Made by a program: the position numbers and the translations under genes. Shown here piece after piece: positions 1 to 64,000 of a stretch of DNA of 64,000 bases. Position 1 is the first letter of the stretch, and each line of letters starts with the position of its first letter. Source of the stretch: Bacteroidota bacterium (GTDB lineage Bacteria > Bacteroidota > Bacteroidia > AKYH767-A > 2013-40CM-41-45); contig JANOVV010000112.1 in the NCBI GenBank assembly GCA_031417555.1, positions 45,559 to 109,558 on the forward strand. The letters run 5' to 3'. The notes under the pieces were generated by a model, which ran no database searches, was not told the DNA's origin, and was given only the letters and a program-made list of their open reading frames with translations.

Positions 1-1323
1 CGGGGAAAGCAGACATATGACCGGAACCCATCGATCATGAAGACTTCTGCCTGTTATTAATCCAAATGAAAACAAACCCAGCAATGGGCCATAGGTATAC
101 CCTGCTATGGTAAATAATTTACTGATTACTGCTTCATCATTAATTATTCTGAAAATGACGATAAGAAGCAATAAAAGAATGGCAAAACTAATATGGACCG
201 TATACCTCACATTTTTTTGTTTTTTTTCGGACCAGTTCTTCTTTTTTAGGCCCAGAAAATCAATACAAAATGAAGATGTAAGAGCTGTAAGAGCACCATC
301 GGCACTTGGATAAGCAGCAGAGATTAATCCAATAATAAAAAAAATACCGGCGGCAATACCAAGATAATTTAAAGCAATTAATGGAAAAAGGTTATCCTCT
401 TTTCCGGGAGGAGGAATTGCTATTCCTTTTGCATGAGCAAACTGATATAATAATGCTCCAAGGAAAAGAAAAAGCAGATTGATAAAGACTAAAACTATGC
501 TAAAAATATACATGTTTTTCTGAGAATCTTTCAGTGTTTTTACGCTGATATTTTTTTGCATCATTTCCTGATCCAGGCCGGTCATTGCAATGGCAATAAA
601 AATACCACCAAAGAAATGTTTCAGATAGAAAGACTTTGCACGCCAGTCATTATTCACCATCTGAGTATAGCCTTCGTCAGTAATTTTACGTACGATATTA
701 CTGAAAGACATGCCGGATTCTTTGAAAATTAAAACAACAGATAAAACTACTGCCAATAACATAAACGAGGTTTGAAGTGTATCTGTCCATACAATAGTTT
801 TTACACCTCCCTTATAAGTATAAAGTAGAATGAGAAAAATAAAAGTAGCAACTGTAACCCAAAATGGTATACCCCAGCTATCAAAAACAAATGTTTGCAA
901 AACGTTTACAACTATGAATAACCGGAAAGATGCTCCAATGGCACGGGATAAAATAAAATAGAATGCACCTGTCTTATAACTCCAGAAGCCCAACCTGTTT
1001 TCGAGGTATGAATAAATGGAAGTTAGATTCATTTTGTAATACGTAGGAAGTAGAACGTTTGCTATAACGGTATATCCAATCAGATAACCGAAAACAACCA
1101 TCATATAAGTAAAATGGGTTGGACCTACGAGTCCGGGTACAGACATAAAAGTTACTCCCGACAAGGAAGCGCCTATCATTCCATAGGCTACGAGGTACCA
1201 TTTCGATGATTTATTACCGATAAAGTAAGATTCATTATCAGCATTTCTGCTAGTCCGCCAAACGACATAAAACAAAAGAATAGAATAAGCAGAAACGCAT
1301 AAAAGAATTAGCGATGGGGACAT
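1..1323 (-). CDS. Sodium:solute symporter (SSF) family transporter; partial. The start is at 1323 and the C-terminal part runs off the window start.
   Basis: Manual reverse-complement translation from the ATG at 1323 stays open down to position 1 (about 440 codons). The product is hydrophobic and multi-TM, with SSF-like segments (SYFIGNKSSKWYLVAYGMIGASLSGVTFMSVPG; GLDQEMMQK). The ORF track omits it because the stop lies outside the window; the listed 974-1201 ORF is in a different frame. Confidence 0.6.
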   Translation of the reverse strand, partial: MSPSLILLCVSAYSILLFYVVWRTSRNADNESYFIGNKSSKWYLVAYGMIGASLSGVTFMSVPGLVGPTHFTYMMVVFGYLIGYTVIANVLLPTYYKMNLTSIYSYLENRLGFWSYKTGAFYFILSRAIGASFRLFIVVNVLQTFVFDSWGIPFWVTVATFIFLILLYTYKGGVKTIVWTDTLQTSFMLLAVVLSVVLIFKESGMSFSNIVRKITDEGYTQMVNNDWRAKSFYLKHFFGGIFIAIAMTGLDQEMMQKNISVKTLKDSQKNMYIFSIVLVFINLLFLFLGALLYQFAHAKGIAIPPPGKEDNLFPLIALNYLGIAAGIFFIIGLISAAYPSADGALTALTSSFCIDFLGLKKKNWSEKKQKNVRYTVHISFAILLLLLIVIFRIINDEAVISKLFTIAGYTYGPLLGLFSFGLITGRSLHDRWVPVICLLSP

Positions 1324-1408
1324 GAAACAGGTTGTGTATAAGAACCGAAGTAAGTAATTTAGCCCCAATAGAGTTAACGAATTACTTCAATTTTATTAAC
1401 AATAACCA

Positions 1409-2038
1409 ATGAGTAGTTTTTCATCGAAAATACTTGACGAAGCTGTACTAGAATTCAGCCGCTTGCCGGGAATTGGCAAACGTTCGGCATTAAGGCTGGT
1501 GCTTCATCTTTTAAAAACTCCCCAGGAGGATGTTAAGCGTCTTGGGCTTTCCATTCAAAGACTTCGTGAAGAGATCAGGTATTGTAAAGTATGTAATAAT
1601 ATATCAGACACTGAATTATGTGGAATTTGTTCTGACCCTAGAAGGGATGAATCATTAATTTGTGTTGTTGAGGACATTCGTGATATTATTGCCATTGAGA
1701 ATACAAATCAATTTAAGGGAAGGTATCATGTATTAGGCGGGATTATTTCACCTATGGATGGCATTGGCCCGGGGAACCTAAATATATCAACCTTAATAGA
1801 GCGATTGAGTCATCCGGAGGTAAAAGAAATAATAATGGCCTTAAGTGCAACCATGGAAGGAGATACAACAGCTTTTTTTATCTATAAAAAAATTCATCAA
1901 TCAGGATTTACCGGATTTCGTTTCTCCACCATAGCTCGAGGAGTTTCTATTGGTGATGAACTTGAATATGCTGATGAGGTAACTCTCGGAAGGTCGATAT
2001 TAAATCGTGTTCCTTATGAGAATTCGATGTTGCGATAG
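1409..2038 (+). CDS. recR: Recombination protein RecR
   Basis: N-terminal helix-hairpin-helix [13 protein letters not shown]4 zinc finger CKVCNN..CGICSD; Toprim region. Length 209 aa. Confidence 0.9.
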
Positions 2039-2242
2039 TAAGCGAATTGATTATTTATTTGTTCACTTTTACGGGTGTAAAAAAAAACAGGCATTGCATT
2101 TTTAAATCAAATAAAAATGTCATTTTTAAGTTTTGATAAATTATCTAATTACATAATCTATTAATGTTAATTCTATAAAACAATTTCTGCATAAAATGAA
2201 ATCGAATAGGTTATTAATTAATGAATCAACTAATTTTTCTCG

Positions 2243-4210
2243 GTGAAACTATCTGTAATCATTGTCAATTACAATGTAAAATACTTTCTTGAACAGTGCC
2301 TGCATTCTGTTCAGAAGGCGTGTACAAATCTGGATTTTGAAATTTGGGTTGTAGACAATAATTCTGTGGATGGGTCTGTAGAAATGGTCCAACAGAAATT
2401 TCCGGCGGTTAAAATAATTTCCAACAATCATAATAATGGTTTCTCAAAAGCGAATAATCAGGCTATTGTGAAATCATCCGGAGAGTATATTTTGCTGCTC
2501 AATCCGGATACTGTTGTAGAAGAAGATACTTTTTCTAAAATAATAGAATTTATGGACAGCCATCCTGAAGCAGGAGCTTTAGGTGTAAAGATGATAGACG
2601 GCAGTGGAAGATTTTTGCCTGAATCCAAACGTGGCCTTCCCACCTACGATGTTGCATTTTATAAAATATTTGGTTTATCGGCACTTTTTCCGAAATCCAA
2701 AACTTTTGGTAAATATCATCTGGGATTTTTGGATGAAAATAAAACCAATGAAGTTGACATACTAGCAGGTGCATTTATGTTTTTGAGACACAAGGCTCTT
2801 GATAAAAGCGGTTTATTGGACGAAGATTTTTTTATGTATGGAGAAGACATTGATTTATCTTACCGCATTCAGAAATCGGGATTCAAAAATTATTATTTTC
2901 CTGAAACACGAATCATTCACTATAAAGGAGAGAGTACTAAAAGAAGCAGCGTTAATTATGTATTTGTTTTTTATAATGCAATGATCATTTTTGCAAAAAA
3001 ACATTTTTCTAAATCGAATGCTTCATTATTTTCTTTTTTCATTCGAATAGCCATTTATCTTCGGGCTTTCACTGCATTGATTTCACGGTTTATAAAATTT
3101 GCTTTTTTGCCGATTCTGGATTTGATCTTAGTGTATACAGGAATTTATATAATGAAAAATTATTGGAGCAGTAATTTCTCCATTCATTATCCGGAAGCTT
3201 TTCTACTTGTTGCTGTTCCTCTTTATTGTTTAATATGGGTTGTTACAATATTTTTCAGCGGAGGATACGATTTACCTATAAAGCCTTCGCGGATAGTTCG
3301 GGGAATATTTTCGGGTACTGTTTTAATATTAATTATTTATGCGCTATTACCGGAAGAATTGAGGTTTTCCAGGGCATTAATTCTTTTGGGAGCCTTTTGG
3401 GCCAGTGCAATAATTATTACATCTAGGCTTATAATTAATTTATTTTCAAAAAAATTCTCTCTTGCAGAAGAAACAAAAAAGAGATTGATAATAGTCGGAA
3501 ATGATGAAGAAGGAAACAGGATTCTTTCCTTATTAAAACTCTCCGAAACTATGCATCACTTTATTGGTTTTGTAAAACCTTCTTTTACAGAGGAAGGTTT
3601 AAAGATTTCGCCTGAATATTCACAATATTTTCTGGGAAAAGCAGACAGGCTTCAGGAATTAATAGAAGTTTATAGAATCGAAGAAATCATTTTCTGTGGT
3701 AAGGATGTTTCATCTCAGGAAATAATTAATTTTATGTCGTTGACATCAGGTTCAAATGTTGAATATAAGATTGCTCCTCCTGAAAGTCTTTTTATTATTG
3801 GAAGCAGCAGCGTTGAAGATCCGGGCGAACTTTATATTATAGATATTAATGATATCAATAAAAAAGTAAATCGAAGAAATAAACGATTGATGGATATTTT
3901 AATCAGCCTTCTTTTACTAGTAACTTGTCCACTTGTCATTTTAACTCAAAGAAACGGACTTGAGTTTATAAAGAATATTTTCAAAGTACTTTCAGGCAAA
4001 ATATCTTGGGTCGGTTATGCCGGAAGGGTATTAATGCTGCCTAAAATTAAAAGTGGAGTATTAAATCCGCTTGATAGCCTTCATAGCAAGATTAACGATG
4101 AATTAACAATTAACAGGTTAAATTCCTTATATGCCAGAGATTACAGAGTTTATACAGACTTAAACATCCTTCGCAGGGGTTGGAGAAATTTAGGCCGTAT
4201 GACTGCTTGA
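2243..4210 (+). CDS. Family 2 glycosyltransferase fused to a multi-TM region and a C-terminal bacterial sugar-transferase-like (phosphoglycosyl transferase) remnant
   Basis: GT2 N-terminus (VIIVNYN...DNNSVDGS...LLNPDTV...YGEDIDLSYR). The central part is hydrophobic. Next comes a WbaP-like Rossmann segment (LIIVGNDEEG). The last part of the protein resembles only the start and end of the Bac_transf domain (KRLMDILISLLLLVTCPLVIL; GKISWVGYAG), with the catalytic middle absent. GTG start. Confidence 0.7.
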   Translation: MKLSVIIVNYNVKYFLEQCLHSVQKACTNLDFEIWVVDNNSVDGSVEMVQQKFPAVKIISNNHNNGFSKANNQAIVKSSGEYILLLNPDTVVEEDTFSKIIEFMDSHPEAGALGVKMIDGSGRFLPESKRGLPTYDVAFYKIFGLSALFPKSKTFGKYHLGFLDENKTNEVDILAGAFMFLRHKALDKSGLLDEDFFMYGEDIDLSYRIQKSGFKNYYFPETRIIHYKGESTKRSSVNYVFVFYNAMIIFAKKHFSKSNASLFSFFIRIAIYLRAFTALISRFIKFAFLPILDLILVYTGIYIMKNYWSSNFSIHYPEAFLLVAVPLYCLIWVVTIFFSGGYDLPIKPSRIVRGIFSGTVLILIIYALLPEELRFSRALILLGAFWASAIIITSRLIINLFSKKFSLAEETKKRLIIVGNDEEGNRILSLLKLSETMHHFIGFVKPSFTEEGLKISPEYSQYFLGKADRLQELIEVYRIEEIIFCGKDVSSQEIINFMSLTSGSNVEYKIAPPESLFIIGSSSVEDPGELYIIDINDINKKVNRRNKRLMDILISLLLLVTCPLVILTQRNGLEFIKNIFKVLSGKISWVGYAGRVLMLPKIKSGVLNPLDSLHSKINDELTINRLNSLYARDYRVYTDLNILRRGWRNLGRMTA

Positions 4211-4264
4211 TAACCTGAATTATTTCTAAATTTGTGTTTTACTAAATATTATAAAATATCCGGA

Positions 4265-5569
4265 ATGGTCAAACTAATCATGCCCAAAATGGGAGAAAGT
4301 GTTGCAGAAGCAACTATTCTCAAATGGTTAAAGAAGGAAGGCGATCGTGTGGAAGCCGACGAGTCTATTCTGGAAATTGCGACTGATAAAGTCGATACCG
4401 AAGTCCCTTCGCCTGCTTCGGGAATATTAACCAAGTGCCTTTTTTCTGAAGGTCAGGTTGTAAAAGTCGGAGAGGTAATCGCTATGATTGCTTCTGAGAA
4501 AGAAGATCAAGTTGTAACTCCTACTCCATCATCTTCCGTACCGGAGAAAACTTCCAATTCATCTTCTAATGGAAAACATTTGCAACAACAAGCAATGAGT
4601 GCAAGCCCAATGAATGTAGATACAATTCCAAAAACATCATCAGAAGGAAGATTTTATTCTCCACTTGTTCGGAATATTGCGAAAGAAAGTGGCTTGAGTA
4701 TTAAAGAACTTGAACAAATTCAAGGAAGCGGATCGAATAATCGTTTAACGAAACAAGACCTTCTAAAGCATTTGGAAAATAAAAGTAGTCAGGTTGAAAT
4801 CCAAACTCCAATTTCAACAGGCACTGTTAAGTCTGTTCCGCCAACTATTTCATCAAGTGGAAATGTAGAAATTATTGAGATGGATCGCATGAGGAAACTT
4901 ATTGCCGACCACATGGTAATGTCAAAACATACATCGCCTCATGTGACCTCTTTTGTTGAAGCGGATGTAACCAATATGGTAAAGTGGCGTGAACTCGTTA
5001 AGGGTGATTTTGAAAAGAGAGAAAAAGAAAAAATTACATTTACGCCATTGTTTATTGAAGCTGTATGTAAAGCGATTAAAGATTTTCCGATGATTAACAT
5101 TTCGGTTGATAGAACTAAAATTATTATTAAGAAAGATATAAATATTGGAATGGCGACTGCACTTCCGTCGGGAAACCTTATTGTTCCGGTAATAAAAAAT
5201 GCGGATTATTTGAATCTGATTGGAATTACTAAGATGGTAAACGATCTTGCCAACCGTGCGAGAAATAATAAATTAAAGCCTGAAGAAATTCAGGATGGAA
5301 CATTTACAATTACCAACGTTGGAACTTTTGGAAATGTGATGGGCACTCCGATAATCAACCAGCCACAAGTTGCAATACTGGCATTAGGAGCTATTCGCAA
5401 AAAACCTGTTGTAATTGAAACTCCGGAGGGCGATACTATAGGAATCAGACAAATGATGTTTTTATCTTTATCCTATGATCATCGTGTAGTTGATGGTAGT
5501 TTGGGCGGTAGTTTTTTAAGACGTATTGCCGATTACCTTGAACAATTTGATGCATCACGGCAGATTTGA
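4265..5569 (+). CDS. 2-oxoacid dehydrogenase E2 component (dihydrolipoamide acyltransferase)
   Basis: Lipoyl domain (MPKMGESVAEATILKWLKKEGD...EIATDKV). Ser/Pro-rich linker. E3-binding segment. Catalytic domain with SLSYDHRVVDG. The ORF opens at 4232; the M at 4265 or 4280 is more plausible as the real start. Confidence 0.8.
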   Translation: MVKLIMPKMGESVAEATILKWLKKEGDRVEADESILEIATDKVDTEVPSPASGILTKCLFSEGQVVKVGEVIAMIASEKEDQVVTPTPSSSVPEKTSNSSSNGKHLQQQAMSASPMNVDTIPKTSSEGRFYSPLVRNIAKESGLSIKELEQIQGSGSNNRLTKQDLLKHLENKSSQVEIQTPISTGTVKSVPPTISSSGNVEIIEMDRMRKLIADHMVMSKHTSPHVTSFVEADVTNMVKWRELVKGDFEKREKEKITFTPLFIEAVCKAIKDFPMINISVDRTKIIIKKDINIGMATALPSGNLIVPVIKNADYLNLIGITKMVNDLANRARNNKLKPEEIQDGTFTITNVGTFGNVMGTPIINQPQVAILALGAIRKKPVVIETPEGDTIGIRQMMFLSLSYDHRVVDGSLGGSFLRRIADYLEQFDASRQI

Positions 5570-5593
5570 TATTTTATTCGTTTAATTTTATCT

Positions 5594-7180
5594 ATGGTTA
5601 AAGGATTATTTCTTTTTCTTTTTCTTTCTATTGCACCAGCTGTCGTTATTGCACAGAAAACAAAACCACACCTACTTTCCAAATCAGAAATAAAAAAATT
5701 AAAAAAAGAAGGCTCAATAAAGTTTGCGGCATCGGATTATAAGAATGCTTTAAATTCTTATCTGGAGCTTTATAAAACGGATCCTCAAAATATAGATTAT
5801 ATTTATAGGATTGGCTTTTGTTATTTAGAAACTTCCATTGATAAACGAGCGGCTATGAAGTATCTTGAGATAGCCAATCAATCGAAAGTTGCTAAAAAGG
5901 AATGGATTTATTTTCTAGGTTTAGCATACATGTATAATGAAAAGTGGGACGAAGCTATTAATGCTTTCAATACTTATAAAGAAACGTCACGATCAAAGCT
6001 TATTAAAGATTTTTTAAATCCTGTGCGTATGATAGAGATGTGTATAAATGGTAAAGAACTCTCATCTAATCCTGTTCACTGTAGATTTACAAATCTTGGA
6101 AGAAATATTAATTCCCCATTTGAAGAATACAATCCATTTATCTCTGCTGATGAAAAATCAATTGTATTTACTTCTCGTCGAAAGGGAAATGTTGGAGGAT
6201 ATATTGAAGAACTCGGCTTATATACTGCAGACATATATCGTTCACTTTGGAAAGATACAGCTTGGGGTAAGTCAAAAAATATGGGTGCCGGTATTAATTC
6301 GGAATGGGATGAAGAATCGGTTGGGTATACATCTTTGGGTGATATGGTATTTATTTATTTTGAAACCCTTGATATATTCGGTGATTTAGGAACTTCAAGT
6401 TTAAAAGGAAAAATGTGGCAAAAATTTGAATTACTTTTTCCGCAGATTAATTCAAATGTGTATGAAGGTGGTGCCTGTATGTCGAATGATGGATCCACTA
6501 TCTTTTTTTCAAGTACAAGGAAAGACGGTCATGGAGGTACAGATATCTGGATGATTAAAAAAGGCAAAAACGGAGTTTGGGGGAATGCAATTAATCTTGG
6601 AAATACAATAAATACAATTTATGATGAAGATATTCCTTTTCTTTCCTTAGATGGAAAAAGATTATACTTTAGTTCCAAAGGTTGGAATAGTATGGGAGGC
6701 TTTGACATTTTTTATTCTGATTGGAGTGATTCATTAAAAAACTGGCTTGAACCTGTAAATATAGGTTTTCCAATTAACGATGCAGATGACAATAAATTTA
6801 TTTCATTGACAGGTGATGAAAGATTTGCTTTTGTTTCTGCGGTCAAACCGGATGGATACGGCGAAAGGGATATCTATAAAGTAGAATTTCTGGATACACT
6901 AAATCATTCTTTTTGCCAACTAATAACAGGATCAATAACAGGTCTTGGTGGAAAAATTGAAATAACAAAAATTACATTGGAAAATTTTAAGACATTAGAA
7001 CTTTCCGAATATCGTCCTGTTACTTCTACATTCCAGTTTGTCTTTGCTGTAAAACCGGGAGTATATACCTTACGTGCTGAAGGATATAATTTTTTACCTT
7101 ATACAGAAGATATTGTAGTTCATAATGAATATCCTCCGATAGAAATTAAAAGAAATATAAAAGTAAAGTCATCCAAATAA
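5594..7180 (+). CDS. Secreted TPR-repeat plus WD40-like (TolB/PD40) beta-propeller protein
   Basis: Signal peptide. TPR-like N-terminus. Repeated PD40-type segments (FTSRRKG; FFSSTRKDGHGGTDIW; YFSSKGWNSMGGFDIF). Paralogous in architecture to the OmpA-family protein at 26740-28677 but lacks the OmpA domain. Confidence 0.6.
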   Translation: MVKGLFLFLFLSIAPAVVIAQKTKPHLLSKSEIKKLKKEGSIKFAASDYKNALNSYLELYKTDPQNIDYIYRIGFCYLETSIDKRAAMKYLEIANQSKVAKKEWIYFLGLAYMYNEKWDEAINAFNTYKETSRSKLIKDFLNPVRMIEMCINGKELSSNPVHCRFTNLGRNINSPFEEYNPFISADEKSIVFTSRRKGNVGGYIEELGLYTADIYRSLWKDTAWGKSKNMGAGINSEWDEESVGYTSLGDMVFIYFETLDIFGDLGTSSLKGKMWQKFELLFPQINSNVYEGGACMSNDGSTIFFSSTRKDGHGGTDIWMIKKGKNGVWGNAINLGNTINTIYDEDIPFLSLDGKRLYFSSKGWNSMGGFDIFYSDWSDSLKNWLEPVNIGFPINDADDNKFISLTGDERFAFVSAVKPDGYGERDIYKVEFLDTLNHSFCQLITGSITGLGGKIEITKITLENFKTLELSEYRPVTSTFQFVFAVKPGVYTLRAEGYNFLPYTEDIVVHNEYPPIEIKRNIKVKSSK

Positions 7181-7183
7181 GTT

Positions 7184-7951
7184 ATGAATTTAAATTTAAA
7201 ACGCCCGCTTGTTTTCCTAGATATAGAGGCAACAGGTTTAAATATAGGAAGTGATCGGATTGTGGAAATTGCTTTATTGAAAATTTCGGCAAATGGAAAA
7301 AAAGATTCAAAAGTTTTTAAAATAAATCCGACTATACCCATTCCGGAAGAAGTTTCAAAAATTCACGGAATTTTTGATAAAGATGTGGCTGATAGTCCGA
7401 CTTTTTGTGAATTGTCTAAAGAAATAAATTCCTTTATCGGAGGTTGTGACCTGGCGGGATATAATTCAAATAAATTTGATATTCCGATGCTTATTGAAGA
7501 ATTTACGAGGTGTGATATCCACTTCGATTTAAGTTCAAGGAAACTTATTGATGTGCAAAATATTTTCCATAAGATGGAGCAACGTACTCTTGCGGCTGCT
7601 TATATGTTTTATTGCAACAAGAGTCTTGTTAATGCACATACTGCCGAAGCAGATACCAATGCTACTTTTGAAGTTCTAATTTCTCAATTAGAAAAATATG
7701 AAACACTGAAAAATGATGTTGATTTTCTTTCGCAATTCAGCAGTATCAATAAAAATGTAGACCTTGCCGGAAGAATAGTTTTTAATGAGAAGGGCGATGA
7801 AGTATTTAATTTTGGAAAATATAAAGGTCGATTAGTCAATGAAATATTTACTGCAGAGCCCTCCTACTATGATTGGATGATGAAAGGTGATTTTGCGACG
7901 AATACTAAGACTGTAATTACCCAGTTGAGGTTGCGTGGAGGGAAGAAATGA
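7184..7951 (+). CDS. DEDDh 3'-5' exonuclease (DnaQ / PolIII epsilon-like) domain protein
   Basis: Exo I motif FLDIEATGL; Exo III motif HTAEADTNAT; 255 aa. Confidence 0.7.
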   Translation: MNLNLKRPLVFLDIEATGLNIGSDRIVEIALLKISANGKKDSKVFKINPTIPIPEEVSKIHGIFDKDVADSPTFCELSKEINSFIGGCDLAGYNSNKFDIPMLIEEFTRCDIHFDLSSRKLIDVQNIFHKMEQRTLAAAYMFYCNKSLVNAHTAEADTNATFEVLISQLEKYETLKNDVDFLSQFSSINKNVDLAGRIVFNEKGDEVFNFGKYKGRLVNEIFTAEPSYYDWMMKGDFATNTKTVITQLRLRGGKK

Positions 7952-8021
7952 TATGGAAAATTATTCCGGATGTTTTCGGGATAAAGTTTATTAATTTGCT
8001 ATTATCTTATTCTATTTAAAA

Positions 8022-8633
8022 ATGAAATTCATTTGTATTGGTCGTAATTATGTGAAGCACGCATTGGAGCTTAATAATGAAATCCCCGGTGAGCCTATTT
8101 TTTTTCTTAAGCCGGATACGGCATTATTGCCAAAAGGTCAGGTATTTTATATCCCGGCGTTTTCGAATGACATACATCATGAGATTGAAATCGTTTTACG
8201 TATTTCTAAAGAAGGCAAAAATATATCGGAAGAGTTTGCATCACGGTATTATGATGCATTGACTGTCGGAATAGATTTTACGGCGAGAGACATTCAGCAG
8301 AAGCAAAAAGAAAAAGGACTTCCCTGGGAGCCGGCAAAAGCGTTTGATCATTCAGCGCCGGTGGGCAATATTATTTCATTAAATGATTTAAAGAATAAAA
8401 ATAAAATACTCTTTCACCTTGATATAAATGGTAAAACTGTTCAAAAAGGAGACAGTACTTTAATGATTAATACTTTTGAAAAAATAATCAGTTACGTTTC
8501 AAAATTTATTACACTAAGAAAAGGCGATTTGGTTTTTACAGGCACACCGGAAGGTGTTAGTCAGGTTAAAGCAGGTGATTTATTGGAATGTTATCTTGAA
8601 GATGAATGTTTGTTGAAAGTTAGCGTAAAATAA
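8022..8633 (+). CDS. Fumarylacetoacetate hydrolase (FAH) family protein
   Basis: The N-terminus MKFICIGRNYVKHALELNNEIPGEPIFFLKP and the overall pattern are typical of short FAH-family hydratases and isomerases. Confidence 0.8.
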   Translation: MKFICIGRNYVKHALELNNEIPGEPIFFLKPDTALLPKGQVFYIPAFSNDIHHEIEIVLRISKEGKNISEEFASRYYDALTVGIDFTARDIQQKQKEKGLPWEPAKAFDHSAPVGNIISLNDLKNKNKILFHLDINGKTVQKGDSTLMINTFEKIISYVSKFITLRKGDLVFTGTPEGVSQVKAGDLLECYLEDECLLKVSVK

Positions 8634-8751
8634 TTTTGGAGTTTTTTTCATGTTCTAATTTCAATAAAACACAGATATAAATTATTCTAATCGGTTTCTT
8701 TTTTTTGAGGAATGAGTTAAAAGCAACATTCTTTAAATCATGATTTTTATT

Positions 8752-9183
8752 CTATTTTAAAGTATCAGTGTTAGTAGCTCCACTTTCAATTGTATTAACA
8801 CCTTCAGAGCTGTTAATTGATTCTTTGCTTAGCAATACCTTCCATTTTCCTTCAACTTTGACAACGGGCAATTGCAATTCACCATCTTTTCCTTCTTCTT
8901 TATAATAAATTATAGCATTGTCTCCATCAATTTTTTCACGTAGAATTTCGAATTTTAAATTTTTACCTGTAGAGTCAGCACTCATTTTTTTAAATCCTGA
9001 CATCATATCAAGAAGTTTCTCAGTTTCTTCGGTACCATATTTTTTAGCTGTTTCATAATCTTCTATACTCATAGCTTTGAGAAATTTTTCTGCTAATGAA
9101 CGCGGAGTATCTTTTCCGCCACAAGCTGCAATAGAAATAGCAATGAATAAAAGAATGCGAATTGAATATTTATTGTTTTTCAT
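8752..9183 (-). CDS. Small lipoprotein of unknown function
   Basis: Signal peptide with lipobox (LLFIAISIAACGG); 143 aa; no recognisable catalytic motif. Confidence 0.5.
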   Translation of the reverse strand: MKNNKYSIRILLFIAISIAACGGKDTPRSLAEKFLKAMSIEDYETAKKYGTEETEKLLDMMSGFKKMSADSTGKNLKFEILREKIDGDNAIIYYKEEGKDGELQLPVVKVEGKWKVLLSKESINSSEGVNTIESGATNTDTLK

Positions 9184-9191
9184 TTTATGAG

Positions 9192-9833
9192 TTAAAAAGA
9201 GTAATTGATTGAATATATTTTTTTTGAATGTGAAGAAAGATAAATATTATCACATGCTTCATATTTTACACCTGAAAAAGTTGTTAAAGGTAAAAAATTT
9301 TCTTGTCCGGAAACTTTTATAAGAATTTTATAGATAAGCTCAGTACAATACATCTTATCGTCTGTGGAAAGGTTAAAACCGGTATCGAATTCTAAATTTT
9401 TCGAAAAATAATACGCAGCCAGTGAATCTATTTTTTTTCCGCTTTGATCCATACGGTAAACTGCAAAGGAATTTGATTGATGGGGGTTGCAAAAATAACT
9501 GAGGGGGTCTTTTCTCATTTTATTATTCATTCCTCGTTCACCACCTAAAATGTGGTAAACGAATACCATACCATTTTCTTTATGTATAATGCCTGCATGT
9601 GAATATCGGGGATCGGTTAATGATAGTTTGCGAAAAGCATAACTAATAACTCCCCTTCCATCACGAAATATAATATCACCTGAACGAAACAATGAATCCG
9701 GTATAACAGGTGTTTTAATTTTTCCGGTTGATTTATATGTTTGAACTATTTCTTCATTTCTATTTTTAAAAGAAATCATCAACGATGCTCCAATTAAAAA
9801 TGTAATAAGAAATAAATCAGGAAATTTTTTCAT
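9192..9833 (-). CDS. YiiX-like permuted papain-fold (NlpC/P60-related) putative hydrolase
   Basis: Signal/TM N-terminus. GDIIFRDG...SHAGIIHKE followed later by MYCTELIYKI, which is a His-before-Cys permuted arrangement as in YiiX/DUF830. Confidence 0.5.
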   Translation of the reverse strand: MKKFPDLFLITFLIGASLMISFKNRNEEIVQTYKSTGKIKTPVIPDSLFRSGDIIFRDGRGVISYAFRKLSLTDPRYSHAGIIHKENGMVFVYHILGGERGMNNKMRKDPLSYFCNPHQSNSFAVYRMDQSGKKIDSLAAYYFSKNLEFDTGFNLSTDDKMYCTELIYKILIKVSGQENFLPLTTFSGVKYEACDNIYLSSHSKKIYSINYSF

Positions 9834-11654
9834 TTACATTCTTTCCGGGACATTAATTCCTAATAAATTCATCGATTCTCTGATTACCGAAGATGTTAGC
9901 TCACTAATTTTCAATCGAAATGAAGAAGTTTCGAGCTGACTTTCGTCGACAATTACATGGTCATGATAAAAATGATTGTATGCTTTAGCTACTTCGTAAA
10001 CATAATTTGCTACCAGGGCCGGACTATAATTTTCTCCTGCTTCTCGCACAGTTTGGGGATATAAATAGATTAAATGAATAAGCGATTTTTCTTCTTTCGA
10101 TAATTTATGAGAGGAAAAATCAGATTCAACTTTTTTTATTGAATTTCCTTTACGCAAAACTGAACGAATTCTTGCATATGTGTATTGTATAAATGGACCT
10201 GTATTTCCATTGAGGTCAATGCTTTCTGCCGGATTAAAAAGCATTCTTTTCTTTGGATCTACTTTTAAAATAAAGTATTTCAAAGCACCCATTCCCAGAG
10301 TGTGATAAAGATCTTTTGCTACTTCGTTATCATAATCGTCGAGTTTGCCTTGTGCTTTGGTAGTCATTTCAGCTTGCTCTACAATTTCTGCAATAAGATC
10401 ATCGCCATCGACAACAGTTCCTTCTCGCGATTTCATTTTTCCGGAAGGAAGATCTACCATTCCGTAGGAAAGATGAAAAAGTCCATCCGCCCATGGGCGA
10501 TTTAGTTTGCGGAATATTTCCCGTAAAACTTTAAAATGATGCTCTTGCTCATTGCCGACGACATAAATTAATTTTTCGAGTCCGGGATAATCATCGAACC
10601 TTAGTTGTGCCGTTCCAATATCCTGAGTAATATATACACTGGTGCCATCGCTGCGTAGAAGAACTTTTTGTTCGAGTCCGGCATCTGTGAGATCGATGCG
10701 TACAGAGCCATCATCGGAGCGAAAAAAAACTTTTTCGGTGAGTCCATTTTCAACCATTTTTTTCCCAAGCAGATACGTGTCGGATTCGTAATAGATTTTA
10801 TCGAAAGAAACACCAAGCTTTTTATAGGTTACTGCAAAACCTTCGTAAACCCAATTGTTCATTGTCTTCCACAAGTCTTTCGTGTGGCTATCGCCTGCTT
10901 CCCATTTTCGAAGCATTTCTTCAATTTCTTTCTGTAGCGGTGCTTTTTTTTCGGCCTCTTCCTTGCTCATTCCATTTTTGATGAGGTCTTCAACTTGCTC
11001 ACGGAATTTTTTATCGAAGAGTACATAATATTTACCCACAAGGTGATCACCTTTCATTCCTGTGGAAGCAGGAGTTTCATTGTTGCCAAATTTTTCCCAG
11101 GCAAGCATTGATTTACAAATATGGATACCACGGTCGTTAACAAGGTTAACCATTACGACTTTATTTCCGTTAGCTTTTAGAATCTGTGAGACAGAAAATC
11201 CTAAAAGGTTGTTACGAATATGTCCGAGGTGTAAAGGTTTATTGGTATTAGGAGAGGAATATTCGACCATCAGATAACCGGGTGGTTTTCCGGCTTGAAT
11301 GGAAGAAGAAGAAAAAAGTAAATTATTATCCGTACTTACAGAGAGGAGAAAGTTTATCCAAAAAGCACTTTCAATTTTGAGGTTTAGAAAACCTTTTACG
11401 ACATTATAACTTTCGAGAGGAAATGTTGATGATTTTATATAATCGCCTATATCGATAGCCGTTGCTTCAGGCGATTTTTTTGAAACTTTTGTCCAGGGAA
11501 AAACAACAAGTGTGACATCGCCTTCAAATTCTTTTTTTGTTTCCTGAAATAGGATTTCGTTAACGGGAACTTCTGTAGTATAAAGGTTTTTGATTGCAAG
11601 AGCAATGACATCTTTCAATGGATTCTCAAACTGAAGAAAATTAATTTCTTTCAT
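9834..11654 (-). CDS. argS: Arginine--tRNA ligase
   Basis: Class I HIGH motif (SPNTNKPLHLGHIRNNLLG); arginyl-tRNA synthetase N-terminal and DALR anticodon-binding regions; 606 aa. Confidence 0.9.
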   Translation of the reverse strand: MKEINFLQFENPLKDVIALAIKNLYTTEVPVNEILFQETKKEFEGDVTLVVFPWTKVSKKSPEATAIDIGDYIKSSTFPLESYNVVKGFLNLKIESAFWINFLLSVSTDNNLLFSSSSIQAGKPPGYLMVEYSSPNTNKPLHLGHIRNNLLGFSVSQILKANGNKVVMVNLVNDRGIHICKSMLAWEKFGNNETPASTGMKGDHLVGKYYVLFDKKFREQVEDLIKNGMSKEEAEKKAPLQKEIEEMLRKWEAGDSHTKDLWKTMNNWVYEGFAVTYKKLGVSFDKIYYESDTYLLGKKMVENGLTEKVFFRSDDGSVRIDLTDAGLEQKVLLRSDGTSVYITQDIGTAQLRFDDYPGLEKLIYVVGNEQEHHFKVLREIFRKLNRPWADGLFHLSYGMVDLPSGKMKSREGTVVDGDDLIAEIVEQAEMTTKAQGKLDDYDNEVAKDLYHTLGMGALKYFILKVDPKKRMLFNPAESIDLNGNTGPFIQYTYARIRSVLRKGNSIKKVESDFSSHKLSKEEKSLIHLIYLYPQTVREAGENYSPALVANYVYEVAKAYNHFYHDHVIVDESQLETSSFRLKISELTSSVIRESMNLLGINVPERM

Positions 11655-11656
11655 AA

Positions 11657-12601
11657 TTAAGTAGTGAGCTGGCTTACGACTCGTTGGAGAATTTCAAAGG
11701 TATTCTCAGCCATGAGATTTTCTTTATCAAGGGTTGGGTTTACTTCGGCTATTTCGAAACAGACGACGCGTTCATTTTGGATAAGTCGAACAAGAAGACT
11801 TCCGGCTTCTTTTTCGGTGATACCATTTCTTACGGGTGTTCCGGTTCCTTTACTGATGGATGAATCCATTGAATCTACATCGAAAGAAATATAGATATTG
11901 TGGCAACGGTTAAGATGAGCAAGGGCGTCGCGGGCAATCTTCTCCACTCCATTGCGCTTCACTTCATTGGTACTAAAAGTTTTCACCTTGTGTTTCTTTA
12001 ACAGATAAGATTCTTCCGGTTCAACATCGCGGATGCCGATATAAACGATATCGCTGTATTCTATTTTAGGCGAAATGTTTCCGATTTTTTTAATTCTTGA
12101 CCAATATTCGAGTGTCTCTTTATCGGGTTTATTCATTTTGTTTTGGGAATTATCTTCGCCCAGAACAGCGGCCAAAGGCATACCATGCATATTCCCGGAA
12201 GGACTCGTCCATGGAGAGTGAAGATCAGCATGAGCATCGATCCAAATCACTCCGAGGCGTTGTTTTGGGTAAGCCATGCGAATACCCGAAATGGTTCCGG
12301 CAGAAGTACTATGGTCGCCGGCCAGAATAATCGGAAACTCATTATTTTTAAGAGAAGTTTTTACCAGATTGGCGGTACGTTCGAGAATGGCGAGCAGTCC
12401 TTTTATCCTTTTGGCATAAAGACTTCCGGTTGATTCGAAGAGTAGCTGATTTTCTACCTGGACTTCAATTGACTCTATTTTCCGGAACAGATTACTTCCA
12501 TAATCGAGGGCGGCAATCTTAATAGCATCGGGTCCCATGCTGGCGCCACGCGTGCCTGCACCTATTTCGGACTTCACTTCGATGAATCTGATTTTTTTCA
12601 T
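11657..12601 (-). CDS. Arginase/agmatinase (ureohydrolase) family protein; an agmatinase role is suggested by the neighbouring decarboxylase
   Basis: Binuclear Mn motifs LAGDHSTSAG, WIDAHADLH and SFDVDSMD; 314 aa; the stop overlaps the argS start (ATGA at 11654-11657). Confidence 0.75.
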   Translation of the reverse strand: MKKIRFIEVKSEIGAGTRGASMGPDAIKIAALDYGSNLFRKIESIEVQVENQLLFESTGSLYAKRIKGLLAILERTANLVKTSLKNNEFPIILAGDHSTSAGTISGIRMAYPKQRLGVIWIDAHADLHSPWTSPSGNMHGMPLAAVLGEDNSQNKMNKPDKETLEYWSRIKKIGNISPKIEYSDIVYIGIRDVEPEESYLLKKHKVKTFSTNEVKRNGVEKIARDALAHLNRCHNIYISFDVDSMDSSISKGTGTPVRNGITEKEAGSLLVRLIQNERVVCFEIAEVNPTLDKENLMAENTFEILQRVVSQLTT

Positions 12602-12662
12602 TCTTATTTTAAGTTTATTTCAAGATAAAAATATTTTTTACAACGTAGTCAATAAAAGTAAG

Positions 12663-12707
12663 TTACTTACATTAGCAAAAAACTAACGATCCGTCTTACT
12701 TACATTA
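12663..12707. promoter_or_regulatory. Two perfect 12-bp direct repeats (TTACTTACATTA) in the divergent promoter region
   Basis: Copies at 12663-12674 and 12696-12707, spaced 33 bp, between the arginase-family gene and the SpeA-like gene. Confidence 0.35.
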
Positions 12708-12741
12708 ACGGATTTTCAATTAACCATTTACCTCATCACAG

Positions 12742-14145
12742 ATGAAGAACACCTACCGCGATCTGATCGAACAGACGTTTTACTTTCCTCAGGAAGGATT
12801 TGAAGTAATCGATAATCAACTTCACTTTTATGGAATTGATCTTATGGATATTATAAAACAATACGGAACACCATTAAAGATTACTTACCTGCCTAAAATT
12901 GGATCGCAAATTAAGAAAGCAAAACGGATTTTCAATGTTGCTATCGCTAAAGCCGATTATAAAGGAAGTTATACGTATTGTTATTGTACGAAAAGTTCTC
13001 ATTTCAGTTATATTCTCCATGAGGCATTAAAACATGATATTCATCTGGAAACATCATCTGCCTTTGACATACCTATTGTTCGTTCATTATTTGCCGAGAA
13101 AAAGATCAATAAGAGTGTTTATATAATATGCAATGGCTATAAACGACCACAGTATATTGAAAACATTGTAGATCTTATTAATGATGGCTTTGAAAATGTT
13201 ATACCGGTTCTCGACAGCATTAATGAGCTCCCACATTATGAAAAGAAAATTAAGGGAAGGAAAAAAGTAAAAGTTGGAATTCGTATAGCTGCGGAAGAAG
13301 AACCGAATTTTGAATTTTATACTTCCCGATTAGGTATCCGATACGATAAAATTAAGGACTATTACCTTAAACATTTAAAGAAAAGTACTCGTTTTCAGCT
13401 TAAAATGCTTCATTTTTTCATTAATACAGGCATTAAAGACACAGCATATTACTGGAGTGAGCTCAATAAATGCGTTGAAGTTTACTGTGAGCTGAAAAAA
13501 GTTTGCCCTAGCTTGGATTCATTGGATATTGGAGGCGGATGGCCAATCAGAAAAACGCTCGGTTTTGAATATGATTATGAATACATGGCTGAACAAATTA
13601 TCAAGCAGATAAAGACAGCATGCAGGGCTCAGGGAGTTGATGAACCCAATATCTTTACTGAATTCGGAAGCTTTACGGTAGCAGAAAGCGGTGCAACTTT
13701 GTTTTCGGTAGTTGAGACTAAACAACAAAATGATAATGAGTTATGGTATATGATTGATAGTTCTTTTATCACTGCTTTGCCTGATACGTGGGGCATTAAA
13801 CAAAAGTTTATACTCCTTGCCATCAATCACTGGGATAAGGAAAATACACGTATTAATATTGGCGGTTTGACTTGTGACAGCGATGATTATTACAATACTG
13901 AGTCTCATGTAAACCAGGTTTATCTTCCGGAAGAAAACAATTTGACAAAGGATCCATTATACATTGGCTTTTTTCATACGGGGGCTTATCAGGAAAGTAT
14001 CGGAGGTTATGGAGGGATTCAACATTGTCTGGTACCGGCACCGAAGGTTGTAATTATAGATCGTGACGAAGAAGGAGAACTGACCACCAGGCTTTTTGCA
14101 AAAGAACAGAGTGCAAAGAGTATGTTAAAGATATTGGGCTATTAA
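12742..14145 (+). CDS. PLP-dependent Orn/DAP/Arg decarboxylase family enzyme; short SpeA-like, probably arginine decarboxylase
   Basis: The N-terminal region aligns by eye to biosynthetic arginine decarboxylase (YGTPLKITYLPKIG...YKGSYTYCYCTKSSHFSYILHEAL...HLETSS). 467 aa. Divergent from the arginase-family gene. Confidence 0.65.
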   Translation: MKNTYRDLIEQTFYFPQEGFEVIDNQLHFYGIDLMDIIKQYGTPLKITYLPKIGSQIKKAKRIFNVAIAKADYKGSYTYCYCTKSSHFSYILHEALKHDIHLETSSAFDIPIVRSLFAEKKINKSVYIICNGYKRPQYIENIVDLINDGFENVIPVLDSINELPHYEKKIKGRKKVKVGIRIAAEEEPNFEFYTSRLGIRYDKIKDYYLKHLKKSTRFQLKMLHFFINTGIKDTAYYWSELNKCVEVYCELKKVCPSLDSLDIGGGWPIRKTLGFEYDYEYMAEQIIKQIKTACRAQGVDEPNIFTEFGSFTVAESGATLFSVVETKQQNDNELWYMIDSSFITALPDTWGIKQKFILLAINHWDKENTRINIGGLTCDSDDYYNTESHVNQVYLPEENNLTKDPLYIGFFHTGAYQESIGGYGGIQHCLVPAPKVVIIDRDEEGELTTRLFAKEQSAKSMLKILGY

Positions 14146-14212
14146 TAAAAGTTAGAAAATGAAAAATTAGTTGGTACTGCCAATCTAATAATAGGAAGCA
14201 TACTTACATATT

Positions 14213-15268
14213 TTAAAGAAACTCCACCTCAGTTCCGCCATATCCGAATTTTTCCTGCGGAGCTTCTGCAAAACGGATATTCGGGAAACGTTTTAACTCT
14301 TCTCGAATAGAGCTTCTTAACACACCATTTCCCACTCCGTGGATGAATGTAATTTTATGAAATTTGTTTAGTAAGGCCTGATCCATTTCATAAAGGAAAT
14401 AATTCAGCTGATAAGAAATTATTTGTGAATTATTCATAGACGAATGGTCTTTGACCAGTTCTTCTATGTGCAGATCAACAACTTTCTGACGGGTAAGCAC
14501 TGTAAATTTTTCCTGTTTGCCTTTACCTTTGGAAGCAGCATTTCTTTTTTCTTCTTCGTCAGCATCTTTTTTAAATTTTTCAAGAAGCTTTGATACATCT
14601 ATATTGTCAGGGGAAGAAAAAACGTATAGAGGCATTAACAAAACTGTATCATCCTTTTGATAAAAAAGTTTTCTGAATTCAGTATTTAGGAAATCCGAAG
14701 AGCTGAATTGTAAACTTTTTACTGCCGGAGGCCGGGGTTTGTATTCATTTTCACCAAAAAATAGAAACTGAAATTCAAAGCCTTCAAATCGGTGTAGTTC
14801 GTCTTGTGAAAATATACCAATGAACTCTTCAGTCCTTGGTTTGAGTTGTCCTTTACTTAATCCGGAACGAATATCTTCATGTCGTCTGGAAGTTGTGAAG
14901 CAAATTGAATAGGTTGTATTATTAATGATGTGTAATTCAATGTCAGTTGTGAGCGGACTTTTTTCATTCATTAAACGAACAGCGGCATAAATAGTATTAT
15001 CGATTTCGAGTGATTGAATAAAATCATTAGAATTTTTTTGAAAAGAAATAATTTTACTTTCCTCTGACAATTCTATTTGACTATGTTGTTCTTCGAAGTG
15101 CCTTTCATCAAGAACAAGTTCAATCAAAACAAGATGTTTTTCATCGCTGATATGTGTAAATCCATGAGAGTCTGTTACTTCCACTTTCTCATTGCTGAGA
15201 ATGCGAGAAATTGTTCCTTCAATTGCTTCGTTTAAAAAACGAACAGTATCACCGATCTTGAGTTTCAC
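14213..15268 (-). CDS. Smr domain-containing protein (DUF2027-like)
   Basis: C-terminal Smr-like segment (VDLHIEEL...ITFIHGVGNGVLRSSIREELKRF). Confidence 0.55.
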   Translation of the reverse strand: MKLKIGDTVRFLNEAIEGTISRILSNEKVEVTDSHGFTHISDEKHLVLIELVLDERHFEEQHSQIELSEESKIISFQKNSNDFIQSLEIDNTIYAAVRLMNEKSPLTTDIELHIINNTTYSICFTTSRRHEDIRSGLSKGQLKPRTEEFIGIFSQDELHRFEGFEFQFLFFGENEYKPRPPAVKSLQFSSSDFLNTEFRKLFYQKDDTVLLMPLYVFSSPDNIDVSKLLEKFKKDADEEEKRNAASKGKGKQEKFTVLTRQKVVDLHIEELVKDHSSMNNSQIISYQLNYFLYEMDQALLNKFHKITFIHGVGNGVLRSSIREELKRFPNIRFAEAPQEKFGYGGTEVEFL

Positions 15269-15464
15269 ATTCTGTGGTTAAAATGAAATGAAAAGTAAAA
15301 TTAATAGTTTTTATTGTTAACAGTAACATACAATCAATTTTTTTGTGAAATTTGTAACAGATTAACGATCGTAAAAGTTTTAATAGAATTTTTTAAATTA
15401 AATAGCACCATCCTACATTTAAGTATTTCCTTTTAAACTTTTTTAATAAACTTTCAATCTTGTA

Positions 15465-16112
15465 ATGGATTTCATTCAACAGATTATTGATTTTATACTT
15501 CATATTGATAAACATCTTTTTGAGATAGTTCAACAATACGATAAAGTTACATACTTAATTCTTGCCTTGATCATTTTTTGTGAAACAGGTTTAATTGTTA
15601 CTCCATTTTTACCTGGAGATTCACTTTTATTTGCAGCCGGAGCTTTAGCCGGAGCGGGATTATTACACTTGGGCCTTTTAATGATAATTCTATTTTCAGC
15701 AGCTATAATTGGTGATAATTTAAATTTTGCAGTCGGAAATTTTATTGGCCATCGCCTGATAGAATCTAAGAAGAAGTGGATTAAAAGAGAATACCTGGAT
15801 AGAACCCATAAATTTTATGAGAAACATGGAGGTAAAACGGTAATCATAGCCCGATTTGTACCAATTGTAAGGACCTTTGCTCCGTTTGTTGCGGGTTTGG
15901 GAAGTATGGTCTACAAACGGTTTATACTTTTTTGCATTACCGGAAATTTATTATGGATTGGAATATTTACTCTGGCAGGATATGCATTTGGAAATAATCA
16001 ATGGGTAAAAGAGCATTTCTCTTTAGTCACTTTGGGAATAATTGGATTATCTGTCTTGCCAATAATTATAGGATTAATCAAATCAAGATTTAATAAAAAT
16101 GAGCATTCTTAA
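15465..16112 (+). CDS. DedA / VTT-domain family membrane protein
   Basis: GLIVTPFLPGDSLLFAAGALAG motif; multi-TM; 215 aa. Confidence 0.8.
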   Translation: MDFIQQIIDFILHIDKHLFEIVQQYDKVTYLILALIIFCETGLIVTPFLPGDSLLFAAGALAGAGLLHLGLLMIILFSAAIIGDNLNFAVGNFIGHRLIESKKKWIKREYLDRTHKFYEKHGGKTVIIARFVPIVRTFAPFVAGLGSMVYKRFILFCITGNLLWIGIFTLAGYAFGNNQWVKEHFSLVTLGIIGLSVLPIIIGLIKSRFNKNEHS

Positions 16113-16140
16113 TATAATTTAAACATTTAATAACAATACA

Positions 16141-16905
16141 ATGAAACGTTATGGTTTATTTGGTCATCCTTTGGAGCATTCTTATTCACGTAAGTTTTTT
16201 ACGGAAAAATTTCAACGAGAAGAACGGGATGATTGTGAGTACGAAAATTATGATACAGAAAATATCTATGATTTAAAAAAAATCATCCGCGAGGTACCTG
16301 AATTAATCGGATTAAATGTAACTAGTCCGTTTAAACAAGATATTATTCCAATGTTGGATAATCTTGACGATATATCACAAAAAATCGGTGCGGTAAATAC
16401 GATTCGAATTGTAAGAACAGATGATACTAAATTCGAACTTTTCGGTTATAATACTGATGCCTGGGGATTTGAACTAGCCATTCGTCCTATTTTACGACCG
16501 CATCATCGACGTGCTTTAATACTTGGAACAGGTGGCTCTGCAAAAGCAGTCAGTTATGTTTTTAGAAAACTTAACATTGAACATTTCTTTGTTACAAGAG
16601 AAGAATCAAGATTCCATTATTCCTATGCCGATTTGAATTCGAATACAATGAGGGCGTTTCAGATTGTTGTAAATACAACTCCGTTGGGAATGTATCCTAA
16701 CGTAAACGAATGTCCGAATATACCTTATGAATTTCTGACTCATAAAAATCTTCTTTTTGATTTGGTTTATAATCCGGCTCAGACGAAGTTTTTAGAAAAA
16801 GGAAAAGAAGCCGGCGCTTTTATACATAACGGTTTCCGCATGCTCAGACTGCAAGCAGAAAAATCGTGGGAAATTTGGAATGAACCAATTTTTGCCCAGC
16901 AATAG
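16141..16905 (+). CDS. aroE: Shikimate 5-dehydrogenase
   Basis: GHPLEHSYS, NVTSPFK, GAVNT, GYNTDAWGF and GTGGSAKAV motifs. Confidence 0.8.
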   Translation: MKRYGLFGHPLEHSYSRKFFTEKFQREERDDCEYENYDTENIYDLKKIIREVPELIGLNVTSPFKQDIIPMLDNLDDISQKIGAVNTIRIVRTDDTKFELFGYNTDAWGFELAIRPILRPHHRRALILGTGGSAKAVSYVFRKLNIEHFFVTREESRFHYSYADLNSNTMRAFQIVVNTTPLGMYPNVNECPNIPYEFLTHKNLLFDLVYNPAQTKFLEKGKEAGAFIHNGFRMLRLQAEKSWEIWNEPIFAQQ

Positions 16906-17030
16906 TTATTGGTTATTAGTAATTTGTTAATGATTAATTATATATTGGAATTGTCTTTTAAAATAGAATCTATTAGACTAATAACTATTTACAAATAACC
17001 ATTAACTAATTTCTAATAACTACCAACCAA

Positions 17031-19049
17031 TTGCCTTTCCAAATTACATCAGACTTTCAGCCAACCGGAGATCAGCCGGAGGCTATAGAGCAACTGACTG
17101 CAGGAGTGCTTCGTGGCGATCATGCGCAAACATTGCTTGGTGTTACCGGCTCAGGAAAAACTTTTACGATTGCCAATGTAGTTGAGAGAATTCAACGACC
17201 GACACTTGTATTAAGTCATAATAAGACTCTTGCAGCTCAATTATACGGTGAGTTCAAGCAATTTTTTCCGAAAAATGCTGTAGAATATTTTGTTTCATAT
17301 TACGATTACTATCAGCCGGAAGCATTTATTCCAAAAACAAATACATATATAGAAAAAGATCTTTCTATAAACGATGAAATTGAGAAGCTTCGTTTAAGTA
17401 CTACTACTTCCCTCCTTTCAGGCCGTTCCGATGTTTTAGTTGTTAGTTCAGTTTCGTGTATTTATGGCATTGGAAATCCTGCCGACTTTAAAGAGAATAT
17501 TATTGTTGTTAAAGAAGGTGAACGAATGGGCAGGAATGCTTTTTTGCATAAGCTTGTAACTTCGCTTTATTCACGGACAGAAATCGAATTTAACAGAGGA
17601 AAGTTCCGTGTAAAAGGTGATACTGTTGATGTATTTATTGCTTATGGAGATACTGCTTACCGATTTAGTTTTTTTGGTGATACAATTGAGGAAATAACAA
17701 CTATCGATCCTATATCAGGAAAAACAATTGAGAAAAATCCAGCAGTAACAATTTATCCTGCCAATATTTTTGTAACCAGCCCTGACCGTCAGCTTCAGGC
17801 TATCTGGAATATTCAGGAAGATATGGTTAAGCAAGTGGATTACATGAAATCACTTGGCCAACACCTCGAAGCGAAGCGACTGGAAGACAGAGTTACGTAT
17901 GATCTGGAAATGATTCGCGAACTTGGATATTGTTCGGGCATCGAAAATTATTCGAGATATTTCGATGGACGTGAAAAAGGCGCACGTCCCTTCTGTCTGT
18001 TAGATTTTTTCCCGGATAATTATCTCATGGTTATCGATGAAAGTCATGCTACTCTTCCACAGGTAAGGGCCATGTATGGTGGTGATCGATCAAGGAAGCA
18101 AAACCTGGTCGAATATGGTTTTCGATTACCTGCAGCCCTTGATAATCGCCCTCTGAAATTTGAAGAATTTGAAAGCCTTGTTAAACAAGTAATTTATGTT
18201 AGCGCCACTCCTGCCGACTATGAATTGCAAAGAAGTGAAGGAATTTTAGTCGAGCAAGTTATTCGTCCTACGGGATTGTTGGATCCTGCTATTGAAATTA
18301 GGCCGAGTAAAAATCAGGTTGATGATTTACTGGAAGAAATTGATAAGACCGTAAAAGCGGGGAATCGTGTACTGGTTACCACGCTGACAAAAAGAATGTC
18401 GGAGGAGTTGACAAAGTATATGAGCCGATTAAATATTAATTGCCGTTACATACATTCTGAAGTACAAACACTGGATCGTGTAGAGATTTTGCGTGACTTA
18501 CGCCTCGGAAAGATTGATGTACTTATTGGAATAAATCTTTTACGCGAAGGGCTCGATTTGCCGGAAGTGTCGCTGGTAGCTGTTCTTGATGCAGATAAAG
18601 AAGGATTTTTACGCAGTAGCCGATCCTTAACACAAACAGCGGGACGTGCCGCAAGAAATGTGAATGGAAGAGTAATTTTTTATGCTGATAATATTACCGA
18701 AAGTATGCGTAGAACTATCGATGAGACTAATCGGCGACGCGAAAAACAAGCTGAGTATAATACAAAACATGGAATTACACCTACACAGATAATTCGTTCA
18801 ACGGAAAGTATTATGAATCAGACGACGGTGATGGATAGAAAATATATTGAGCCAAAAGCTTATATAGAAAGCGAACACATTAATATGGCTGCTGATCCTG
18901 TTGTAAAATATATGGGACAGGATGAATTGAAAAAACTGATTAGTCAAACAAAAAAATCTATGGAGCGAGCTGCAAAAGAATTGGATTTCGTTGAAGCGGC
19001 AAGATTGAGGGATGAAATGTATGGATTGGAGAAGCTATTGAAAGTGTAA
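17031..19049 (+). CDS. uvrB: Excinuclease ABC subunit B
   Basis: N-terminal SDFQPTGDQPEAI; Walker A GVTGSGKTF; helicase motifs; C-terminal UVR domain (EAARLRDEM); 672 aa. Confidence 0.9.
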   Translation: MPFQITSDFQPTGDQPEAIEQLTAGVLRGDHAQTLLGVTGSGKTFTIANVVERIQRPTLVLSHNKTLAAQLYGEFKQFFPKNAVEYFVSYYDYYQPEAFIPKTNTYIEKDLSINDEIEKLRLSTTTSLLSGRSDVLVVSSVSCIYGIGNPADFKENIIVVKEGERMGRNAFLHKLVTSLYSRTEIEFNRGKFRVKGDTVDVFIAYGDTAYRFSFFGDTIEEITTIDPISGKTIEKNPAVTIYPANIFVTSPDRQLQAIWNIQEDMVKQVDYMKSLGQHLEAKRLEDRVTYDLEMIRELGYCSGIENYSRYFDGREKGARPFCLLDFFPDNYLMVIDESHATLPQVRAMYGGDRSRKQNLVEYGFRLPAALDNRPLKFEEFESLVKQVIYVSATPADYELQRSEGILVEQVIRPTGLLDPAIEIRPSKNQVDDLLEEIDKTVKAGNRVLVTTLTKRMSEELTKYMSRLNINCRYIHSEVQTLDRVEILRDLRLGKIDVLIGINLLREGLDLPEVSLVAVLDADKEGFLRSSRSLTQTAGRAARNVNGRVIFYADNITESMRRTIDETNRRREKQAEYNTKHGITPTQIIRSTESIMNQTTVMDRKYIEPKAYIESEHINMAADPVVKYMGQDELKKLISQTKKSMERAAKELDFVEAARLRDEMYGLEKLLKV

Positions 19050-19059
19050 ACTGAATTTT

Positions 19060-19095
19060 GTATCAAGTATCATGTATCAAGTATCAAGTATCATG
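19060..19095. repeat. Heptanucleotide microsatellite (GTATCAA/GTATCAT, 5 copies)
   Basis: gtatcaagtatcatgtatcaagtatcaagtatcatg, between uvrB and the rhodanese gene. Confidence 0.6.
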
Positions 19096-19187
19096 ATATA
19101 TAAAAGAAGATGCATAATCATTTTGTTATGAATGGTGTTTCTTTTAATTTTTATAACTTATAGCATTGTAAATAAATAGGTAAACAT

Positions 19188-19505
19188 ATGAAAGAAATAT
19201 CTGTTCGGGAATTAAAGAAAAAGATTGACGATAAAGAAGATTTTCAATTGATTGATGTTCGTGAAGAGTATGAATATGATATATGTAATCTGAAAGGTGA
19301 ATTAATTCCTATGGCTTTTGTCTTGGATAATGCAGATAAAATATCGCGTGATAAACCGGTAGTTATTCATTGTAAATCTGGAAGACGCAGCGCTGTTATA
19401 ATCAACGAGCTTGAAAAAAAGTTTGGCTTTACTAATTTGTATAATTTAAAGGGTGGAATTTTGGAATACGCACAAGAAATTGATCCCTCTTTGGAGCAAT
19501 ATTAA
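19188..19505 (+). CDS. Single-domain rhodanese (sulfurtransferase)
   Basis: Active-site loop VVIHCKSGRRS; 105 aa. Confidence 0.75.
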   Translation: MKEISVRELKKKIDDKEDFQLIDVREEYEYDICNLKGELIPMAFVLDNADKISRDKPVVIHCKSGRRSAVIINELEKKFGFTNLYNLKGGILEYAQEIDPSLEQY

Positions 19506-19560
19506 TTATACTCTTTTTTATGCAACACGGATTGAATGGAATAAACAGATAAATTTTATC

Positions 19561-22074
19561 TCAATTCGTTTTTACAATTTTTTTGATTGATGAATTATTA
19601 TCACCCGTTAATTTACAAAAATAAATTCCGCTTTGTATTGGAGGAAGGTTAATATAAATTTTATTTTTTCCGATAGTTGAATTTATTTTCTGAGAATATA
19701 TAATCTTTCCTGTTTGATCTATTAAAGAAATCATTTTAACAGATTGCTTTGCGGAAAAGAACTCAGCCGTTAAATTTTGATTAACGATTGTTGGATAAAT
19801 TTGAAAACTATTTATCGATGAAGACAATGTTGGTATTCCAACGAATAAATCATCTAAATTACGTTTGTAAACTCCATGGCCATGAGTAAATATTACTAAC
19901 GACCTATTGATTTCAGAGTATTCGATATCAAAAACCATAACGGCCTCCGGTAATCCGGCATTTAATGTTTCCCAGGCAGTGCCGCCATCATAAGATACGA
20001 AAACACCGTAATCACAACCAACAAAAATTAAGTTCGGATTGACAGGATTAACAAAAACCGTATGAAGAGGAATATCGGGAAGTGTTGCGCTAACATCAGT
20101 CCATGTATTTCCATTATTAATTGTTTTATAAACATGCCCCGTGCCGAAGCCTGAAAAAACAATGTAAGCGATGCTATCGTTAAATGGATCTACAGCAATA
20201 TCACGAGGATATCTGTTTGGCAAACCGGTTGAAATATTAGCATACGTTTGCCCTCCGTCTTCGCTTAAAAAAACATGCATGGGATAATTTGTTGACGGGG
20301 TTGTAGCAAAATAGATTTTATTTTCATCGGTATGGCTTATATCCATGCTTAGTATTGGATTGTAAAAATCAACGGATCCTGAATTGTTCCATGAGATTCC
20401 CTGATCATAAGAAAAGTTCAGGTTTTCATCACCTGCATACATTACCAAATGGTTGGACGGTGCAATCATATAAGGAGCAACAAAAGCAGGTTGATTACCC
20501 ATAAAAATATTGAAAAAATTATATCCGCTATCGACGGATTGGTTCATATATAAATATTGCGAAGCAGCAAATTGAATACTTGGATTTGTTTGATCGATTG
20601 CATTAAAAGTTCCATCGCCACCATCAACAGGAATCCAGTTTAATGTTCCATTGTAGCGGTGTGTATTTCTGTCTTGCAGACCGCCGAGCGCAAGATTCGA
20701 ATCCGAAGAAACAACAGAGCCGTGATAAAATTGAGAAACATTATAGCCGTTTGCACACCAATTCCATTTTTCACCAAAATCGTTTGATCGGTATAAACCT
20801 GCATCTGTAAGGAGATAAATTTTATTTGCATCAAGTGGATTGGAAATTAATCCATGCAGATCGGGCCACGGTAATGTATCGATGCCTTCCGGAATAAAAT
20901 CTGTTGAACGTAAAAGGTTATTGCCTCCTGTTAAAGATTGAAAAAGATAGACACCTCCTACGAAGACATTATTGCTGTCGGTGTCTTTTATTTTTAAGCA
21001 TTTTGCATACCAACCCTGGTATGATGCAACATCACTTGTACTAACAATTGACCATGAGAGACCTTTATTTTCTGAGCGATACAATCCTACAGAAGAAAAG
21101 TCATTGGCGATATTTGCCATTACGATGTTTGGATTGTTTTTATATACATCTATAGTAATCCGGCCTGAATTTGGAAAACCAGGTAAACCAGTTGTTAGTT
21201 TATTCCATATTGTTCCAGCATCCGTTGATTTAAATAAACCATGATCAGGGCTGGACAAATTTCCAACGCCGGCATATAAAATTGTAGAATCACTGGGATC
21301 GATTTCAAGATCCATGACCATTGTTTTATTGAAAGAAATTGTCCAGGAAGTACCTGCATCCAATGATTTATATATTCCTTCAGTGGTCGCAGCATAAACG
21401 GTTTTAGGATTTTGCGGATTAAAAACAATATCCCAGATACCACGTTGCTGATTATAATTCCAATTGAGAGAATGAGTCCATGTGATTCCACCATCGAGGG
21501 ACTTAAGAATTCCGATACCATTACTGCCGCGGGTGGTGCGAATATCGAGGCCATTTAAGGAAGTACCGTAATCATACGTTTCTCCTGTGCCAATGTACAT
21601 TTCATTTTTATTGTTTGGATTGATAGCAATTGCGCCTACTCCAAGAACGGGGAATCCTGTGGTAATATATTGCCAGGCATTTATCCCATAACCACCGGTA
21701 GTAGATTTCCATAATCCGCCGGACGCGGACCCTAGCCAAATAATATTAGTATCGACGGGATCGATAGCTATACTAATGGTTCTTCCGCCGACATTTTGCG
21801 GACCCATACTTTGCCATTCTGAATTGCTTTGTAATCTCGAAGAAGCATTTGAAAAATTTGCTTTATAAAAATCCCATGCTCTTCCATAAGCATCAGAAGG
21901 AACATCCGTATTTGGAAAAGCGGCTGCTGACCCTAAAAATTGTAAAGCATCGTAAGCAACGCTGTGGTCCTCTTTTTCTTTATTTTCCTGAGGTCTTTTT
22001 GTTTCGAAAATATAAAATACGAAGGTAAGAGTTAAAATAAATAACGTAAGTGCAGAAATTATTTTTATTTTCAT
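19561..22074 (-). CDS. BNR/Asp-box repeat protein with C-terminal T9SS type A sorting domain
   Basis: At least 9 SxDxGxTW-type repeats (SLDGGITW, SLDAGTSW, STDAGTIW, SYDQGISW, SYDGGTAW...). Signal peptide. Type A CTD-like C-terminus (GIYFCKL...KKIVK). Confidence 0.7.
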   Translation of the reverse strand: MKIKIISALTLFILTLTFVFYIFETKRPQENKEKEDHSVAYDALQFLGSAAAFPNTDVPSDAYGRAWDFYKANFSNASSRLQSNSEWQSMGPQNVGGRTISIAIDPVDTNIIWLGSASGGLWKSTTGGYGINAWQYITTGFPVLGVGAIAINPNNKNEMYIGTGETYDYGTSLNGLDIRTTRGSNGIGILKSLDGGITWTHSLNWNYNQQRGIWDIVFNPQNPKTVYAATTEGIYKSLDAGTSWTISFNKTMVMDLEIDPSDSTILYAGVGNLSSPDHGLFKSTDAGTIWNKLTTGLPGFPNSGRITIDVYKNNPNIVMANIANDFSSVGLYRSENKGLSWSIVSTSDVASYQGWYAKCLKIKDTDSNNVFVGGVYLFQSLTGGNNLLRSTDFIPEGIDTLPWPDLHGLISNPLDANKIYLLTDAGLYRSNDFGEKWNWCANGYNVSQFYHGSVVSSDSNLALGGLQDRNTHRYNGTLNWIPVDGGDGTFNAIDQTNPSIQFAASQYLYMNQSVDSGYNFFNIFMGNQPAFVAPYMIAPSNHLVMYAGDENLNFSYDQGISWNNSGSVDFYNPILSMDISHTDENKIYFATTPSTNYPMHVFLSEDGGQTYANISTGLPNRYPRDIAVDPFNDSIAYIVFSGFGTGHVYKTINNGNTWTDVSATLPDIPLHTVFVNPVNPNLIFVGCDYGVFVSYDGGTAWETLNAGLPEAVMVFDIEYSEINRSLVIFTHGHGVYKRNLDDLFVGIPTLSSSINSFQIYPTIVNQNLTAEFFSAKQSVKMISLIDQTGKIIYSQKINSTIGKNKIYINLPPIQSGIYFCKLTGDNNSSIKKIVKTN

Positions 22075-22245
22075 TTGAATTTATTTTATTAATGATCTTA
22101 ATGGAAAACCAATTTGCTTTTTAAGTATTTAGATCTGATTTTGAATTATTCCAAATATATATAAAATACTAATGATGTTATAATTTATTTAGAAAGGAAT
22201 ATGTTAAAGTTGGGTTTTAAAATCGTTCTTAAATTATTCTTTTTC

Positions 22246-22346
22246 GACTTTGTGAAACTTTGTGGGCCTTTGTGAACTTTGTGGTTAAAAAGTGCCGTTG
22301 GAGTTTTACCACAGAGTTCACAAAGGTGCACGGAGACTCACAAAGG
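22246..22346. repeat. Array of CTTTGTG direct repeats plus inverted CACAAAG copies, embedding a 19-bp near-perfect inverted repeat
   Basis: Four CTTTGTG copies at 22248, 22258, 22268 and 22277 (9-10 bp phasing). Inverted copies at 22309, 22318 and 22339. Stem cctttgtgaactttgtggt / accacagagttcacaaagg with a 22-nt loop. Confidence 0.6.
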
Positions 22347-22358
22347 GTTAATGGTTGG

Positions 22359-23315
22359 TTAAAAATATAATCCCCGAAAAATCGCTTTGCCGCTTCCACT
22401 CCATTCTATCGCCGGTGCCGGTAGATGAATTATATTTATCAGCTTAAATGCTGAAGATAAGAAACGTGACTTTGTTTGAATGCGAGCAAGATCAAAATCT
22501 AATGCAAGATAATATTGCCGATGCCTTTCAAAAGACGGAATCATTTTACCATCCACTTCTATTGGATTACTTTTTCCACCTGTCATGCCTTCTGCTCCGT
22601 AGCCTATTGCCACGCTAAACCATCGTGGTAAAATGGAAGATTTAAAAAAAGATCTTGGATTGATCGTCAGCCAATACGTTAATCCATTATAATCTTTAAG
22701 AATATTTTCAGGCAATGTGCTTCCTAATAGTTTTGGATTGTATGCAGAGTACTTTGTCTGATGGAAAGAATACTTTAAAACAATGCGTTGTTCATGCCAT
22801 GTCAGTTGCTGTCCGGCAAACAAAGCTACTCCTCCAGCATTGGCAAGCATGTCTCCTCCACTAAATCCCCATTGTTTTGAAAAACCATCGAATACTTCAA
22901 CCGTAGTCTGAAAAAGAAAAGCAATTCCTGCTCCGTAAAGTATCGCTTTCTTTTCTTTATAACCCGCCCATTCATAACAATGCATAAGTGGTTTTGAAAT
23001 TGAATAGGCATCCCATATATGTCCGAACTTGTCCATTTGCTCCCATTCACTGTTATCATTAAAAAAATGAAAAGCTGACTGCGGGTAATCCGAATACCAT
23101 TGAGAATATAGCCATGTCATGCTCAGTCCATACATTCCAACGATGGAATAATTCAAAGTATGCACTCTTTTTGTATTTAATACTGAAGATTTTTTGAAAA
23201 AATTTGTTGTGTCACTAAAAATATAATTTCCAGCTAAATTACTCGAAGGTTGTTTTGCAAAAGAAGAAAATGACAAATGAATTAGTAAAAATAAAAAAAC
23301 AAATATCCATTTCAT
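22359..23315 (-). CDS. Putative PorP/SprF-family type IX secretion outer-membrane protein
   Basis: About 320 aa with a signal peptide (MKWIFVFLFLLIHLSFSSFA) and a C-terminal aromatic residue (LYF). It lies immediately downstream of, and overlapping, a type B CTD cargo gene. The ORF opens at a TTG at 23363, but the internal Met at 23315 gives a clean signal peptide. Confidence 0.5.
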   Translation of the reverse strand: MKWIFVFLFLLIHLSFSSFAKQPSSNLAGNYIFSDTTNFFKKSSVLNTKRVHTLNYSIVGMYGLSMTWLYSQWYSDYPQSAFHFFNDNSEWEQMDKFGHIWDAYSISKPLMHCYEWAGYKEKKAILYGAGIAFLFQTTVEVFDGFSKQWGFSGGDMLANAGGVALFAGQQLTWHEQRIVLKYSFHQTKYSAYNPKLLGSTLPENILKDYNGLTYWLTINPRSFFKSSILPRWFSVAIGYGAEGMTGGKSNPIEVDGKMIPSFERHRQYYLALDFDLARIQTKSRFLSSAFKLINIIHLPAPAIEWSGSGKAIFRGLYF

Positions 23316-23359
23316 TCCGCTTAACGACTTAGAGAAAATCATAAAATATATTTTACTAA

Positions 23360-25039
23360 TCAACGGAAAACGTAAATACTGCCTTTCTTCGTTCTTTCTT
23401 CATTATGAATTGAATAATTTATAATGTAATTATAAAATCCTTCCTGAACCAATCGGCCTTTTGAAATACCATCCCATCCTATATCACGATCATCAGATTT
23501 GAAAATTTCCTGTCCCCATCGGTCATAAATATAAATTTTAAACGTTGAGGTTTCTGAACCACTCACTCTGAAAATCTCGTTTATGGCATCACCATTCGGT
23601 GTAAATGCATTCGGAACTATAATGTCATTGATACAATCTTCCTTTACAAACATTGTATCGGAAGCCGGACAACCGTACGAATTTTTTATCTGAACAGAAT
23701 AACTACCATCATACTTTACAATATAAAATGAATCTGTTGAATTATCCTGCCACTGATATTCGGAAAAAGTTCCGGGTTGTAAAACAAATTGCGAGCCTGA
23801 ACAAATAAAAGTATCAGCACCCAGTGAGACATTTGGAAATGCACCCGGCCCATAATTAATTGTTATCAACACCGATAATGAGCATGTGCCGGGTTCTGTT
23901 ACTGTAATATAATAATCTGTAGCTTTTAATCCTGAAGCAAAAGAATTATTAAGCGAAGCATCATGAGACCATGAATATGAAATACCAACACCGGGATTCT
24001 TAACTGTAATTTGGGCTGTACCATCGTTTCCACCTTTACAAGTCACCGGAGAAGTTAAAGTAATAGCAGAATTGATCTTTATTTGTTTTACTATTTGTGT
24101 ATCGATAGCGCAACCACCTTTGGTATTCAATGTAACATTGTAAATTCCTCCCGAACTAAATTGATGAATGGCATTATTTCCCGAGAATGTATTTTTTGAA
24201 GAAAGCGAATCACCAAAATTCCAATCCCATTGATCGTGGCATCCCGGATTCAGGTCATTAAAAGTAATTGAGGTTCCGCCATTGCAGGTATAAACGATAT
24301 CATCGGGAACACTGGGCGCTTCGCTTATTAAAAAATCATCGAAAGCAAGTCCATCATAATTATTACATGTCGTTCCACTTCCGAATGTAAAACGGAATTT
24401 GACGCTTGGTTGATTGGCTAAAACTTTTAGACAATGCGTGGCAAGTTTCCATATACCGCTTCCACCACCGCCGCTGCAGGAACCGGAAGATGTTTGCGTC
24501 GTTCCTGACCAGCCATCTGTATTCTGAATAAAGCTATTCAGATTTGTTATGCCGGAATGATTAAACCAATTCTGATCGTTGCATTGAACAGGATCATTTC
24601 GGCTTCCAGCAGTTTTCCATGTAACACCTAAATCGAGAGAGTATTGAAAATTACCTCCGTCATACGTCCGTTCTGTGTCCCAGAAAATTAGAAAGGAAAC
24701 AAAAGGTCTGTTCAATGTTGTAAAGTCGAAGCAAGGACTCTCCACCCACGATCGTTCACCGTAATTATAAAATGAAGTTGTTAATCCGCCGGTAACCCAA
24801 CATTTGTTTCCTGCACCTGCGCCGCTAATAACCGGTTTGGAAGGAGTGCCCCAGGCCCAGTCATTATTTATTCCTGTGCTAATCCAATTGGCTGTTCCTC
24901 CTTCAAAACTTTCCCGGTAAGGAAAACTATTGATCGTTGCAGAACATTGTGCATTTACCTGATTAACAAGCAGCGTAAATAAAACGACTATTAAAGAGCT
25001 TCTGAGTTGATGCACAATAAGATGGATGGGATTATGCAA
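23360..25039 (-). CDS. Secreted adhesin-like protein with T9SS type B (gliding-motility-associated) C-terminal domain
   Basis: C-terminal motif PNAFTPNGDAINEIFRV...YIYDRWGQEIFKS; Cys/Gly-rich repeats and PKD-like region; signal peptide. Confidence 0.7.
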   Translation of the reverse strand: MHNPIHLIVHQLRSSLIVVLFTLLVNQVNAQCSATINSFPYRESFEGGTANWISTGINNDWAWGTPSKPVISGAGAGNKCWVTGGLTTSFYNYGERSWVESPCFDFTTLNRPFVSFLIFWDTERTYDGGNFQYSLDLGVTWKTAGSRNDPVQCNDQNWFNHSGITNLNSFIQNTDGWSGTTQTSSGSCSGGGGSGIWKLATHCLKVLANQPSVKFRFTFGSGTTCNNYDGLAFDDFLISEAPSVPDDIVYTCNGGTSITFNDLNPGCHDQWDWNFGDSLSSKNTFSGNNAIHQFSSGGIYNVTLNTKGGCAIDTQIVKQIKINSAITLTSPVTCKGGNDGTAQITVKNPGVGISYSWSHDASLNNSFASGLKATDYYITVTEPGTCSLSVLITINYGPGAFPNVSLGADTFICSGSQFVLQPGTFSEYQWQDNSTDSFYIVKYDGSYSVQIKNSYGCPASDTMFVKEDCINDIIVPNAFTPNGDAINEIFRVSGSETSTFKIYIYDRWGQEIFKSDDRDIGWDGISKGRLVQEGFYNYIINYSIHNEERTKKGSIYVFR

Positions 25040-25087
25040 ATCAACGGAATTTCTCTCAGGCGGGCAAATATTCTTGTGAATGGATTC

Positions 25088-26680
25088 TTAAAGTCCGCCA
25101 ATAATCTTGTCTTTTGGATATTTTACTTTGTATCCCAAGCGGATTTTCTTGGTTTCTCCACTCTTTAGCTCTAATTTCCAGTTTATCATGCCAGTGTCAG
25201 GATTGTAATTGCCATTGGACAGTTCTCCACTGGTTATCTTAATATCACCATCGGTACTGAGCGGAATTTGATCTTCGATAGTAATAATTACAGTTTCTTT
25301 TTTTGAATTGCGAACAGATGTTTCAAATAAAAAATCTTTTTCAACATTACTGCCAATAAATTTAGTCGTATTCATGTCTTTTACTAATTCACGTTTTACA
25401 ACAATACGTTTATCGCGGCCGAAGGAAAGTTTTAACGTGTCTGTAGTTGCTGCCGGATTTATAAATGATTGTCCGACATAACTATTTTCTAGATAAACAT
25501 TTGAATTACCCGGAAGAAGATTTAATTTTTCCCAACCTGTGATACTAGCCATCAGGAAAGCATCTTTATCAAGTTTAGGTGTAGAATAATATGAATAAGA
25601 AGCTGGCAATGTAAACGATTGTATATCCATCATCACTTCTTTGCCATTGGAAAGAACTGTGTAAGGAAGTTGGATGTCAAATTCTGTGACGAGTTGATTC
25701 TCCTGCATTTGTACTGCATCAACCATAGTAAATTCTTCGCTTTGAGGAATTTCAGCAGCATCTTGTTTAGACATTGATCTTTCCATTGTTGGAGCACTTA
25801 AATTTTGCTCATAACGTGGTCGGATAAATCGTAAAAACCATGGATTAAGTTGTGGTTTAGTGCCACCCAGTGTTGGATTACCTGTAGATAGAGCTACATG
25901 AACATTTTCCCAGTTCTCTCCTGTATTTTGAATTACAACCGCTTTGTAAAGAAGGCTTACAGGACTATTCACATCTTTGGCTCTCAGATCATACGAAGGG
26001 CTCCAGGAAGCGCCGCGGGCAAAATAAGTTAATCCAATTTCAACATTTGTTTTTTGTTTGGATGAAATATTTACAAAAATTGTCCCTGATGGTTGATTCA
26101 TTTTTCCATTCTCAACCTGAATTTGATCATTTACTCGTTGAATTTTTTCTGAAAGTTTTATTTTCTTTTTATCGATATCGAGTATTTTGCTTTTTACTTC
26201 AATCATTCGCTGCCGGAAAAAATCAATGGCTTTATGTAAATTTTCGGTATTAACTCCAACATTGCTGCCGCCGACAGATTTGTTGGCATTCAACATGCCA
26301 GCTTCTTCGTTATAAACAGCCAGTAACATATTCAATTCATTTAATGAAGCGGTAAAAATATCAAGAGAGTCTTTTAATTTTTTTAGTTCAGGAGTAATTT
26401 TATTTTCTTTTATATAATCCAAAGAATAGGAAGTTGATAAGATCATTGCTTCACCGTTAACTGAAACCGATATAGAGTTTCTGTCGATTTGTGACGATAA
26501 GTTTTCTACTACGATTTGGGTAACACCGGACTCAATGGTTGTTTTAAAGTTTCTGTTAACCTGAGCACCGGAAAGGAAAATTTTTACATCTTTAACCTGA
26601 GAAGATACTATACTTTTTTCATTATCTCCGAAAGACTGCTTAGCAGCTAACAGCAGAAAAGCCACGATTATCTTTTTCAT
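25088..26680 (-). CDS. DUF4139 (MuiA-like) family secreted protein
   Basis: Signal peptide; overall resemblance to DUF4140/DUF4139 proteins, from memory only; no catalytic motif. Confidence 0.45.
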   Translation of the reverse strand: MKKIIVAFLLLAAKQSFGDNEKSIVSSQVKDVKIFLSGAQVNRNFKTTIESGVTQIVVENLSSQIDRNSISVSVNGEAMILSTSYSLDYIKENKITPELKKLKDSLDIFTASLNELNMLLAVYNEEAGMLNANKSVGGSNVGVNTENLHKAIDFFRQRMIEVKSKILDIDKKKIKLSEKIQRVNDQIQVENGKMNQPSGTIFVNISSKQKTNVEIGLTYFARGASWSPSYDLRAKDVNSPVSLLYKAVVIQNTGENWENVHVALSTGNPTLGGTKPQLNPWFLRFIRPRYEQNLSAPTMERSMSKQDAAEIPQSEEFTMVDAVQMQENQLVTEFDIQLPYTVLSNGKEVMMDIQSFTLPASYSYYSTPKLDKDAFLMASITGWEKLNLLPGNSNVYLENSYVGQSFINPAATTDTLKLSFGRDKRIVVKRELVKDMNTTKFIGSNVEKDFLFETSVRNSKKETVIITIEDQIPLSTDGDIKITSGELSNGNYNPDTGMINWKLELKSGETKKIRLGYKVKYPKDKIIGGL

Positions 26681-26739
26681 TTAATTATTTTTTTAAGTTG
26701 AATTCTGTGCCTTACCATTTTCGTACCACAATATAAATT

Positions 26740-28677
26740 TTATTTCGACGTTACTACAAATACGGTTCTTCGATTTTTGGCTTTGCCTACTTCCATATTA
26801 TTGTCTGCAATAGGCTTAGTTTCTCCAAAACCTTTGGAAGTAATTCTTGATTTATCGATTGAAAGTGAAATTAAATAATCAGCAACAGCCTTTGCCCTGT
26901 TTTCAGAAAGAGTCATATTGCTTAAAGGATCTCCTACATTATCAGTATGACCTTGTAGAGCAACATGAAGCTGAGGGTTTTCATTCAGATAAATTGAAAA
27001 TTCTTCTAACACCGTTTTAATGGTGTCATTAATTGCATAACTATTTGTCGCAAATAAAATATCGTTGAGGGTATATTGTCCGCCGACTACGAGTTTTTTC
27101 AATTCGATGTCAACTATTTTGGGTTCATAATTAGTTGTATCTTTTGCCGAAACATATTGAGATTCGAAAGCAAAACCTTCTTTTTTTATAGAAATCAATA
27201 AATCATTTTTAAAGTTAGTGATAAAAGCATATTCACCGGTGACGGAATCAACTTCAATTTTTGTTAGCTTTTTAGTAATTGCATCTTTTATTTCAATAGT
27301 TGCATTTACGACTTCATTATTTTCGGGACCATTCATATCACCTTTTTGAAAATATACTTTATCGGGGCGAGCTTCGGGATAAAGTTCAAAGGAATAAATA
27401 TCAAAACCGCCTACCCCTCTGTTTAATTTATTAGAAGCAAAATAACCGGTGTGGCCATCCGTGCTTACAAAAAAACCAACTTCATCGGCATCTGTATTAA
27501 TAGGATATCCTAAGTTGACGGGTTTTGTCCAATTACCATTCGGATCCATCTGACATTTAAATATGTCATAACCGCCTAATCCCGGAAGACTGTCGGATGA
27601 AAAATATAATGTCCGACTGTCGCTATGAATGAAAGGTGATTTATCATTTCCATTTGTATTTATTTTCGATCCGAGTTTAACAGCTTTTTTCCAGTTACCG
27701 TTTTCGTCTTTTACGGAATTGTAAATATCGATACCTGTTAAAGAATCTTTTGCTGATGAAAAATAAAGAGATTTGCTGTCTGCAGAAATCGAAGGTTGCG
27801 AATCCCATTGTTTAGGATCGTTAATATTGGGTCCAAGGTTTTTGATTTCTGTCCAATGACCATTCACAAAATCTGAATTACAAATATCAAAATTGTCTTT
27901 TGTATTAACAGTAAAAAAGAGATGTTTATTATCAATCGTAATTGCGGCACCGCCTTCATTATTACTTGATCCCCTGTTGAAGGGATCTTCCATTGGTTTT
28001 CCCTGATCATAAGAACCGTCGGATTTCAAATGTGCGATCATAAATTTTTCAACACTTTGAGGAGTGAGCATATTTTTATCTTTCATTTCAAAACGCCTGG
28101 TAAAAAAAGCGAGTTCATTATCGGGCGAAATGTATGGAAGATATTCAGGGTCAGAGGAAGTAATATTCTTTAAAGGAACAGGATTGAAAGGAACAGGATG
28201 AGCATATAATTTAGCCTTTACGAGCATCTGTTCGGCTCTTGATCCATGATCTTCATTTATTTTATCATAACTAAGAAATTTTTTTAACTGCTCCTCGGCT
28301 TCTTTCCATTTTTTCAAATCGAAATAAAGCCAGCCAAGTTGAAAATAGACTTCTGTATCTAAATCAGGACATAATTCAATTACCTTTTTAAAATTAACTT
28401 CCAGTTCCTTATCTTCTTTTCTTTTCGAAGCGATTTTACCTTGGAGAAGATAAACATCTGCAAATTCGGCATCTTCGTCCACTGCTTTAGATGCCAACTT
28501 TTTTGCATCGTCGTATTTGCGTGACTTAAAAGCATCAGTAGCTTCCTGAAAATAATGAATTGCTTTTTTATTTGTTGATTTAGGACAATTGCTTTCCTGG
28601 CCAGCAGATTCATTGAAAACAAAAACAGTATATCCCAGAGTCAGTACTATTCTTATAATTAAAAATATTTTTGTCAC
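26740..28677 (-). CDS. OmpA-family protein with TPR and WD40-like (PD40) repeats
   Basis: C-terminal OmpA-like domain (NVGDPLSNMTLSENRAKAVADYL...NRRTVFVV); PD40-like repeats; TPR N-terminus; signal peptide. Confidence 0.75.
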   Translation of the reverse strand: MTKIFLIIRIVLTLGYTVFVFNESAGQESNCPKSTNKKAIHYFQEATDAFKSRKYDDAKKLASKAVDEDAEFADVYLLQGKIASKRKEDKELEVNFKKVIELCPDLDTEVYFQLGWLYFDLKKWKEAEEQLKKFLSYDKINEDHGSRAEQMLVKAKLYAHPVPFNPVPLKNITSSDPEYLPYISPDNELAFFTRRFEMKDKNMLTPQSVEKFMIAHLKSDGSYDQGKPMEDPFNRGSSNNEGGAAITIDNKHLFFTVNTKDNFDICNSDFVNGHWTEIKNLGPNINDPKQWDSQPSISADSKSLYFSSAKDSLTGIDIYNSVKDENGNWKKAVKLGSKINTNGNDKSPFIHSDSRTLYFSSDSLPGLGGYDIFKCQMDPNGNWTKPVNLGYPINTDADEVGFFVSTDGHTGYFASNKLNRGVGGFDIYSFELYPEARPDKVYFQKGDMNGPENNEVVNATIEIKDAITKKLTKIEVDSVTGEYAFITNFKNDLLISIKKEGFAFESQYVSAKDTTNYEPKIVDIELKKLVVGGQYTLNDILFATNSYAINDTIKTVLEEFSIYLNENPQLHVALQGHTDNVGDPLSNMTLSENRAKAVADYLISLSIDKSRITSKGFGETKPIADNNMEVGKAKNRRTVFVVTSK

Positions 28678-28685
28678 TCAGCCGC

Positions 28686-31352
28686 TTATTTTTTAAATAT
28701 ATTTTTTAATTGATCCTTTGCTTTTTTCTCTGCAGCTTTTTTGAGACTATCGGTTTGGGCTTTTGCTTTTGCTTCAGCTTGTTTTTTGAGTTTCTCTGCT
28801 TCTCCGGCAAGTTTTTGTTTTTCTGCCTCAATTTTTACTGCTGCTTCATTTTTGAGGCGCTCACCTTCAGCTCTTACTTTTGCTTCAGCATCTGCTTTCG
28901 CTTTTTCAAATTCCTCTTTTGCTTTTTCTTTCAAAGCTTCCATTGCATTGGCACCTACTTTATTTAAATCAGTTCCAATTTTCGGATCATTGACAGTACC
29001 TCCTATTTTAATATTTACAGGAACGACGTCCCCAATACTTAAATTAGCACCTTTCGCATTTGCAGATGAAACAAGATTGTTTAGAACACCATTGGCTGCA
29101 CCACCAAAAGAAGAACGTGGAATCTGAGTAGCCATTGTATAATCAATTGTTTGATCAAATCCATTTGAACCGGCCACATTCGCTTTTATTCCGTTAATAC
29201 TTATGTCAAAAGGGTCAACATAAACGCGTCCGTTAACAAATTTAAAGGAAGGATTAACCGTTGGAAGTATAAATTTTTTCCATGAATCCATTTTAAGTAC
29301 ATCTGCAATTTTGCTAAAGACAGGAAAGTTTGAAACAATAATATTACTCATGAACAATTTTCCGGATCCTGCCAGAGAGTTCATCAATGGACTCATTTTA
29401 TTATCGAGATCACCTTTTACAACCATGTCGGTAGAAAATTTTCCCGCACAATATTTTGCGATGGGCGCTAACTTTTGAATGGTATTAAAAGCTTCAGAAG
29501 TTTTCTGAATATCAAAATCTTTTACATTAACAGAAAAATCAAAGGAAGGTTTTTTAATATCGGCAGAAGAATATCCGCCACTCATAGACATGTTTCCATC
29601 AAGCATTTGCAAATTCACATCCTGCATTCGAATGGCTTTATCTTTAATTAGAAGTTTTCCTTTAACACTATTTAGAGCCAGGTTTTGATACAGCAAATGA
29701 CCAATAGAAGCATTCATTGTGAAATTGATATTATCAGGAATATCTAAAACCATAAGTTGATTAGTATCATTTGCAGCAGGAGTTGAAGATTTTTCATCAC
29801 CCATAAATTCGTTCAGGTCAATAGACTGAGAGTTCAGATTGATAGAACCTTTCAATGTTTCATTTTTTAAAACATAAGAGAGAAAATTTTCTAATGAACC
29901 GGAAGCATTAAAATCGCTTTTACCTACTTTAGCTATGAAAGAATTTAATGCAACAGTTTGTGGATTAAAAGAAAGTTGAAGTACATCTATTATCACCGGT
30001 GTTTTCGAATCTTTTGAAGTATAATTCATTCCTTTAATTCCAAAGTTACCACTTGCATTAAATTCGTCATATTTTTTTTGTTCAACTGACGACATCCTGC
30101 CTTTGGCAGATACATCAGCAGTGATGATACCGCTAAGTGTAGTTCCTTTATCGAGCGGAATAAATTTCCGAATTCCGGAAAGGTCTATTTTCCCTTTTAG
30201 GAAAGCGTCAATATCAGGATCGCTTACCGGAGTTTTTAATATGAGCTTAGCATCAAACGGATCGCCGTTCATTTCAACATGCAAACGAGACAGATTAATA
30301 AAAGTATGATCCGGTAAACCATCCGGATTATTTATTTTTAAATCAACAAATACATTTTTCACGGCCGAAGGAAGTGATGGATATTGGAACATTCCATTGT
30401 CAATAGTCAGATTAATTCCAAAACCGGGCATCGATTTTCCATTGTAACGTCCCTTTATAAAACCATCGAAACCCATTTTTCCGGAAGATTTGATATCCTT
30501 AAAATCGGCGGAGTAAATGGCAGGAATAATAGATATAAAGTTTTTGAAATCGGATTTAGCAGCACTAAATTTTAAATCCATGTCTATATTGGTATCAGGC
30601 ATTGCGACCCAGCCGTTTATTCCAAGATTTAATTCATTGAGTAATATTTTATTTTCCTTGAATGTAAACTTCATGTTTTTCATATCCATATCAAGATCAG
30701 CATCAATCGTTGTATTGGCATGTGAAAAATAATTAACTCCACCGAATGACATATCTGCACTTTTTATATCGGTTTTAGTACTAAGTATAAAAAGATCTTG
30801 CGTAAAATCACCTGTCCCTGTATGATTAAGTCCTTCGAGTAAAAGTGTAAAAGGCATTGTTTTATCATCGTAAACAATTCGTCCATTGGATATAGCATAT
30901 TTATTTAACGTCGCTTTAAAAGCAGATGGTTTTCCATCTTCTTTAGATGATACTGAAGGTTTTGTAATGTCCCAATTTGCTTTCCCGTCTTTATTGACGA
31001 GAAAATACATGACAGGATCTGTAAGGTTTATTTTTTTAATTCTTATTTCGGAGCCACTGATAACGCTCATTATATCGACAGTAAGATTCAAATCGCCGGC
31101 ATAAATGAGAGTATCTCCTTCAAAAGGCGCCATATTGATGATGCTGAGTTTCTCGATATCAATCGAGAGATTAGGAAAACTTCGAAGCAGCGAAAGATTA
31201 AAATTTCCGAAATCTATTTTTGCATTAATACTATTATTAGCTTCTGTTTTAACTTTGCTGATGATTTTATCTTTAAATAAGAAAGGAATAAGTATTAAAA
31301 TTAACAGAAGAATTCCGAAAATAATACCAATCCACTTTATCACTTTTTTCAT
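28686..31352 (-). CDS. AsmA-family-like envelope protein with C-terminal Lys/Ala/Glu-rich coiled-coil tail
   Basis: Single N-terminal TM (WIGIIFGILLLILILIPFLF). The periplasmic part is large, Asn/Ser-rich and predicted beta-rich. The last 90 aa or so are a K/A/E low-complexity tail. Confidence 0.5.
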   Translation of the reverse strand: MKKVIKWIGIIFGILLLILILIPFLFKDKIISKVKTEANNSINAKIDFGNFNLSLLRSFPNLSIDIEKLSIINMAPFEGDTLIYAGDLNLTVDIMSVISGSEIRIKKINLTDPVMYFLVNKDGKANWDITKPSVSSKEDGKPSAFKATLNKYAISNGRIVYDDKTMPFTLLLEGLNHTGTGDFTQDLFILSTKTDIKSADMSFGGVNYFSHANTTIDADLDMDMKNMKFTFKENKILLNELNLGINGWVAMPDTNIDMDLKFSAAKSDFKNFISIIPAIYSADFKDIKSSGKMGFDGFIKGRYNGKSMPGFGINLTIDNGMFQYPSLPSAVKNVFVDLKINNPDGLPDHTFINLSRLHVEMNGDPFDAKLILKTPVSDPDIDAFLKGKIDLSGIRKFIPLDKGTTLSGIITADVSAKGRMSSVEQKKYDEFNASGNFGIKGMNYTSKDSKTPVIIDVLQLSFNPQTVALNSFIAKVGKSDFNASGSLENFLSYVLKNETLKGSINLNSQSIDLNEFMGDEKSSTPAANDTNQLMVLDIPDNINFTMNASIGHLLYQNLALNSVKGKLLIKDKAIRMQDVNLQMLDGNMSMSGGYSSADIKKPSFDFSVNVKDFDIQKTSEAFNTIQKLAPIAKYCAGKFSTDMVVKGDLDNKMSPLMNSLAGSGKLFMSNIIVSNFPVFSKIADVLKMDSWKKFILPTVNPSFKFVNGRVYVDPFDISINGIKANVAGSNGFDQTIDYTMATQIPRSSFGGAANGVLNNLVSSANAKGANLSIGDVVPVNIKIGGTVNDPKIGTDLNKVGANAMEALKEKAKEEFEKAKADAEAKVRAEGERLKNEAAVKIEAEKQKLAGEAEKLKKQAEAKAKAQTDSLKKAAEKKAKDQLKNIFKK

Positions 31353-31390
31353 TTTTGTTTTTCTTTATTTAATTATATATGATACTTCCC

Positions 31391-32476
31391 TTATTCCATC
31401 CTCGAATTCCGATTCCTCAAAAAATGATCGACAAGAACAATTGCTGCCATTGCTTCCACAATAGGAACAGCACGGGGAACAACGCAAGGGTCATGGCGTC
31501 CTTTGACAATGAGGTCGACAGTTTCACCTTTTTCATTGATGGTAGTTTGGTTTTTTAATAAAGTTGAAACAGGTTTGAAAGCTACACGAAAATAAATATC
31601 CATTCCATTTGAAATTCCGCCTTGAATTCCGCCTGAGTTATTTGTTCTTGTTATAATTTTCCCATCGCTGTTTTTCTCAAAGAGATCATTGTGTTCAGAA
31701 CCTTTCATAGTAACGCTTTCAAAGCCACTTCCGTAATCAAAACCATGAACAGCATTAATACTTAACATAGCTTTGCCGAGGTCGGCATGTAGTTTATCGA
31801 AAACGGGTTCACCCCATCCGATATTTGGATTTGTGATAATACATTGTACAATTCCTCCGGCGGAATCACCTTCTGATTTTAAAGATTCGATAAATTCGAT
31901 CATTTTCTCCGAAGTATCCATATCCGGACAGCGCATGATGCTTTTCTCGGTAAGAGAAAGGTCCAGTTCAGATATTTTTTTTTCGATTTTAATTTTTCCA
32001 ACCTGAGTAACAAAAGCGTTAATAGTGACACCTTGAACAGCTAGTATTTGTTTGGCAATTGCACCTCCAAAAACGCGGGAAGCTGTTTCTCTGGCACTCG
32101 ATCTTCCTCCACCCCGATGATCGCGTAAGCCGTATTTTTGCAAATAAGTAAAATCGGCGTGCGAAGGTCTGAAAGCATCCTTCATATTATCATAATCTGA
32201 GGGCTTATAATCCAGATTTCGAATCAGGAATGCCAATGGAGCGCCTGTTGTCTTGCCTTCAAATACACCGGATAAAATTTCAAAATCATCATCTTCTTTT
32301 CTGGAAGTGGTAACAGAAGATTGGCCGGGTTTACGGCGATTCATTTCAATGCTGATTTTATTTAAATCGATTGCTAAACCTGCAGGACAACCATCGATGA
32401 TTCCGCCAATACCAACACCATGCGATTCGCCAAAGGTTGTTAAACTGAAAATTTTACCAATTGTATTTCCTGCCAT
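31391..32476 (-). CDS. aroC: Chorismate synthase
   Basis: N-terminus [20 protein letters not shown]; 361 aa; the conserved chorismate synthase signature regions are recognisable. Confidence 0.9.
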
Positions 32477-32708
32477 AATGTGGTGAAATTAATCAATTCG
32501 CTCGTAACTATTTTTGATAATTTGATAGTGGCATTAACAATGGAATACTAATAACTTCTTTTTCAAGTATTGACCGAAAAACACCAAATAATTGTGTAAA
32601 TTTTACATTGAATAATATAAGAACAAATAAATGGTTGTAAGATCCATTGATGTTTTGAATTGATGATTTTTAAATCACTAATTTCGGGCGAGAATATTAA
32701 TAAATTTT

Positions 32709-33977
32709 ATGAGTATACTTATCCATTCCATTCATTGTCTTGTACATACTGAGGATAAATTTATCCTGAAATATAGCGGACAAGATATGAATGCTTTGAA
32801 AACGATTGAAAATGCTTTTCTATTTATTGAAGGTGATAAAATCCACTCTTTTGGAAAATGTACCGATGAAAAACTTATTGAAATAAGGAACGCATATGCA
32901 CCGTTAACAGAAATAGATGCCAGTGGTAAATTAGTTTTTCCATCCTGGTGTGATTCACATACTCATTTAGTTTATGCAAGTAGTCGCGAGAATGAATTTG
33001 TTGAAAGAATAAAAGGATTTTCTTATGAGGAAATAGCACAAAGAGGTGGCGGTATTCTTAACTCTGCAAAGATATTGAGGAATTCATCTGAAGAGGATCT
33101 TTTTAATAGTGCCGTACTAAGATTGAATGAAATTCTTCATTCAGGAACTGGAGCTGTAGAAATTAAAAGTGGTTATGGCCTTGATTTGGAAAGTGAGTTA
33201 AAGATGTTGAGAGTTATAAAAAAACTAAAAGAAAAATCAGCATTAACAATTCGAGCTACATTCCTTGGTGCTCATGCAGTCCCATCTGAATTTAATGATA
33301 ATAAAAAAGGGTATCTTGATTTAATTATTAATGAAATGCTTCCTGCTATTTCAAAAGAGAAACTTGCAGACTATTGTGACATTTTTTGTGAAAGAAATTA
33401 TTTTACGAAAGAAGATGCTTTGCGATTATTCGAAGCTTCACATAAGCACGGCCTGATTCCTAAAGTTCATGCCGAACAATTGAGTCATTCCGGAGGTATT
33501 GAAGCAGGTGTTCAATCCAAAGCAATTAGTGTTGATCATCTGGAATATGCGAATGATAATGATATAGAAATATTAAGAAATTCCGAAACAATGCCTGTCA
33601 TTCTTCCCGGTGCACAATTTTTCCTGAATCTTCCGATGCCACCTGTAAGAAATATGATTAATAAAGGATTAGGTGTAGCTATATCAAGTGATTTCAACCC
33701 GGGAAGTTGTCCGAGCGGGAACATGAATCAGATGATCTCACTGGCATGTATTCTTTACAAAATGACGCCGGAAGAAGTTATTATTGCATCCACCACCAAT
33801 TCGGCATATGCAATGAATCTGAGTTCAAAGTTAGGAAGTATTGCTGCCGGGAAAAAAGCAAATATATTTATAACAAAAAAAATTCCTTCTTATTCCTTCT
33901 TACCTTATTCTTTCGGTAGTAACCTCGTAGATAAAGTAATCCTGAATGGAAAAGTTATGAATAGGGATGATTTTTAA
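32709..33977 (+). CDS. hutI: Imidazolonepropionase
   Basis: Amidohydrolase metal motifs (PSWCDSHTHLVYASSRENEF, GGGILNS, HAEQLSH). The true start may be the Met at 32787. Confidence 0.8.
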   Translation: MSILIHSIHCLVHTEDKFILKYSGQDMNALKTIENAFLFIEGDKIHSFGKCTDEKLIEIRNAYAPLTEIDASGKLVFPSWCDSHTHLVYASSRENEFVERIKGFSYEEIAQRGGGILNSAKILRNSSEEDLFNSAVLRLNEILHSGTGAVEIKSGYGLDLESELKMLRVIKKLKEKSALTIRATFLGAHAVPSEFNDNKKGYLDLIINEMLPAISKEKLADYCDIFCERNYFTKEDALRLFEASHKHGLIPKVHAEQLSHSGGIEAGVQSKAISVDHLEYANDNDIEILRNSETMPVILPGAQFFLNLPMPPVRNMINKGLGVAISSDFNPGSCPSGNMNQMISLACILYKMTPEEVIIASTTNSAYAMNLSSKLGSIAAGKKANIFITKKIPSYSFLPYSFGSNLVDKVILNGKVMNRDDF

Positions 33978-34084
33978 CAATGGTTAAATTTAAACCTTAA
34001 TAATAATTACCTTATACTCAAAAGTGCCGCCATTAACTATTAGCGATTAACGATTTAAGATTAACTAATAACAAATAACAAAGT

Positions 34085-35737
34085 ATGAAACAATTGATCG
34101 AATGTGTTCCTAATTTTAGTGAAGGAGTTGATCTATCTATCATCAAACAAATAACAGATTCTATAGAAAGTGTAGAAGGTATTCGATTATTGAATGTTGA
34201 TCCCGGTAAAGCTACGAACAGAACGGTTGTAACTTTTGTAGGTGAACCGGGTCGGGTCATCGAAGCAGCATTCCGGGCAATTTCTATGGCAGCTAAACTC
34301 ATAGACATGAGTAAACACAAAGGAGAACATCCACGAATGGGAGCCACTGATGTTTGTCCGCTAATTCCAATTTCAAATATTACTATTGAAGAAACAGTAG
34401 TTTATGCAAAGAAGCTTGCTGATCGCGTAGGCCGCGAATTAAAAATTCCTGTTTATCTGTACGAAGCTGCTCAAAGCAATCCTGCCCGAAAAAATTTAAG
34501 TGTAATTCGGTCCGGAGAATACGAAGGGTTTTTTGAAAAAATAAAACAACCGGAATGGAAGCCCGACTATGGTCCCAAAGAATTTAATATAATTTCCGGA
34601 GCCAGTGTTATTGGTGTACGTGATTTTTTGGTGGCTTATAATGTAAATTTGAATACAACGTCGGTACGTCGCGCCAATTCTGTTGCATTTGATATTCGGG
34701 AAAACGGAAGGAAGGTTAAAAATGATAAAGGTGAAGAAATTGTTCAGCCCGGTACTTGTAAATCGGTGAAAGCTATTGGATGGTATATAGAAGAGTATGG
34801 AATAGCACAGGTTAGTATGAACCTTACGAATATTAACATTACCCCTCTTCACATAGCTTTTTACGAATGTGAAAAAAGTGCAATTAAAAGGGGTATGCGT
34901 GTAACAGGTTCTGAAATTGTTGGTGTTTTGCCTTTGAAAGCATTAACGGATGCAGGAAAATTTTTTCTTGAAAAACAAAACCGGTCTTCAGGCGTTTCTG
35001 AAAAGGAACTTGTAAGAATTGCGGTTAAATCGTTTGGTCTCGATGAACTTTCTCCATTTAATCCGGAGGAAAGAATTATAGAATATATGCTAAAAGATAA
35101 AAGTGATGAGAAATTAATTCAAATGACACTTTCTGATTTTGCCGATGAAACTGCTTCTGAATCACCGGCACCTGGCGGCGGATCGATATCGGCATATATC
35201 GGAGCTCTTGGCGTTTCTCTTGGAACAATGGTTGCAAACTTGTCGTCCGTTAAAAAAGGCTGGGAAGACAAATGGAAGGATTTTTCAATCTGGGCAGAAA
35301 AAGGGCAACAAATAAAAAAGAGTTTGCTTTCTCTGGTTGATGAAGACACAAAGGCTTTTAATAAAATCATGGATACTTATAATATGCCTAAAGGTACTGA
35401 AGAGGAAAAAACATTACGGGCGAAAGCTTTAGAGTCTGCCACTCAATATGCTATTGAAGTGCCTTTAAAGGTTATGAAACTGTCTTTAGAATCGATGGAG
35501 ATTATCCGTTCAATGGCAGAAACTGGGAATGCAAATTCAGTTTCTGATGCCGGTGTCGGAGCTCTATGTGCTCGTTCAGCTGTAATCGGAGCCTATTTGA
35601 ATGTGAAAATTAATTCGGCGGGATTAAAAGATACAGTTTACAAAGAAAAAGTTCTTAAAGAAGCCGAAATTATTAGAAAGTCAGCAGTTAAAATTGAAGA
35701 AGAGATACTTCTTACAGTTGAGCAAAAAATGGTATAA
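34085..35737 (+). CDS. ftcD: Bifunctional glutamate formimidoyltransferase / formimidoyltetrahydrofolate cyclodeaminase
   Basis: N-terminus MKQLIECVPNFSEG, a formiminotransferase signature; a cyclodeaminase-like C-terminal half; 550 aa. Confidence 0.85.
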   Translation: MKQLIECVPNFSEGVDLSIIKQITDSIESVEGIRLLNVDPGKATNRTVVTFVGEPGRVIEAAFRAISMAAKLIDMSKHKGEHPRMGATDVCPLIPISNITIEETVVYAKKLADRVGRELKIPVYLYEAAQSNPARKNLSVIRSGEYEGFFEKIKQPEWKPDYGPKEFNIISGASVIGVRDFLVAYNVNLNTTSVRRANSVAFDIRENGRKVKNDKGEEIVQPGTCKSVKAIGWYIEEYGIAQVSMNLTNINITPLHIAFYECEKSAIKRGMRVTGSEIVGVLPLKALTDAGKFFLEKQNRSSGVSEKELVRIAVKSFGLDELSPFNPEERIIEYMLKDKSDEKLIQMTLSDFADETASESPAPGGGSISAYIGALGVSLGTMVANLSSVKKGWEDKWKDFSIWAEKGQQIKKSLLSLVDEDTKAFNKIMDTYNMPKGTEEEKTLRAKALESATQYAIEVPLKVMKLSLESMEIIRSMAETGNANSVSDAGVGALCARSAVIGAYLNVKINSAGLKDTVYKEKVLKEAEIIRKSAVKIEEEILLTVEQKMV

Positions 35738-35817
35738 AATGCTCCAAACCTTTGTTGATGAATACCGTATCAGATTAAGGGGTCGTTCTGGCTCCATACA
35801 ACAATCGATGGAATTAT

Positions 35818-38166
35818 TTGATGTGGTCTAAAAAAAATTACAGCCGTTTATTTTATTCTTTTCCGATTCAGCTTGTTGTTGTGCTGATGAAGAAAAATCA
35901 TTTGTTGTTATTGTATTGGGTAATTTTATTTGGATGGATAACTAATACCACATCTAAAACATTTGGAATCCCCTATTTATTTCTTGATCCGGAATACATG
36001 GGCTCGGTCGGCTTCACATCTTTTTTTATTATGGGATTTGCAGCCGGTAGTTTTATAATGGTGTATAATATTTCCAGTTATATTATAAATGGTTTTCGTT
36101 TCCCTTTTATAGCAACGCTTTCCAGGCCATTTTTAAAATATTCGGTAAATAATTTTATTGTTCCATTGTTATTTATAATAACTTATCTGGGTAATATTAT
36201 TTTCTTTCAGGTTAATAATGAATACCAGACTACCTGGAGCATTATTTCACAGGTTTTGGGTTTTATTGTCGGACTTGCACTTATTGTAATGACGACATTA
36301 ACATATTTCTTCAGAACGAATAAGGATATTATTTTAATGTTTGGAATCGAGTCTTCAGATTCAGATCCTAATGCTCCCTATGCAGAACATCTTCTTTCTG
36401 ATCATGAAAAGGAAAAGAAAAGGAGAATTATAAGAAAAAGAAACTACGTTGAAAAAAGCTGGCGCGTCGATACGTATTTAAGTAATCCATACAAAGTTAA
36501 ATTAGTAAGAGCTACTGCCCACTATACTCGCGAAATGGTGGATTCGGTTTTCAGACAAAATCACTTAAATGCTGCTATTATAGAAATAATCGTATTTGGA
36601 TTATTTATTTTGATGGGATTGTTTAAAGATTATTCTTTCTTTAAGATTCCTGCCGGAGCAAGTGTTATTCTTATCTTTTCTTTATTTATAATGCTAAGTA
36701 GTGCTTTCCGCTTTTGGCTCAAAGCATGGTCGACATCTGTTTTGATTTTAGTAATTCTCGTCTTCAATTTTATTTCCCAGTACGGGTTTTTCTACTCCGA
36801 TAATAAAGCTTACGGAATGGAATACAATAACGGTAAATCAGATTATAGTATTCTCCATTTTAATGAAATCAGTGATTCTATAAAAGTGCAGACGGATTTA
36901 AATTCTACTATCCAAATCCTTGAACGTTGGAAAGAAAAATTTATAAGGCATAATACAAAGCCTAAAATGATTTTCATTAATTGTTCAGGTGGTGGTTTAC
37001 GGGCTTCTATCTGGGCTTACAGGCTTATGCAAATGGCAGATAGTCTTACGAATATGGAATTTTCTAAATCTACTCAATTGATTTCCGGCGCATCGGGAGG
37101 AATGATAGGTGCGGCTTATTACAGAGAACTTTATTTACAAGAGCGTTTAGGATTATTAAAAAGTAAAAACAGTAAAAAAAATATTTTTAATATTGGAAAA
37201 GATCTTCTGAATCCCGTTGCCTTCAGTGTTACGGTAAGTGATATGTTTTTTAATTTACAGAAATTCAAAGAAGGGAATACACATTTTGCAAAAGACAGAG
37301 CCTATGCTTTTGAACAGCAATTGAACGAGAATACCGGTTATGTGCTGAGCAAGCCTTTATCAGCTTATAAGGAGGCGGAAGCCAGCGGACTTATTCCGAT
37401 GATGATCTTTGCTCCTACTATTGTTAATGATGGCCGAAGACTTTTAATTTCTTCACAGGATATTAGTTATATGACTAAGCATACTGTTGATAGTATCTTT
37501 CGTTTTGATCTTACCATTGATGAAATTGAATTTCGTAGACTTTTTGGTAAACAGAATGCAGATAATATCCGATATACTAGTGTTCTTAGAATGAATGCAA
37601 CGTTTCCATATATATTACCTGCTGTAAGTCTTCCGAGTGAACCATTAATTCATGTGATGGATGCCGGTATTCGCGATAATACCGGACTAAAAACATCACT
37701 TAGATTTTTATATATTTTCAAAGAATGGATTGAAGAAAATACCAGTGGTGTAATATTCGTCGATATACGTGATTCTCATAAAGAAAGACCTATTGAAAAT
37801 AAACCGCGCATGACATTGTTGGAAAATATTATTACTCCTCTTGGAAATATTTATGGAAACCTTTTAACGATACAAGATTATAATCAGGATGAAGCCTATG
37901 AATATGCAAAAGGATGGTTCAATGGTAAATTTGATTTCATTAAATTTGAATTGCCAACGAAAGAGCAAGATATATCACTCAGCTGGCATTTGACTACAAG
38001 AGAAAAGGAAAGTGTTTATAATTCAGTATTTCTACATGAAAACAATGTTAGCTTTCAAAAGCTTTTTAAAGTGATGAATGATTTAGAACCGTATGCTTCT
38101 AATTTTATTGCAGAAAAAAATGACAGTATCCTTGCTGGTGGAACTCGAATTGCATTACATAAGTAA
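35818..38166 (+). CDS. Membrane-anchored patatin-like phospholipase
   Basis: An N-terminal multi-TM region of about 330 aa. Patatin motifs follow: oxyanion GGGLRAS, nucleophile GASGG, and Asp motif DAGIRDN. 782 aa. Confidence 0.75.
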   Translation: MMWSKKNYSRLFYSFPIQLVVVLMKKNHLLLLYWVILFGWITNTTSKTFGIPYLFLDPEYMGSVGFTSFFIMGFAAGSFIMVYNISSYIINGFRFPFIATLSRPFLKYSVNNFIVPLLFIITYLGNIIFFQVNNEYQTTWSIISQVLGFIVGLALIVMTTLTYFFRTNKDIILMFGIESSDSDPNAPYAEHLLSDHEKEKKRRIIRKRNYVEKSWRVDTYLSNPYKVKLVRATAHYTREMVDSVFRQNHLNAAIIEIIVFGLFILMGLFKDYSFFKIPAGASVILIFSLFIMLSSAFRFWLKAWSTSVLILVILVFNFISQYGFFYSDNKAYGMEYNNGKSDYSILHFNEISDSIKVQTDLNSTIQILERWKEKFIRHNTKPKMIFINCSGGGLRASIWAYRLMQMADSLTNMEFSKSTQLISGASGGMIGAAYYRELYLQERLGLLKSKNSKKNIFNIGKDLLNPVAFSVTVSDMFFNLQKFKEGNTHFAKDRAYAFEQQLNENTGYVLSKPLSAYKEAEASGLIPMMIFAPTIVNDGRRLLISSQDISYMTKHTVDSIFRFDLTIDEIEFRRLFGKQNADNIRYTSVLRMNATFPYILPAVSLPSEPLIHVMDAGIRDNTGLKTSLRFLYIFKEWIEENTSGVIFVDIRDSHKERPIENKPRMTLLENIITPLGNIYGNLLTIQDYNQDEAYEYAKGWFNGKFDFIKFELPTKEQDISLSWHLTTREKESVYNSVFLHENNVSFQKLFKVMNDLEPYASNFIAEKNDSILAGGTRIALHK

Positions 38167-38294
38167 ATTAAAATTTATTATAGAAAAGGAAATAATATAT
38201 TATATTTTTTTTTGATGACGGAAGTTTTTAAACTTAATTATTACCTATAAGTTTCGCCCGATTTATTTTATTTTGTTCGGATGATAGCAAATTC

Positions 38295-38621
38295 TCACAA
38301 GTTTCCTCCTGAATGACGATTTTGAGTTTTGTTATAAAACTCACAGGATTCTCTGAATTTATTTTCATTTAATCTCCTTATTAAATTGATTGCAGGAAGA
38401 TATTATTGTCATAAATTAGTTTATCTATGAAACGTTCGAAACAGCCAAGGAAGCTATTGAATGAGAAAAAACAATTAAAGACATGAGTCATGAAAAAAAA
38501 ATTGAATTAATAAAATCAAAAAATAAAAATCTAGCCTTTTATTGTATTTGGTAATTCAGAAAGAATCCTGTGAGTTTTTTTATATAATTTAATCCATCGT
38601 CATTCAGTAGGAAACCTGTGA
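38295..38621. repeat. Composite inverted-repeat element of about 330 bp (MITE-like or structured-RNA candidate)
   Basis: Left arms 38295-38320 and 38336-38359 are mirrored by 38551-38578 and 38592-38621 (about 22 of 26 and 23 of 25 matches). The arms contain a reiterated motif resembling TCACARGWTTCTCTGAAT. Confidence 0.5.
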
Positions 38622-38735
38622 CATAAAATGTAATTTTTTTTTAGGAATAAAATTGAAAAATTTAATAAAATATTTTTGCAAAAAAATATACAAACTATAA
38701 CTACATAAGTAATGTTTAATTTATATCTTAATTTC

Positions 38736-38783
38736 AATTTGTAATGACAAGACCATATGAATTTCAATGTCTCATTACAAATT
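38736..38783 (-). terminator. Stop-codon-proximal hairpin (possible terminator or RNA-stability element; no clean U-tract)
   Basis: aatttgtaatgaca...tgtctcattacaaatt: 12-14 bp stem overlapping the E1 stop codon. Confidence 0.3.
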
Positions 38784-40761
38784 AATAATTCAAAACCTGC
38801 AATAACTGTTCACGAAACCTTTTCTTAGGTAGAAAATTCCATTCAAGATCTACATTCATTGGTACAGGAGTATCCAGGCTGGCTGAACGAATTATCGGTG
38901 CATCAAGAGATTCGAAGCAATGTTCAGAAATATGTGCAGACAACTCACCTCCTATGCCTCCGGTTAAAGTATCCTCATGAAGAATTATGACTCTTCCTGT
39001 TTTTTTTACTGTCTTCTCAACGGCTTCTTTGTCCCACGGCAGCAATGTTCGAAGGTCAAGTAGATCGGCGGATATTTCAGGCATACTCTTTAAAGTTTCT
39101 AAAGCCCAATGAACACCTAAACCATAGGTAATAATTGAAACACTTTTTCCTTCTCTTAACAATTTTGCTTTGCCGATTTCTATAGAATGATAATCATCGA
39201 AAACTTCTTCCGATATACTTCTGTAAAGTGCCTTATGCTCGAAGAACATGACAGGATTTGGATCTTCAATAGATGCAATAAGCAAACCTTTGGCATCCGA
39301 AGGAAAAGCGGGATAAACAATTTTGAGTCCGGGTGTATGAACAAACCAGGCCTCATTCGATTGGCTATGAAAGGGACCGGCACTTACACCTGCACCTGTA
39401 GGCATTCGTATAACGACATCAATAGCCTGACCCCAACGGTAATGAGTTTTAGCAAGATTGTTTATGATTTGATTAAAACCACAGGTGACAAAATCAGCGA
39501 ACTGCATTTCAACAATTGCTTTCATACCATTTATTGAAAGCCCTTGCGCAGCACCGATAATAGCGGATTCACAAATTGGTGTATTCCTAATCCGCTCTCT
39601 TCCAAATTTATCGACAAAACCTATGGTCGCTTTAAAAGCTCCGCCATATTCAGCTATGTCCTGCCCCATAATAATAAGATTCTTATGTTTTTCCATGGCC
39701 TGAGACATGCCATCTGTAATAGCATCAAGAAATCTTTTTTCTGTTTTTTTATTAGATGAGGGAATAATTACAGAAGTTTTTGTTTTTTCATAGATATCAT
39801 TTAATTCTTCCCCGGTATCAACTGCAGGATTGGATTCTGCAAAAGTAATTTCCAAATTTTTCTCTATAGAGTCTTTTATCTCTTTACGAATCAAAGAAAT
39901 ATATGCTTCGTCAATAACTTTTTCTTTAACTAAAAAATTTTCATAATTGTTAATCGGATCCTTCTTTCCCCATTCTTCAAACAAAGCTGGTGGAACATAT
40001 TTAGTCCCTGAAGCCTCTTCATGGCCTCGCATTCTGAAAGTCATGCACTCTAATAAAACAGGGCGCGGATTCTTTCGCATGGATTCTGCCAGACGAGAAA
40101 ATGTAGTATACGATTCGAGAATATTATTTCCATCGATTTGAACGGCTTCAATACCATAGCCAATTCCTTTATCGACAAAATGTTTCATTTTAAATTGTTC
40201 ACTAGATGGTGTAGATAATCCATAACCATTATTCTCGATGATAAAAATTACAGGCAGGTTCCAAACAGCGGCGACATTTATGCTTTCATGAAAATCTCCT
40301 TCACTGGTACCGCCATCGCCGGAGAAAACGGCAGTAATTTTTTTCTTTTTATTGAGTAAATCTGCTAAAGCGATACCATCGGCGACACCCATTTGTGGAC
40401 CCAGATGGGAGATCATTCCTATGATTTTAAATTCGATGGTTCCGAAGTGAAAAGAGCGGTCGCGGCCTTTGGTAAATCCGCCGGGTTTGCCTTGCCATTG
40501 TGAAAACAGGCGATGTAAAGGAATGCCACGGGTTGTAAAAACTCCCAGATTACGATGCATGGGAAGTATGAATTCGTCTTTTTCTAAAGCGAGTCCGCAA
40601 CCAACAGATATTGCCTCCTGGCCGATTCCTGAAAACCATTTAGAAATTTTTCCCTGACGGAGTAAAACGAGCATTTTTTCCTCGATCAGTCGTGGAGTTA
40701 ACAGTTCTTTATAAATAATCCGGAGCTGATCATCGCTATAAAGCGACCGGTCGTAATTCAT
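38782..40761 (-). CDS. 2-oxoacid dehydrogenase E1 component, fused alpha/beta subunits (TPP-dependent)
   Basis: TPP-binding GDGGTSEGDFHESINVAAVWNLPVIFIIENNGYG in the N-terminal half; the C-terminal half is a transketolase-like beta subunit; 659 aa. Confidence 0.85.
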   Translation of the reverse strand: MNYDRSLYSDDQLRIIYKELLTPRLIEEKMLVLLRQGKISKWFSGIGQEAISVGCGLALEKDEFILPMHRNLGVFTTRGIPLHRLFSQWQGKPGGFTKGRDRSFHFGTIEFKIIGMISHLGPQMGVADGIALADLLNKKKKITAVFSGDGGTSEGDFHESINVAAVWNLPVIFIIENNGYGLSTPSSEQFKMKHFVDKGIGYGIEAVQIDGNNILESYTTFSRLAESMRKNPRPVLLECMTFRMRGHEEASGTKYVPPALFEEWGKKDPINNYENFLVKEKVIDEAYISLIRKEIKDSIEKNLEITFAESNPAVDTGEELNDIYEKTKTSVIIPSSNKKTEKRFLDAITDGMSQAMEKHKNLIIMGQDIAEYGGAFKATIGFVDKFGRERIRNTPICESAIIGAAQGLSINGMKAIVEMQFADFVTCGFNQIINNLAKTHYRWGQAIDVVIRMPTGAGVSAGPFHSQSNEAWFVHTPGLKIVYPAFPSDAKGLLIASIEDPNPVMFFEHKALYRSISEEVFDDYHSIEIGKAKLLREGKSVSIITYGLGVHWALETLKSMPEISADLLDLRTLLPWDKEAVEKTVKKTGRVIILHEDTLTGGIGGELSAHISEHCFESLDAPIIRSASLDTPVPMNVDLEWNFLPKKRFREQLLQVLNY

Positions 40762-40778
40762 ATGATTTGATTAAAATG

Positions 40779-40786
40779 CAAAATTA
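40779..40786 (-). promoter_or_regulatory. -7 promoter element (TAATTTTG on the minus strand) for the E1 gene
   Basis: 18 nt upstream of the minus-strand ATG at 40761. Confidence 0.4.
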
Positions 40787-41039
40787 TCTAAAATTGCTTT
40801 GTATCTTTGATATCCAATTTCTGTTATGGACATACAATTGTTTGTTGTTATTTTAATTTTTACGGTAGCAGTAGTATATATGATACGTCGATTGGTAATG
40901 CAATTTCGTGGCAAGAAAAAATCCGGATGTGAAAAGTGCGGAATAGCCGACGAGGTGATAAAATAAACAGGGATTAGAAAATGTTTATTTGATTCCAATT
41001 AAATTATTGGTCTAAAACAATAAATGTAAGAGTTTTAGT

Positions 41040-41092
41040 AAAAAAAAAGGAGTTCCTAAATAGAAACTCCTTTTAATTTTTTTTCCGAACTA
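41040..41092. terminator. Bidirectional rho-independent terminator (A-run, GC hairpin, T-run)
   Basis: aaaaaaaaGGAGTTcctaaatagaAACTCCttttaatttttttt, downstream of the minus-strand lipoprotein gene that ends at 41100. Confidence 0.6.
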
Positions 41093-41099
41093 GTGCTAA

Positions 41100-41309
41100 T
41101 TATTTTACTGTATCAGCAGGTGCCGGAGCAGCCATATTAGCTGAATCTTGCATAGCAGCTTGTTCCATCATTGCGCCAGCAGCTTGTTCAGCAGCAGCAA
41201 TTGAATCTTGCATTGCTTTTTCAGCAGCAGCTTTTTCTTCAGCGCTAGGTCCGCAAGCAACAATTGCCATAAATCCGGCAGTTAATAGTGTAAAGAGTAC
41301 TTTTTTCAT
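41100..41309 (-). CDS. Small Ala-rich secreted lipoprotein (paralog 1)
   Basis: Lipobox AIVACG. Shared block ACGPSAEEKAAAEKA(M/R)QDS with the neighbouring gene. A terminator lies downstream. Confidence 0.5.
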   Translation of the reverse strand: MKKVLFTLLTAGFMAIVACGPSAEEKAAAEKAMQDSIAAAEQAAGAMMEQAAMQDSANMAAPAPADTVK

Positions 41310-41343
41310 TGGTTTAGGTTTGTTTGTTTTTATTTAGTGGGCG

Positions 41344-41351
41344 CAAAAGTA
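41344..41351 (-). promoter_or_regulatory. -7 promoter element (TACTTTTG) for lipoprotein paralog 1
   Basis: 35 nt upstream of the start at 41309; an identical box and flanks at 41778-41785. Confidence 0.4.
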
Positions 41352-41427
41352 TACACTTATTTTTGAAATAACAACAGTTTATTCAAAAATATTTAAAAAA
41401 TTAGATAAAAAGTCTGTTAGGGGATGA

Positions 41428-41745
41428 TTAATGTCCTCTTCCGCCTGTCACTTTTTTAGCTTCTTCTATTTTCTTTTGAACAGTAGTCTTGGGTTTTGCC
41501 GGTTTTTTAACTCCAGCAGCCTTTGCCATAGAATCTGCCTGCATAACCATTTTAGCTGAATCCTGTCGGGCTTTTTCCATTAAAGCTTGGGCAGCATTCA
41601 TTGAATCTGCAGCCATTTGAGCCATAACTACATTAATAGAATCCTGACGTGCTTTTTCAGCAGCAGCTTTTTCTTCTGCACTTGGTCCGCAGGCAATAAG
41701 TGCTGTAAAACCAGCAATTAATAGTAGTGATAAGATTTTTTTCAT
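41428..41745 (-). CDS. Small Ala-rich secreted lipoprotein (paralog 2) with basic C-terminal tail
   Basis: Lipobox ALIACG; the same conserved block as paralog 1; a duplicated upstream promoter sequence. Confidence 0.5.
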   Translation of the reverse strand: MKKILSLLLIAGFTALIACGPSAEEKAAAEKARQDSINVVMAQMAADSMNAAQALMEKARQDSAKMVMQADSMAKAAGVKKPAKPKTTVQKKIEEAKKVTGGRGH

Positions 41746-41777
41746 TTTAATAAGTGGTTGATTTAATATTTGGGTTG

Positions 41778-41785
41778 CAAAAGTA
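41778..41785 (-). promoter_or_regulatory. -7 promoter element (TACTTTTG) for lipoprotein paralog 2
   Basis: 33 nt upstream of the start at 41745. The flanking gcaaaagtat and tttattcaaaaata are shared with paralog 1. Confidence 0.4.
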
Positions 41786-41876
41786 TCTATTATTTTAATT
41801 TATCAAAGAAGATAAAAAATATTTATTCAAAAATAACCTACCTTTGTGAGATAAATTCTAAAAATTAATTAATCAA

Positions 41877-42569
41877 ATGAAAAAAAACATCTTATTATTA
41901 TCTTTATTAGTTTTGGGTATTGGAACTACTCTAACATTTACTGGTTGTTCAAAAGACGACACAACAAGCCCTGTTGTAACTATTACTGGAGCAACATCAA
42001 TCGAGCTATCGTTAAATAGTGGAACCTGGATAGACCTTGGAGCTACTGCTACCGATGATGAGGATGGAACTCTGATTGCAACTTCAGACGCAAGTTCAGT
42101 AAATCCAAATACTAGCGCTGTAGGAACTTATACTATTACTTATATTGCAACGGATGCTGCAGGTAATGTTGGAAGTGCCATTCGTACAATTCGTGTTAAA
42201 AACGATGCTGAAAATTTCGCAGGAAATTACAATGTGCATGATACTGTTCCCGGTGATGTTTTTCATTATACACAAACTATTACTGTAGATAATACCTCCA
42301 ACAATGTAGTTCATTTTAACCGTTTTGGTGATTATGCAAATAACTCAGGTATTTTTGCTAACAAACTTGGAAATGGAACTTTACAAATCCCTTCTCAAAC
42401 TGCAATAGATATCGGAACAGGTTCAGGATGTAATGTTTCTAATCATCAGTTTTCAAGTACAAACTTTACAGCCATATCAAATGGTTTTGTACTGGAATAC
42501 ATTGATCAAATTACTTCTTCAGGTTGTACTGCTACTACAACAGGTACTGCAACATATACAAAACAATAA
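41877..42569 (+). CDS. Lipoprotein with bacterial Ig-like (DUF5011-like) domain
   Basis: Lipobox LTFTGCS; the TITGATSIEL...ATATDDEDGTL...YTITYIATDAAGNVGSA pattern is typical of DUF5011 Ig-like domains; a strong terminator follows. Confidence 0.5.
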   Translation: MKKNILLLSLLVLGIGTTLTFTGCSKDDTTSPVVTITGATSIELSLNSGTWIDLGATATDDEDGTLIATSDASSVNPNTSAVGTYTITYIATDAAGNVGSAIRTIRVKNDAENFAGNYNVHDTVPGDVFHYTQTITVDNTSNNVVHFNRFGDYANNSGIFANKLGNGTLQIPSQTAIDIGTGSGCNVSNHQFSSTNFTAISNGFVLEYIDQITSSGCTATTTGTATYTKQ

Positions 42570-42586
42570 TACTATTTTATCATTGA

Positions 42587-42623
42587 AAAGGTCGTCCTCC
42601 ATCCGGTGGACGACCTTTTTTTT
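42587..42623 (+). terminator. Rho-independent terminator
   Basis: aaaGGTCGTCCtccatccggtGGACGACCttttttttg, right after the stop at 42569. Confidence 0.7.
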
Positions 42624-42653
42624 GCTTAGAAGTTAATCATTAAATTCGCCGGC

Positions 42654-44558
42654 ATGATAAATAAGCAAAGTAATTTTCATATTCTTACTTTTAGATTATG
42701 TCTGATACTTTGTATTTATTTTTTCTTACGATTATTATTTTTATTATTTAACATCTCCTATTATTCGGAAGTTGATTTTATTACTTTATCAAAAAGTTTC
42801 TTCTATGGACTTCGTTACGATATAACAGCAATTGTAATAAGCAATGTTGTATACATTGTACTGCATCTTCTACCGTTTCCATTCTTTTATAAAAAGTTTT
42901 ATCAGAGATTCCTAAAAATTCTTTTTTTTATTGTTAATATTCCTCTTATTCTTTTAAGTTGTATCGACATCGGGCTTTTTCAATTTACCGGTAAAAGATC
43001 AGGTTTTGAAATTTTTAAGATAATGAGTTTCGGCAATGATTTTATTAATACACTGCCTAAAATGATTTTGGATTTTTGGTATCTGCTATTGCTATTCTTT
43101 GTCATCACTTTTTTGATGTACAGATATTATCCTGCACTTAAAACAGTAAAGCCAAATACTCAACATAGTAGAAAATATTTTATCGATTCAATTGCAGGAA
43201 AAATTGTTTTATTTTTTCTTTTTACAGCAATGACTTTTATTGGCTTCAGAGGTGGCATTCAATATAAGCCATTGAATATTCTCAGTGCATCCCGATATGG
43301 CACTGGAAAAACAACAGTGTTAATACTAAACACGCCCTTTGTAATATTTAAAACTTATGGGAAGCAAACGTTAGAAGATATTCATTGGATGAATGATGAT
43401 GAATCAGAGAAAATAAATTCTTTTATAAAATTACCTTCTAAAAGAGAAAATTTTAAATCTAAAAATGTAGTAATAATAATTCTCGAAAGTTTCGGAAAAG
43501 AATACATTGGCAGTTTAAATTCTTACCAAGGATTTACTCCTTTCCTTGATTCATTAATCGGAAAAAGTCTGGTTTTTCAAAATGCTTTTGCAAATGGAAA
43601 AAGATCCATTGAAGGAATTCCGGCTATTGTTGCGGGAATTCCTGCTTTGATGACTGATCCTTTTATTACATCCGCATACTCTTCAAATTCAATTACCACG
43701 CTTCCCTCCTTGCTTAAATTAAAAGGATATAATTCGGTATTTTTTCATGGTGGAACAAATGGAACCATGGGTTTCGACAACTTTTCAAAACTTTCAGGGT
43801 TTGATCATTATTTTGGCAGAACCGAATATAATAATGATGCAGATTTTGATGGTAGCTGGGGAATTTATGATGAGCCATTTTTGCAACGTACTGCAGAAGA
43901 AATTAATACTATGAAGCAGCCATTTTTAGCAGCCGTATTTACGTTGTCCTCGCATCATCCCTATAAGATCCCCGAAAGGTATGTTAATCAATTTCCGGCC
44001 GGAACATTATCCATTCATCAGTCGATTCGATACACCGATTACTCATTAAAACGTTTTTTTGAAACAGCATCAAAAATGCCCTGGTATTTAAATACATTGT
44101 TTGTTATCACAGCAGATCATACGGCATTATCGGAGAACTCTTTTTACCAAAATAGTGTCGGACAGCTGGCAATACCAATTCTTTATTTCTGCCCTTCTGA
44201 TTCTACACTTTTTGGAAAAAGCAGATTGACGACTCAACAAATCGATATATTGCCAAGCGTATTAGATTATCTAGGCTATGATCAAAAGTATTTTGCTTTC
44301 GGAAAAAGTGTTTTCACAGATTCTTCTGAGAGTTTGGCAGTAAGTTATTCAAACGAATCCTACCAGTTAATTCAGGATAGCAATGTTTTTATTTTAAGGA
44401 ACAATGAGAAAAATTCTTTTTTTAACTTTGCGACAGACAGTTTGTTAAAAAATGAGCTTCTCGGGACTGATACAGTTAAAGAAAGAATGATGGAGAAGAA
44501 ATTAAAATCTTTTATTCAGAATTTTAATCACGCTCTTATTCATAATGAAATGAAATAG
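42654..44558 (+). CDS. LTA synthase (LtaS/MdoB)-family membrane sulfatase-like phosphoglycerol transferase
   Basis: Five N-terminal TM helices and an extracytoplasmic alkaline-phosphatase-superfamily domain (VIIILESFGKEY...); 634 aa. Confidence 0.75.
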   Translation: MINKQSNFHILTFRLCLILCIYFFLRLLFLLFNISYYSEVDFITLSKSFFYGLRYDITAIVISNVVYIVLHLLPFPFFYKKFYQRFLKILFFIVNIPLILLSCIDIGLFQFTGKRSGFEIFKIMSFGNDFINTLPKMILDFWYLLLLFFVITFLMYRYYPALKTVKPNTQHSRKYFIDSIAGKIVLFFLFTAMTFIGFRGGIQYKPLNILSASRYGTGKTTVLILNTPFVIFKTYGKQTLEDIHWMNDDESEKINSFIKLPSKRENFKSKNVVIIILESFGKEYIGSLNSYQGFTPFLDSLIGKSLVFQNAFANGKRSIEGIPAIVAGIPALMTDPFITSAYSSNSITTLPSLLKLKGYNSVFFHGGTNGTMGFDNFSKLSGFDHYFGRTEYNNDADFDGSWGIYDEPFLQRTAEEINTMKQPFLAAVFTLSSHHPYKIPERYVNQFPAGTLSIHQSIRYTDYSLKRFFETASKMPWYLNTLFVITADHTALSENSFYQNSVGQLAIPILYFCPSDSTLFGKSRLTTQQIDILPSVLDYLGYDQKYFAFGKSVFTDSSESLAVSYSNESYQLIQDSNVFILRNNEKNSFFNFATDSLLKNELLGTDTVKERMMEKKLKSFIQNFNHALIHNEMK

Positions 44559-44562
44559 ACAG

Positions 44563-45447
44563 ATGCAAAAAATCCGTTTTATTATTAATCCGAATTCAGG
44601 CACAGGCAAAAAAAATCTTTTACCGGATCTGATTAATAAATTTATAGATAAAGAAAAATACGTTTTTGAAATTTGCCTGACTCAAGCACCCGGGCATGCA
44701 ACTGAATTAGCTAAGGATGCAGTCGAAAAAGAATTTAATATTGTTGTCTCTGTTGGTGGAGATGGATCAGTAAATGAAACTGCAAAAGCGTTATTTAAAA
44801 CCAATACAACCCTTGGAATAATTCCTACAGGTTCCGGAAATGGCTTAGCACGACATTTAGGAATTTCTGTTGATGTGGAAAAGGCTATTAATATTATTAA
44901 TAAAGGTACAGTCGACAACATTGATACTGTATCTGTAAATGACAGATTCTGCATAGGAACTATTGGGGTCGGATTTGATGCACACATTGCACATCTATTC
45001 GCTAAAGCAACGAAACGGGGATATTCTACCTATGTAATACTGGTACTCACGGAATTTTCGTCTTATAAAGAAAAAAGATTTTCTATTCTTGTAGATGGTA
45101 ATTTATTTGAAAGGGATTGTTTCCTGTTGACCTTTGCCAATTCATCACAATTCGGTAATAATGCAGTAATTGCTCCATTTGCAAATATTAAAGATGGTAT
45201 AATTGATATTACAATAATGAGCAGATTTCCGGCTATCTCAGCGCCATCGCTGATTTACCGATTAATGAATAACTCCATACAAGGATCACGGTTTTTTGAA
45301 TCGATGAGAGGAAAAGAAATAATAGTTGAAAATAATGGTTCCTTACTTGGACATATTGATGGTGAACCGGTAATTTTTAATACAGATTTAAAAATAAATG
45401 TTAATCCGCTTTCAATAAAAGTAATTGTACCGGAAATTGTGAAATAA
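44563..45447 (+). CDS. YegS/BmrU-type lipid (diacylglycerol) kinase
   Basis: DAGK_cat motifs IINPNSGTGK, VSVGGDGSVNE and GIIPTGSGNGLARHLG. Confidence 0.85.
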   Translation: MQKIRFIINPNSGTGKKNLLPDLINKFIDKEKYVFEICLTQAPGHATELAKDAVEKEFNIVVSVGGDGSVNETAKALFKTNTTLGIIPTGSGNGLARHLGISVDVEKAINIINKGTVDNIDTVSVNDRFCIGTIGVGFDAHIAHLFAKATKRGYSTYVILVLTEFSSYKEKRFSILVDGNLFERDCFLLTFANSSQFGNNAVIAPFANIKDGIIDITIMSRFPAISAPSLIYRLMNNSIQGSRFFESMRGKEIIVENNGSLLGHIDGEPVIFNTDLKINVNPLSIKVIVPEIVK

Positions 45448-45809
45448 TGATTTTGGAAAAATATTTTAAGAGTTTTACCTACGCTATCGCCGGAATCGGA
45501 TATGCTTTCAGAAGCCAGGTAAATATGCGTTTTCATATTATAGCAGCTTTGGTAGTAATTATTTCTGCAATTATTCTTCATCTCTCTCCACTTGAATGGT
45601 GCATCGTCTTACTTTGTATAGGATCAGTTATTGCTGCGGAGCTTATCAATACTTCCATTGAAATAAATGTTGATTTACTCTCTCCGGAGCGAAATGTAAA
45701 AGCAGGAAATATAAAAGACCTGGCAGCAGCTGCCGTTTTGGTTATTTGTGCTGTTTCAGCAATAATCGGTTTGATAGTTTTTATTCCGAAAATAATTCAC
45801 TTCATTTGA
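45447..45809 (+). CDS. dgkA: Prokaryotic membrane diacylglycerol kinase (DgkA family)
   Basis: 120 aa, three TM helices, and AELINTSIE (DgkA signature). The start overlaps the upstream stop. Confidence 0.8.
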   Translation: MILEKYFKSFTYAIAGIGYAFRSQVNMRFHIIAALVVIISAIILHLSPLEWCIVLLCIGSVIAAELINTSIEINVDLLSPERNVKAGNIKDLAAAAVLVICAVSAIIGLIVFIPKIIHFI

Positions 45810-45811
45810 AT

Positions 45812-46144
45812 ATGTCGAAGAAAGTTAAACCAGGAGGAATTGTATATTCTACCAATCCGGATTATAAATATTCAGCTCAGCCACACCAGGGAGCAACCAT
45901 TGCACCACAAGCTCAGGACTTAAAAATTTCCCTCGATAAGAAAAACCGTGGCGGCAAAACTGTTACAATAATTTCAGGCTTTGTTGGAAAAGAAGAAGCC
46001 ATTGAAAAGCTTGGCCGTGAATTAAAATCAAAATGTGGTGTAGGTGGCTCTATTAAAGATGGGGAAATAATTATTCAAGGTGATCATAGAGATAGAGTTT
46101 TAAACTTACTTATGAAAGAGGGATATAAGGCGAGGAAAATTTGA
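45812..46144 (+). CDS. SUI1/YciH-family translation initiation factor-like protein
   Basis: GGKTVTIISGF...GVGGSIKDGEIIIQGDHRDRV pattern of the SUI1 family. The ORF opens at 45746 inside dgkA; the Met at 45812 fits better. Confidence 0.7.
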   Translation: MSKKVKPGGIVYSTNPDYKYSAQPHQGATIAPQAQDLKISLDKKNRGGKTVTIISGFVGKEEAIEKLGRELKSKCGVGGSIKDGEIIIQGDHRDRVLNLLMKEGYKARKI

Positions 46145-46256
46145 CTGGGATTATGGGAATGGGTGATTTTTTTGGAAAGATTATACTCATTACCGGAATG
46201 TAATATAGATTTGGTAGATCAGGAAAATTTAAAATTAGTTCGTAAAAAATATTCTT

Positions 46257-46787
46257 TCAATTTTTTTCACGAATATTTTTATAAATTTTTATTGCAAAAA
46301 TTAAAATAGCTGAGAAAATTATAATTCCAATTACTCCTTTTATCCAATTGGTCAAATCTTTCATTACGACAATAAAAATAATAGCAACTAGAAAAATAGT
46401 TGCGACTTCATTCCAAAGACGCAATTTCATACCTGAATAATGAATTTCGTTTTTTTGAAATTGATTTAATATTCGACCACATAGTAAATGATATATGGTA
46501 AGTCCGACTACAAACCCTAATTTAAGATAAAGCCAATCAGGAATATTTGAACCATACATATTTACTAAAAGTGCAATTCCAAAAATATAGGTACCTACAG
46601 CAGAGGGCCATGTGATTCCATACCATAAACGCTTTTCAGCACCTTTAAAATGTGCAATGAGAATACTTCGTTCCGGTTCTGATTTTAAATTTGCTTCTGA
46701 ATGATAAACGAATAAACGAACAATATAAAACAGTCCCGCAAACCAGGTGATAACAAAAATAATATGTAAAGCCATTAAATAAAGCAT
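46257..46787 (-). CDS. hemJ: Protoporphyrinogen IX oxidase HemJ-family membrane protein
   Basis: N-terminus LMALHIIFVITWFAGLFYIVRLFVYH matches the HemJ/UPF0093 signature; 176 aa; multi-TM. Confidence 0.7.
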   Translation of the reverse strand: MLYLMALHIIFVITWFAGLFYIVRLFVYHSEANLKSEPERSILIAHFKGAEKRLWYGITWPSAVGTYIFGIALLVNMYGSNIPDWLYLKLGFVVGLTIYHLLCGRILNQFQKNEIHYSGMKLRLWNEVATIFLVAIIFIVVMKDLTNWIKGVIGIIIFSAILIFAIKIYKNIREKN

Positions 46788-46791
46788 CGAT

Positions 46792-47925
46792 CTATTTATT
46801 GCTTTCTGAAATTACTCTGTTATAAAGATTCTCATACAAAGGAAGAATTTCCCGAATATCAAATTTTCTCGCATGAGCCAGAGATTGTTGCTTAAATTTC
46901 TGAAGTATATTTTCATCACTTAATATATGAATTGCATTACGGGCCATATCTTCAATATCGCCAACTTCGCTCATATACCCTGTAACTCCATTAACATTTA
47001 ATTCAGGAAGTCCTCCGGTATTAGTTGAAATAACAGGAACCTGACAAGCCATTGCTTCCAATGCAGCCAGACCAAAACTTTCTGTTTCAGAAGGAAGAAT
47101 AAACAGATCACCAACAGAAAGTATTTCTTCTACCATATCCATTTTCCCAAGAAATCGAATGTGCTCACCTGCCGGAGTTTCTCTGCTTTCTTTCTCACAT
47201 CTATTTCTATCGGGGCCATCCCCTATCAATAATAATTTAGAAGGGATCTTTGCGTTGATAATATTAAAAATTTTAATTACATCGCTTACTCTCTTTACCG
47301 GACGAAAATTTGAAGCATGAATAATCAGCTTTTCATTGTTAGGAGCAATGGCAACTTTAAAATGTTCTTTCCTTTGTTTGGTAAAACGAGATAAGTCAAT
47401 GAAATTTGGAATTACATCAATTTGCTTACAAATCTTGAAATTTTTATAGGTATCCTCTTTGAGAGATTTGGAAACAGAAGTAACGGCATCACTTTGATCG
47501 ATGGCAAACGTTACCACCGGGCTGTAGCTTTCATTCTTACCAACAAGTGTTATATCTGTTCCATGCAAGGTGGTTATAAAAGGAAGTTTCTGTCCTTGCG
47601 ATTCCATAATTTTTCTTGCCATATAAGCTACAGAAGCATGCGGTATGGCATAGTGAACGTGAACAAGATCGAGTTTTTCGTAGCGGGCAACATCAACGAG
47701 TTTGCTGGTTAAAGCAGTTTCATAAGGAGCATATTCAAAAAGCGGATAATCTGCCACACTAACTTCATGATAAAAAACATTTTCAATAAAATGTTCAAGT
47801 CGCACAGGTTGACTATAGGTAATAAAGTGAACACTATGTCCTTTATCTGCTAAAGCTTTTCCTAATTCAGTAGCAACAACACCGCTTCCCCCGAATGTTG
47901 GGTAACATAAAATACCGATTTTCAT
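46792..47925 (-). CDS. bshA: GT4 glycosyltransferase; probable N-acetyl-alpha-D-glucosaminyl L-malate synthase BshA
   Basis: N-terminus MKIGILCYPTFGGSGVVATELGKALADKGHSVHFIT closely resembles BshA. C-terminal GT4 region (E...GLAALEAMA). Confidence 0.65.
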   Translation of the reverse strand: MKIGILCYPTFGGSGVVATELGKALADKGHSVHFITYSQPVRLEHFIENVFYHEVSVADYPLFEYAPYETALTSKLVDVARYEKLDLVHVHYAIPHASVAYMARKIMESQGQKLPFITTLHGTDITLVGKNESYSPVVTFAIDQSDAVTSVSKSLKEDTYKNFKICKQIDVIPNFIDLSRFTKQRKEHFKVAIAPNNEKLIIHASNFRPVKRVSDVIKIFNIINAKIPSKLLLIGDGPDRNRCEKESRETPAGEHIRFLGKMDMVEEILSVGDLFILPSETESFGLAALEAMACQVPVISTNTGGLPELNVNGVTGYMSEVGDIEDMARNAIHILSDENILQKFKQQSLAHARKFDIREILPLYENLYNRVISESNK

Positions 47926-47967
47926 ACACTTTAATTAAACTAAGTAACAAAGGTAATACAAAGGAAT

Positions 47968-50919
47968 TCAATTATTGCCTACCCGCTGATCGAGGATTGA
48001 TTTATAAATGATTTCCTGGATATTTGTCCTAACGTTCATTTTAATTAATTTATCGTTAGACACATCGGGATTAATTCTGTTAGATAGAAAAATATATATT
48101 AAACCATATTTAGGATCAGCCCATGCACATGTTCCGGTAAAACCCTGATGACCAAAAGTCATTGGCGATGCTGATGGACTGCAAGGGCTGACTTTTGAAG
48201 GATCAATTTCCGGTTTATCGAATAAAAGTCCGCGACGATTCTGTGGAAATTGTTTTTGAGTAAAAGCTTGAATGGTTGAGGGCTTTAACAATCTTTGTCC
48301 GCCATAAATTCCATCGTTAAGAAGCATTTGCATTATTACAGCCAAATTGTTGGCATCACTAAATACGCCTGCATTTCCGGAAACTCCTCCTAACATTGCA
48401 GCTGCGGGATCATGTACAAAACCTCTCAACAATTGTTTCCTGAAGACAGTATCATTTTCTGTTGGGACAATTTCATTCAATTTAAAATTATTACGTGGAT
48501 TAAATGTTAAGCGGGAAAGTTTTAATGGTTTATAAAAATTTTCATAAACATATTTATCTAAAGTTTCTTTTGTAATATTTTCAATAACCTCTTTCATTAA
48601 AATCGGTCCAAAATCACTGTAAACGTATTTTCCTTTTTCACCCAATGGAGAAGTGTAAATATGTTTTCGAATAGTATCTGCATAACTTTTCAATAAATAA
48701 ATGCTGTCAGCGACGTGTAATGTAAATTTATCATCAGGTGAATTTTTGTACAAAGTATTTGAAAGACCATTAGGAACCAAGGTTTCTTTATAGAAAGGAA
48801 TCCATGATTGAAGTCCGGCCTGATGAGCCAGAATTTCTTTTATGGTAAGATTACTTTTATTTGTGCCTTTTGATTTTGGTAAATATTTGGAGAGTGTATA
48901 ATATAAATTGATTTTATTTTTCTCGTATAATTTCATTGAAGCAAGCGCTGTTGCTGCAATTTTAGTAACTGAGGCAATATCATATAAATCTGAATTGCTA
49001 ACAGAATCGGTTGAATCATAACTTTGATAACCGAATGATTTTTGAAAAACTACTTTACCATTTCTTGCGACTAATATCTGACAACCGGGCATTGCTCCAT
49101 TTTTAATTGCTGAGTTAACAACGCTGTCAATTTTATTGAGTTGAATGGACGACATGCCGGCAGCCTCGGGAATAGTATATTGGAGTCGAATAGTTTTTCC
49201 GGATTTGACACTTGTATTTCTTGGAAAATCGGGCGTAGATGAAACAGGAATTTTCCCTGATGCACTTAATCCTCCCATTATAACTTGTGCTGCTATTGAT
49301 TGGGTAATTGCAAAGTCTTCATAAGCAAGAAGGATTGCTTTCGCAGATTTTAAATTTTTGAAACGGGAAAGAGTATATGCATTTCCAAAATCTACAAAAA
49401 CGGTTTTATATTTTGAGAGCACATTATCGATAAACTTTGCGGCTGATGGTGGAATACCATAACCGGTTTGAGCTTTCATGGTAGTTCCATGCAAACTTAA
49501 AATTACATAATCATAATTCGAAAGAAAGTTAAACAAAGCTTCATAGACAGATACCGGGGCATCTTTATCTTCCGAAAAGACATCCAGATTTCCATACATT
49601 TTTAACTGCTGTTGAAATGAATTATTGATCAAATCTCCTATTACAACGCTTGCAATTCGTATAGAATCCTTTGATCGAAATGGTAAAAGAGAATCTTTGT
49701 TTACCAATAATGCAATTGATTCTTCATAGAGCTTTCTTTGTAACAGTAATCCATCTGGATTATTTAAATCATTATACAAATTAGTTGTATCAATAATTTG
49801 CGAACGATTAAGTCCGCACCAGAATTTTACCATTAATAATTTTTTAACACGAGAATCAATTTCCTCCTGGGTAATTTCGCAATTCTCGACAGCATAATGT
49901 ATTTCCAGAATTCCTTTAGGTACATCTTCCGGATAAAGTAATACATCATTTCCCGCCAATAAAGCCATCTTGTCGACAATTCCGGGTTTGTGGCTTTGCG
50001 TTACCCCTTTCATATTCAACGCATCCGTAAATATTAAGCCTTTAAATCCCATTCTTTCCTTTAGCAAACCGGTTACAATGGAAGTTGACAATGTTGACGG
50101 CATGTTTTGATTGGTATCAAGTGATGGCACATTCAGATGAGCCACCATTATTCCTGCAAGACCGGATGAAATTAATTTTCGGAAAGGATAAAGTTCAACG
50201 GAATCGATTTCCAGAGTATCCTGAAAAATTGTTGGTAATGAAAAGTGAGAATCGGTATCTGCATTTCCATGACCCGGAAAATGTTTGCCTGTTGCCAGGA
50301 TGTGATTATCCTGAAGGGCATTCATATAATAAAGCGATTTTATTGTTACGTTTTCTCTTTCATCACCAAATGACCGGCTGCCAATTACAGGATTGGCAGG
50401 GTTATTATTTATATCCGCATCAGGAGCAAAATTAACATGTATGCCAAGTCGTTTGCAATTTTTTGCAATTTCATTTCCCATTTTGTAAACGACACTGTCA
50501 TTTTGTATTGCAGAAAGAGTCATCTGCCTCGGGAATCGAATCGTACTATCCAGGCGCATAGCAAGACCCCACTCGGCATCCATACCAATTAGCAGAGGAA
50601 CTTTTGATTTGCTTTGATAATTGTTTGTCAGTATGGCTTCTCTGAATGGACCGCCTTGAAAAAAAATCAATCCTCCTATTCCATATTTTTCAATTAGTCC
50701 CGAAATTTCTTTGATGTGATCGGTATCTTTATTACTCCAGGCCGCAACCATCATCAGCTGTGCAATTCTTTCTTCGCGATTGAGTTTTTTAATAATAGAA
50801 TCAGCCCAATATTCTGCTTCTTTTGAAAAGAAAGGTGGATTATCCGCAGCCCTTACTTTCTGAAAGCAAATTACAATAAATAGAACTACCAGACAGGCAG
50901 ACAAAAACCTATTATTCAT
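47968..50919 (-). CDS. GH3 (NagZ-like beta-N-acetylhexosaminidase) domain fused to a beta-lactamase-family serine hydrolase domain
   Basis: GH3 motif KHFPGHGNADTDSH; the C-terminal half carries the S-x-x-K motif (ASVTKIAA); signal peptide; 983 aa. Confidence 0.8.
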   Translation of the reverse strand: MNNRFLSACLVVLFIVICFQKVRAADNPPFFSKEAEYWADSIIKKLNREERIAQLMMVAAWSNKDTDHIKEISGLIEKYGIGGLIFFQGGPFREAILTNNYQSKSKVPLLIGMDAEWGLAMRLDSTIRFPRQMTLSAIQNDSVVYKMGNEIAKNCKRLGIHVNFAPDADINNNPANPVIGSRSFGDERENVTIKSLYYMNALQDNHILATGKHFPGHGNADTDSHFSLPTIFQDTLEIDSVELYPFRKLISSGLAGIMVAHLNVPSLDTNQNMPSTLSTSIVTGLLKERMGFKGLIFTDALNMKGVTQSHKPGIVDKMALLAGNDVLLYPEDVPKGILEIHYAVENCEITQEEIDSRVKKLLMVKFWCGLNRSQIIDTTNLYNDLNNPDGLLLQRKLYEESIALLVNKDSLLPFRSKDSIRIASVVIGDLINNSFQQQLKMYGNLDVFSEDKDAPVSVYEALFNFLSNYDYVILSLHGTTMKAQTGYGIPPSAAKFIDNVLSKYKTVFVDFGNAYTLSRFKNLKSAKAILLAYEDFAITQSIAAQVIMGGLSASGKIPVSSTPDFPRNTSVKSGKTIRLQYTIPEAAGMSSIQLNKIDSVVNSAIKNGAMPGCQILVARNGKVVFQKSFGYQSYDSTDSVSNSDLYDIASVTKIAATALASMKLYEKNKINLYYTLSKYLPKSKGTNKSNLTIKEILAHQAGLQSWIPFYKETLVPNGLSNTLYKNSPDDKFTLHVADSIYLLKSYADTIRKHIYTSPLGEKGKYVYSDFGPILMKEVIENITKETLDKYVYENFYKPLKLSRLTFNPRNNFKLNEIVPTENDTVFRKQLLRGFVHDPAAAMLGGVSGNAGVFSDANNLAVIMQMLLNDGIYGGQRLLKPSTIQAFTQKQFPQNRRGLLFDKPEIDPSKVSPCSPSASPMTFGHQGFTGTCAWADPKYGLIYIFLSNRINPDVSNDKLIKMNVRTNIQEIIYKSILDQRVGNN

Positions 50920-51040
50920 AAATTAATTGATAAATGCAAGAATGATAAAATTACAGTTTCAAACATTTCATTTATTACTCTGACGAAGGTTGTTTTTAAC
51001 AATGTTTAGTGTGTAATAATCTAAGAATATGAACTGAATA

Positions 51041-52018
51041 TTGTTTAGGCATGGATATATTACATTTATTTGTATCTTATATTCAAGAATACCTGATTAC
51101 TATCCAATGAATCGTAAAAGCGTCTGGATTATTTTATTTGTTTTTGTGCTTACATTATTTTTTAGAAAAGCAGGAATGGCTTTTGGTTCTGTATTTATTT
51201 CTATTTCAGCTATAATTCTTGGTTTTTATTTGTTAACAAACTCTTTTTTTTTCGATAGAATTTATCAAAGAATTGCAGCTTTCATATTTTTATTTTTTTC
51301 TGTGGCATTATTGCAATATTGGTTAAAGCAAATACATTTTAATATTTTTGGCTTACAGGAATATTCTATTTATATACTAATAATTTCGTGTTGGATTATC
51401 TTTTCCTTTTACTCCTATCAAAGTATAAAAAGCAATATTCTTACTTTATCTTTTTGGTTAATACTAAGTATTATATTTATCAGCTCTGTAATTTTGAATC
51501 CAAGAGAATTTCATAATTTCTATCGTTCCAATACATACGAAGAATATATTAGATCGAGATATACAGAACAATCGGGAATTGTGGCAGACTTATATATAGA
51601 TAAGTATAAAAAAGTTGATAGAAAAAAAGCTTCCGATTTATTAAAAGAAGCAATGGTATCGGATAGTTTATCTCAATACGACAATGCTTTGTTTCTTTAT
51701 AATAAAAGTATTGATTTAAATCCTGATGATGCAAAAGCGTATTACATGCGTGGACTGCTTAAATTAATACATCTGGATTTAAATTTTTCAGTAGCCAATT
51801 CGGCTATAAAAGATTTCAACAGAGCGATACGTCTGGATTCTAATTATTCAGAGGCCTATTTTCACCGTAGTTTGGCACTAGGGTATTTAGGAATGCGAGG
51901 CCGGTCTTTTCTGGACATGAAAAAAGTTTGGGAAATAGATAGTATAATTTCGGATGAACTTTTTGAGAAAAGGTATGGTTCATCAAAAAAATCTTTTTCT
52001 ATACCATTTCACCCTTGA
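51041..52018 (+). CDS. Membrane protein with C-terminal TPR repeats
   Basis: Several TM helices followed by TPR-like repeats (AKAYYMRGLL...SEAYFHRSLALGY). The start may be the Met at 51107. Convergent 36-nt overlap with plsY. Confidence 0.45.
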   Translation: MFRHGYITFICILYSRIPDYYPMNRKSVWIILFVFVLTLFFRKAGMAFGSVFISISAIILGFYLLTNSFFFDRIYQRIAAFIFLFFSVALLQYWLKQIHFNIFGLQEYSIYILIISCWIIFSFYSYQSIKSNILTLSFWLILSIIFISSVILNPREFHNFYRSNTYEEYIRSRYTEQSGIVADLYIDKYKKVDRKKASDLLKEAMVSDSLSQYDNALFLYNKSIDLNPDDAKAYYMRGLLKLIHLDLNFSVANSAIKDFNRAIRLDSNYSEAYFHRSLALGYLGMRGRSFLDMKKVWEIDSIISDELFEKRYGSSKKSFSIPFHP

Positions 52019-52618
52019 TTCTTCTTTTCGAATGATTCTTTCTATGTTTCTCTGATGAGTAACCAAAATTAAAATTGCGACTGCAAGAGAAAAAATATTA
52101 ATACTTGAATTTGTTGAATAAAAAACCATAATGACAATCGGAAAAACAATTCCACTGATCATGCTGCTTAAAGAAACATATCCGCTTAAATATAGAGTGA
52201 CAATAAAACTAAGTGCACAAATTACAGCTGCTTGAGGATGAATTCCTATCAATATACCTAACATAGTTGCTACTCCTTTACCACCCCGAAAGCCGACAAA
52301 AACCGGGAAAATATGTCCCATGATTCCGCAAACGGCCAGTGCCAGTTCATAGTCAATAAACTCAGGAGATTGTGAATCATAATCTCCCATAATAAAAGCA
52401 AGTTTTACGGCAAGGAATCCTTTTAGGATATCCATAATTAAGACTACGATCCCTGGTTTTCTGCCTAATACACGAAATGTGTTGGTGGCACCTGCATTAC
52501 CGCTGCCGTATTCTCTGACATCAATGTTATAAAAAGTACGGCCAACCCAGACCGCAGAAGGAATAGATCCTACCAGATATGCGACAAGTAAACCAATAAG
52601 ATTCGGTACTGTAAGCAA
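51983..52618 (-). CDS. plsY: Glycerol-3-phosphate acyltransferase PlsY
   Basis: N-terminus LLVAYLVGSIPSAVWVG...GSGNAGATN; 211 aa; multi-TM. Confidence 0.9.
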   Translation of the reverse strand: MLTVPNLIGLLVAYLVGSIPSAVWVGRTFYNIDVREYGSGNAGATNTFRVLGRKPGIVVLIMDILKGFLAVKLAFIMGDYDSQSPEFIDYELALAVCGIMGHIFPVFVGFRGGKGVATMLGILIGIHPQAAVICALSFIVTLYLSGYVSLSSMISGIVFPIVIMVFYSTNSSINIFSLAVAILILVTHQRNIERIIRKEESRVKWYRKRFF

Positions 52619-52706
52619 TTGAAGAAATTTTTACTTTCCGACAAAATTCAAATGAAGCAAAGCAATTTTTTCGCAATCATAGTTAATCATTAGCTAATTA
52701 ACAACC

Positions 52707-55700
52707 TTACTTTTCTTGTTCTTCCTTTTCCGGCTGCATTTTCCTTATAAAATTTTTTACAGCCCGGTCCGTAGACAAAATATATTCAAAATCAGGCTTA
52801 TCCTTGATTTTTTTTACTCTTTTTTCAGGTTTTACTTTATTAATCTCCTCATTAAAAGCACTGTACGAAGAAATAGCCTGAAGAAGTCCACGACTGTAGC
52901 TGAAGAAATACCATTGTCCATTTTCGGGTTCAAGATAAATATTAAATGCATCACCGCTTCTCTTATGAACTATTTCAACAAAGCCGTTCATTCGTCTGTT
53001 AATGTTTACTTTATCTATACTTCCTATTCCTATTTGGCCGGTAGATCTGTAGCTTTTGCTGTTATTATCCCAGATCATTTTAAGTTCGGTAATAAAAAAA
53101 GTATGTCGCAATTCATCAGGGATTTTTTTGAAAGCACCATAAAGATTTAATTCTGCAATAAATTTATCAGCCTTCTCTTTGCCGACCAATTCAGTAATTC
53201 CACGTTCATAGGTTAGTTGTCCTGCATCGAGGGTTGGCTTGAGCATAGCATTGGTTGATAATTGAGTACTCATCACTTTTAATGCATCCTCATTAAAGAA
53301 AAAATCAACAGCAGCGAGAATTTTAAAATTGGTACTGTCATTGTTCAGGTTATTGGTAACGTTGCCAACTGTTTTTAACTCCATTTGACCGAGATCAGAA
53401 CCAAAGTCTACTTTTCCTTCACCATAAACGATACAATTCTTATCATCCAGACTTAAAAAATTACCGGCAGCACCGGGCTTTTCAAGTTTCTCTTTTGTCG
53501 TAATGCAAAACTTTTCGGTAATTTTATTATAATAAAGCAAACCGCTGGCATTGATAATTTCAAGATCCGTTGAACGTTGCTTCGGCGTTAAAAAGGCAGC
53601 ATATATCCCTGTGCTATCGGCTGTTTGAGAAATTGAAGCAGACAGTTTATCACCTGCATCTGTAACAGGCGACGAAATAGGTATGTTAACATTCATAGGA
53701 TTTATTTCACCTGTGAAACGTATCCAGTTTTTTTGAATTTTATCGCAACGAAGGTTTGGCATTGCATAACCCGAGAAAGTCAGAAATTCCTGAACCGCTG
53801 TTAGGTGAACATTTCCTTTGAATAAAAACTGCGGACTAAGAGGAAAACCTTCTGAATTTGCAAGTTCTCCATCTGCATACGTTTGTGATGTTGTGTCAAC
53901 GGCAATTTTATCAAAATGAAAATGATGCTTGACTTTTTTCTCGTCAATATAATCGTAATCGCCGCTTCCTTCATATTTTTTACGTCCGAGAATATTGACA
54001 TCAGCATTGTAAATTGAATGGTACTTTGTTGTGTTGTTTGCAATGATGCGGGCATCCTTTAGAGTACGGATTTTAGCATAACGTTCAACGACAACTTTAC
54101 CGCTATCGGGAATCACAGATGCGTCGGCGGTTTGAATTAAAGCAACTTTCTCTGCTTTGATCAGATAATCTTTTAATGAATACCTGGCAAAAGGAGCTTT
54201 CCATCGAAGAGAATCCTGATGAGGCTCGACGCTGATAAATTCAGAACCTGTCAGAGTTACTCCTGTCGCTGAAGTATCATTTTCTGCATTTTGATTACCG
54301 GCAGACATTTCGACTTCTTTGGCATCCATAAACCATTTGAAGCGATCAATATAACAGATGTATTGATTTAAAGGAAAGCTAACATAAGATCCACCACCGT
54401 TTGATTTAAATTCTCCAACACGATTACTGAAATCGATATGAGATTTTACATTTATAGTTGTAAAAGCAAGTGCGCTTAAATTGTCGGACGTTAATCTGAA
54501 ATCAGAAGTATCGGCATCGAAAACATTTGCTTTGTATTTAAATAATTTTGATTCAAGCTCGCTGGATGTAAACTTCATAATACCTTCTCCTAACAATCCC
54601 GTTGATCTCAGCTGAAGATTTCCGTTTAATGTAGCCTGACCATCATACATATCCATATCTGCTTCACGTCGGTTTACAAACATTGCATCATTATAAGGCT
54701 CCCAGTGAATATAAACCAAATCAGCTTTCACAGATGGAAACTGAACGCTTGATAATGTATCCTTCTTATTGATGAAATCGTGAGCTGTTGCGTTCATTGA
54801 ATCCGGAAGAAAAAGATATTCATCCGATTTGGATGTTGAGGTAAGAAAATTTAATGTTCCATTACCTTTTAATCCCTGATTACTTAAATTAACGGTACTG
54901 GTAAATTTACCCTTATCGCCGTAAGCAGGCCATCCATTGGGGCCGGTTTCTCTGACGATACCAAGCGATAAATCCGGTTGCAATTTAAGCGTATCACGAA
55001 AATCAGGAAAGATGCCTGCAGAAACAAATTCTCCATTGAATCTTAATCCTGCTCTGCTGAAATTGTCTAATGAATCGATGGTAAAAGGATCGAGATGAAA
55101 ATAAAATTTCTCCCGATTATATACTCCTTGCTGAATAAATGATTTATCATAATTGACATAGGAATCTTTCTTTGAATTAAAGATCGGATAATTGGGGTAT
55201 TCATGAGTACCTGATTTATTTCCTTGAAAGTCGATAAGTAAATCGCCGGTAATATTTTCTAAAACACTTTTTACGGTCAGAAGTTTTCTATTTCCGTAAA
55301 TATCTATTTCAGAAGCATTCTCACTTTCCACTTTCAAAAGTAAAGAATCAACATTTTCGAGATTTACTTTGAAATTCTGATAATCGAAAGAAAATAATTT
55401 ACCGTAAAAATCAAATCTACCTGCATGTACTCTTCCCGCAAAAGAAAAATCACGGTCTTTATGTAATTTAATTTCCTGATTCTGCGGATAGATTACAACA
55501 TTTTGAGAATCACTTAGAATGATAGGTGCTAGTCCGCGTAAAGTTATTTCAAAGTTCAGCAAATTTATACTTGCATTTGGTTTTGCTTCAATGATTGATT
55601 CAAATTGTATGACATCATAATCGGTTTTACCCTGGTTAGCCAGGAGGTAATAATAAAGCCGGTCTTTGACAAGAGCATTATCTTCTGTAGCATCATAAGC

Positions 55701-57188
55701 AACAAAGCCATCACTTGAAAGTTGAATAAGCATCAGCCTGACTTCTGATGGAGATAATTTCATATACTTAGCTAGGTCTTCCGTATAAATTACCTTGCCA
55801 CCTGTTTTTTCGGCAAATTGTTTTATGCTGGAAAGCGGATGCTGCGAGCTCAGACCTTGTAAACGAAAAAACCGTTGTTTTCTAAAGTAATTGCTTGATT
55901 CAAAATTTGCTTTACTTTCTCCGGTACCGCTAATCATTTTCATATTTATAATTGGCTCATCAATTTTCCAATAGAGGCCATCAAAATACATATCAACCTG
56001 ATGGAAGGAATCAAAGTAAGGACTTTTTGATCTTCCTTCTTCACCTCGTATTAAAGCTAGCTCACGATCTTTTACGATGTATTTAAAAGCAACTCCCGGA
56101 TGGTAAATAGAATCCTTTTCGAAAAATATAGTTACTGATGCATTATCGGAAGTAAGTTTATCTTTTCGGATTGAAAAGCTCTTAGATTCGGCCATTAAAA
56201 ATGGTTTCTTGGAACGGTAAAATATCAATGACGCATTTTCTTCTGCATTACCGGATCCAATCATTCTATTTCCATTCATTGAAAAGCCTCCGCGATAATC
56301 AATATCAGGAACTATATTTTTAATGGTGAGTCCGGCAGTATACGATTGAAACCTTGGATAAGAAGCCGTTTCAACATTTATATTTGCCAGAATTTTATCT
56401 GTATATTTTCCGATTAAAGATTTGGAAAAGTAGGTTGAATTATAAAAATAAACTGAATCAGCAGTAAAATCGCTTTCGGTTACATCGAAAACATAATTTG
56501 TAAGTTCTGCATGAACAACTTTTTCGTCCCACCCTGCACGAATCCAATTTACTTTGCCACCCTGGCCGTAAAACAATTGTTTTGTCGGATATAAAAATCC
56601 TTTGGTATTATATATAATAGAAGAATCACCTCGGGCCGAACAAACAAGATTTAACGAAGGAAAAATAATTTTAGGAATGGAATCGAAGTCAAAGGAATAA
56701 TTTGAATTATCGCTGTGCCAGTTTGTTGAAGTAGACTGATACATCGTATTATCTCTAAAAAGGTTATTGCATGTTATAATATAATTTGTAAAATGACGAA
56801 CCGGCAATAAAAGCAATTTGTCGAGACTCGCTTGCCAGGCGGCAAAACTGGCAGCGGATTGTGTGCTATTTGAAAAACTAATCAGTGCCAATAAATAATT
56901 ACTAAAATCCGGAAACGCTTTCATTCTTTTTCTTAACATGGCATTGGCCGTCCGGTAAATTTCATCTTGTTGCTGATTAGTAAATTTTCCTGAATTCCAT
57001 GAGAGTTTAAATGTTTCCATTAACTTTTCTCCATCTTTCTTATTTGTTTCTTCGAGAAACTGCTGTAATTCGGTAATAAATTTAACCGGATCCATTGTAA
57101 AATTTTTCAAGGACTGTCCATTTGAACTTAAGGCAGTAATGCAAAAGATCAATAGCAGAAATATTTTTATTCGGTAAGCCATAATCAA
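52707..57188 (-). CDS. Very large (1493 aa) secreted hypothetical protein
   Basis: Signal peptide; no stops over 4.5 kb; the start overlaps the prmA stop (ATGA); no motif I can recognise. Confidence 0.6.
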   Translation of the reverse strand: MIMAYRIKIFLLLIFCITALSSNGQSLKNFTMDPVKFITELQQFLEETNKKDGEKLMETFKLSWNSGKFTNQQQDEIYRTANAMLRKRMKAFPDFSNYLLALISFSNSTQSAASFAAWQASLDKLLLLPVRHFTNYIITCNNLFRDNTMYQSTSTNWHSDNSNYSFDFDSIPKIIFPSLNLVCSARGDSSIIYNTKGFLYPTKQLFYGQGGKVNWIRAGWDEKVVHAELTNYVFDVTESDFTADSVYFYNSTYFSKSLIGKYTDKILANINVETASYPRFQSYTAGLTIKNIVPDIDYRGGFSMNGNRMIGSGNAEENASLIFYRSKKPFLMAESKSFSIRKDKLTSDNASVTIFFEKDSIYHPGVAFKYIVKDRELALIRGEEGRSKSPYFDSFHQVDMYFDGLYWKIDEPIINMKMISGTGESKANFESSNYFRKQRFFRLQGLSSQHPLSSIKQFAEKTGGKVIYTEDLAKYMKLSPSEVRLMLIQLSSDGFVAYDATEDNALVKDRLYYYLLANQGKTDYDVIQFESIIEAKPNASINLLNFEITLRGLAPIILSDSQNVVIYPQNQEIKLHKDRDFSFAGRVHAGRFDFYGKLFSFDYQNFKVNLENVDSLLLKVESENASEIDIYGNRKLLTVKSVLENITGDLLIDFQGNKSGTHEYPNYPIFNSKKDSYVNYDKSFIQQGVYNREKFYFHLDPFTIDSLDNFSRAGLRFNGEFVSAGIFPDFRDTLKLQPDLSLGIVRETGPNGWPAYGDKGKFTSTVNLSNQGLKGNGTLNFLTSTSKSDEYLFLPDSMNATAHDFINKKDTLSSVQFPSVKADLVYIHWEPYNDAMFVNRREADMDMYDGQATLNGNLQLRSTGLLGEGIMKFTSSELESKLFKYKANVFDADTSDFRLTSDNLSALAFTTINVKSHIDFSNRVGEFKSNGGGSYVSFPLNQYICYIDRFKWFMDAKEVEMSAGNQNAENDTSATGVTLTGSEFISVEPHQDSLRWKAPFARYSLKDYLIKAEKVALIQTADASVIPDSGKVVVERYAKIRTLKDARIIANNTTKYHSIYNADVNILGRKKYEGSGDYDYIDEKKVKHHFHFDKIAVDTTSQTYADGELANSEGFPLSPQFLFKGNVHLTAVQEFLTFSGYAMPNLRCDKIQKNWIRFTGEINPMNVNIPISSPVTDAGDKLSASISQTADSTGIYAAFLTPKQRSTDLEIINASGLLYYNKITEKFCITTKEKLEKPGAAGNFLSLDDKNCIVYGEGKVDFGSDLGQMELKTVGNVTNNLNNDSTNFKILAAVDFFFNEDALKVMSTQLSTNAMLKPTLDAGQLTYERGITELVGKEKADKFIAELNLYGAFKKIPDELRHTFFITELKMIWDNNSKSYRSTGQIGIGSIDKVNINRRMNGFVEIVHKRSGDAFNIYLEPENGQWYFFSYSRGLLQAISSYSAFNEEINKVKPEKRVKKIKDKPDFEYILSTDRAVKNFIRKMQPEKEEQEK

Positions 57189-58015
57189 TTTTTAATATAA
57201 TGGACAGCGAGCCAGTTATTTTCTTCTTTTTGAGATTTAAATGATAAGCCGTATTTGAGTGCACATTGGTTAATAATTTCCTTATCGCCGGCAAGTATAC
57301 CGCTGAGCAATATTTCCCCTCCTGAATTCAGGGAATCAGAATATGAATGTAAATCATTCAATAAGATGTTCCGGTTTATATTTGCGAAAATGACATCAAA
57401 TTTCTTTTCTTTTATTAATGATACATCGCCTTTTAGAACAGAAATATTTTTTACATTATTCATTTCGCAATTTTCCAGGCTGTTTAGGTATGCCCATTCT
57501 TCAATATCAACGGCTATAATACTTTTAGCGCCCATTTTATCGGCTAAAATGGAAAGAATAGCCGTACCGCAACCCATGTCAAGAACTACTTTATTTTTTA
57601 ACGATAATTTCAAAATACATTGAATCATCAATGATGTAGTTGCATGATGCCCGGTGCCGAAAGACATCTTTGGTTCAATAATTATTTCATACTGAAAGTC
57701 GACTGATTTTGGATGAAAAGGTGCTCTGATGTAAACGCTGCCTGCAATGAAGACAGGCTCAAAATTGCTTTCCCACTTCTTATTCCAGTTTTGATCTTTT
57801 ATGAACGATGTTTCATAGCGGATATTTTCACCGGAGCCTGGAATTGATTGAAGAATCTTTATTAAATCATCTTCTTTAAATAGTTTTGCTTCTATATAGG
57901 CATTTACACCGTCCGTTCTTTCTTCGAACATATCAAAATCATTATCACCTAACCAGGCAATGATAGCTTCGTTTAATGAAGCATCATTGTAAAATCGAAC
58001 TTCTGTATAATCCAT
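57185..58015 (-). CDS. prmA: Ribosomal protein L11 methyltransferase
   Basis: SAM-binding motif VLDMGCGTAILSILA; PrmA-like N-terminal domain; 276 aa. Confidence 0.85.
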   Translation of the reverse strand: MDYTEVRFYNDASLNEAIIAWLGDNDFDMFEERTDGVNAYIEAKLFKEDDLIKILQSIPGSGENIRYETSFIKDQNWNKKWESNFEPVFIAGSVYIRAPFHPKSVDFQYEIIIEPKMSFGTGHHATTSLMIQCILKLSLKNKVVLDMGCGTAILSILADKMGAKSIIAVDIEEWAYLNSLENCEMNNVKNISVLKGDVSLIKEKKFDVIFANINRNILLNDLHSYSDSLNSGGEILLSGILAGDKEIINQCALKYGLSFKSQKEENNWLAVHYIKN

Positions 58016-58024
58016 CGATTAATT

Positions 58025-58816
58025 TTATTTTTTGGAAACCGGTTTTAACGATTTAATGATTGATAAAAAATCATCTGACTTGAGTGAAGCTCCGCCCACA
58101 AGTCCGCCATCGACATCGTTACAGTTAAAAATTTCATCTGCATTCTTTATTGAAACGCTGCCACCATAAAGAATGGGGATTTTTTGGGCAATATCTTCAC
58201 CATATTTCTCTTTAATTTTATTACGGATAAAGGAATGCATTTCCTGGATGTCAGAAGCAAGAGCGTTTACGCCTGTACCAATTGCCCAAACGGGTTCATA
58301 GGCAATTATACATTCATTGATAAACGATTTATCGATATGGAAAAGTCCTTCTGATAATTGATTTTGGACAGTATCAAAATGCCGGCCCGATTTACGTTGA
58401 ACTAAATCTTCTCCGCAGCAGTAAATGGGAATCAAGCCATGTTCGATGGCTTTATCAATTTTTTTGGCGAGTAATGCATTATCTTCATTAAAAATTGTTC
58501 GTCTTTCCGAATGTCCTATGATTACGTGCTCCACACCAATAGAAGCTAACATTGAAGCAGAAACTTCTCCTGTAAAGGCTCCTTTATTTTCGCTATAACA
58601 ATTTTGAGCCGCGATAAAAAAATCTGAACGACTTCGTGTTCTGTTTATAAGATCATGAATATAAATGAACGGAGCGGCGATAATTACAGAACAATAATCA
58701 TCGCCACCATCAGAATCTGCGATTGCATCTGCAAGAGACATCGCTTCTGCATATGTTAAATTCATTTTCCAATTAGCTACGATAATTTTCTTTCTCATGA
58801 TCCTAAAGGTATTCAA
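58025..58816 (-). CDS. tpiA: Triosephosphate isomerase
   Basis: ANWKMN, IGHSERR and AYEPVWAIGTG motifs. Confidence 0.9.
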   Translation of the reverse strand: MNTFRIMRKKIIVANWKMNLTYAEAMSLADAIADSDGGDDYCSVIIAAPFIYIHDLINRTRSRSDFFIAAQNCYSENKGAFTGEVSASMLASIGVEHVIIGHSERRTIFNEDNALLAKKIDKAIEHGLIPIYCCGEDLVQRKSGRHFDTVQNQLSEGLFHIDKSFINECIIAYEPVWAIGTGVNALASDIQEMHSFIRNKIKEKYGEDIAQKIPILYGGSVSIKNADEIFNCNDVDGGLVGGASLKSDDFLSIIKSLKPVSKK

Positions 58817-59031
58817 TTCTTGAATGTATTTTATTGTTTTATTATGTTAAAAAAAAATATTTCTACAGATTACATGTGAATACAAGTACGCTTAAAAATT
58901 AGGATGATTTTAAAAAAAATAGAAAGATTATACACAATGAATTGTGACTTCTTAAGCCAAATTTAAAAGACCATCAAAAAATCAAATAAAAAAGATTACC
59001 AAATCAAAATATATTTCAAATATTAATATTT

Positions 59032-60822
59032 TCAACGGCTGCTGTCACTATTTTCAAATTGTATCTCATACAATTCTCTATACAATCCATTTAGCTTAAG
59101 TAATTGCTGATGACTTCCCTCCTCCATTTTCATTCCTTTGTCGAGAACAATTATCCTGTCGGCATTTTGAATGGTTGCTAAACGATGGGCAATTACAATA
59201 GAAGTTCTTTGATAAGTAAGTTTGGACGTTGCCAGTTGTATTAATTCTTCTGATTCGCTGTCGATCGATGATGTGGCTTCATCGAGGATGAGAATTTTTG
59301 GATTGAAAACATAGGCACGAATAAATGAAATTAATTGTCTTTGTCCAACCGAAAGCATCCCGCCTCTTTCCATGACATTGAAATCATAATTACCCGGAAG
59401 CCGGCTAATAAAATTGTGCGCGCCTATGGCTATGGAAGCTTCAATAACTTGTTCTCTTGAAACAGAAGGATCATTTAATGTAATATTATTAAAAATGGTA
59501 TCCGAAAAAAGAAAAACATCTTGAAGTACAACGGCAATTTGTTTTCTTAATTCAAAAAGGTTATAATTTCTGATATCAACATCGTCAATTAAAACACTAC
59601 CTTTTTGATATTCATAAAGTCTGCCAACGAGGTTAATAATGGAAGATTTACCCGCACCGGTGGCGCCAATAAAAGCCAACATTTCTCCGGGCCTGACTTC
59701 GAAACTAATATCTTTTAAAATCCATTCCGGTTGAGCATTCTCCATGACGGGAAGATCACTATAGGCAAACCAAACATTTTTAAATTGAATTTTTCCTTCG
59801 ATAGATTTAATGAACGTTCCATCGTTAGAAATAAATTCATTTGTATCAAGTACACGTAAAACTCTTTCGCTGCTTACCATACCCATTTGAAGCGTATTGA
59901 ATTTATCCGCTAATTCCCGAATAGGACGAAACAACATATTGATAAACATAATAAAGGCTACGACATTTCCCAATGAAACATCGCCGAGAATTACACCGTG
60001 TGATCCCCACCATACCAGCAAGCCTATGGATGTAGCTGAGAGTAATTCGACAATGGGAAAAAAAATTGAATAATACCAAACGGATCGTACATGAGCTTTC
60101 ATGTGATCTTTATTGATAGCCTTGAATCGTCGCATCTCTTCATCTTCGCGATTGAAAGCCTGAACTACGCTCATACCGGTAATATGTTCCTGTACAAATG
60201 TATTCAGCAAAGCAACCTGAGTACGTACTTCGCGGAAAGTCTTATTTATCCCTTTCTGAAAAATTCGTGTTGCGACAAAAAGAACAGGCATTGTAGAAAG
60301 GCTTATGAGAGCAAGTCGCCAGTCTATAACAAACATTACGGCTATGATTACAAACAATTGAAGTAAATCACCAATTATTACGATAAGACCTTCACTGAAA
60401 ATATCAGCAATAGTTTCAAGGTCGCTGATAGTTCGAGTAACGAGTGTTCCTATGGGGGTATGATCAAAATATTTTAATCTCAATTGGCTGATATGCCTGA
60501 ATAATTTTACCCGTAAATCCTTAATCACAACTTGTCCGAGCCAACTTGTTATATAGGTATGATAATATTGAACGAGTGTTTGAAAAAGTAGAAGAAACGT
60601 CATTACAACCATCATGAGCAACAATCCATGCTGGTCAAAAGTCATAATATAATGATCAATGGTGTACTTAATTAATATAGGTCTGACAGGAGATATCAGA
60701 GCAATAAGCAACGTTAAACCAACAGCAATTCGAAATTTCTTTTTATAAGGTTTTACAAAAGCATAGATGCGTCTGAGAATCGATATATCAAATGCTTTTC
60801 CGCTTATAGTTTTTTTTGCCAT
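59032..60822 (-). CDS. ABC transporter permease/ATP-binding fusion protein (MsbA-like exporter)
   Basis: Six TM helices in the N-terminal half. Walker A GATGAGKSS, ABC signature LSVGQRQ, and Walker B ILILDEATS. Confidence 0.85.
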   Translation of the reverse strand: MAKKTISGKAFDISILRRIYAFVKPYKKKFRIAVGLTLLIALISPVRPILIKYTIDHYIMTFDQHGLLLMMVVMTFLLLFQTLVQYYHTYITSWLGQVVIKDLRVKLFRHISQLRLKYFDHTPIGTLVTRTISDLETIADIFSEGLIVIIGDLLQLFVIIAVMFVIDWRLALISLSTMPVLFVATRIFQKGINKTFREVRTQVALLNTFVQEHITGMSVVQAFNREDEEMRRFKAINKDHMKAHVRSVWYYSIFFPIVELLSATSIGLLVWWGSHGVILGDVSLGNVVAFIMFINMLFRPIRELADKFNTLQMGMVSSERVLRVLDTNEFISNDGTFIKSIEGKIQFKNVWFAYSDLPVMENAQPEWILKDISFEVRPGEMLAFIGATGAGKSSIINLVGRLYEYQKGSVLIDDVDIRNYNLFELRKQIAVVLQDVFLFSDTIFNNITLNDPSVSREQVIEASIAIGAHNFISRLPGNYDFNVMERGGMLSVGQRQLISFIRAYVFNPKILILDEATSSIDSESEELIQLATSKLTYQRTSIVIAHRLATIQNADRIIVLDKGMKMEEGSHQQLLKLNGLYRELYEIQFENSDSSR

Positions 60823-61565
60823 CAGAATACAGGAAAAGGATATGTTATATCAGTAAGATAAAGTCCGTGTGCAGGAACAGAAACTCCTGCTTCGCTCCTG
60901 CTTCGGCTTTCCAGAATATCTGCAAATTCTTTATCATTCATTTTATTTAAACCTGCTTTTAAAAGTGTGCCGACAATGGCTCGCACCATGTTCCGCAAAA
61001 AACGGTCTGCAGTAATAGTAAAAATTAGTTCGTCACCTTCATTCTTCCATTGAGCATTAGTTATTTTGCAAATATTTGTAAGAGTTTGGGTATTCGATTT
61101 ACTGAAACTTGAAAAATCATTATGATCTAAGAGTTTTTCAGCAACGATATTCATTCTTTCAATATCAGGATTAAAAGGAAAAAAATATGCACGATCTCTC
61201 AAAAACGGATCTTTTTTTCTGTACAGTCGATAGACATATGTTCTAGAAGTTGCACTAAAACGAGCATGATCCCTCTCACCGACAGGAAAAATGGAATGAG
61301 TAACAATTGCATGAGGTAATACTGAATTTAGCTGATGAATCAATTCGTTTGTATTTTGAATTTCATCATTTTCAAAATGAGCGAAAAATTTTTTTGCATG
61401 AACACCGGTATCCGTGCGTCCACATCCTATTGTTTCAATATCTTTTATTTTAAGTACCATACCCAAAGCATTATTCAATTCAGACTGAACACTATTTGCA
61501 TTTTTCTGAATCTGCCAACCATGAAATTTTGCGCCGTCGAAAGAAAGTCTGATAAAATAGCGCAT
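60822..61565 (-). CDS. truA: tRNA pseudouridine(38-40) synthase
   Basis: Catalytic motif GCGRTDTGVHA; 247 aa. Confidence 0.9.
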   Translation of the reverse strand: MRYFIRLSFDGAKFHGWQIQKNANSVQSELNNALGMVLKIKDIETIGCGRTDTGVHAKKFFAHFENDEIQNTNELIHQLNSVLPHAIVTHSIFPVGERDHARFSATSRTYVYRLYRKKDPFLRDRAYFFPFNPDIERMNIVAEKLLDHNDFSSFSKSNTQTLTNICKITNAQWKNEGDELIFTITADRFLRNMVRAIVGTLLKAGLNKMNDKEFADILESRSRSEAGVSVPAHGLYLTDITYPFPVF

Positions 61566-61646
61566 GGAAGTTGTTAGTAGTTAGTCTTTAGATATTAGTA
61601 ATTAGTTAATAGCATAAGGTTTATCTTGATACTTGATACTATTTTT

Positions 61647-63740
61647 TCAATGCGGATACTCAACTCTGACATGATAAATGCTTATCAACATTTTCTTAAA
61701 AAGTTTTCTGAGTTCGGAAATATCTTTTAAAGTGATCGGAGAATTATCGAATTGTTTTTGTTCAATTTGATTATCAATAATCTGGTCAACCAATTCACTG
61801 ATATGAGTTGCGTCTGCATTTTTTAAGCTTCGGGAGGCGGCTTCAACGGAATCGGCCATCATGAGTACAGCTGTTTCTCTGGAAAAAGGAAGAGGTCCTG
61901 GGTAACGGAAAATTTCTTCTTCGGGAGTTTTTTCCGGAAAATTTTTCAGAAATGACTGATAGAAATATTGCAATCGTCCGGTACCGTGATGAGTGCGGAT
62001 AAAATCAATAATCTGTTCAGGTAATCCGTGCTTTTTAGCTTTTTCAATACCGCGTATAACATGACTTTTTATTATCCTGGCGCTTTCTTCAAAAGAAATA
62101 TCATCATGCGGATTATTAAGAGTATTTTGGTTTTCGATAAAATAAATTGGCATATCGATTTTTCCAATATCATGATACATGGCTCCGGCACGAACCATTA
62201 ATGGATTGCCACCAATATGATAAATAGCAGCCTCTGCCAGGTTTGCAACTTGCAAGCTATGCTGAAAGGTTCCGGGAGCTTTCATGGAAAGTTCTCTTAG
62301 CAACGATGAATTGGAATCAGCTAACTCCATCAGAGAAACATCAGAAAGAAATCCGAAAGCTTTCTCAAAAATAAAAATCAATGGAAATGCAAATAATGTT
62401 ATGATAGAATTTCCCAAAAACCATTTTAAATTCATCCAATCAATGCTTTTCAGGTTTGCTTCATGTAAAATAGTTACACCGATAAATGAAATTGAATATG
62501 ACATGAAAATCATCAACACAGAAATAAAGAATTGAACTCTGCGGCTCATATTTACAATCGTAAAAATGGCCACCATTCCGGCAACTGTTTGAATAAACAT
62601 AAATTCGAAACCGCTCGGAGCTTCGAAGCCGATTATTAGTAGTGTAACAATATGTGTGAATAAAGCGGTACGTGTATCATAAAATGCTCTAACAATGATG
62701 GGAAGAATACATACCGGTACCAGATACATATCAAAGACATTAATTTTTCTTGCCCAAAGGAAAAGGAATATAACAAGAAGTATCAAAAGCATTAAAAGAA
62801 GAATACGGGAATTATCATCGTAAACATCTTTTCTGAAAAGGTAAAGAAAAATAATCAGCATGCCTATTGCGAGAGAAACAAGAATGAAGTGACCTAAATA
62901 CATCATCCATCGAGTAGTTCCGCTATATTCCTGATGTTTCATTTCACTTTTAAGTGACTCAAGTTTTTGAAATTTCTGATCATCTACCACTTCTCCTTTT
63001 AATATGACTACTTCATCTTTTTGAACCAGTCCATACGAAAGAGAAATCTTATCCAACATCTGTTTTGTCCATTGTCGGGTAGCAACATCATCATAAAGCA
63101 CATTATGTTCGAGAGCATTTTCGAGTAAAGGCGACAATAATATTTTATCGGCAGTAGAAATGTTCTCGAGTTGTTCCGTAATAAATGTAAAGGCCGATTG
63201 AACAGTAAAATAATCCTGCAAGTTGAGTTCTTCAGCAATATTATCCCGAACGACAGTAATAATTCCATCCGGATTGTTACCGATAGATTGGTCGTCGATA
63301 AGAATTATTCCTTTCTCATAAACCATTTTTAATATTTGCAAACCTATGGCAGACTGCGCTTGCCTGAGCTTTGTCAGTTGTTCTTTTTCTTTTGACCCAT
63401 GCGATTGGTTTTCATATTTATTCTTCCAGACCTCATTGATTTCATTTTGAAAAGAAATAATTTTCTGAGTTTCAATTTTTTCATCAAAGCGGTAAAAAGG
63501 ATGAGCATTTTTCATGGTACCTGCTCTTTCTTCGTTTAATTCACCTTCCGTTTTATTGATGGCAAAATCAAACGGTGCCAGCAGATTATCAAAAGCCCAG
63601 GGTTTACCTTTTTGGAAAGTATAATTAAATTGCGTTTCCTTAGGAAGAGAAAGTACGATAATGAAAATAGTAATAAAAATTAATATAAATTTCGAAATGA
63701 TTTCGTGCTGATTCGAAAGACGAATAAAGTAACTCTTCAT
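61647..63740 (-). CDS. 7TM receptor with intracellular HD/HDIG phosphohydrolase domain (7TMR-HD)
   Basis: An N-terminal extracellular region. A seven-TM block follows. C-terminal HD domain (HSLQVANLAE...MYHDIGK...HHGT). Confidence 0.8.
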   Translation of the reverse strand: MKSYFIRLSNQHEIISKFILIFITIFIIVLSLPKETQFNYTFQKGKPWAFDNLLAPFDFAINKTEGELNEERAGTMKNAHPFYRFDEKIETQKIISFQNEINEVWKNKYENQSHGSKEKEQLTKLRQAQSAIGLQILKMVYEKGIILIDDQSIGNNPDGIITVVRDNIAEELNLQDYFTVQSAFTFITEQLENISTADKILLSPLLENALEHNVLYDDVATRQWTKQMLDKISLSYGLVQKDEVVILKGEVVDDQKFQKLESLKSEMKHQEYSGTTRWMMYLGHFILVSLAIGMLIIFLYLFRKDVYDDNSRILLLMLLILLVIFLFLWARKINVFDMYLVPVCILPIIVRAFYDTRTALFTHIVTLLIIGFEAPSGFEFMFIQTVAGMVAIFTIVNMSRRVQFFISVLMIFMSYSISFIGVTILHEANLKSIDWMNLKWFLGNSIITLFAFPLIFIFEKAFGFLSDVSLMELADSNSSLLRELSMKAPGTFQHSLQVANLAEAAIYHIGGNPLMVRAGAMYHDIGKIDMPIYFIENQNTLNNPHDDISFEESARIIKSHVIRGIEKAKKHGLPEQIIDFIRTHHGTGRLQYFYQSFLKNFPEKTPEEEIFRYPGPLPFSRETAVLMMADSVEAASRSLKNADATHISELVDQIIDNQIEQKQFDNSPITLKDISELRKLFKKMLISIYHVRVEYPH

Positions 63741-63846
63741 ATTGCGACGAAATTACTAAAAAATGTCAGTTGTTTGTGCTTATTAGGAATTGGTTATTTG
63801 TTACTTGTTAATGGTAAATCGTAAATAATTTAATATTTGTTTTAAG

Positions 63847-63866
63847 AAAATGGTAATTGCCATTTT
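63847..63866. promoter_or_regulatory. 20-bp near-perfect palindrome (candidate operator) upstream of the thiolase gene
   Basis: AAAATGGTAATTGCCATTTT: 9 of 10 symmetric pairs; about 90 bp upstream of the ATG. Confidence 0.3.
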
Positions 63867-63929
63867 CATATTCGTAATAACACCAATTTTATTAACCTTT
63901 TTGAGAAGTTAAAACTCAAAACATATTAC

Positions 63930-63937
63930 TAACTTTG
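63930..63937 (+). promoter_or_regulatory. Bacteroidota sigmaA-type -7 promoter element (TAnnTTTG) for the thiolase gene
   Basis: TAACTTTG, 19 nt upstream of the ATG at 63956. Confidence 0.4.
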
Positions 63938-63955
63938 CGGCACAAATATAAATTT

Positions 63956-64000
63956 ATGAAAGAAGTAGTAATAGTATCAGCCATACGCACACCGATTGGT
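63956..64000 (+). CDS. Acetyl-CoA C-acyltransferase (thiolase); 5' fragment only
   Basis: MKEVVIVSAIRTPIG is the classical thiolase N-terminus; preceded by a TAnnTTTG -7 box. Confidence 0.6.
   Translation, partial: MKEVVIVSAIRTPIG

Follow-up and report, generated by a model that had tools for sequence, protein, structure and literature searches.

Bacteria have many stand-alone UPF0213/Slx1-like GIY-YIG proteins, which are, to our knowledge, essentially uncharacterised. Minimal GIY-YIG domains of the UPF0213 type have been grouped with Slx1, in a structure-specific branch separate from the homing endonucleases (Dunin-Horkawicz et al. 2006, PMC1564403). Described systems which come closest to the locus presented here are MITEs, whose parents carry transposases of the DDE, HUH, serine or tyrosine type, REP/REPIN repeats with their RAYT enzymes, free-standing GIY-YIG homing endonuclease genes (I-TevI / Seg) and transposons with IR-DR ends. 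In the full-text literature, as far as our incomplete coverage reached, no paper was found that links GIY-YIG genes to terminal inverted repeats, REP/REPIN or MITEs in bacteria, and a box-bracketed GIY-YIG cassette does not seem to have been described before.

In this work, we are presenting the analysis of an inverted-repeat element found between two convergent genes in a 64-kb stretch of Bacteroidota DNA (64,000 nucleotides, hereafter the window). The element derives from a cassette of which a sister strain keeps an intact copy at this site; the window copy is internally deleted and inactivated, and an unexplained palindrome of 330 bp becomes in this way an identified pseudogene relic. We hold it very probable that it represents a decayed, non-autonomous copy of a small GIY-YIG nuclease cassette, of about 485 bp when intact. 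The local finding is ordinary in kind, while the architecture of the family appears to be a new variation on selfish-element themes.

Layout of the inverted-repeat element

The spacer that holds the element is 615 bp long, has 20-28% G+C and separates a plus-strand gene of 782 aa (35818-38166) from the minus-strand E1 gene (40761-38782). The original prediction had placed the element between convergent genes for a patatin-like protein and an E1. The convergent arrangement and the E1, a fused alpha/beta 2-oxoacid dehydrogenase E1, are solid, whereas the name 'patatin-like' comes from a sub-threshold Pfam match alone (Patatin, E 4e-4).

Repeat search gave two nested inverted pairs: an outer one of 26 nt with 92% complementarity (38295-38320 / 38596-38621) and an inner one of 31 nt with 81% (38322-38352 / 38562-38592). 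By blastn each whole arm forms an inverted repeat of about 69 nt (~81%). The element (38295-38621, 327 bp) contains four copies of a box of about 20 nt, CACAGGWTTCCTYCTGAAT. Its 20-nt form TCACARGDTTCYNYCTGAAT is present at 38295, 38554(-) and 38602(-) with at most one mismatch each, and the copy at 38341, the fourth, carries a deletion of 2 nt. The rest of the window contains a single match to the box, with three mismatches, at 49655. Shuffled sequences gave an expectation of 0.22 matches, and four were reached in none of 100 shuffles. Both mirrored arm pairs and the four box copies that had been predicted are therefore upheld by the repeat search and the shuffles. The predicted order is correct too: the left side has its two boxes in direct orientation and the right side has both inverted, the layout found at transposon ends. 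Two consensus forms of the box can be distinguished, outer CACAGGTTTCCTCCTGAATGAC and inner CTCACAGGATTCCTTCTGAATT, one of each per composite repeat of about 70 nt (Table 1).

Table 1 Coordinates of the features of the element in the window
Feature	Position	Strand	Remarks
Outer left box/arm L1, TCACAAGTTTCCTCCTGAATGACGAT	38295..38320	+	Inverted partner of 38596-38621
Left inter-box spacer	38321..38335	+	Varies among independent elements (arm alignment)
Inner left box L2, AAAACTCACAGGATTCTCTGAATT	38336..38359	+	Internal spacer 2 nt shorter than in the other boxes
5' leader remnant of nuclease gene	38360..38394	+	Identical to L051:1166-1200; ends at deletion junction
GIY-YIG nuclease pseudogene	38395..38554	+	Codons 43-94 and TAA stop at 38552-38554
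19-aa basic mini-ORF	38427..38486	+	Artefact: +1 frame of the pseudogene
Inner right box R2, inverted	38551..38578	-	Nuclease stop codon inside
Right inter-box spacer	38579..38595		Arm alignment
Outer right box/arm R1, ATCGTCATTCAGTAGGAAACCTGTGA	38596..38621	-	Inverted partner of L1

Either strand of the element is predicted to fold at about -95 kcal/mol, with z = -7.2 and -8.6 against shuffled controls. The flanks of three independent insertions have no consistent target-site duplication and a clean empty site was never seen, in agreement with the original prediction, which had found no duplication either. No recombinase or transposase gene was seen among the genes adjoining the element. Tn7/CAST-like ends, attP arm sites, a mini CRISPR array and dif/Xer sites were weighed by layout only and rejected, as the terminal bases, the 46-48 nt period and the half-site symmetry do not fit.

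The rest of the spacer has features of its own. Directly after the E1 stop (38725-38783) there are two 26-nt direct repeats, 77% identical, which hold two perfectly complementary 12-nt stretches (AATTTGTAATGA / TCATTACAAATT) on either side of a 24-nt loop; this may be a native 3' hairpin of the E1 gene, and no T-run follows it. The sole exact Bacteroidetes-type -7 motif in the spacer (TAnnTTTG: TATTTTTG) is located at 38671-38678 (+) and points antisense into the 3' end of E1; it is present in L015 and deleted in L001, two of the related contigs described below.

An inactivated GIY-YIG nuclease gene and its state in related strains

The core of the element is the 3' half of a UPF0213/Slx1-like GIY-YIG nuclease gene, read from the plus strand. 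Relatives of the locus were recovered via the E1 protein; the close ones are uncultured Bacteroidota, and synteny is kept in all loci recovered. One of them, a sister MAG contig (L051; GCA_031363205.1, JANLTY010000415.1), carries at the same locus an intact element of 485 bp, in the order outer and inner boxes, leader, ORF of 285 nt (P0124, 94 aa), inner and outer boxes, with the stop codon of P0124 within the inner right box. Its left side is the end of the patatin-like gene and its right flank matches window 38622-38750. Residues 53-94 of P0124 correspond to window 38426-38551 (93% identity, E 1.7e-21, tblastn). The window peptide, after repair of one frameshift and one stop, has 74% identity to the C-terminal half of a homologue from another context, the L042 protein (E 1e-21, BLASTP), and the remnant alone gives a match to Pfam GIY-YIG that is under the cut-off (E 0.005). 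A tblastn search detected no second GIY-YIG copy in the 64-kb window.

Compared with L051, 156 nt (1201-1356) are absent from the window, with the junction at 38394|38395; this deletion covers 30 nt of the leader and codons 1-42, including those for Y17, G19, R27 and H31. An extra C at 38425 shifts the frame, and TGA at 38462-38464 stands in place of the family-invariant Arg65. At position 38462 the window has T, L001 has C, and L015, L019 and L051 have A (TGA vs CGA/AGA, both Arg). Having lost the leader and codons 1-42, with the catalytic Tyr, Arg and His, and having acquired a frameshift and a nonsense codon, the window copy is unable to make an active nuclease.

Identity of the intact protein was established with the L042 protein, which matches Pfam GIY-YIG (PF01541) over residues 3-77 (E 3.2e-13, 50 bits, cut-off 22.6) and has no other Pfam match; P0124 carries a precomputed PF01541 match. 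A search with the L042 protein returned 145 homologues of about 94-100 aa, mostly named 'GIY-YIG nuclease family protein', from Bacteroidota and mostly on very short contigs, and the best of them was P0124 on L051. The family profile matches the UPF0213 structures 1zg2 (BH0048, E 1e-9) and 1ywl (EF2693, E 3e-6). Residues Y17, G19, R27, H31, E54 and E66 are invariant in 13 homologues, and we take them to be the counterparts of the catalytic Tyr, Arg, His and Glu of I-TevI. Pfam gave no NUMOD or other DNA-binding module in the 94-aa nuclease, and its GIY-YIG domain has no obvious module for reading a 20-nt box. P0124 has weak matches to PHROG homing endonuclease families; PADLOC returned nothing.

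Two small ORFs that had been called in the element can be removed. The A-rich core with its 19-aa basic mini-ORF was part of the original prediction; the ORF exists, but it is not meaningful, the core being the truncated GIY-YIG gene. The homologous reading frame starts at 38426, and the mini-ORF is an artefact because its start ATG (38427) is ATA in L001 and it is out of frame with the pseudogene. An antisense ORF of 44 aa (38234-38368, minus strand) crosses both left boxes and was annotated by gene callers in public assemblies (P0121, 11 contigs; P0122); it is probably spurious, as it has no homologues outside the locus and overlaps the repeat arms. We also considered and rejected minus-strand small genes, ORF-A (38491..38381) and ORF-B (38368..38234), or a type I toxin-antitoxin system. 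These ORFs had looked promising through seemingly synonymous changes and an in-frame fusion in L001; a protein search with them gave matches confined to gene calls at the same locus, and the 'synonymous' three-state site is the first position of the plus-strand Arg65 codon (CGA/AGA/TGA).

The state of the locus varies among the relatives. In the window and 11 contigs with E1 about 100% identical, the spacer of 615 bp holds the element with the 156-nt deletion. Larger deletions are found at 99% E1 identity (L001, spacer 480 bp) and at 97% (L015-L017 and L019, about 580 bp), and a larger internal deletion is common to L001, L015 and L019. At 96% (L002/L003) a spacer of 47 bp keeps only a 16-nt stump, 'TCTCAGGTTTCCTCCT'; the retained 'caaattcTCTCAGGTTTCCTCCT' consists of left flank and part of the left outer box. 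This state looks like a secondary deletion, not an unoccupied target. Essentially no spacer is left at 89% (L018) and 84% (L004). Every element-bearing form of the window locus has the gene or a gene remnant, and no clean arms-only allele was found. The outer box L1 is found also in L051, L042, L050 and L052, and the inner left box L2 is invariant in the window, L005, L001 and L015. Between the window and L015 the arms are 89-94% identical and the flanks 84-95%, and an apparent contrast of arms and flanks in L001 is due to a different flank allele; as conservation of the arms does not clearly exceed that of the flanks in this lineage, the relic shows no sign of selection.

The presence of dispersed copies had been expected for a MITE and did not materialise. 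None is present in the 64-kb window; the two-box pattern, run on one genome per GTDB species, yielded only the syntenic copy in L019 and one chance match inside a CDS; and all 11 contigs with the locus-specific 44-aa ORF represent the same locus, collinear with the window. The element is accordingly single-copy and lineage-restricted in these data, and the possibility of a dispersed MITE was rejected on these scans together with those of viral sequences, which gave nothing real. The MITE-like reading holds in one respect: a longer, gene-carrying element with matching ends gave rise to this non-autonomous form by internal deletion.

Several observations concern exchange around the element. L051 is a mosaic, with the left flank of the L001-type allele and the right flank of the window-type allele, which suggests that strains have recombined in or close to the element. 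L009, L010 and L014 lose all similarity to the window to the left of 38714, and L028 does so to the right of 38719, all four carrying E1 identical to P0002 (~100% identical to the window E1); this suggests an insertion or replacement between element and E1 in some strains. The 140 nt of foreign sequence in L010 have no match among the other sequences fetched. L011, with near-identical E1, diverges at 38774, 8 nt past the E1 stop, and represents a third spacer allele. The independent Logan assemblies L012/L013 and L027 end at window 38576-38594, in the interval that separates the two right boxes. This stretch has no exactly repeated 31-mer, and low coverage or population heterogeneity could be the cause of the breaks.

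Box-flanked nuclease genes in other contexts

Nuclease genes flanked by the box are located in at least four unrelated contexts: the window locus, L042/L048, L050 and L052-L061. The homologues from the three contexts unrelated to the window locus have 55-76% protein identity. L042 and L048 emerged from a metagenome scan with the two-box pattern, which otherwise gave mostly chance matches; on these contigs of 34% G+C the box element lies downstream of a membrane-protein gene, in the order two left boxes, about 110 nt, an ORF of 85 aa and the inner right box. In L050 the element adjoins an exonuclease-like gene and an ABC ATPase gene and has arms of 78 nt (87% complementary). The same contig carries, 185 nt from the full element, an arms-only mini-palindrome (L050:197-338) in the order outer, inner, inner-inverted, outer-inverted, with the centre CCTGAATTCAGG; placing the gene between the inner boxes of this mini-palindrome gives the gene-bearing form. 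An unrelated second family of inverted repeats (…GTGGGTAATCGTGAGATCTAAAGAT…) is placed around the mini-palindrome at 41-66, 138-165 and 361-403, an arrangement that looks like nested palindromic elements.

Contigs L052-L061 belong to a widespread Flavobacteriales organism, where the boxes were detected without the box as query. The nuclease is 55% identical and has the outer box on both sides of the gene, upstream as a hairpin AACAGGTTTCCTCCTGAATGA-N13-TCATTCAGGAGGAAACTTGTT and again downstream; L057 has a 78-nt indel with an extra inverted box. This Flavobacteriales homologue (P0159) has one stable context in all 10 places listed, from 21 contigs, and looks for that reason domesticated or vertically inherited, not actively mobile. 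Orientation of the boxes relative to the gene differs, from direct-direct...inverted-inverted in the window to hairpin-gene-single box in L052, and on this account the boxes may not be 'ends' in the transposon sense. When the arms of all elements are aligned, two conserved boxes stand out and the spacer between them differs from element to element, which points to sequence-specific recognition, not a generic RNA stem.

Palindromes of similar build were noted further away. A plasmid of Spirosoma oryzicola carries a more distant member of the nuclease family, which has long hairpins of another kind (termini TGTCATCC...GGATGACA) on its flanks, and a second plasmid of this strain has one of these hairpins without the gene, between convergent genes. 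Metagenome Ga0247727 (53% G+C) has five intergenic, gene-less palindromic copies ending TCACAAGRTTCC(T)TCTGAATGACA. As these loci were chosen by the search pattern itself, their likeness to the box is partly by construction and homology is only suggestive. The Ga0247727 repeat, of about 200 nt, is dispersed over five different gene contexts (L032, L034, L037, L041 and L047) and consists of a hairpin GTCATTGCGAGCGCAGCGAAGCAATC...GATTGCTTCGCTGCGCTCGCAATGAC and a segment of about 25 nt that differs between copies; no nuclease gene was found near it in the fetched stretches. Scans of viral sequences with the box pattern gave nothing, or a chance match inside a phage ORF, viral contigs searched with the nuclease alignment contained no relatives, and plasmid and phage DNA searched with the element gave no match.

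Origin of the element and comparison with known systems

The nuclease cassette is probably mobile, or was so in the past, with the boxes as candidate sites of the nuclease; this reading is drawn from the four contexts, the pattern of presence and absence and the series of decayed forms, and the presence of the cassette does vary between close relatives. Against active mobility, no clean empty site was seen, a target-site duplication could not be defined, the box arrangement is variable and P0159 is stably placed. In the mechanism we propose, the cassette would be, or would once have been, a selfish mobile unit, and the boxes would serve as sequence-specific sites or as hairpin- or cruciform-forming substrates for the nuclease. 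Breaks at the boxes could then allow the cassette to be copied into sites that are new or empty, and internal deletion might leave gene-less palindromes of MITE/REPIN type. The relic in this genome is most likely inert DNA and at most a large hairpin at the 3' ends of the convergent genes.

A different history would apply if the box palindrome were an independent REP/REPIN-like repeat, host or selfish, typically seated between convergent genes, and the GIY-YIG gene a secondary invader of its centre. The arms would then have been at the site before the gene and would not be 'ends' of a cassette, and the gene would be a homing-endonuclease gene. The precise gene-less palindrome of L050, from which the gene-bearing form differs by the gene between the inner boxes, speaks for this history, and so do the Spirosoma oryzicola hairpin, flanking a GIY-YIG gene on one plasmid and gene-less on another, the five Ga0247727 palindromes with a similar terminal box in different intergenic contexts, and the weak PHROG matches of P0124. 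However, only forms with the gene or its remnant occur at the window locus, and no clean arms-only allele; gene-less forms are explained equally well by internal deletion, demonstrated at this very locus, and the Ga0247727 loci were selected by pattern, which partly builds in their likeness to the box. We consider an invaded repeat possible, but rather unlikely.

The original prediction had also allowed for a large structured RNA, and the imperfect stem of about 70 bp in convergent 3' UTRs could be imagined, now or always, as a functional RNA or as a bidirectional terminator or mRNA stabiliser. Its predicted folds are very stable on both strands, it is positioned between convergent genes, the arms are kept in all deletion derivatives and two substitutions in L001 are G-U compatible on the plus strand. 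Such a role is nevertheless improbable. Rfam had nothing relevant to offer, either at the gathering threshold or at E <= 10 (noise only), no intrinsic-terminator-like site was found, and close relatives manage without the element, with spacers of 47 nt or 1 nt or with overlapping genes. What is conserved is the box sequence, rather than pairing with free sequence, while the spacers vary and box orientation relative to the gene differs in relatives; the stem is fully accounted for as terminal repeats of the cassette. An inverton, in which the inverted repeats would be recombinase sites flipping the core, is suggested by inverted repeats around a core of about 230 bp in a Bacteroidota genome and by several metagenome contigs that break in or near the element. 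This we regard as very improbable, because at contig level all spanning contigs are collinear with the window and a flipped core was never seen, the core has no Bacteroidetes-type promoter, and it is a nuclease pseudogene.

With the cassette as the preferred reading, a broader proposal can be made tentatively, and we consider it possible while leaning somewhat against it. Bacteroidota, and possibly other phyla, may harbour an undescribed class of selfish elements, whose sole gene is a minimal Slx1-like GIY-YIG nuclease and whose bounds are composite inverted repeats of a box of about 20 nt, itself almost unchanged even where the nuclease is down to 55% identity. The nuclease would act on the boxes or hairpins, and the elements would spawn gene-less palindromes, as an analogue of REP/RAYT or as a new transposon superfamily. 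A conserved 20-nt box physically linked to UPF0213/Slx1-like genes is a concrete candidate substrate for these proteins, and it raises the testable hypothesis of a palindromic repeat system driven by a nuclease. If this is true, a nuclease class would be added to the enzymes known to propagate bacterial repeats, and part of the palindromic intergenic repeats of Bacteroidota would be explained.

Among known systems, the window element shares with MITEs its short length, the lack of coding function and terminal inverted repeats with sub-terminal repeated boxes. Like them it has ends identical to those of a longer element (L051, whose autonomy is putative) but no longer the coding capacity of that element, and an arms-only version exists in L050. 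It differs from MITEs in being single-copy in the data of this lineage, in the lack of a detectable target-site duplication, and in its parent gene, which encodes a GIY-YIG nuclease and not a DDE, HUH, serine or tyrosine transposase. With REP/REPIN-RAYT systems the family has in common a small single gene between inverted copies of a short repeat, gene-less palindromic doublets in intergenic DNA, also between convergent genes (L050, Spirosoma plasmids), and a gene that is often single-copy and stably placed (P0159). RAYTs, in contrast, are HUH Y1 transposases of the IS200/IS605 type, whereas the cassette gene is a minimal GIY-YIG nuclease, and the box-nuclease family, in the data so far, displays no repeats in high copy number per genome. 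Free-standing GIY-YIG homing endonuclease genes (I-TevI / Seg) have the same catalytic domain, vary in presence at one site among close relatives and decay fast once fixed. The cassette protein, however, has only 94 aa, without NUMOD or another DNA-binding domain, and homing endonuclease genes are not known to have long composite inverted repeats on either side; the cassette nuclease belongs to the Slx1-like/UPF0213 branch and not to the HEase/UvrC branch of Dunin-Horkawicz et al. 2006 (PMC1564403). IR-DR ends (Tc1/Sleeping Beauty, IS21, Tn7, Mu) likewise have two direct boxes of about 20 nt per end and mutually inverted ends, but here the resemblance is one of layout only, and no related transposase accompanies the boxes described in this work.

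What the first reader, a model, noticed from the sequence alone, without database searches (positions are those of the whole stretch)
42654..45809. LtaS-family phosphoglycerol-transferase-like gene co-operonic with two different diacylglycerol kinases
Three same-strand genes have 4-bp or overlapping junctions: an LtaS/MdoB-family membrane sulfatase-like transferase (42654-44558), a YegS-type soluble lipid kinase (44563-45447) and a DgkA-type membrane DAG kinase (45447-45809). LtaS/MdoB-type enzymes transfer glycerol-phosphate from phosphatidylglycerol to an acceptor and release diacylglycerol. In E. coli, DgkA recycles DAG generated by MdoB. That much is established knowledge. A dedicated operon coupling such a transferase to two DAG kinases suggests a headgroup-transfer reaction onto an unidentified envelope acceptor with built-in DAG salvage. 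This organism is Gram-negative and lacks LTA. The Ig-like lipoprotein immediately upstream could be related.
Basis: partly seen in the sequence, partly recalled or inferred. Interest (0 to 1): 0.5.

Follow-up and report, generated by a model that had tools for sequence, protein, structure and literature searches.

The report
LtaS-like transferase with lipid-kinase operon
A Bacteroidota chromosome carries an uncharacterised membrane enzyme of the lipoteichoic-acid-synthase family hard-wired to a phylum-specific lipid kinase, a pairing kept across the phylum that probably marks an unknown envelope modification with built-in lipid recycling.

Summary
The three genes are real and sit exactly where stated. 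A fourth gene, yciH/SUI1, follows 2 nt later.

**Transferase.** It is LtaS-like, not an arylsulfatase. It has five membrane helices and a periplasmic domain with invariant metal ligands and a Ser nucleophile. The residues that bind glycerol-phosphate in LtaS are replaced, so the transferred headgroup (from PG or PE) is open.

**Conserved core.** The core is transferase plus soluble kinase: 60 of 71 related Bacteroidota loci keep the pair, median gap 35 nt, even where the flanks differ.

**DgkA-type gene.** It is a clade-specific insertion (16 of 57 loci). It resembles the Gram-positive undecaprenol-kinase branch (40% identity) more than E. coli DgkA (25%).

**Soluble kinase.** It belongs to a Bacteroidota-specific family. 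The sister subfamily lies beside serine palmitoyltransferase in gut Bacteroidales and includes P. gingivalis dhSphK1 (39% identity), which was never tested on DAG.

**Reading.** The best reading is a phospho-headgroup transferase with DAG salvage onto an unknown acceptor, at about 0.5. A link to sphingolipids is a live rival.

**Status.** This is a new variant of a known kind, of moderate interest.

The parts
41877..42569 (+). Two-domain surface-type lipoprotein (DUF5011 / Bact_surface_Ig-like N-domain plus a C-terminal beta domain). It is a frequent upstream neighbour and is probably not part of the core unit.
   Evidence: Pfam PF16403 at 2.7e-11. The lipobox reads LTFTGC followed by SKDD. 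The AF2 model has pLDDT 90.8. Its best PDB match is the SusCD-associated lipoprotein BT2262, E 2e-7. It is adjacent on the same strand in 23 of 66 loci.
42585..42623 (+). Intrinsic-terminator-like hairpin (GGUCGUCC...GGACGACC) followed by T8, lying between the lipoprotein gene and the transferase gene.
   Evidence: Fold dG -26.2 kcal/mol, z -4.99. An equivalent hairpin plus T-run occurs in 22 of the 25 related loci with the lipoprotein upstream that were examined.
42654..44558 (+). LtaS-family membrane transferase: five N-terminal TM helices (N-in) and a periplasmic alkaline-phosphatase-superfamily domain. The predicted metal site is E278/D488/H489 with H434, and the nucleophile is S318.
44563..45447 (+). 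Soluble DAGK_cat/YegS_C lipid kinase of a Bacteroidota-specific family. It carries the GGDG motif (D67) and a C-terminal DGE motif. It is the conserved partner of the transferase.
45447..45809 (+). DgkA-family three-helix membrane kinase. It is a clade-specific insertion and is closer to the Gram-positive (undecaprenol kinase) branch than to E. coli DgkA.
45812..46144 (+). SUI1/YciH-type translation factor. It is the last gene of the co-directional cluster and is probably a passenger.
   Evidence: Pfam SUI1 at 2.3e-21. It lies 2 nt after the dgkA stop. It follows the kinase (or dgkA) in 38 of 57 loci.

Best explanation
This is a chromosomal operon whose conserved core is two genes.

**Proposed mechanism.**
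1. The first product is an LtaS-family inner-membrane enzyme. On the periplasmic face, its metal-activated Ser318 attacks the phosphodiester of a glycerophospholipid (PG or PE). This forms a covalent phospho-headgroup-enzyme intermediate and releases sn-1,2-diacylglycerol.
2. The headgroup is then passed to a hydroxyl of an unidentified envelope acceptor, either a membrane lipid or a glycan.
3. DAG flips to the cytoplasmic leaflet.
4. There the second product, a soluble DAGK_cat kinase, converts DAG to phosphatidic acid for re-entry into phospholipid synthesis. This is the role DgkB plays for LTA synthesis in Bacillus/Staphylococcus, and the role DgkA plays for OpgB/EptA in E. coli.

**Accessory genes.** The DgkA-type third gene is a later, lineage-specific addition. 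It may be a second DAG kinase or, by similarity, a polyprenol kinase. yciH is a passenger.

**Shown versus inferred.** Shown: gene order, family membership, topology, conservation of catalytic residues, and synteny. Inferred: the donor, the acceptor, DAG as the kinase substrate, and co-transcription.
For: - **Fold and sequence.** The closest matches are VP1736 and LtaS/LtaP (TM-score 0.72-0.82 normalised to the target); arylsulfatases score lower.
- **Topology.** Five TM helices with positive-inside loops place the catalytic domain in the periplasm.
- **Catalytic residues.** E278, D488, H489, H434 and H365 are invariant in 56 homologues. S318 is Ser in 55 and Thr in 1. These match LtaS E255/T300/D475/H476/H416/H347 as listed in bioRxiv 10.1101/337519.
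- **Synteny.** The kinase lies directly downstream on the same strand in 60 of 71 loci, down to 43% transferase identity, with a median gap of 35 nt. The triad is kept in L090 with entirely different flanks.
- **Kinase relatives.** The best solved relatives by sequence are DgkB-type DAG kinases, and the protein passes TIGR00147.
- **Precedent.** A headgroup transferase genetically coupled to a DAG kinase is already known: mcr-3-dgkA, and eptA co-regulated with dgkA (PMC7559476).
- **Established knowledge.** DAG release by LtaS/GacH-type enzymes is stated in bioRxiv 10.1101/337519. The requirement of B. subtilis DgkB for LTA synthesis is from my own knowledge (Jerga et al. 2007).
Against: - No activity was measured.
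- The glycerol-binding residues of LtaS (D349, W354, R356) are not conserved.
- The equivalog scores for LtaS (99.7 versus 970) and OpgB (67.6 versus 574) are far below cut-off. Donor and product are therefore unknown.
- The nearest experimentally studied homologue of the kinase, PG1348, was reported as a dihydrosphingosine kinase (PMC9045371). Its subfamily sits beside Spt.
- In Porphyromonas the kinase has no LtaS-like neighbour.
- No promoter was identified, and there are no transcript data.
Confidence: 0.5

Rival explanations
1. Sphingolipid module. The kinase phosphorylates a sphingoid base or dihydroceramide, like P. gingivalis dhSphK1 or Caulobacter CpgB. The LtaS-like enzyme acts on sphingolipid head groups, for example installing or remodelling phosphoglycerol or phosphoethanolamine on dihydroceramide. 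DAG salvage is then not the kinase's job.
For: The kinase is 39% identical, with no gaps over its full length, to PG1348/dhSphK1 (PMC9045371). The sister subfamily is divergently adjacent to serine palmitoyltransferase, which passes the NF047600 equivalog, in Parabacteroides, Bacteroides, Phocaeicola and Prevotella. The whole family is Bacteroidota-specific and far from DgkB (24% identity) and YegS (25%). No PG-DHC or PE-DHC synthase gene was found in the literature searched.
Against: No Spt-like gene lies within 6 kb of any of the 80 transferase-kinase loci, nor in the 64-kb window. LtaS-linked and Spt-linked kinases form separate clades (99.5% and 70% bootstrap), so function may differ between them. 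The PG1348 assays used lysates and NBD-sphinganine and never tested DAG. Porphyromonas makes PG-DHC but has no adjacent LtaS-like gene.
Confidence: 0.22
2. Conserved gene order without functional coupling. The transferase, kinase, yciH (and hemJ, bshA) are simply neighbouring housekeeping genes inherited together.
For: yciH, hemJ and bshA also travel with the cluster in the nearest clade. yciH follows in 38 of 57 loci despite having no obvious lipid role.
Against: The pair persists at 43-49% identity where hemJ and bshA are gone, and in L090 with completely different flanks. Gaps are operon-like (median 35 nt). The biochemical logic of a DAG-releasing family beside a DAG-kinase-family enzyme is specific.
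Confidence: 0.1
3. The LtaS-like protein is a non-enzymatic PbgA/YejM-type lipid sensor or regulator rather than a transferase.
For: Full-length PbgA/YejM structures (five TM helices plus a periplasmic AP-fold domain) are significant Foldseek matches (6xlp, 6v8q; E 1e-15 to 1e-16).
Against: The metal ligands and the hydroxyl nucleophile are invariant across 56 homologues. LtaS, LtaP and VP1736 match better in both sequence and fold.
Confidence: 0.05
4. Polyprenol-linked chemistry. In the DgkA-bearing clade the cluster serves undecaprenyl-phosphate supply (undecaprenol kinase), and the transferase uses or feeds a polyprenyl-phosphate-linked substrate.
For: The window DgkA is 40% identical (82.8 bits) to the Paenibacillus ybeY-dgkA-cdd-era gene, against 25% (37.4 bits) to E. 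coli DgkA. A tblastn of the plasmid collection found only Bacteroidales and Gram-positive DgkA genes and no proteobacterial ones. B. subtilis DgkA is an undecaprenol kinase (PMC5723303). In P. distasonis the DgkA-type gene is paired with a PAP2 phosphatase.
Against: DgkA is absent from most transferase-kinase loci (41 of 57), so it cannot define the core function. Substrate cannot be read from sequence. No LtaS-family enzyme is known to use polyprenyl donors (my knowledge).
Confidence: 0.08

Closest known systems
LtaS/LtaP (Gram-positive lipoteichoic acid synthase/primase) with DgkB-mediated DAG recycling
   Same: Five-TM plus extracytoplasmic AP-superfamily architecture. Conserved metal ligands and the phosphate-binding His. 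Best characterised sequence and fold matches. A soluble DAGK_cat kinase serves as the salvage partner.
   Different: The host is a diderm Bacteroidota without LTA. The nucleophile is Ser rather than Thr. The glycerol-binding D349/W354/R356 are replaced by invariant G/M/F, with an invariant K-R before the nucleophile. The score is 99.7 bits against a cut-off of 970. Here the kinase is co-operonic, whereas to my knowledge ltaS and dgkB are unlinked in Bacillus and Staphylococcus.
VP1736 of Vibrio parahaemolyticus (PDB 3lxq), uncharacterised AP-superfamily protein
   Same: It is the best sequence match (1.7e-42; profile 5.5e-53) and the best fold match (TM-score 0.80-0.82 normalised to the target). 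It shares the T/K-R-S motif at the nucleophile.
   Different: Only about 26% identical. Its function is unknown, so it gives no functional transfer.
E. coli OpgB (MdoB)/EptA with DgkA; mcr-3-dgkA cassettes
   Same: A periplasmic phospho-headgroup transferase in a Gram-negative releases DAG, which a kinase recycles. mcr-3-dgkA shows direct genetic linkage (PMC7559476).
   Different: OpgB equivalogs score 67.6 and 51.4 bits against cut-offs of 574 and 572. There is no EptA N-domain (PF08019) hit. The conserved partner here is a soluble DAGK_cat enzyme, not DgkA.
P. gingivalis PG1348 (dhSphK1) and the Spt-linked kinases of gut Bacteroidales
   Same: The same Bacteroidota-specific kinase family: 39% identity, no gaps, 216 bits, against 58-68 bits to YegS and DgkB. 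The catalytic GGDG Asp is conserved.
   Different: They form a sister clade (99.5% bootstrap) with a different genomic partner (Spt or queF rather than the LtaS-like gene). The reported substrate is dihydrosphingosine, and DAG was not tested.
B. subtilis/S. mutans DgkA (undecaprenol kinase)
   Same: The window DgkA-type protein is 40% identical over its full length to a Firmicutes ybeY-dgkA-cdd-era orthologue. The active-site E/N/E and K-D motifs are conserved.
   Different: Substrate preference cannot be inferred from sequence. The genomic context here is a lipid-headgroup operon, not ybeY-era.

Membership tests
LtaS-type glycerophosphate transferase (LtaS/LtaP/GacH) | N-terminal polytopic membrane domain plus an extracytoplasmic alkaline-phosphatase-superfamily domain | tested here: met
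   Five hydrophobic helices with positive-inside loops. AF2 model with pLDDT 83. Foldseek to LtaS/LtaP gives TM-score 0.72-0.78 normalised to the target.
LtaS-type glycerophosphate transferase (LtaS/LtaP/GacH) | Mn2+ ligands equivalent to E255, D475 and H476, plus the phosphate-binding H416 | tested here: met
   E278, D488, H489 and H434 are invariant in 56 homologues. The residue list comes from bioRxiv 10.1101/337519.
LtaS-type glycerophosphate transferase (LtaS/LtaP/GacH) | Thr nucleophile (T300) | tested here: inconclusive
   The aligned position holds Ser318 (55 Ser, 1 Thr of 56) at the N-terminus of a predicted helix. The pairwise alignments are ambiguous by one residue. A hydroxyl nucleophile is present, but it is not Thr.
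LtaS-type glycerophosphate transferase (LtaS/LtaP/GacH) | Glycerol-binding residues H347 and R356 (with D349 and W354) | tested here: not met
   H365 matches H347. However, D349, W354 and R356 align without gaps to invariant G367, M372 and F374.
LtaS equivalog (NCBIfam NF053595) | Score at or above the curated cut-off | tested here: not met
   99.7 bits against 970.
OpgB/MdoB phosphoglycerol transferase I (NF003000, NF009027) | Score at or above the curated cut-off | tested here: not met
   67.6 bits against 574, and 51.4 bits against 572.
Formylglycine arylsulfatases | C/S-x-P-x-R motif at the nucleophile, and best similarity to sulfatases | tested here: not met
   The motif here is K-R-S-I-E-G-I. 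The arylsulfatase model scores 18.4 bits. Sulfatases rank below LtaS in both the profile search and the fold search.
EptA/MCR phosphoethanolamine transferases | EptA-type N-terminal domain and closest fold match | tested here: not met
   There is no Pfam hit other than PF00884. No EptA or MCR structure appears among the top 50 Foldseek matches. Use of PE as donor is not excluded by this.
YegS/Rv2252/BmrU lipid kinase subfamily (TIGR00147) | Score at or above the curated cut-off; DAGK_cat plus YegS_C domains | tested here: met
   136.5 bits against 118.65. Both Pfam domains are full length.
DgkB (Gram-positive DAG kinase) and YegS equivalogs | Score at or above the curated cut-off | tested here: not met
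   NF009874 scores 106.3 against 385; NF009602 scores 121.9 against 284. Identity is 24-25% to Listeria DgkB and Klebsiella YegS.
Bacteroidota dhSphK1 (PG1348) kinase subfamily | Membership of the PG1348 clade, and Spt or queF genomic context | tested here: not met
   The family is shared (39% identity), but this kinase falls in the sister clade. No Spt gene lies nearby.
Bacteroidota dhSphK1 (PG1348) kinase subfamily | Dihydrosphingosine kinase activity | not testable with these tools
   This needs an enzyme assay. The published assay did not include DAG.
DgkA family (PF01219) | Pfam score; three TM helices; E/N/E and K-D active-site motifs | tested here: met
   112.7 bits against 22.3. Three helices. 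Alignment to E. coli DgkA retains E69/N72/E76 and K94/D95.
E. coli-type DAG kinase versus Gram-positive undecaprenol kinase branch of DgkA | Greater similarity to one branch | tested here: inconclusive
   82.8 bits and 40% identity to the Paenibacillus ybeY-linked DgkA, against 37.4 bits and 25% to E. coli DgkA. Plasmid-collection hits are only Bacteroidales and Gram-positives. Similarity favours the undecaprenol-kinase branch, but the substrate is not proven.

The most novel reading that the evidence does not exclude
The LtaS-like enzyme is a missing bacterial 'sphingomyelin-synthase-like' activity of a new structural type. It would transfer phosphoglycerol or phosphoethanolamine from a glycerophospholipid onto a non-glycerolipid membrane acceptor of Bacteroidota, such as dihydroceramide or a serine-glycine lipodipeptide, and release DAG. 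The Bacteroidota-specific kinase family, including the published dhSphK1, would then be primarily the DAG-salvage kinase of these headgroup-exchange reactions. That would explain why the family sits beside Spt in some lineages and beside the transferase in others.
Probability: 0.15. Interest if true: 0.8.

Novelty: new variant of a known kind. Interest (0 to 1): 0.5.

Why it matters
Bacteroidota envelopes carry phosphoglycerol- and phosphoethanolamine-bearing lipids. In the literature I could search, no biosynthetic gene was named for them, and the 2022 PG1348 paper states that the sphingolipid pathway had not been elucidated. LtaS-family proteins in Gram-negatives are largely unstudied.

A transferase-kinase operon conserved across the phylum gives a concrete two-gene target for finding a new envelope modification and its DAG salvage route.

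It also raises a testable question about the P. gingivalis 'dihydrosphingosine kinase' family, which is relevant to host-active lipids. Is it really, or also, a DAG kinase?

Tried and rejected
- **Caulobacter cpgABC as an analogue.** CpgB is a DAGK_cat ceramide kinase, but the papers read describe no sulfatase or LtaS-type partner. Dropped.
- **Chondrinema litorale plasmid locus** (sulfatase-GH5-kinase, L097). The sulfatase there is a soluble arylsulfatase: 127 bits to the arylsulfatase model and only 40 bits to the window protein. Unrelated.
- **P. gingivalis locus.** It was recovered by using a published cloning primer as a probe. No LtaS-like gene lies next to PG1348, whose neighbour is queF. 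So the idea that dhSphK1 lies in the same operon is rejected.
- **Plasmid collection.** It holds only distant (22-29%) LtaS-family paralogues and no orthologue.
- **The listing of cluster members.** It returned no organism names.
- **Sigma-70 promoter and terminator scan.** Results were no better than shuffles, and the scan missed the real hairpin because its loop is longer than 8 nt. Bacteroidota promoters are not covered by the tool.
- **Defence-system and RNA-family checks.** Both empty.
- **Literature searches.** Searches for LtaS-like enzymes in Bacteroidota found nothing relevant.
- **Lipoprotein fold search.** It gave only a generic SusCD-associated lipoprotein match, with no clue to a role as acceptor.
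- **Van Horn & Sanders review.** Not held in the library.
Full report
**Observation**

The window holds three + strand ORFs exactly as described: 42654-44558 (634 aa), 44563-45447 (294 aa) and 45447-45809 (120 aa). Pfam assigns Sulfatase (3.2e-37), DAGK_cat plus YegS_C (3.6e-31 and 3.4e-19) and DAGK_prokar (8.3e-33). The junctions are a 4-nt spacer and a 1-nt TAATG overlap.

A SUI1/YciH homologue starts 2 nt after the dgkA stop, at 45812-46144. Downstream, hemJ and bshA converge on the other strand.

Upstream, the Ig-like lipoprotein gene ends 84 nt before the transferase start. The spacer holds a GC-rich hairpin followed by T8 (dG -26.2 kcal/mol, z -5.0).

The wider window is ordinary Bacteroidota chromosome: housekeeping genes and proteins with T9SS sorting domains. 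No defence-system or Rfam match lies in the cluster.

**The transferase**

- *Sequence ranking.* NCBIfam ranks LtaS (99.7 bits) above OpgB (67.6 and 51.4 bits), and both far above arylsulfatase (18.4 bits). All are far below their equivalog cut-offs.
- *Solved structures.* The best match is the uncharacterised Vibrio protein VP1736 (1.7e-42; 5.5e-53 with a 56-sequence profile). Next come Listeria, Bacillus and Staphylococcus LtaS/LtaP. Sulfatases appear only at 1e-6 or weaker.
- *Fold.* An AF2 model (pLDDT 83) gives the same order by Foldseek: VP1736, LtaP/LtaS (TM-score 0.72-0.82 normalised to the target), then full-length PbgA/YejM, then arylsulfatases. No EptA or MCR structure appears in the top 50.
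- *Topology.* Hydropathy shows five helices with positive-inside loops. The N-terminus is cytoplasmic and the catalytic domain periplasmic, which is the LtaS topology.
- *Conserved catalytic residues.* Alignment to S. aureus LtaS matches E255, D475, H476, H416 and H347 with E278, D488, H489, H434 and H365. All five are invariant in 56 homologues. The nucleophile position holds S318 (55 Ser, 1 Thr) at the start of a predicted helix. The LtaS residue roles are taken from bioRxiv 10.1101/337519.
- *Replaced residues.* The glycerol-contacting D349, W354 and R356 align without gaps to invariant G367, M372 and F374. An invariant K316-R317 precedes the nucleophile, as in VP1736.

The protein is therefore a probably active member of the broad LtaS family with a different headgroup pocket. 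The sequence does not show that it transfers glycerol-phosphate. A PE donor would release DAG just as well.

**Synteny**

A scan of one genome per species found at least 599 relatives. The best 80 loci (43-83% identity) are almost all labelled Bacteroidota or a member taxon.

| Feature | Loci |
|---|---|
| Kinase directly downstream, same strand (median gap 35 nt) | 60 of 71 with room |
| yciH follows the kinase (or dgkA) | 38 of 57 |
| DgkA-type gene between kinase and yciH | 16 of 57 |
| Lipoprotein adjacent upstream, same strand | 23 of 66 |

On a tree of the transferases, the DgkA-bearing loci form a single clade containing the window, with at least one secondary loss (L003/L004). Loci lacking the kinase are scattered.

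Independent gene calls with precomputed Pfam hits confirm the Sulfatase-DAGK_cat-DAGK_prokar order. In L090 (49% identity) the flanks are entirely different (parAB, dapB and lepB upstream; an epimerase downstream). The unit itself is therefore conserved, not merely the region around it.

The lipoprotein-hairpin-transferase arrangement recurs. Of the 25 loci with the lipoprotein upstream that were examined, 22 have a hairpin plus T-run in a 52-261 nt spacer. The lipoprotein is a two-domain DUF5011 protein (AF2 pLDDT 90.8). Its best structural match is the SusCD-associated lipoprotein BT2262, which says nothing about a role here.

**The soluble kinase**

It passes the YegS/Rv2252/BmrU subfamily model but none of the DgkB or YegS equivalogs. 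Its best solved relatives are DgkB-type DAG kinases at only 58-68 bits.

The literature pointed to P. gingivalis PG1348 (dhSphK1), a DAGK_cat protein reported to phosphorylate NBD-dihydrosphingosine in lysates. Its deletion raises PG-DHC and lowers PE-DHC (PMC9045371). DAG was not tested as a substrate.

I used the published cloning primer as a probe and recovered the gene from metagenome contigs. It is 39% identical to the window kinase, with no gaps over its full length (216 bits). Its neighbour is queF, and no LtaS-like gene is nearby.

Relatives of PG1348 lie divergently next to a gene that passes the NCBIfam equivalog for CFB-group serine palmitoyltransferase (692-700 bits against 640). 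This holds in Parabacteroides, Bacteroides finegoldii, and a further metagenomic contig of unnamed origin (L094). In Phocaeicola and Prevotella, an Spt homologue found by tblastn (62-70% identity to the Parabacteroides Spt) lies in the same divergent position. P. pogonae keeps queF instead.

In a tblastn of the plasmid collection, Bacteroidales kinases score 217-237 bits. Every other phylum scores 137 bits or less.

A bootstrapped NJ tree with Klebsiella YegS and Listeria DgkB as outgroups gave the following:

| Grouping | Bootstrap support |
|---|---|
| Spt/queF-linked clade | 99.5% |
| LtaS-linked clade | 70% |
| The two clades together | 80% |

The two clades are about 39% identical to each other and 24-25% identical to DgkB and YegS.

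No Spt-like gene lies within 6 kb of any transferase-kinase locus, nor in the window.

The kinase therefore belongs to a phylum-specific family with two alternative conserved partners. The only experimental data concern the other subfamily.

**The DgkA-type gene**

The active-site motifs of E. coli DgkA are retained, but similarity is low (25%, 37.4 bits). A Paenibacillus gene in the ybeY-dgkA-cdd-era context is 40% identical over the full length (82.8 bits). From my knowledge, that is the context of B. subtilis dgkA.

The plasmid collection returned only Bacteroidales and Gram-positive homologues. This is notable because mcr-3-linked dgkA genes are plasmid-borne (PMC7559476).

B. subtilis DgkA is an undecaprenol kinase (PMC5723303, citing Jerga 2007). 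In P. distasonis the homologue is paired with a PAP2 phosphatase.

The third gene may therefore not be a DAG kinase at all. In any case it is a lineage-specific add-on.

**Mechanism**

The best-supported reading (about 0.5) runs as follows:

1. The LtaS-like enzyme removes a phospho-headgroup from PG or PE at the periplasmic face through a Ser318-phosphoester intermediate.
2. It passes the headgroup to an unknown lipid or glycan acceptor and leaves DAG behind.
3. The co-operonic soluble kinase returns DAG to phosphatidic acid.

This is the logic of LTA synthesis with DgkB and of OpgB/EptA with DgkA. It has a genetic precedent in mcr-3-dgkA (PMC7559476). Family membership, topology, catalytic-residue conservation and synteny are shown. 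Donor, acceptor, kinase substrate and co-transcription are inferred.

The main rival (about 0.2) is that the kinase is a sphingoid or ceramide kinase and that the pair acts in sphingolipid head-group metabolism.

The two readings merge in the most novel one. There the transferase installs phosphoglycerol or phosphoethanolamine on dihydroceramide or lipodipeptides, and the kinase family salvages the resulting DAG. No gene for those head-group steps was found in the literature I could search.

Lesser rivals are listed in the report with their evidence:
- inherited gene order without functional coupling;
- a PbgA-like non-enzymatic role for the transferase;
- polyprenol-linked chemistry.

**Novelty and verdict**

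No paper describing this operon or a Bacteroidota LtaS-like enzyme was found.

The finding is real. The points that need correction are 'two DAG kinases', 'phosphoglycerol', and the omission of yciH and of the terminator.

It is a new variant of a known kind: a headgroup transferase with DAG salvage. Interest is moderate, and is raised by the link to the dhSphK1/Spt kinase family.

Noticed in passing
window 45812-46144 (+): A SUI1/YciH translation-factor gene starts 2 nt after the dgkA stop. It follows the kinase (or dgkA) in 38 of 57 related loci. Why a translation factor is so persistently the last gene of this lipid cluster is unexplained.
   Followed up: partly
L092, L094, L095, L096, L101, L102 (Parabacteroides, Bacteroides, Prevotella, Phocaeicola, and the unnamed contig L094): In gut and oral Bacteroidales the homologous DAGK_cat kinase is divergently adjacent to serine palmitoyltransferase (NF047600 equivalog passed where tested). 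In Porphyromonas it is next to queF instead.
   Followed up: yes
L089 5001-5919 (Parabacteroides distasonis): A DgkA-type gene lies 4 nt upstream of a PAP2-family phosphatase gene. This pairing would fit polyprenyl-phosphate or phosphatidate metabolism.
   Followed up: no
window 42585-42623 and 22 of 25 related loci: A terminator-like hairpin plus T-run is conserved in the short spacer between the DUF5011 lipoprotein gene and the transferase gene. This leaves only about 30 nt for a promoter in this window, so read-through or attenuation control of the operon is possible.
   Followed up: partly
window 35818-38166 (+): A 782-aa polytopic membrane protein has only a weak, sub-threshold patatin-like phospholipase hit (21 bits against a cut-off of 27.7). 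It is a possible lipid hydrolase about 4.5 kb upstream of the cluster.
   Followed up: no
window 52707-57188 (-) and 28686-31352 (-): Two very large ORFs (1493 aa and 888 aa) have no significant Pfam domain.
   Followed up: no
window 47968-50919 (-): A 983-aa fusion of a GH3 (NagZ-like) glycosidase with a beta-lactamase/PBP-like domain. It is conserved next to bshA in related loci (L091).
   Followed up: no
window 38782-40761 (-): A single 659-aa protein fuses the alpha (E1_dh) and beta (Transket_pyr, Transketolase_C) parts of a 2-oxoacid dehydrogenase E1 component.
   Followed up: no
window 41428-41745 (-): A small 105-aa lipoprotein with an Ala/Lys/Gln-rich repeated motif (EKARQDS occurs twice) lies between the E1 gene and the DUF5011 lipoprotein gene. 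It has no family assignment.
   Followed up: no
window 51983-52618 (-) and 51041-52018 (+): plsY (glycerol-3-phosphate acyltransferase) lies about 6 kb from the cluster. Its ORF overlaps the 3' end of a convergent TPR-protein ORF by 36 nt.
   Followed up: no
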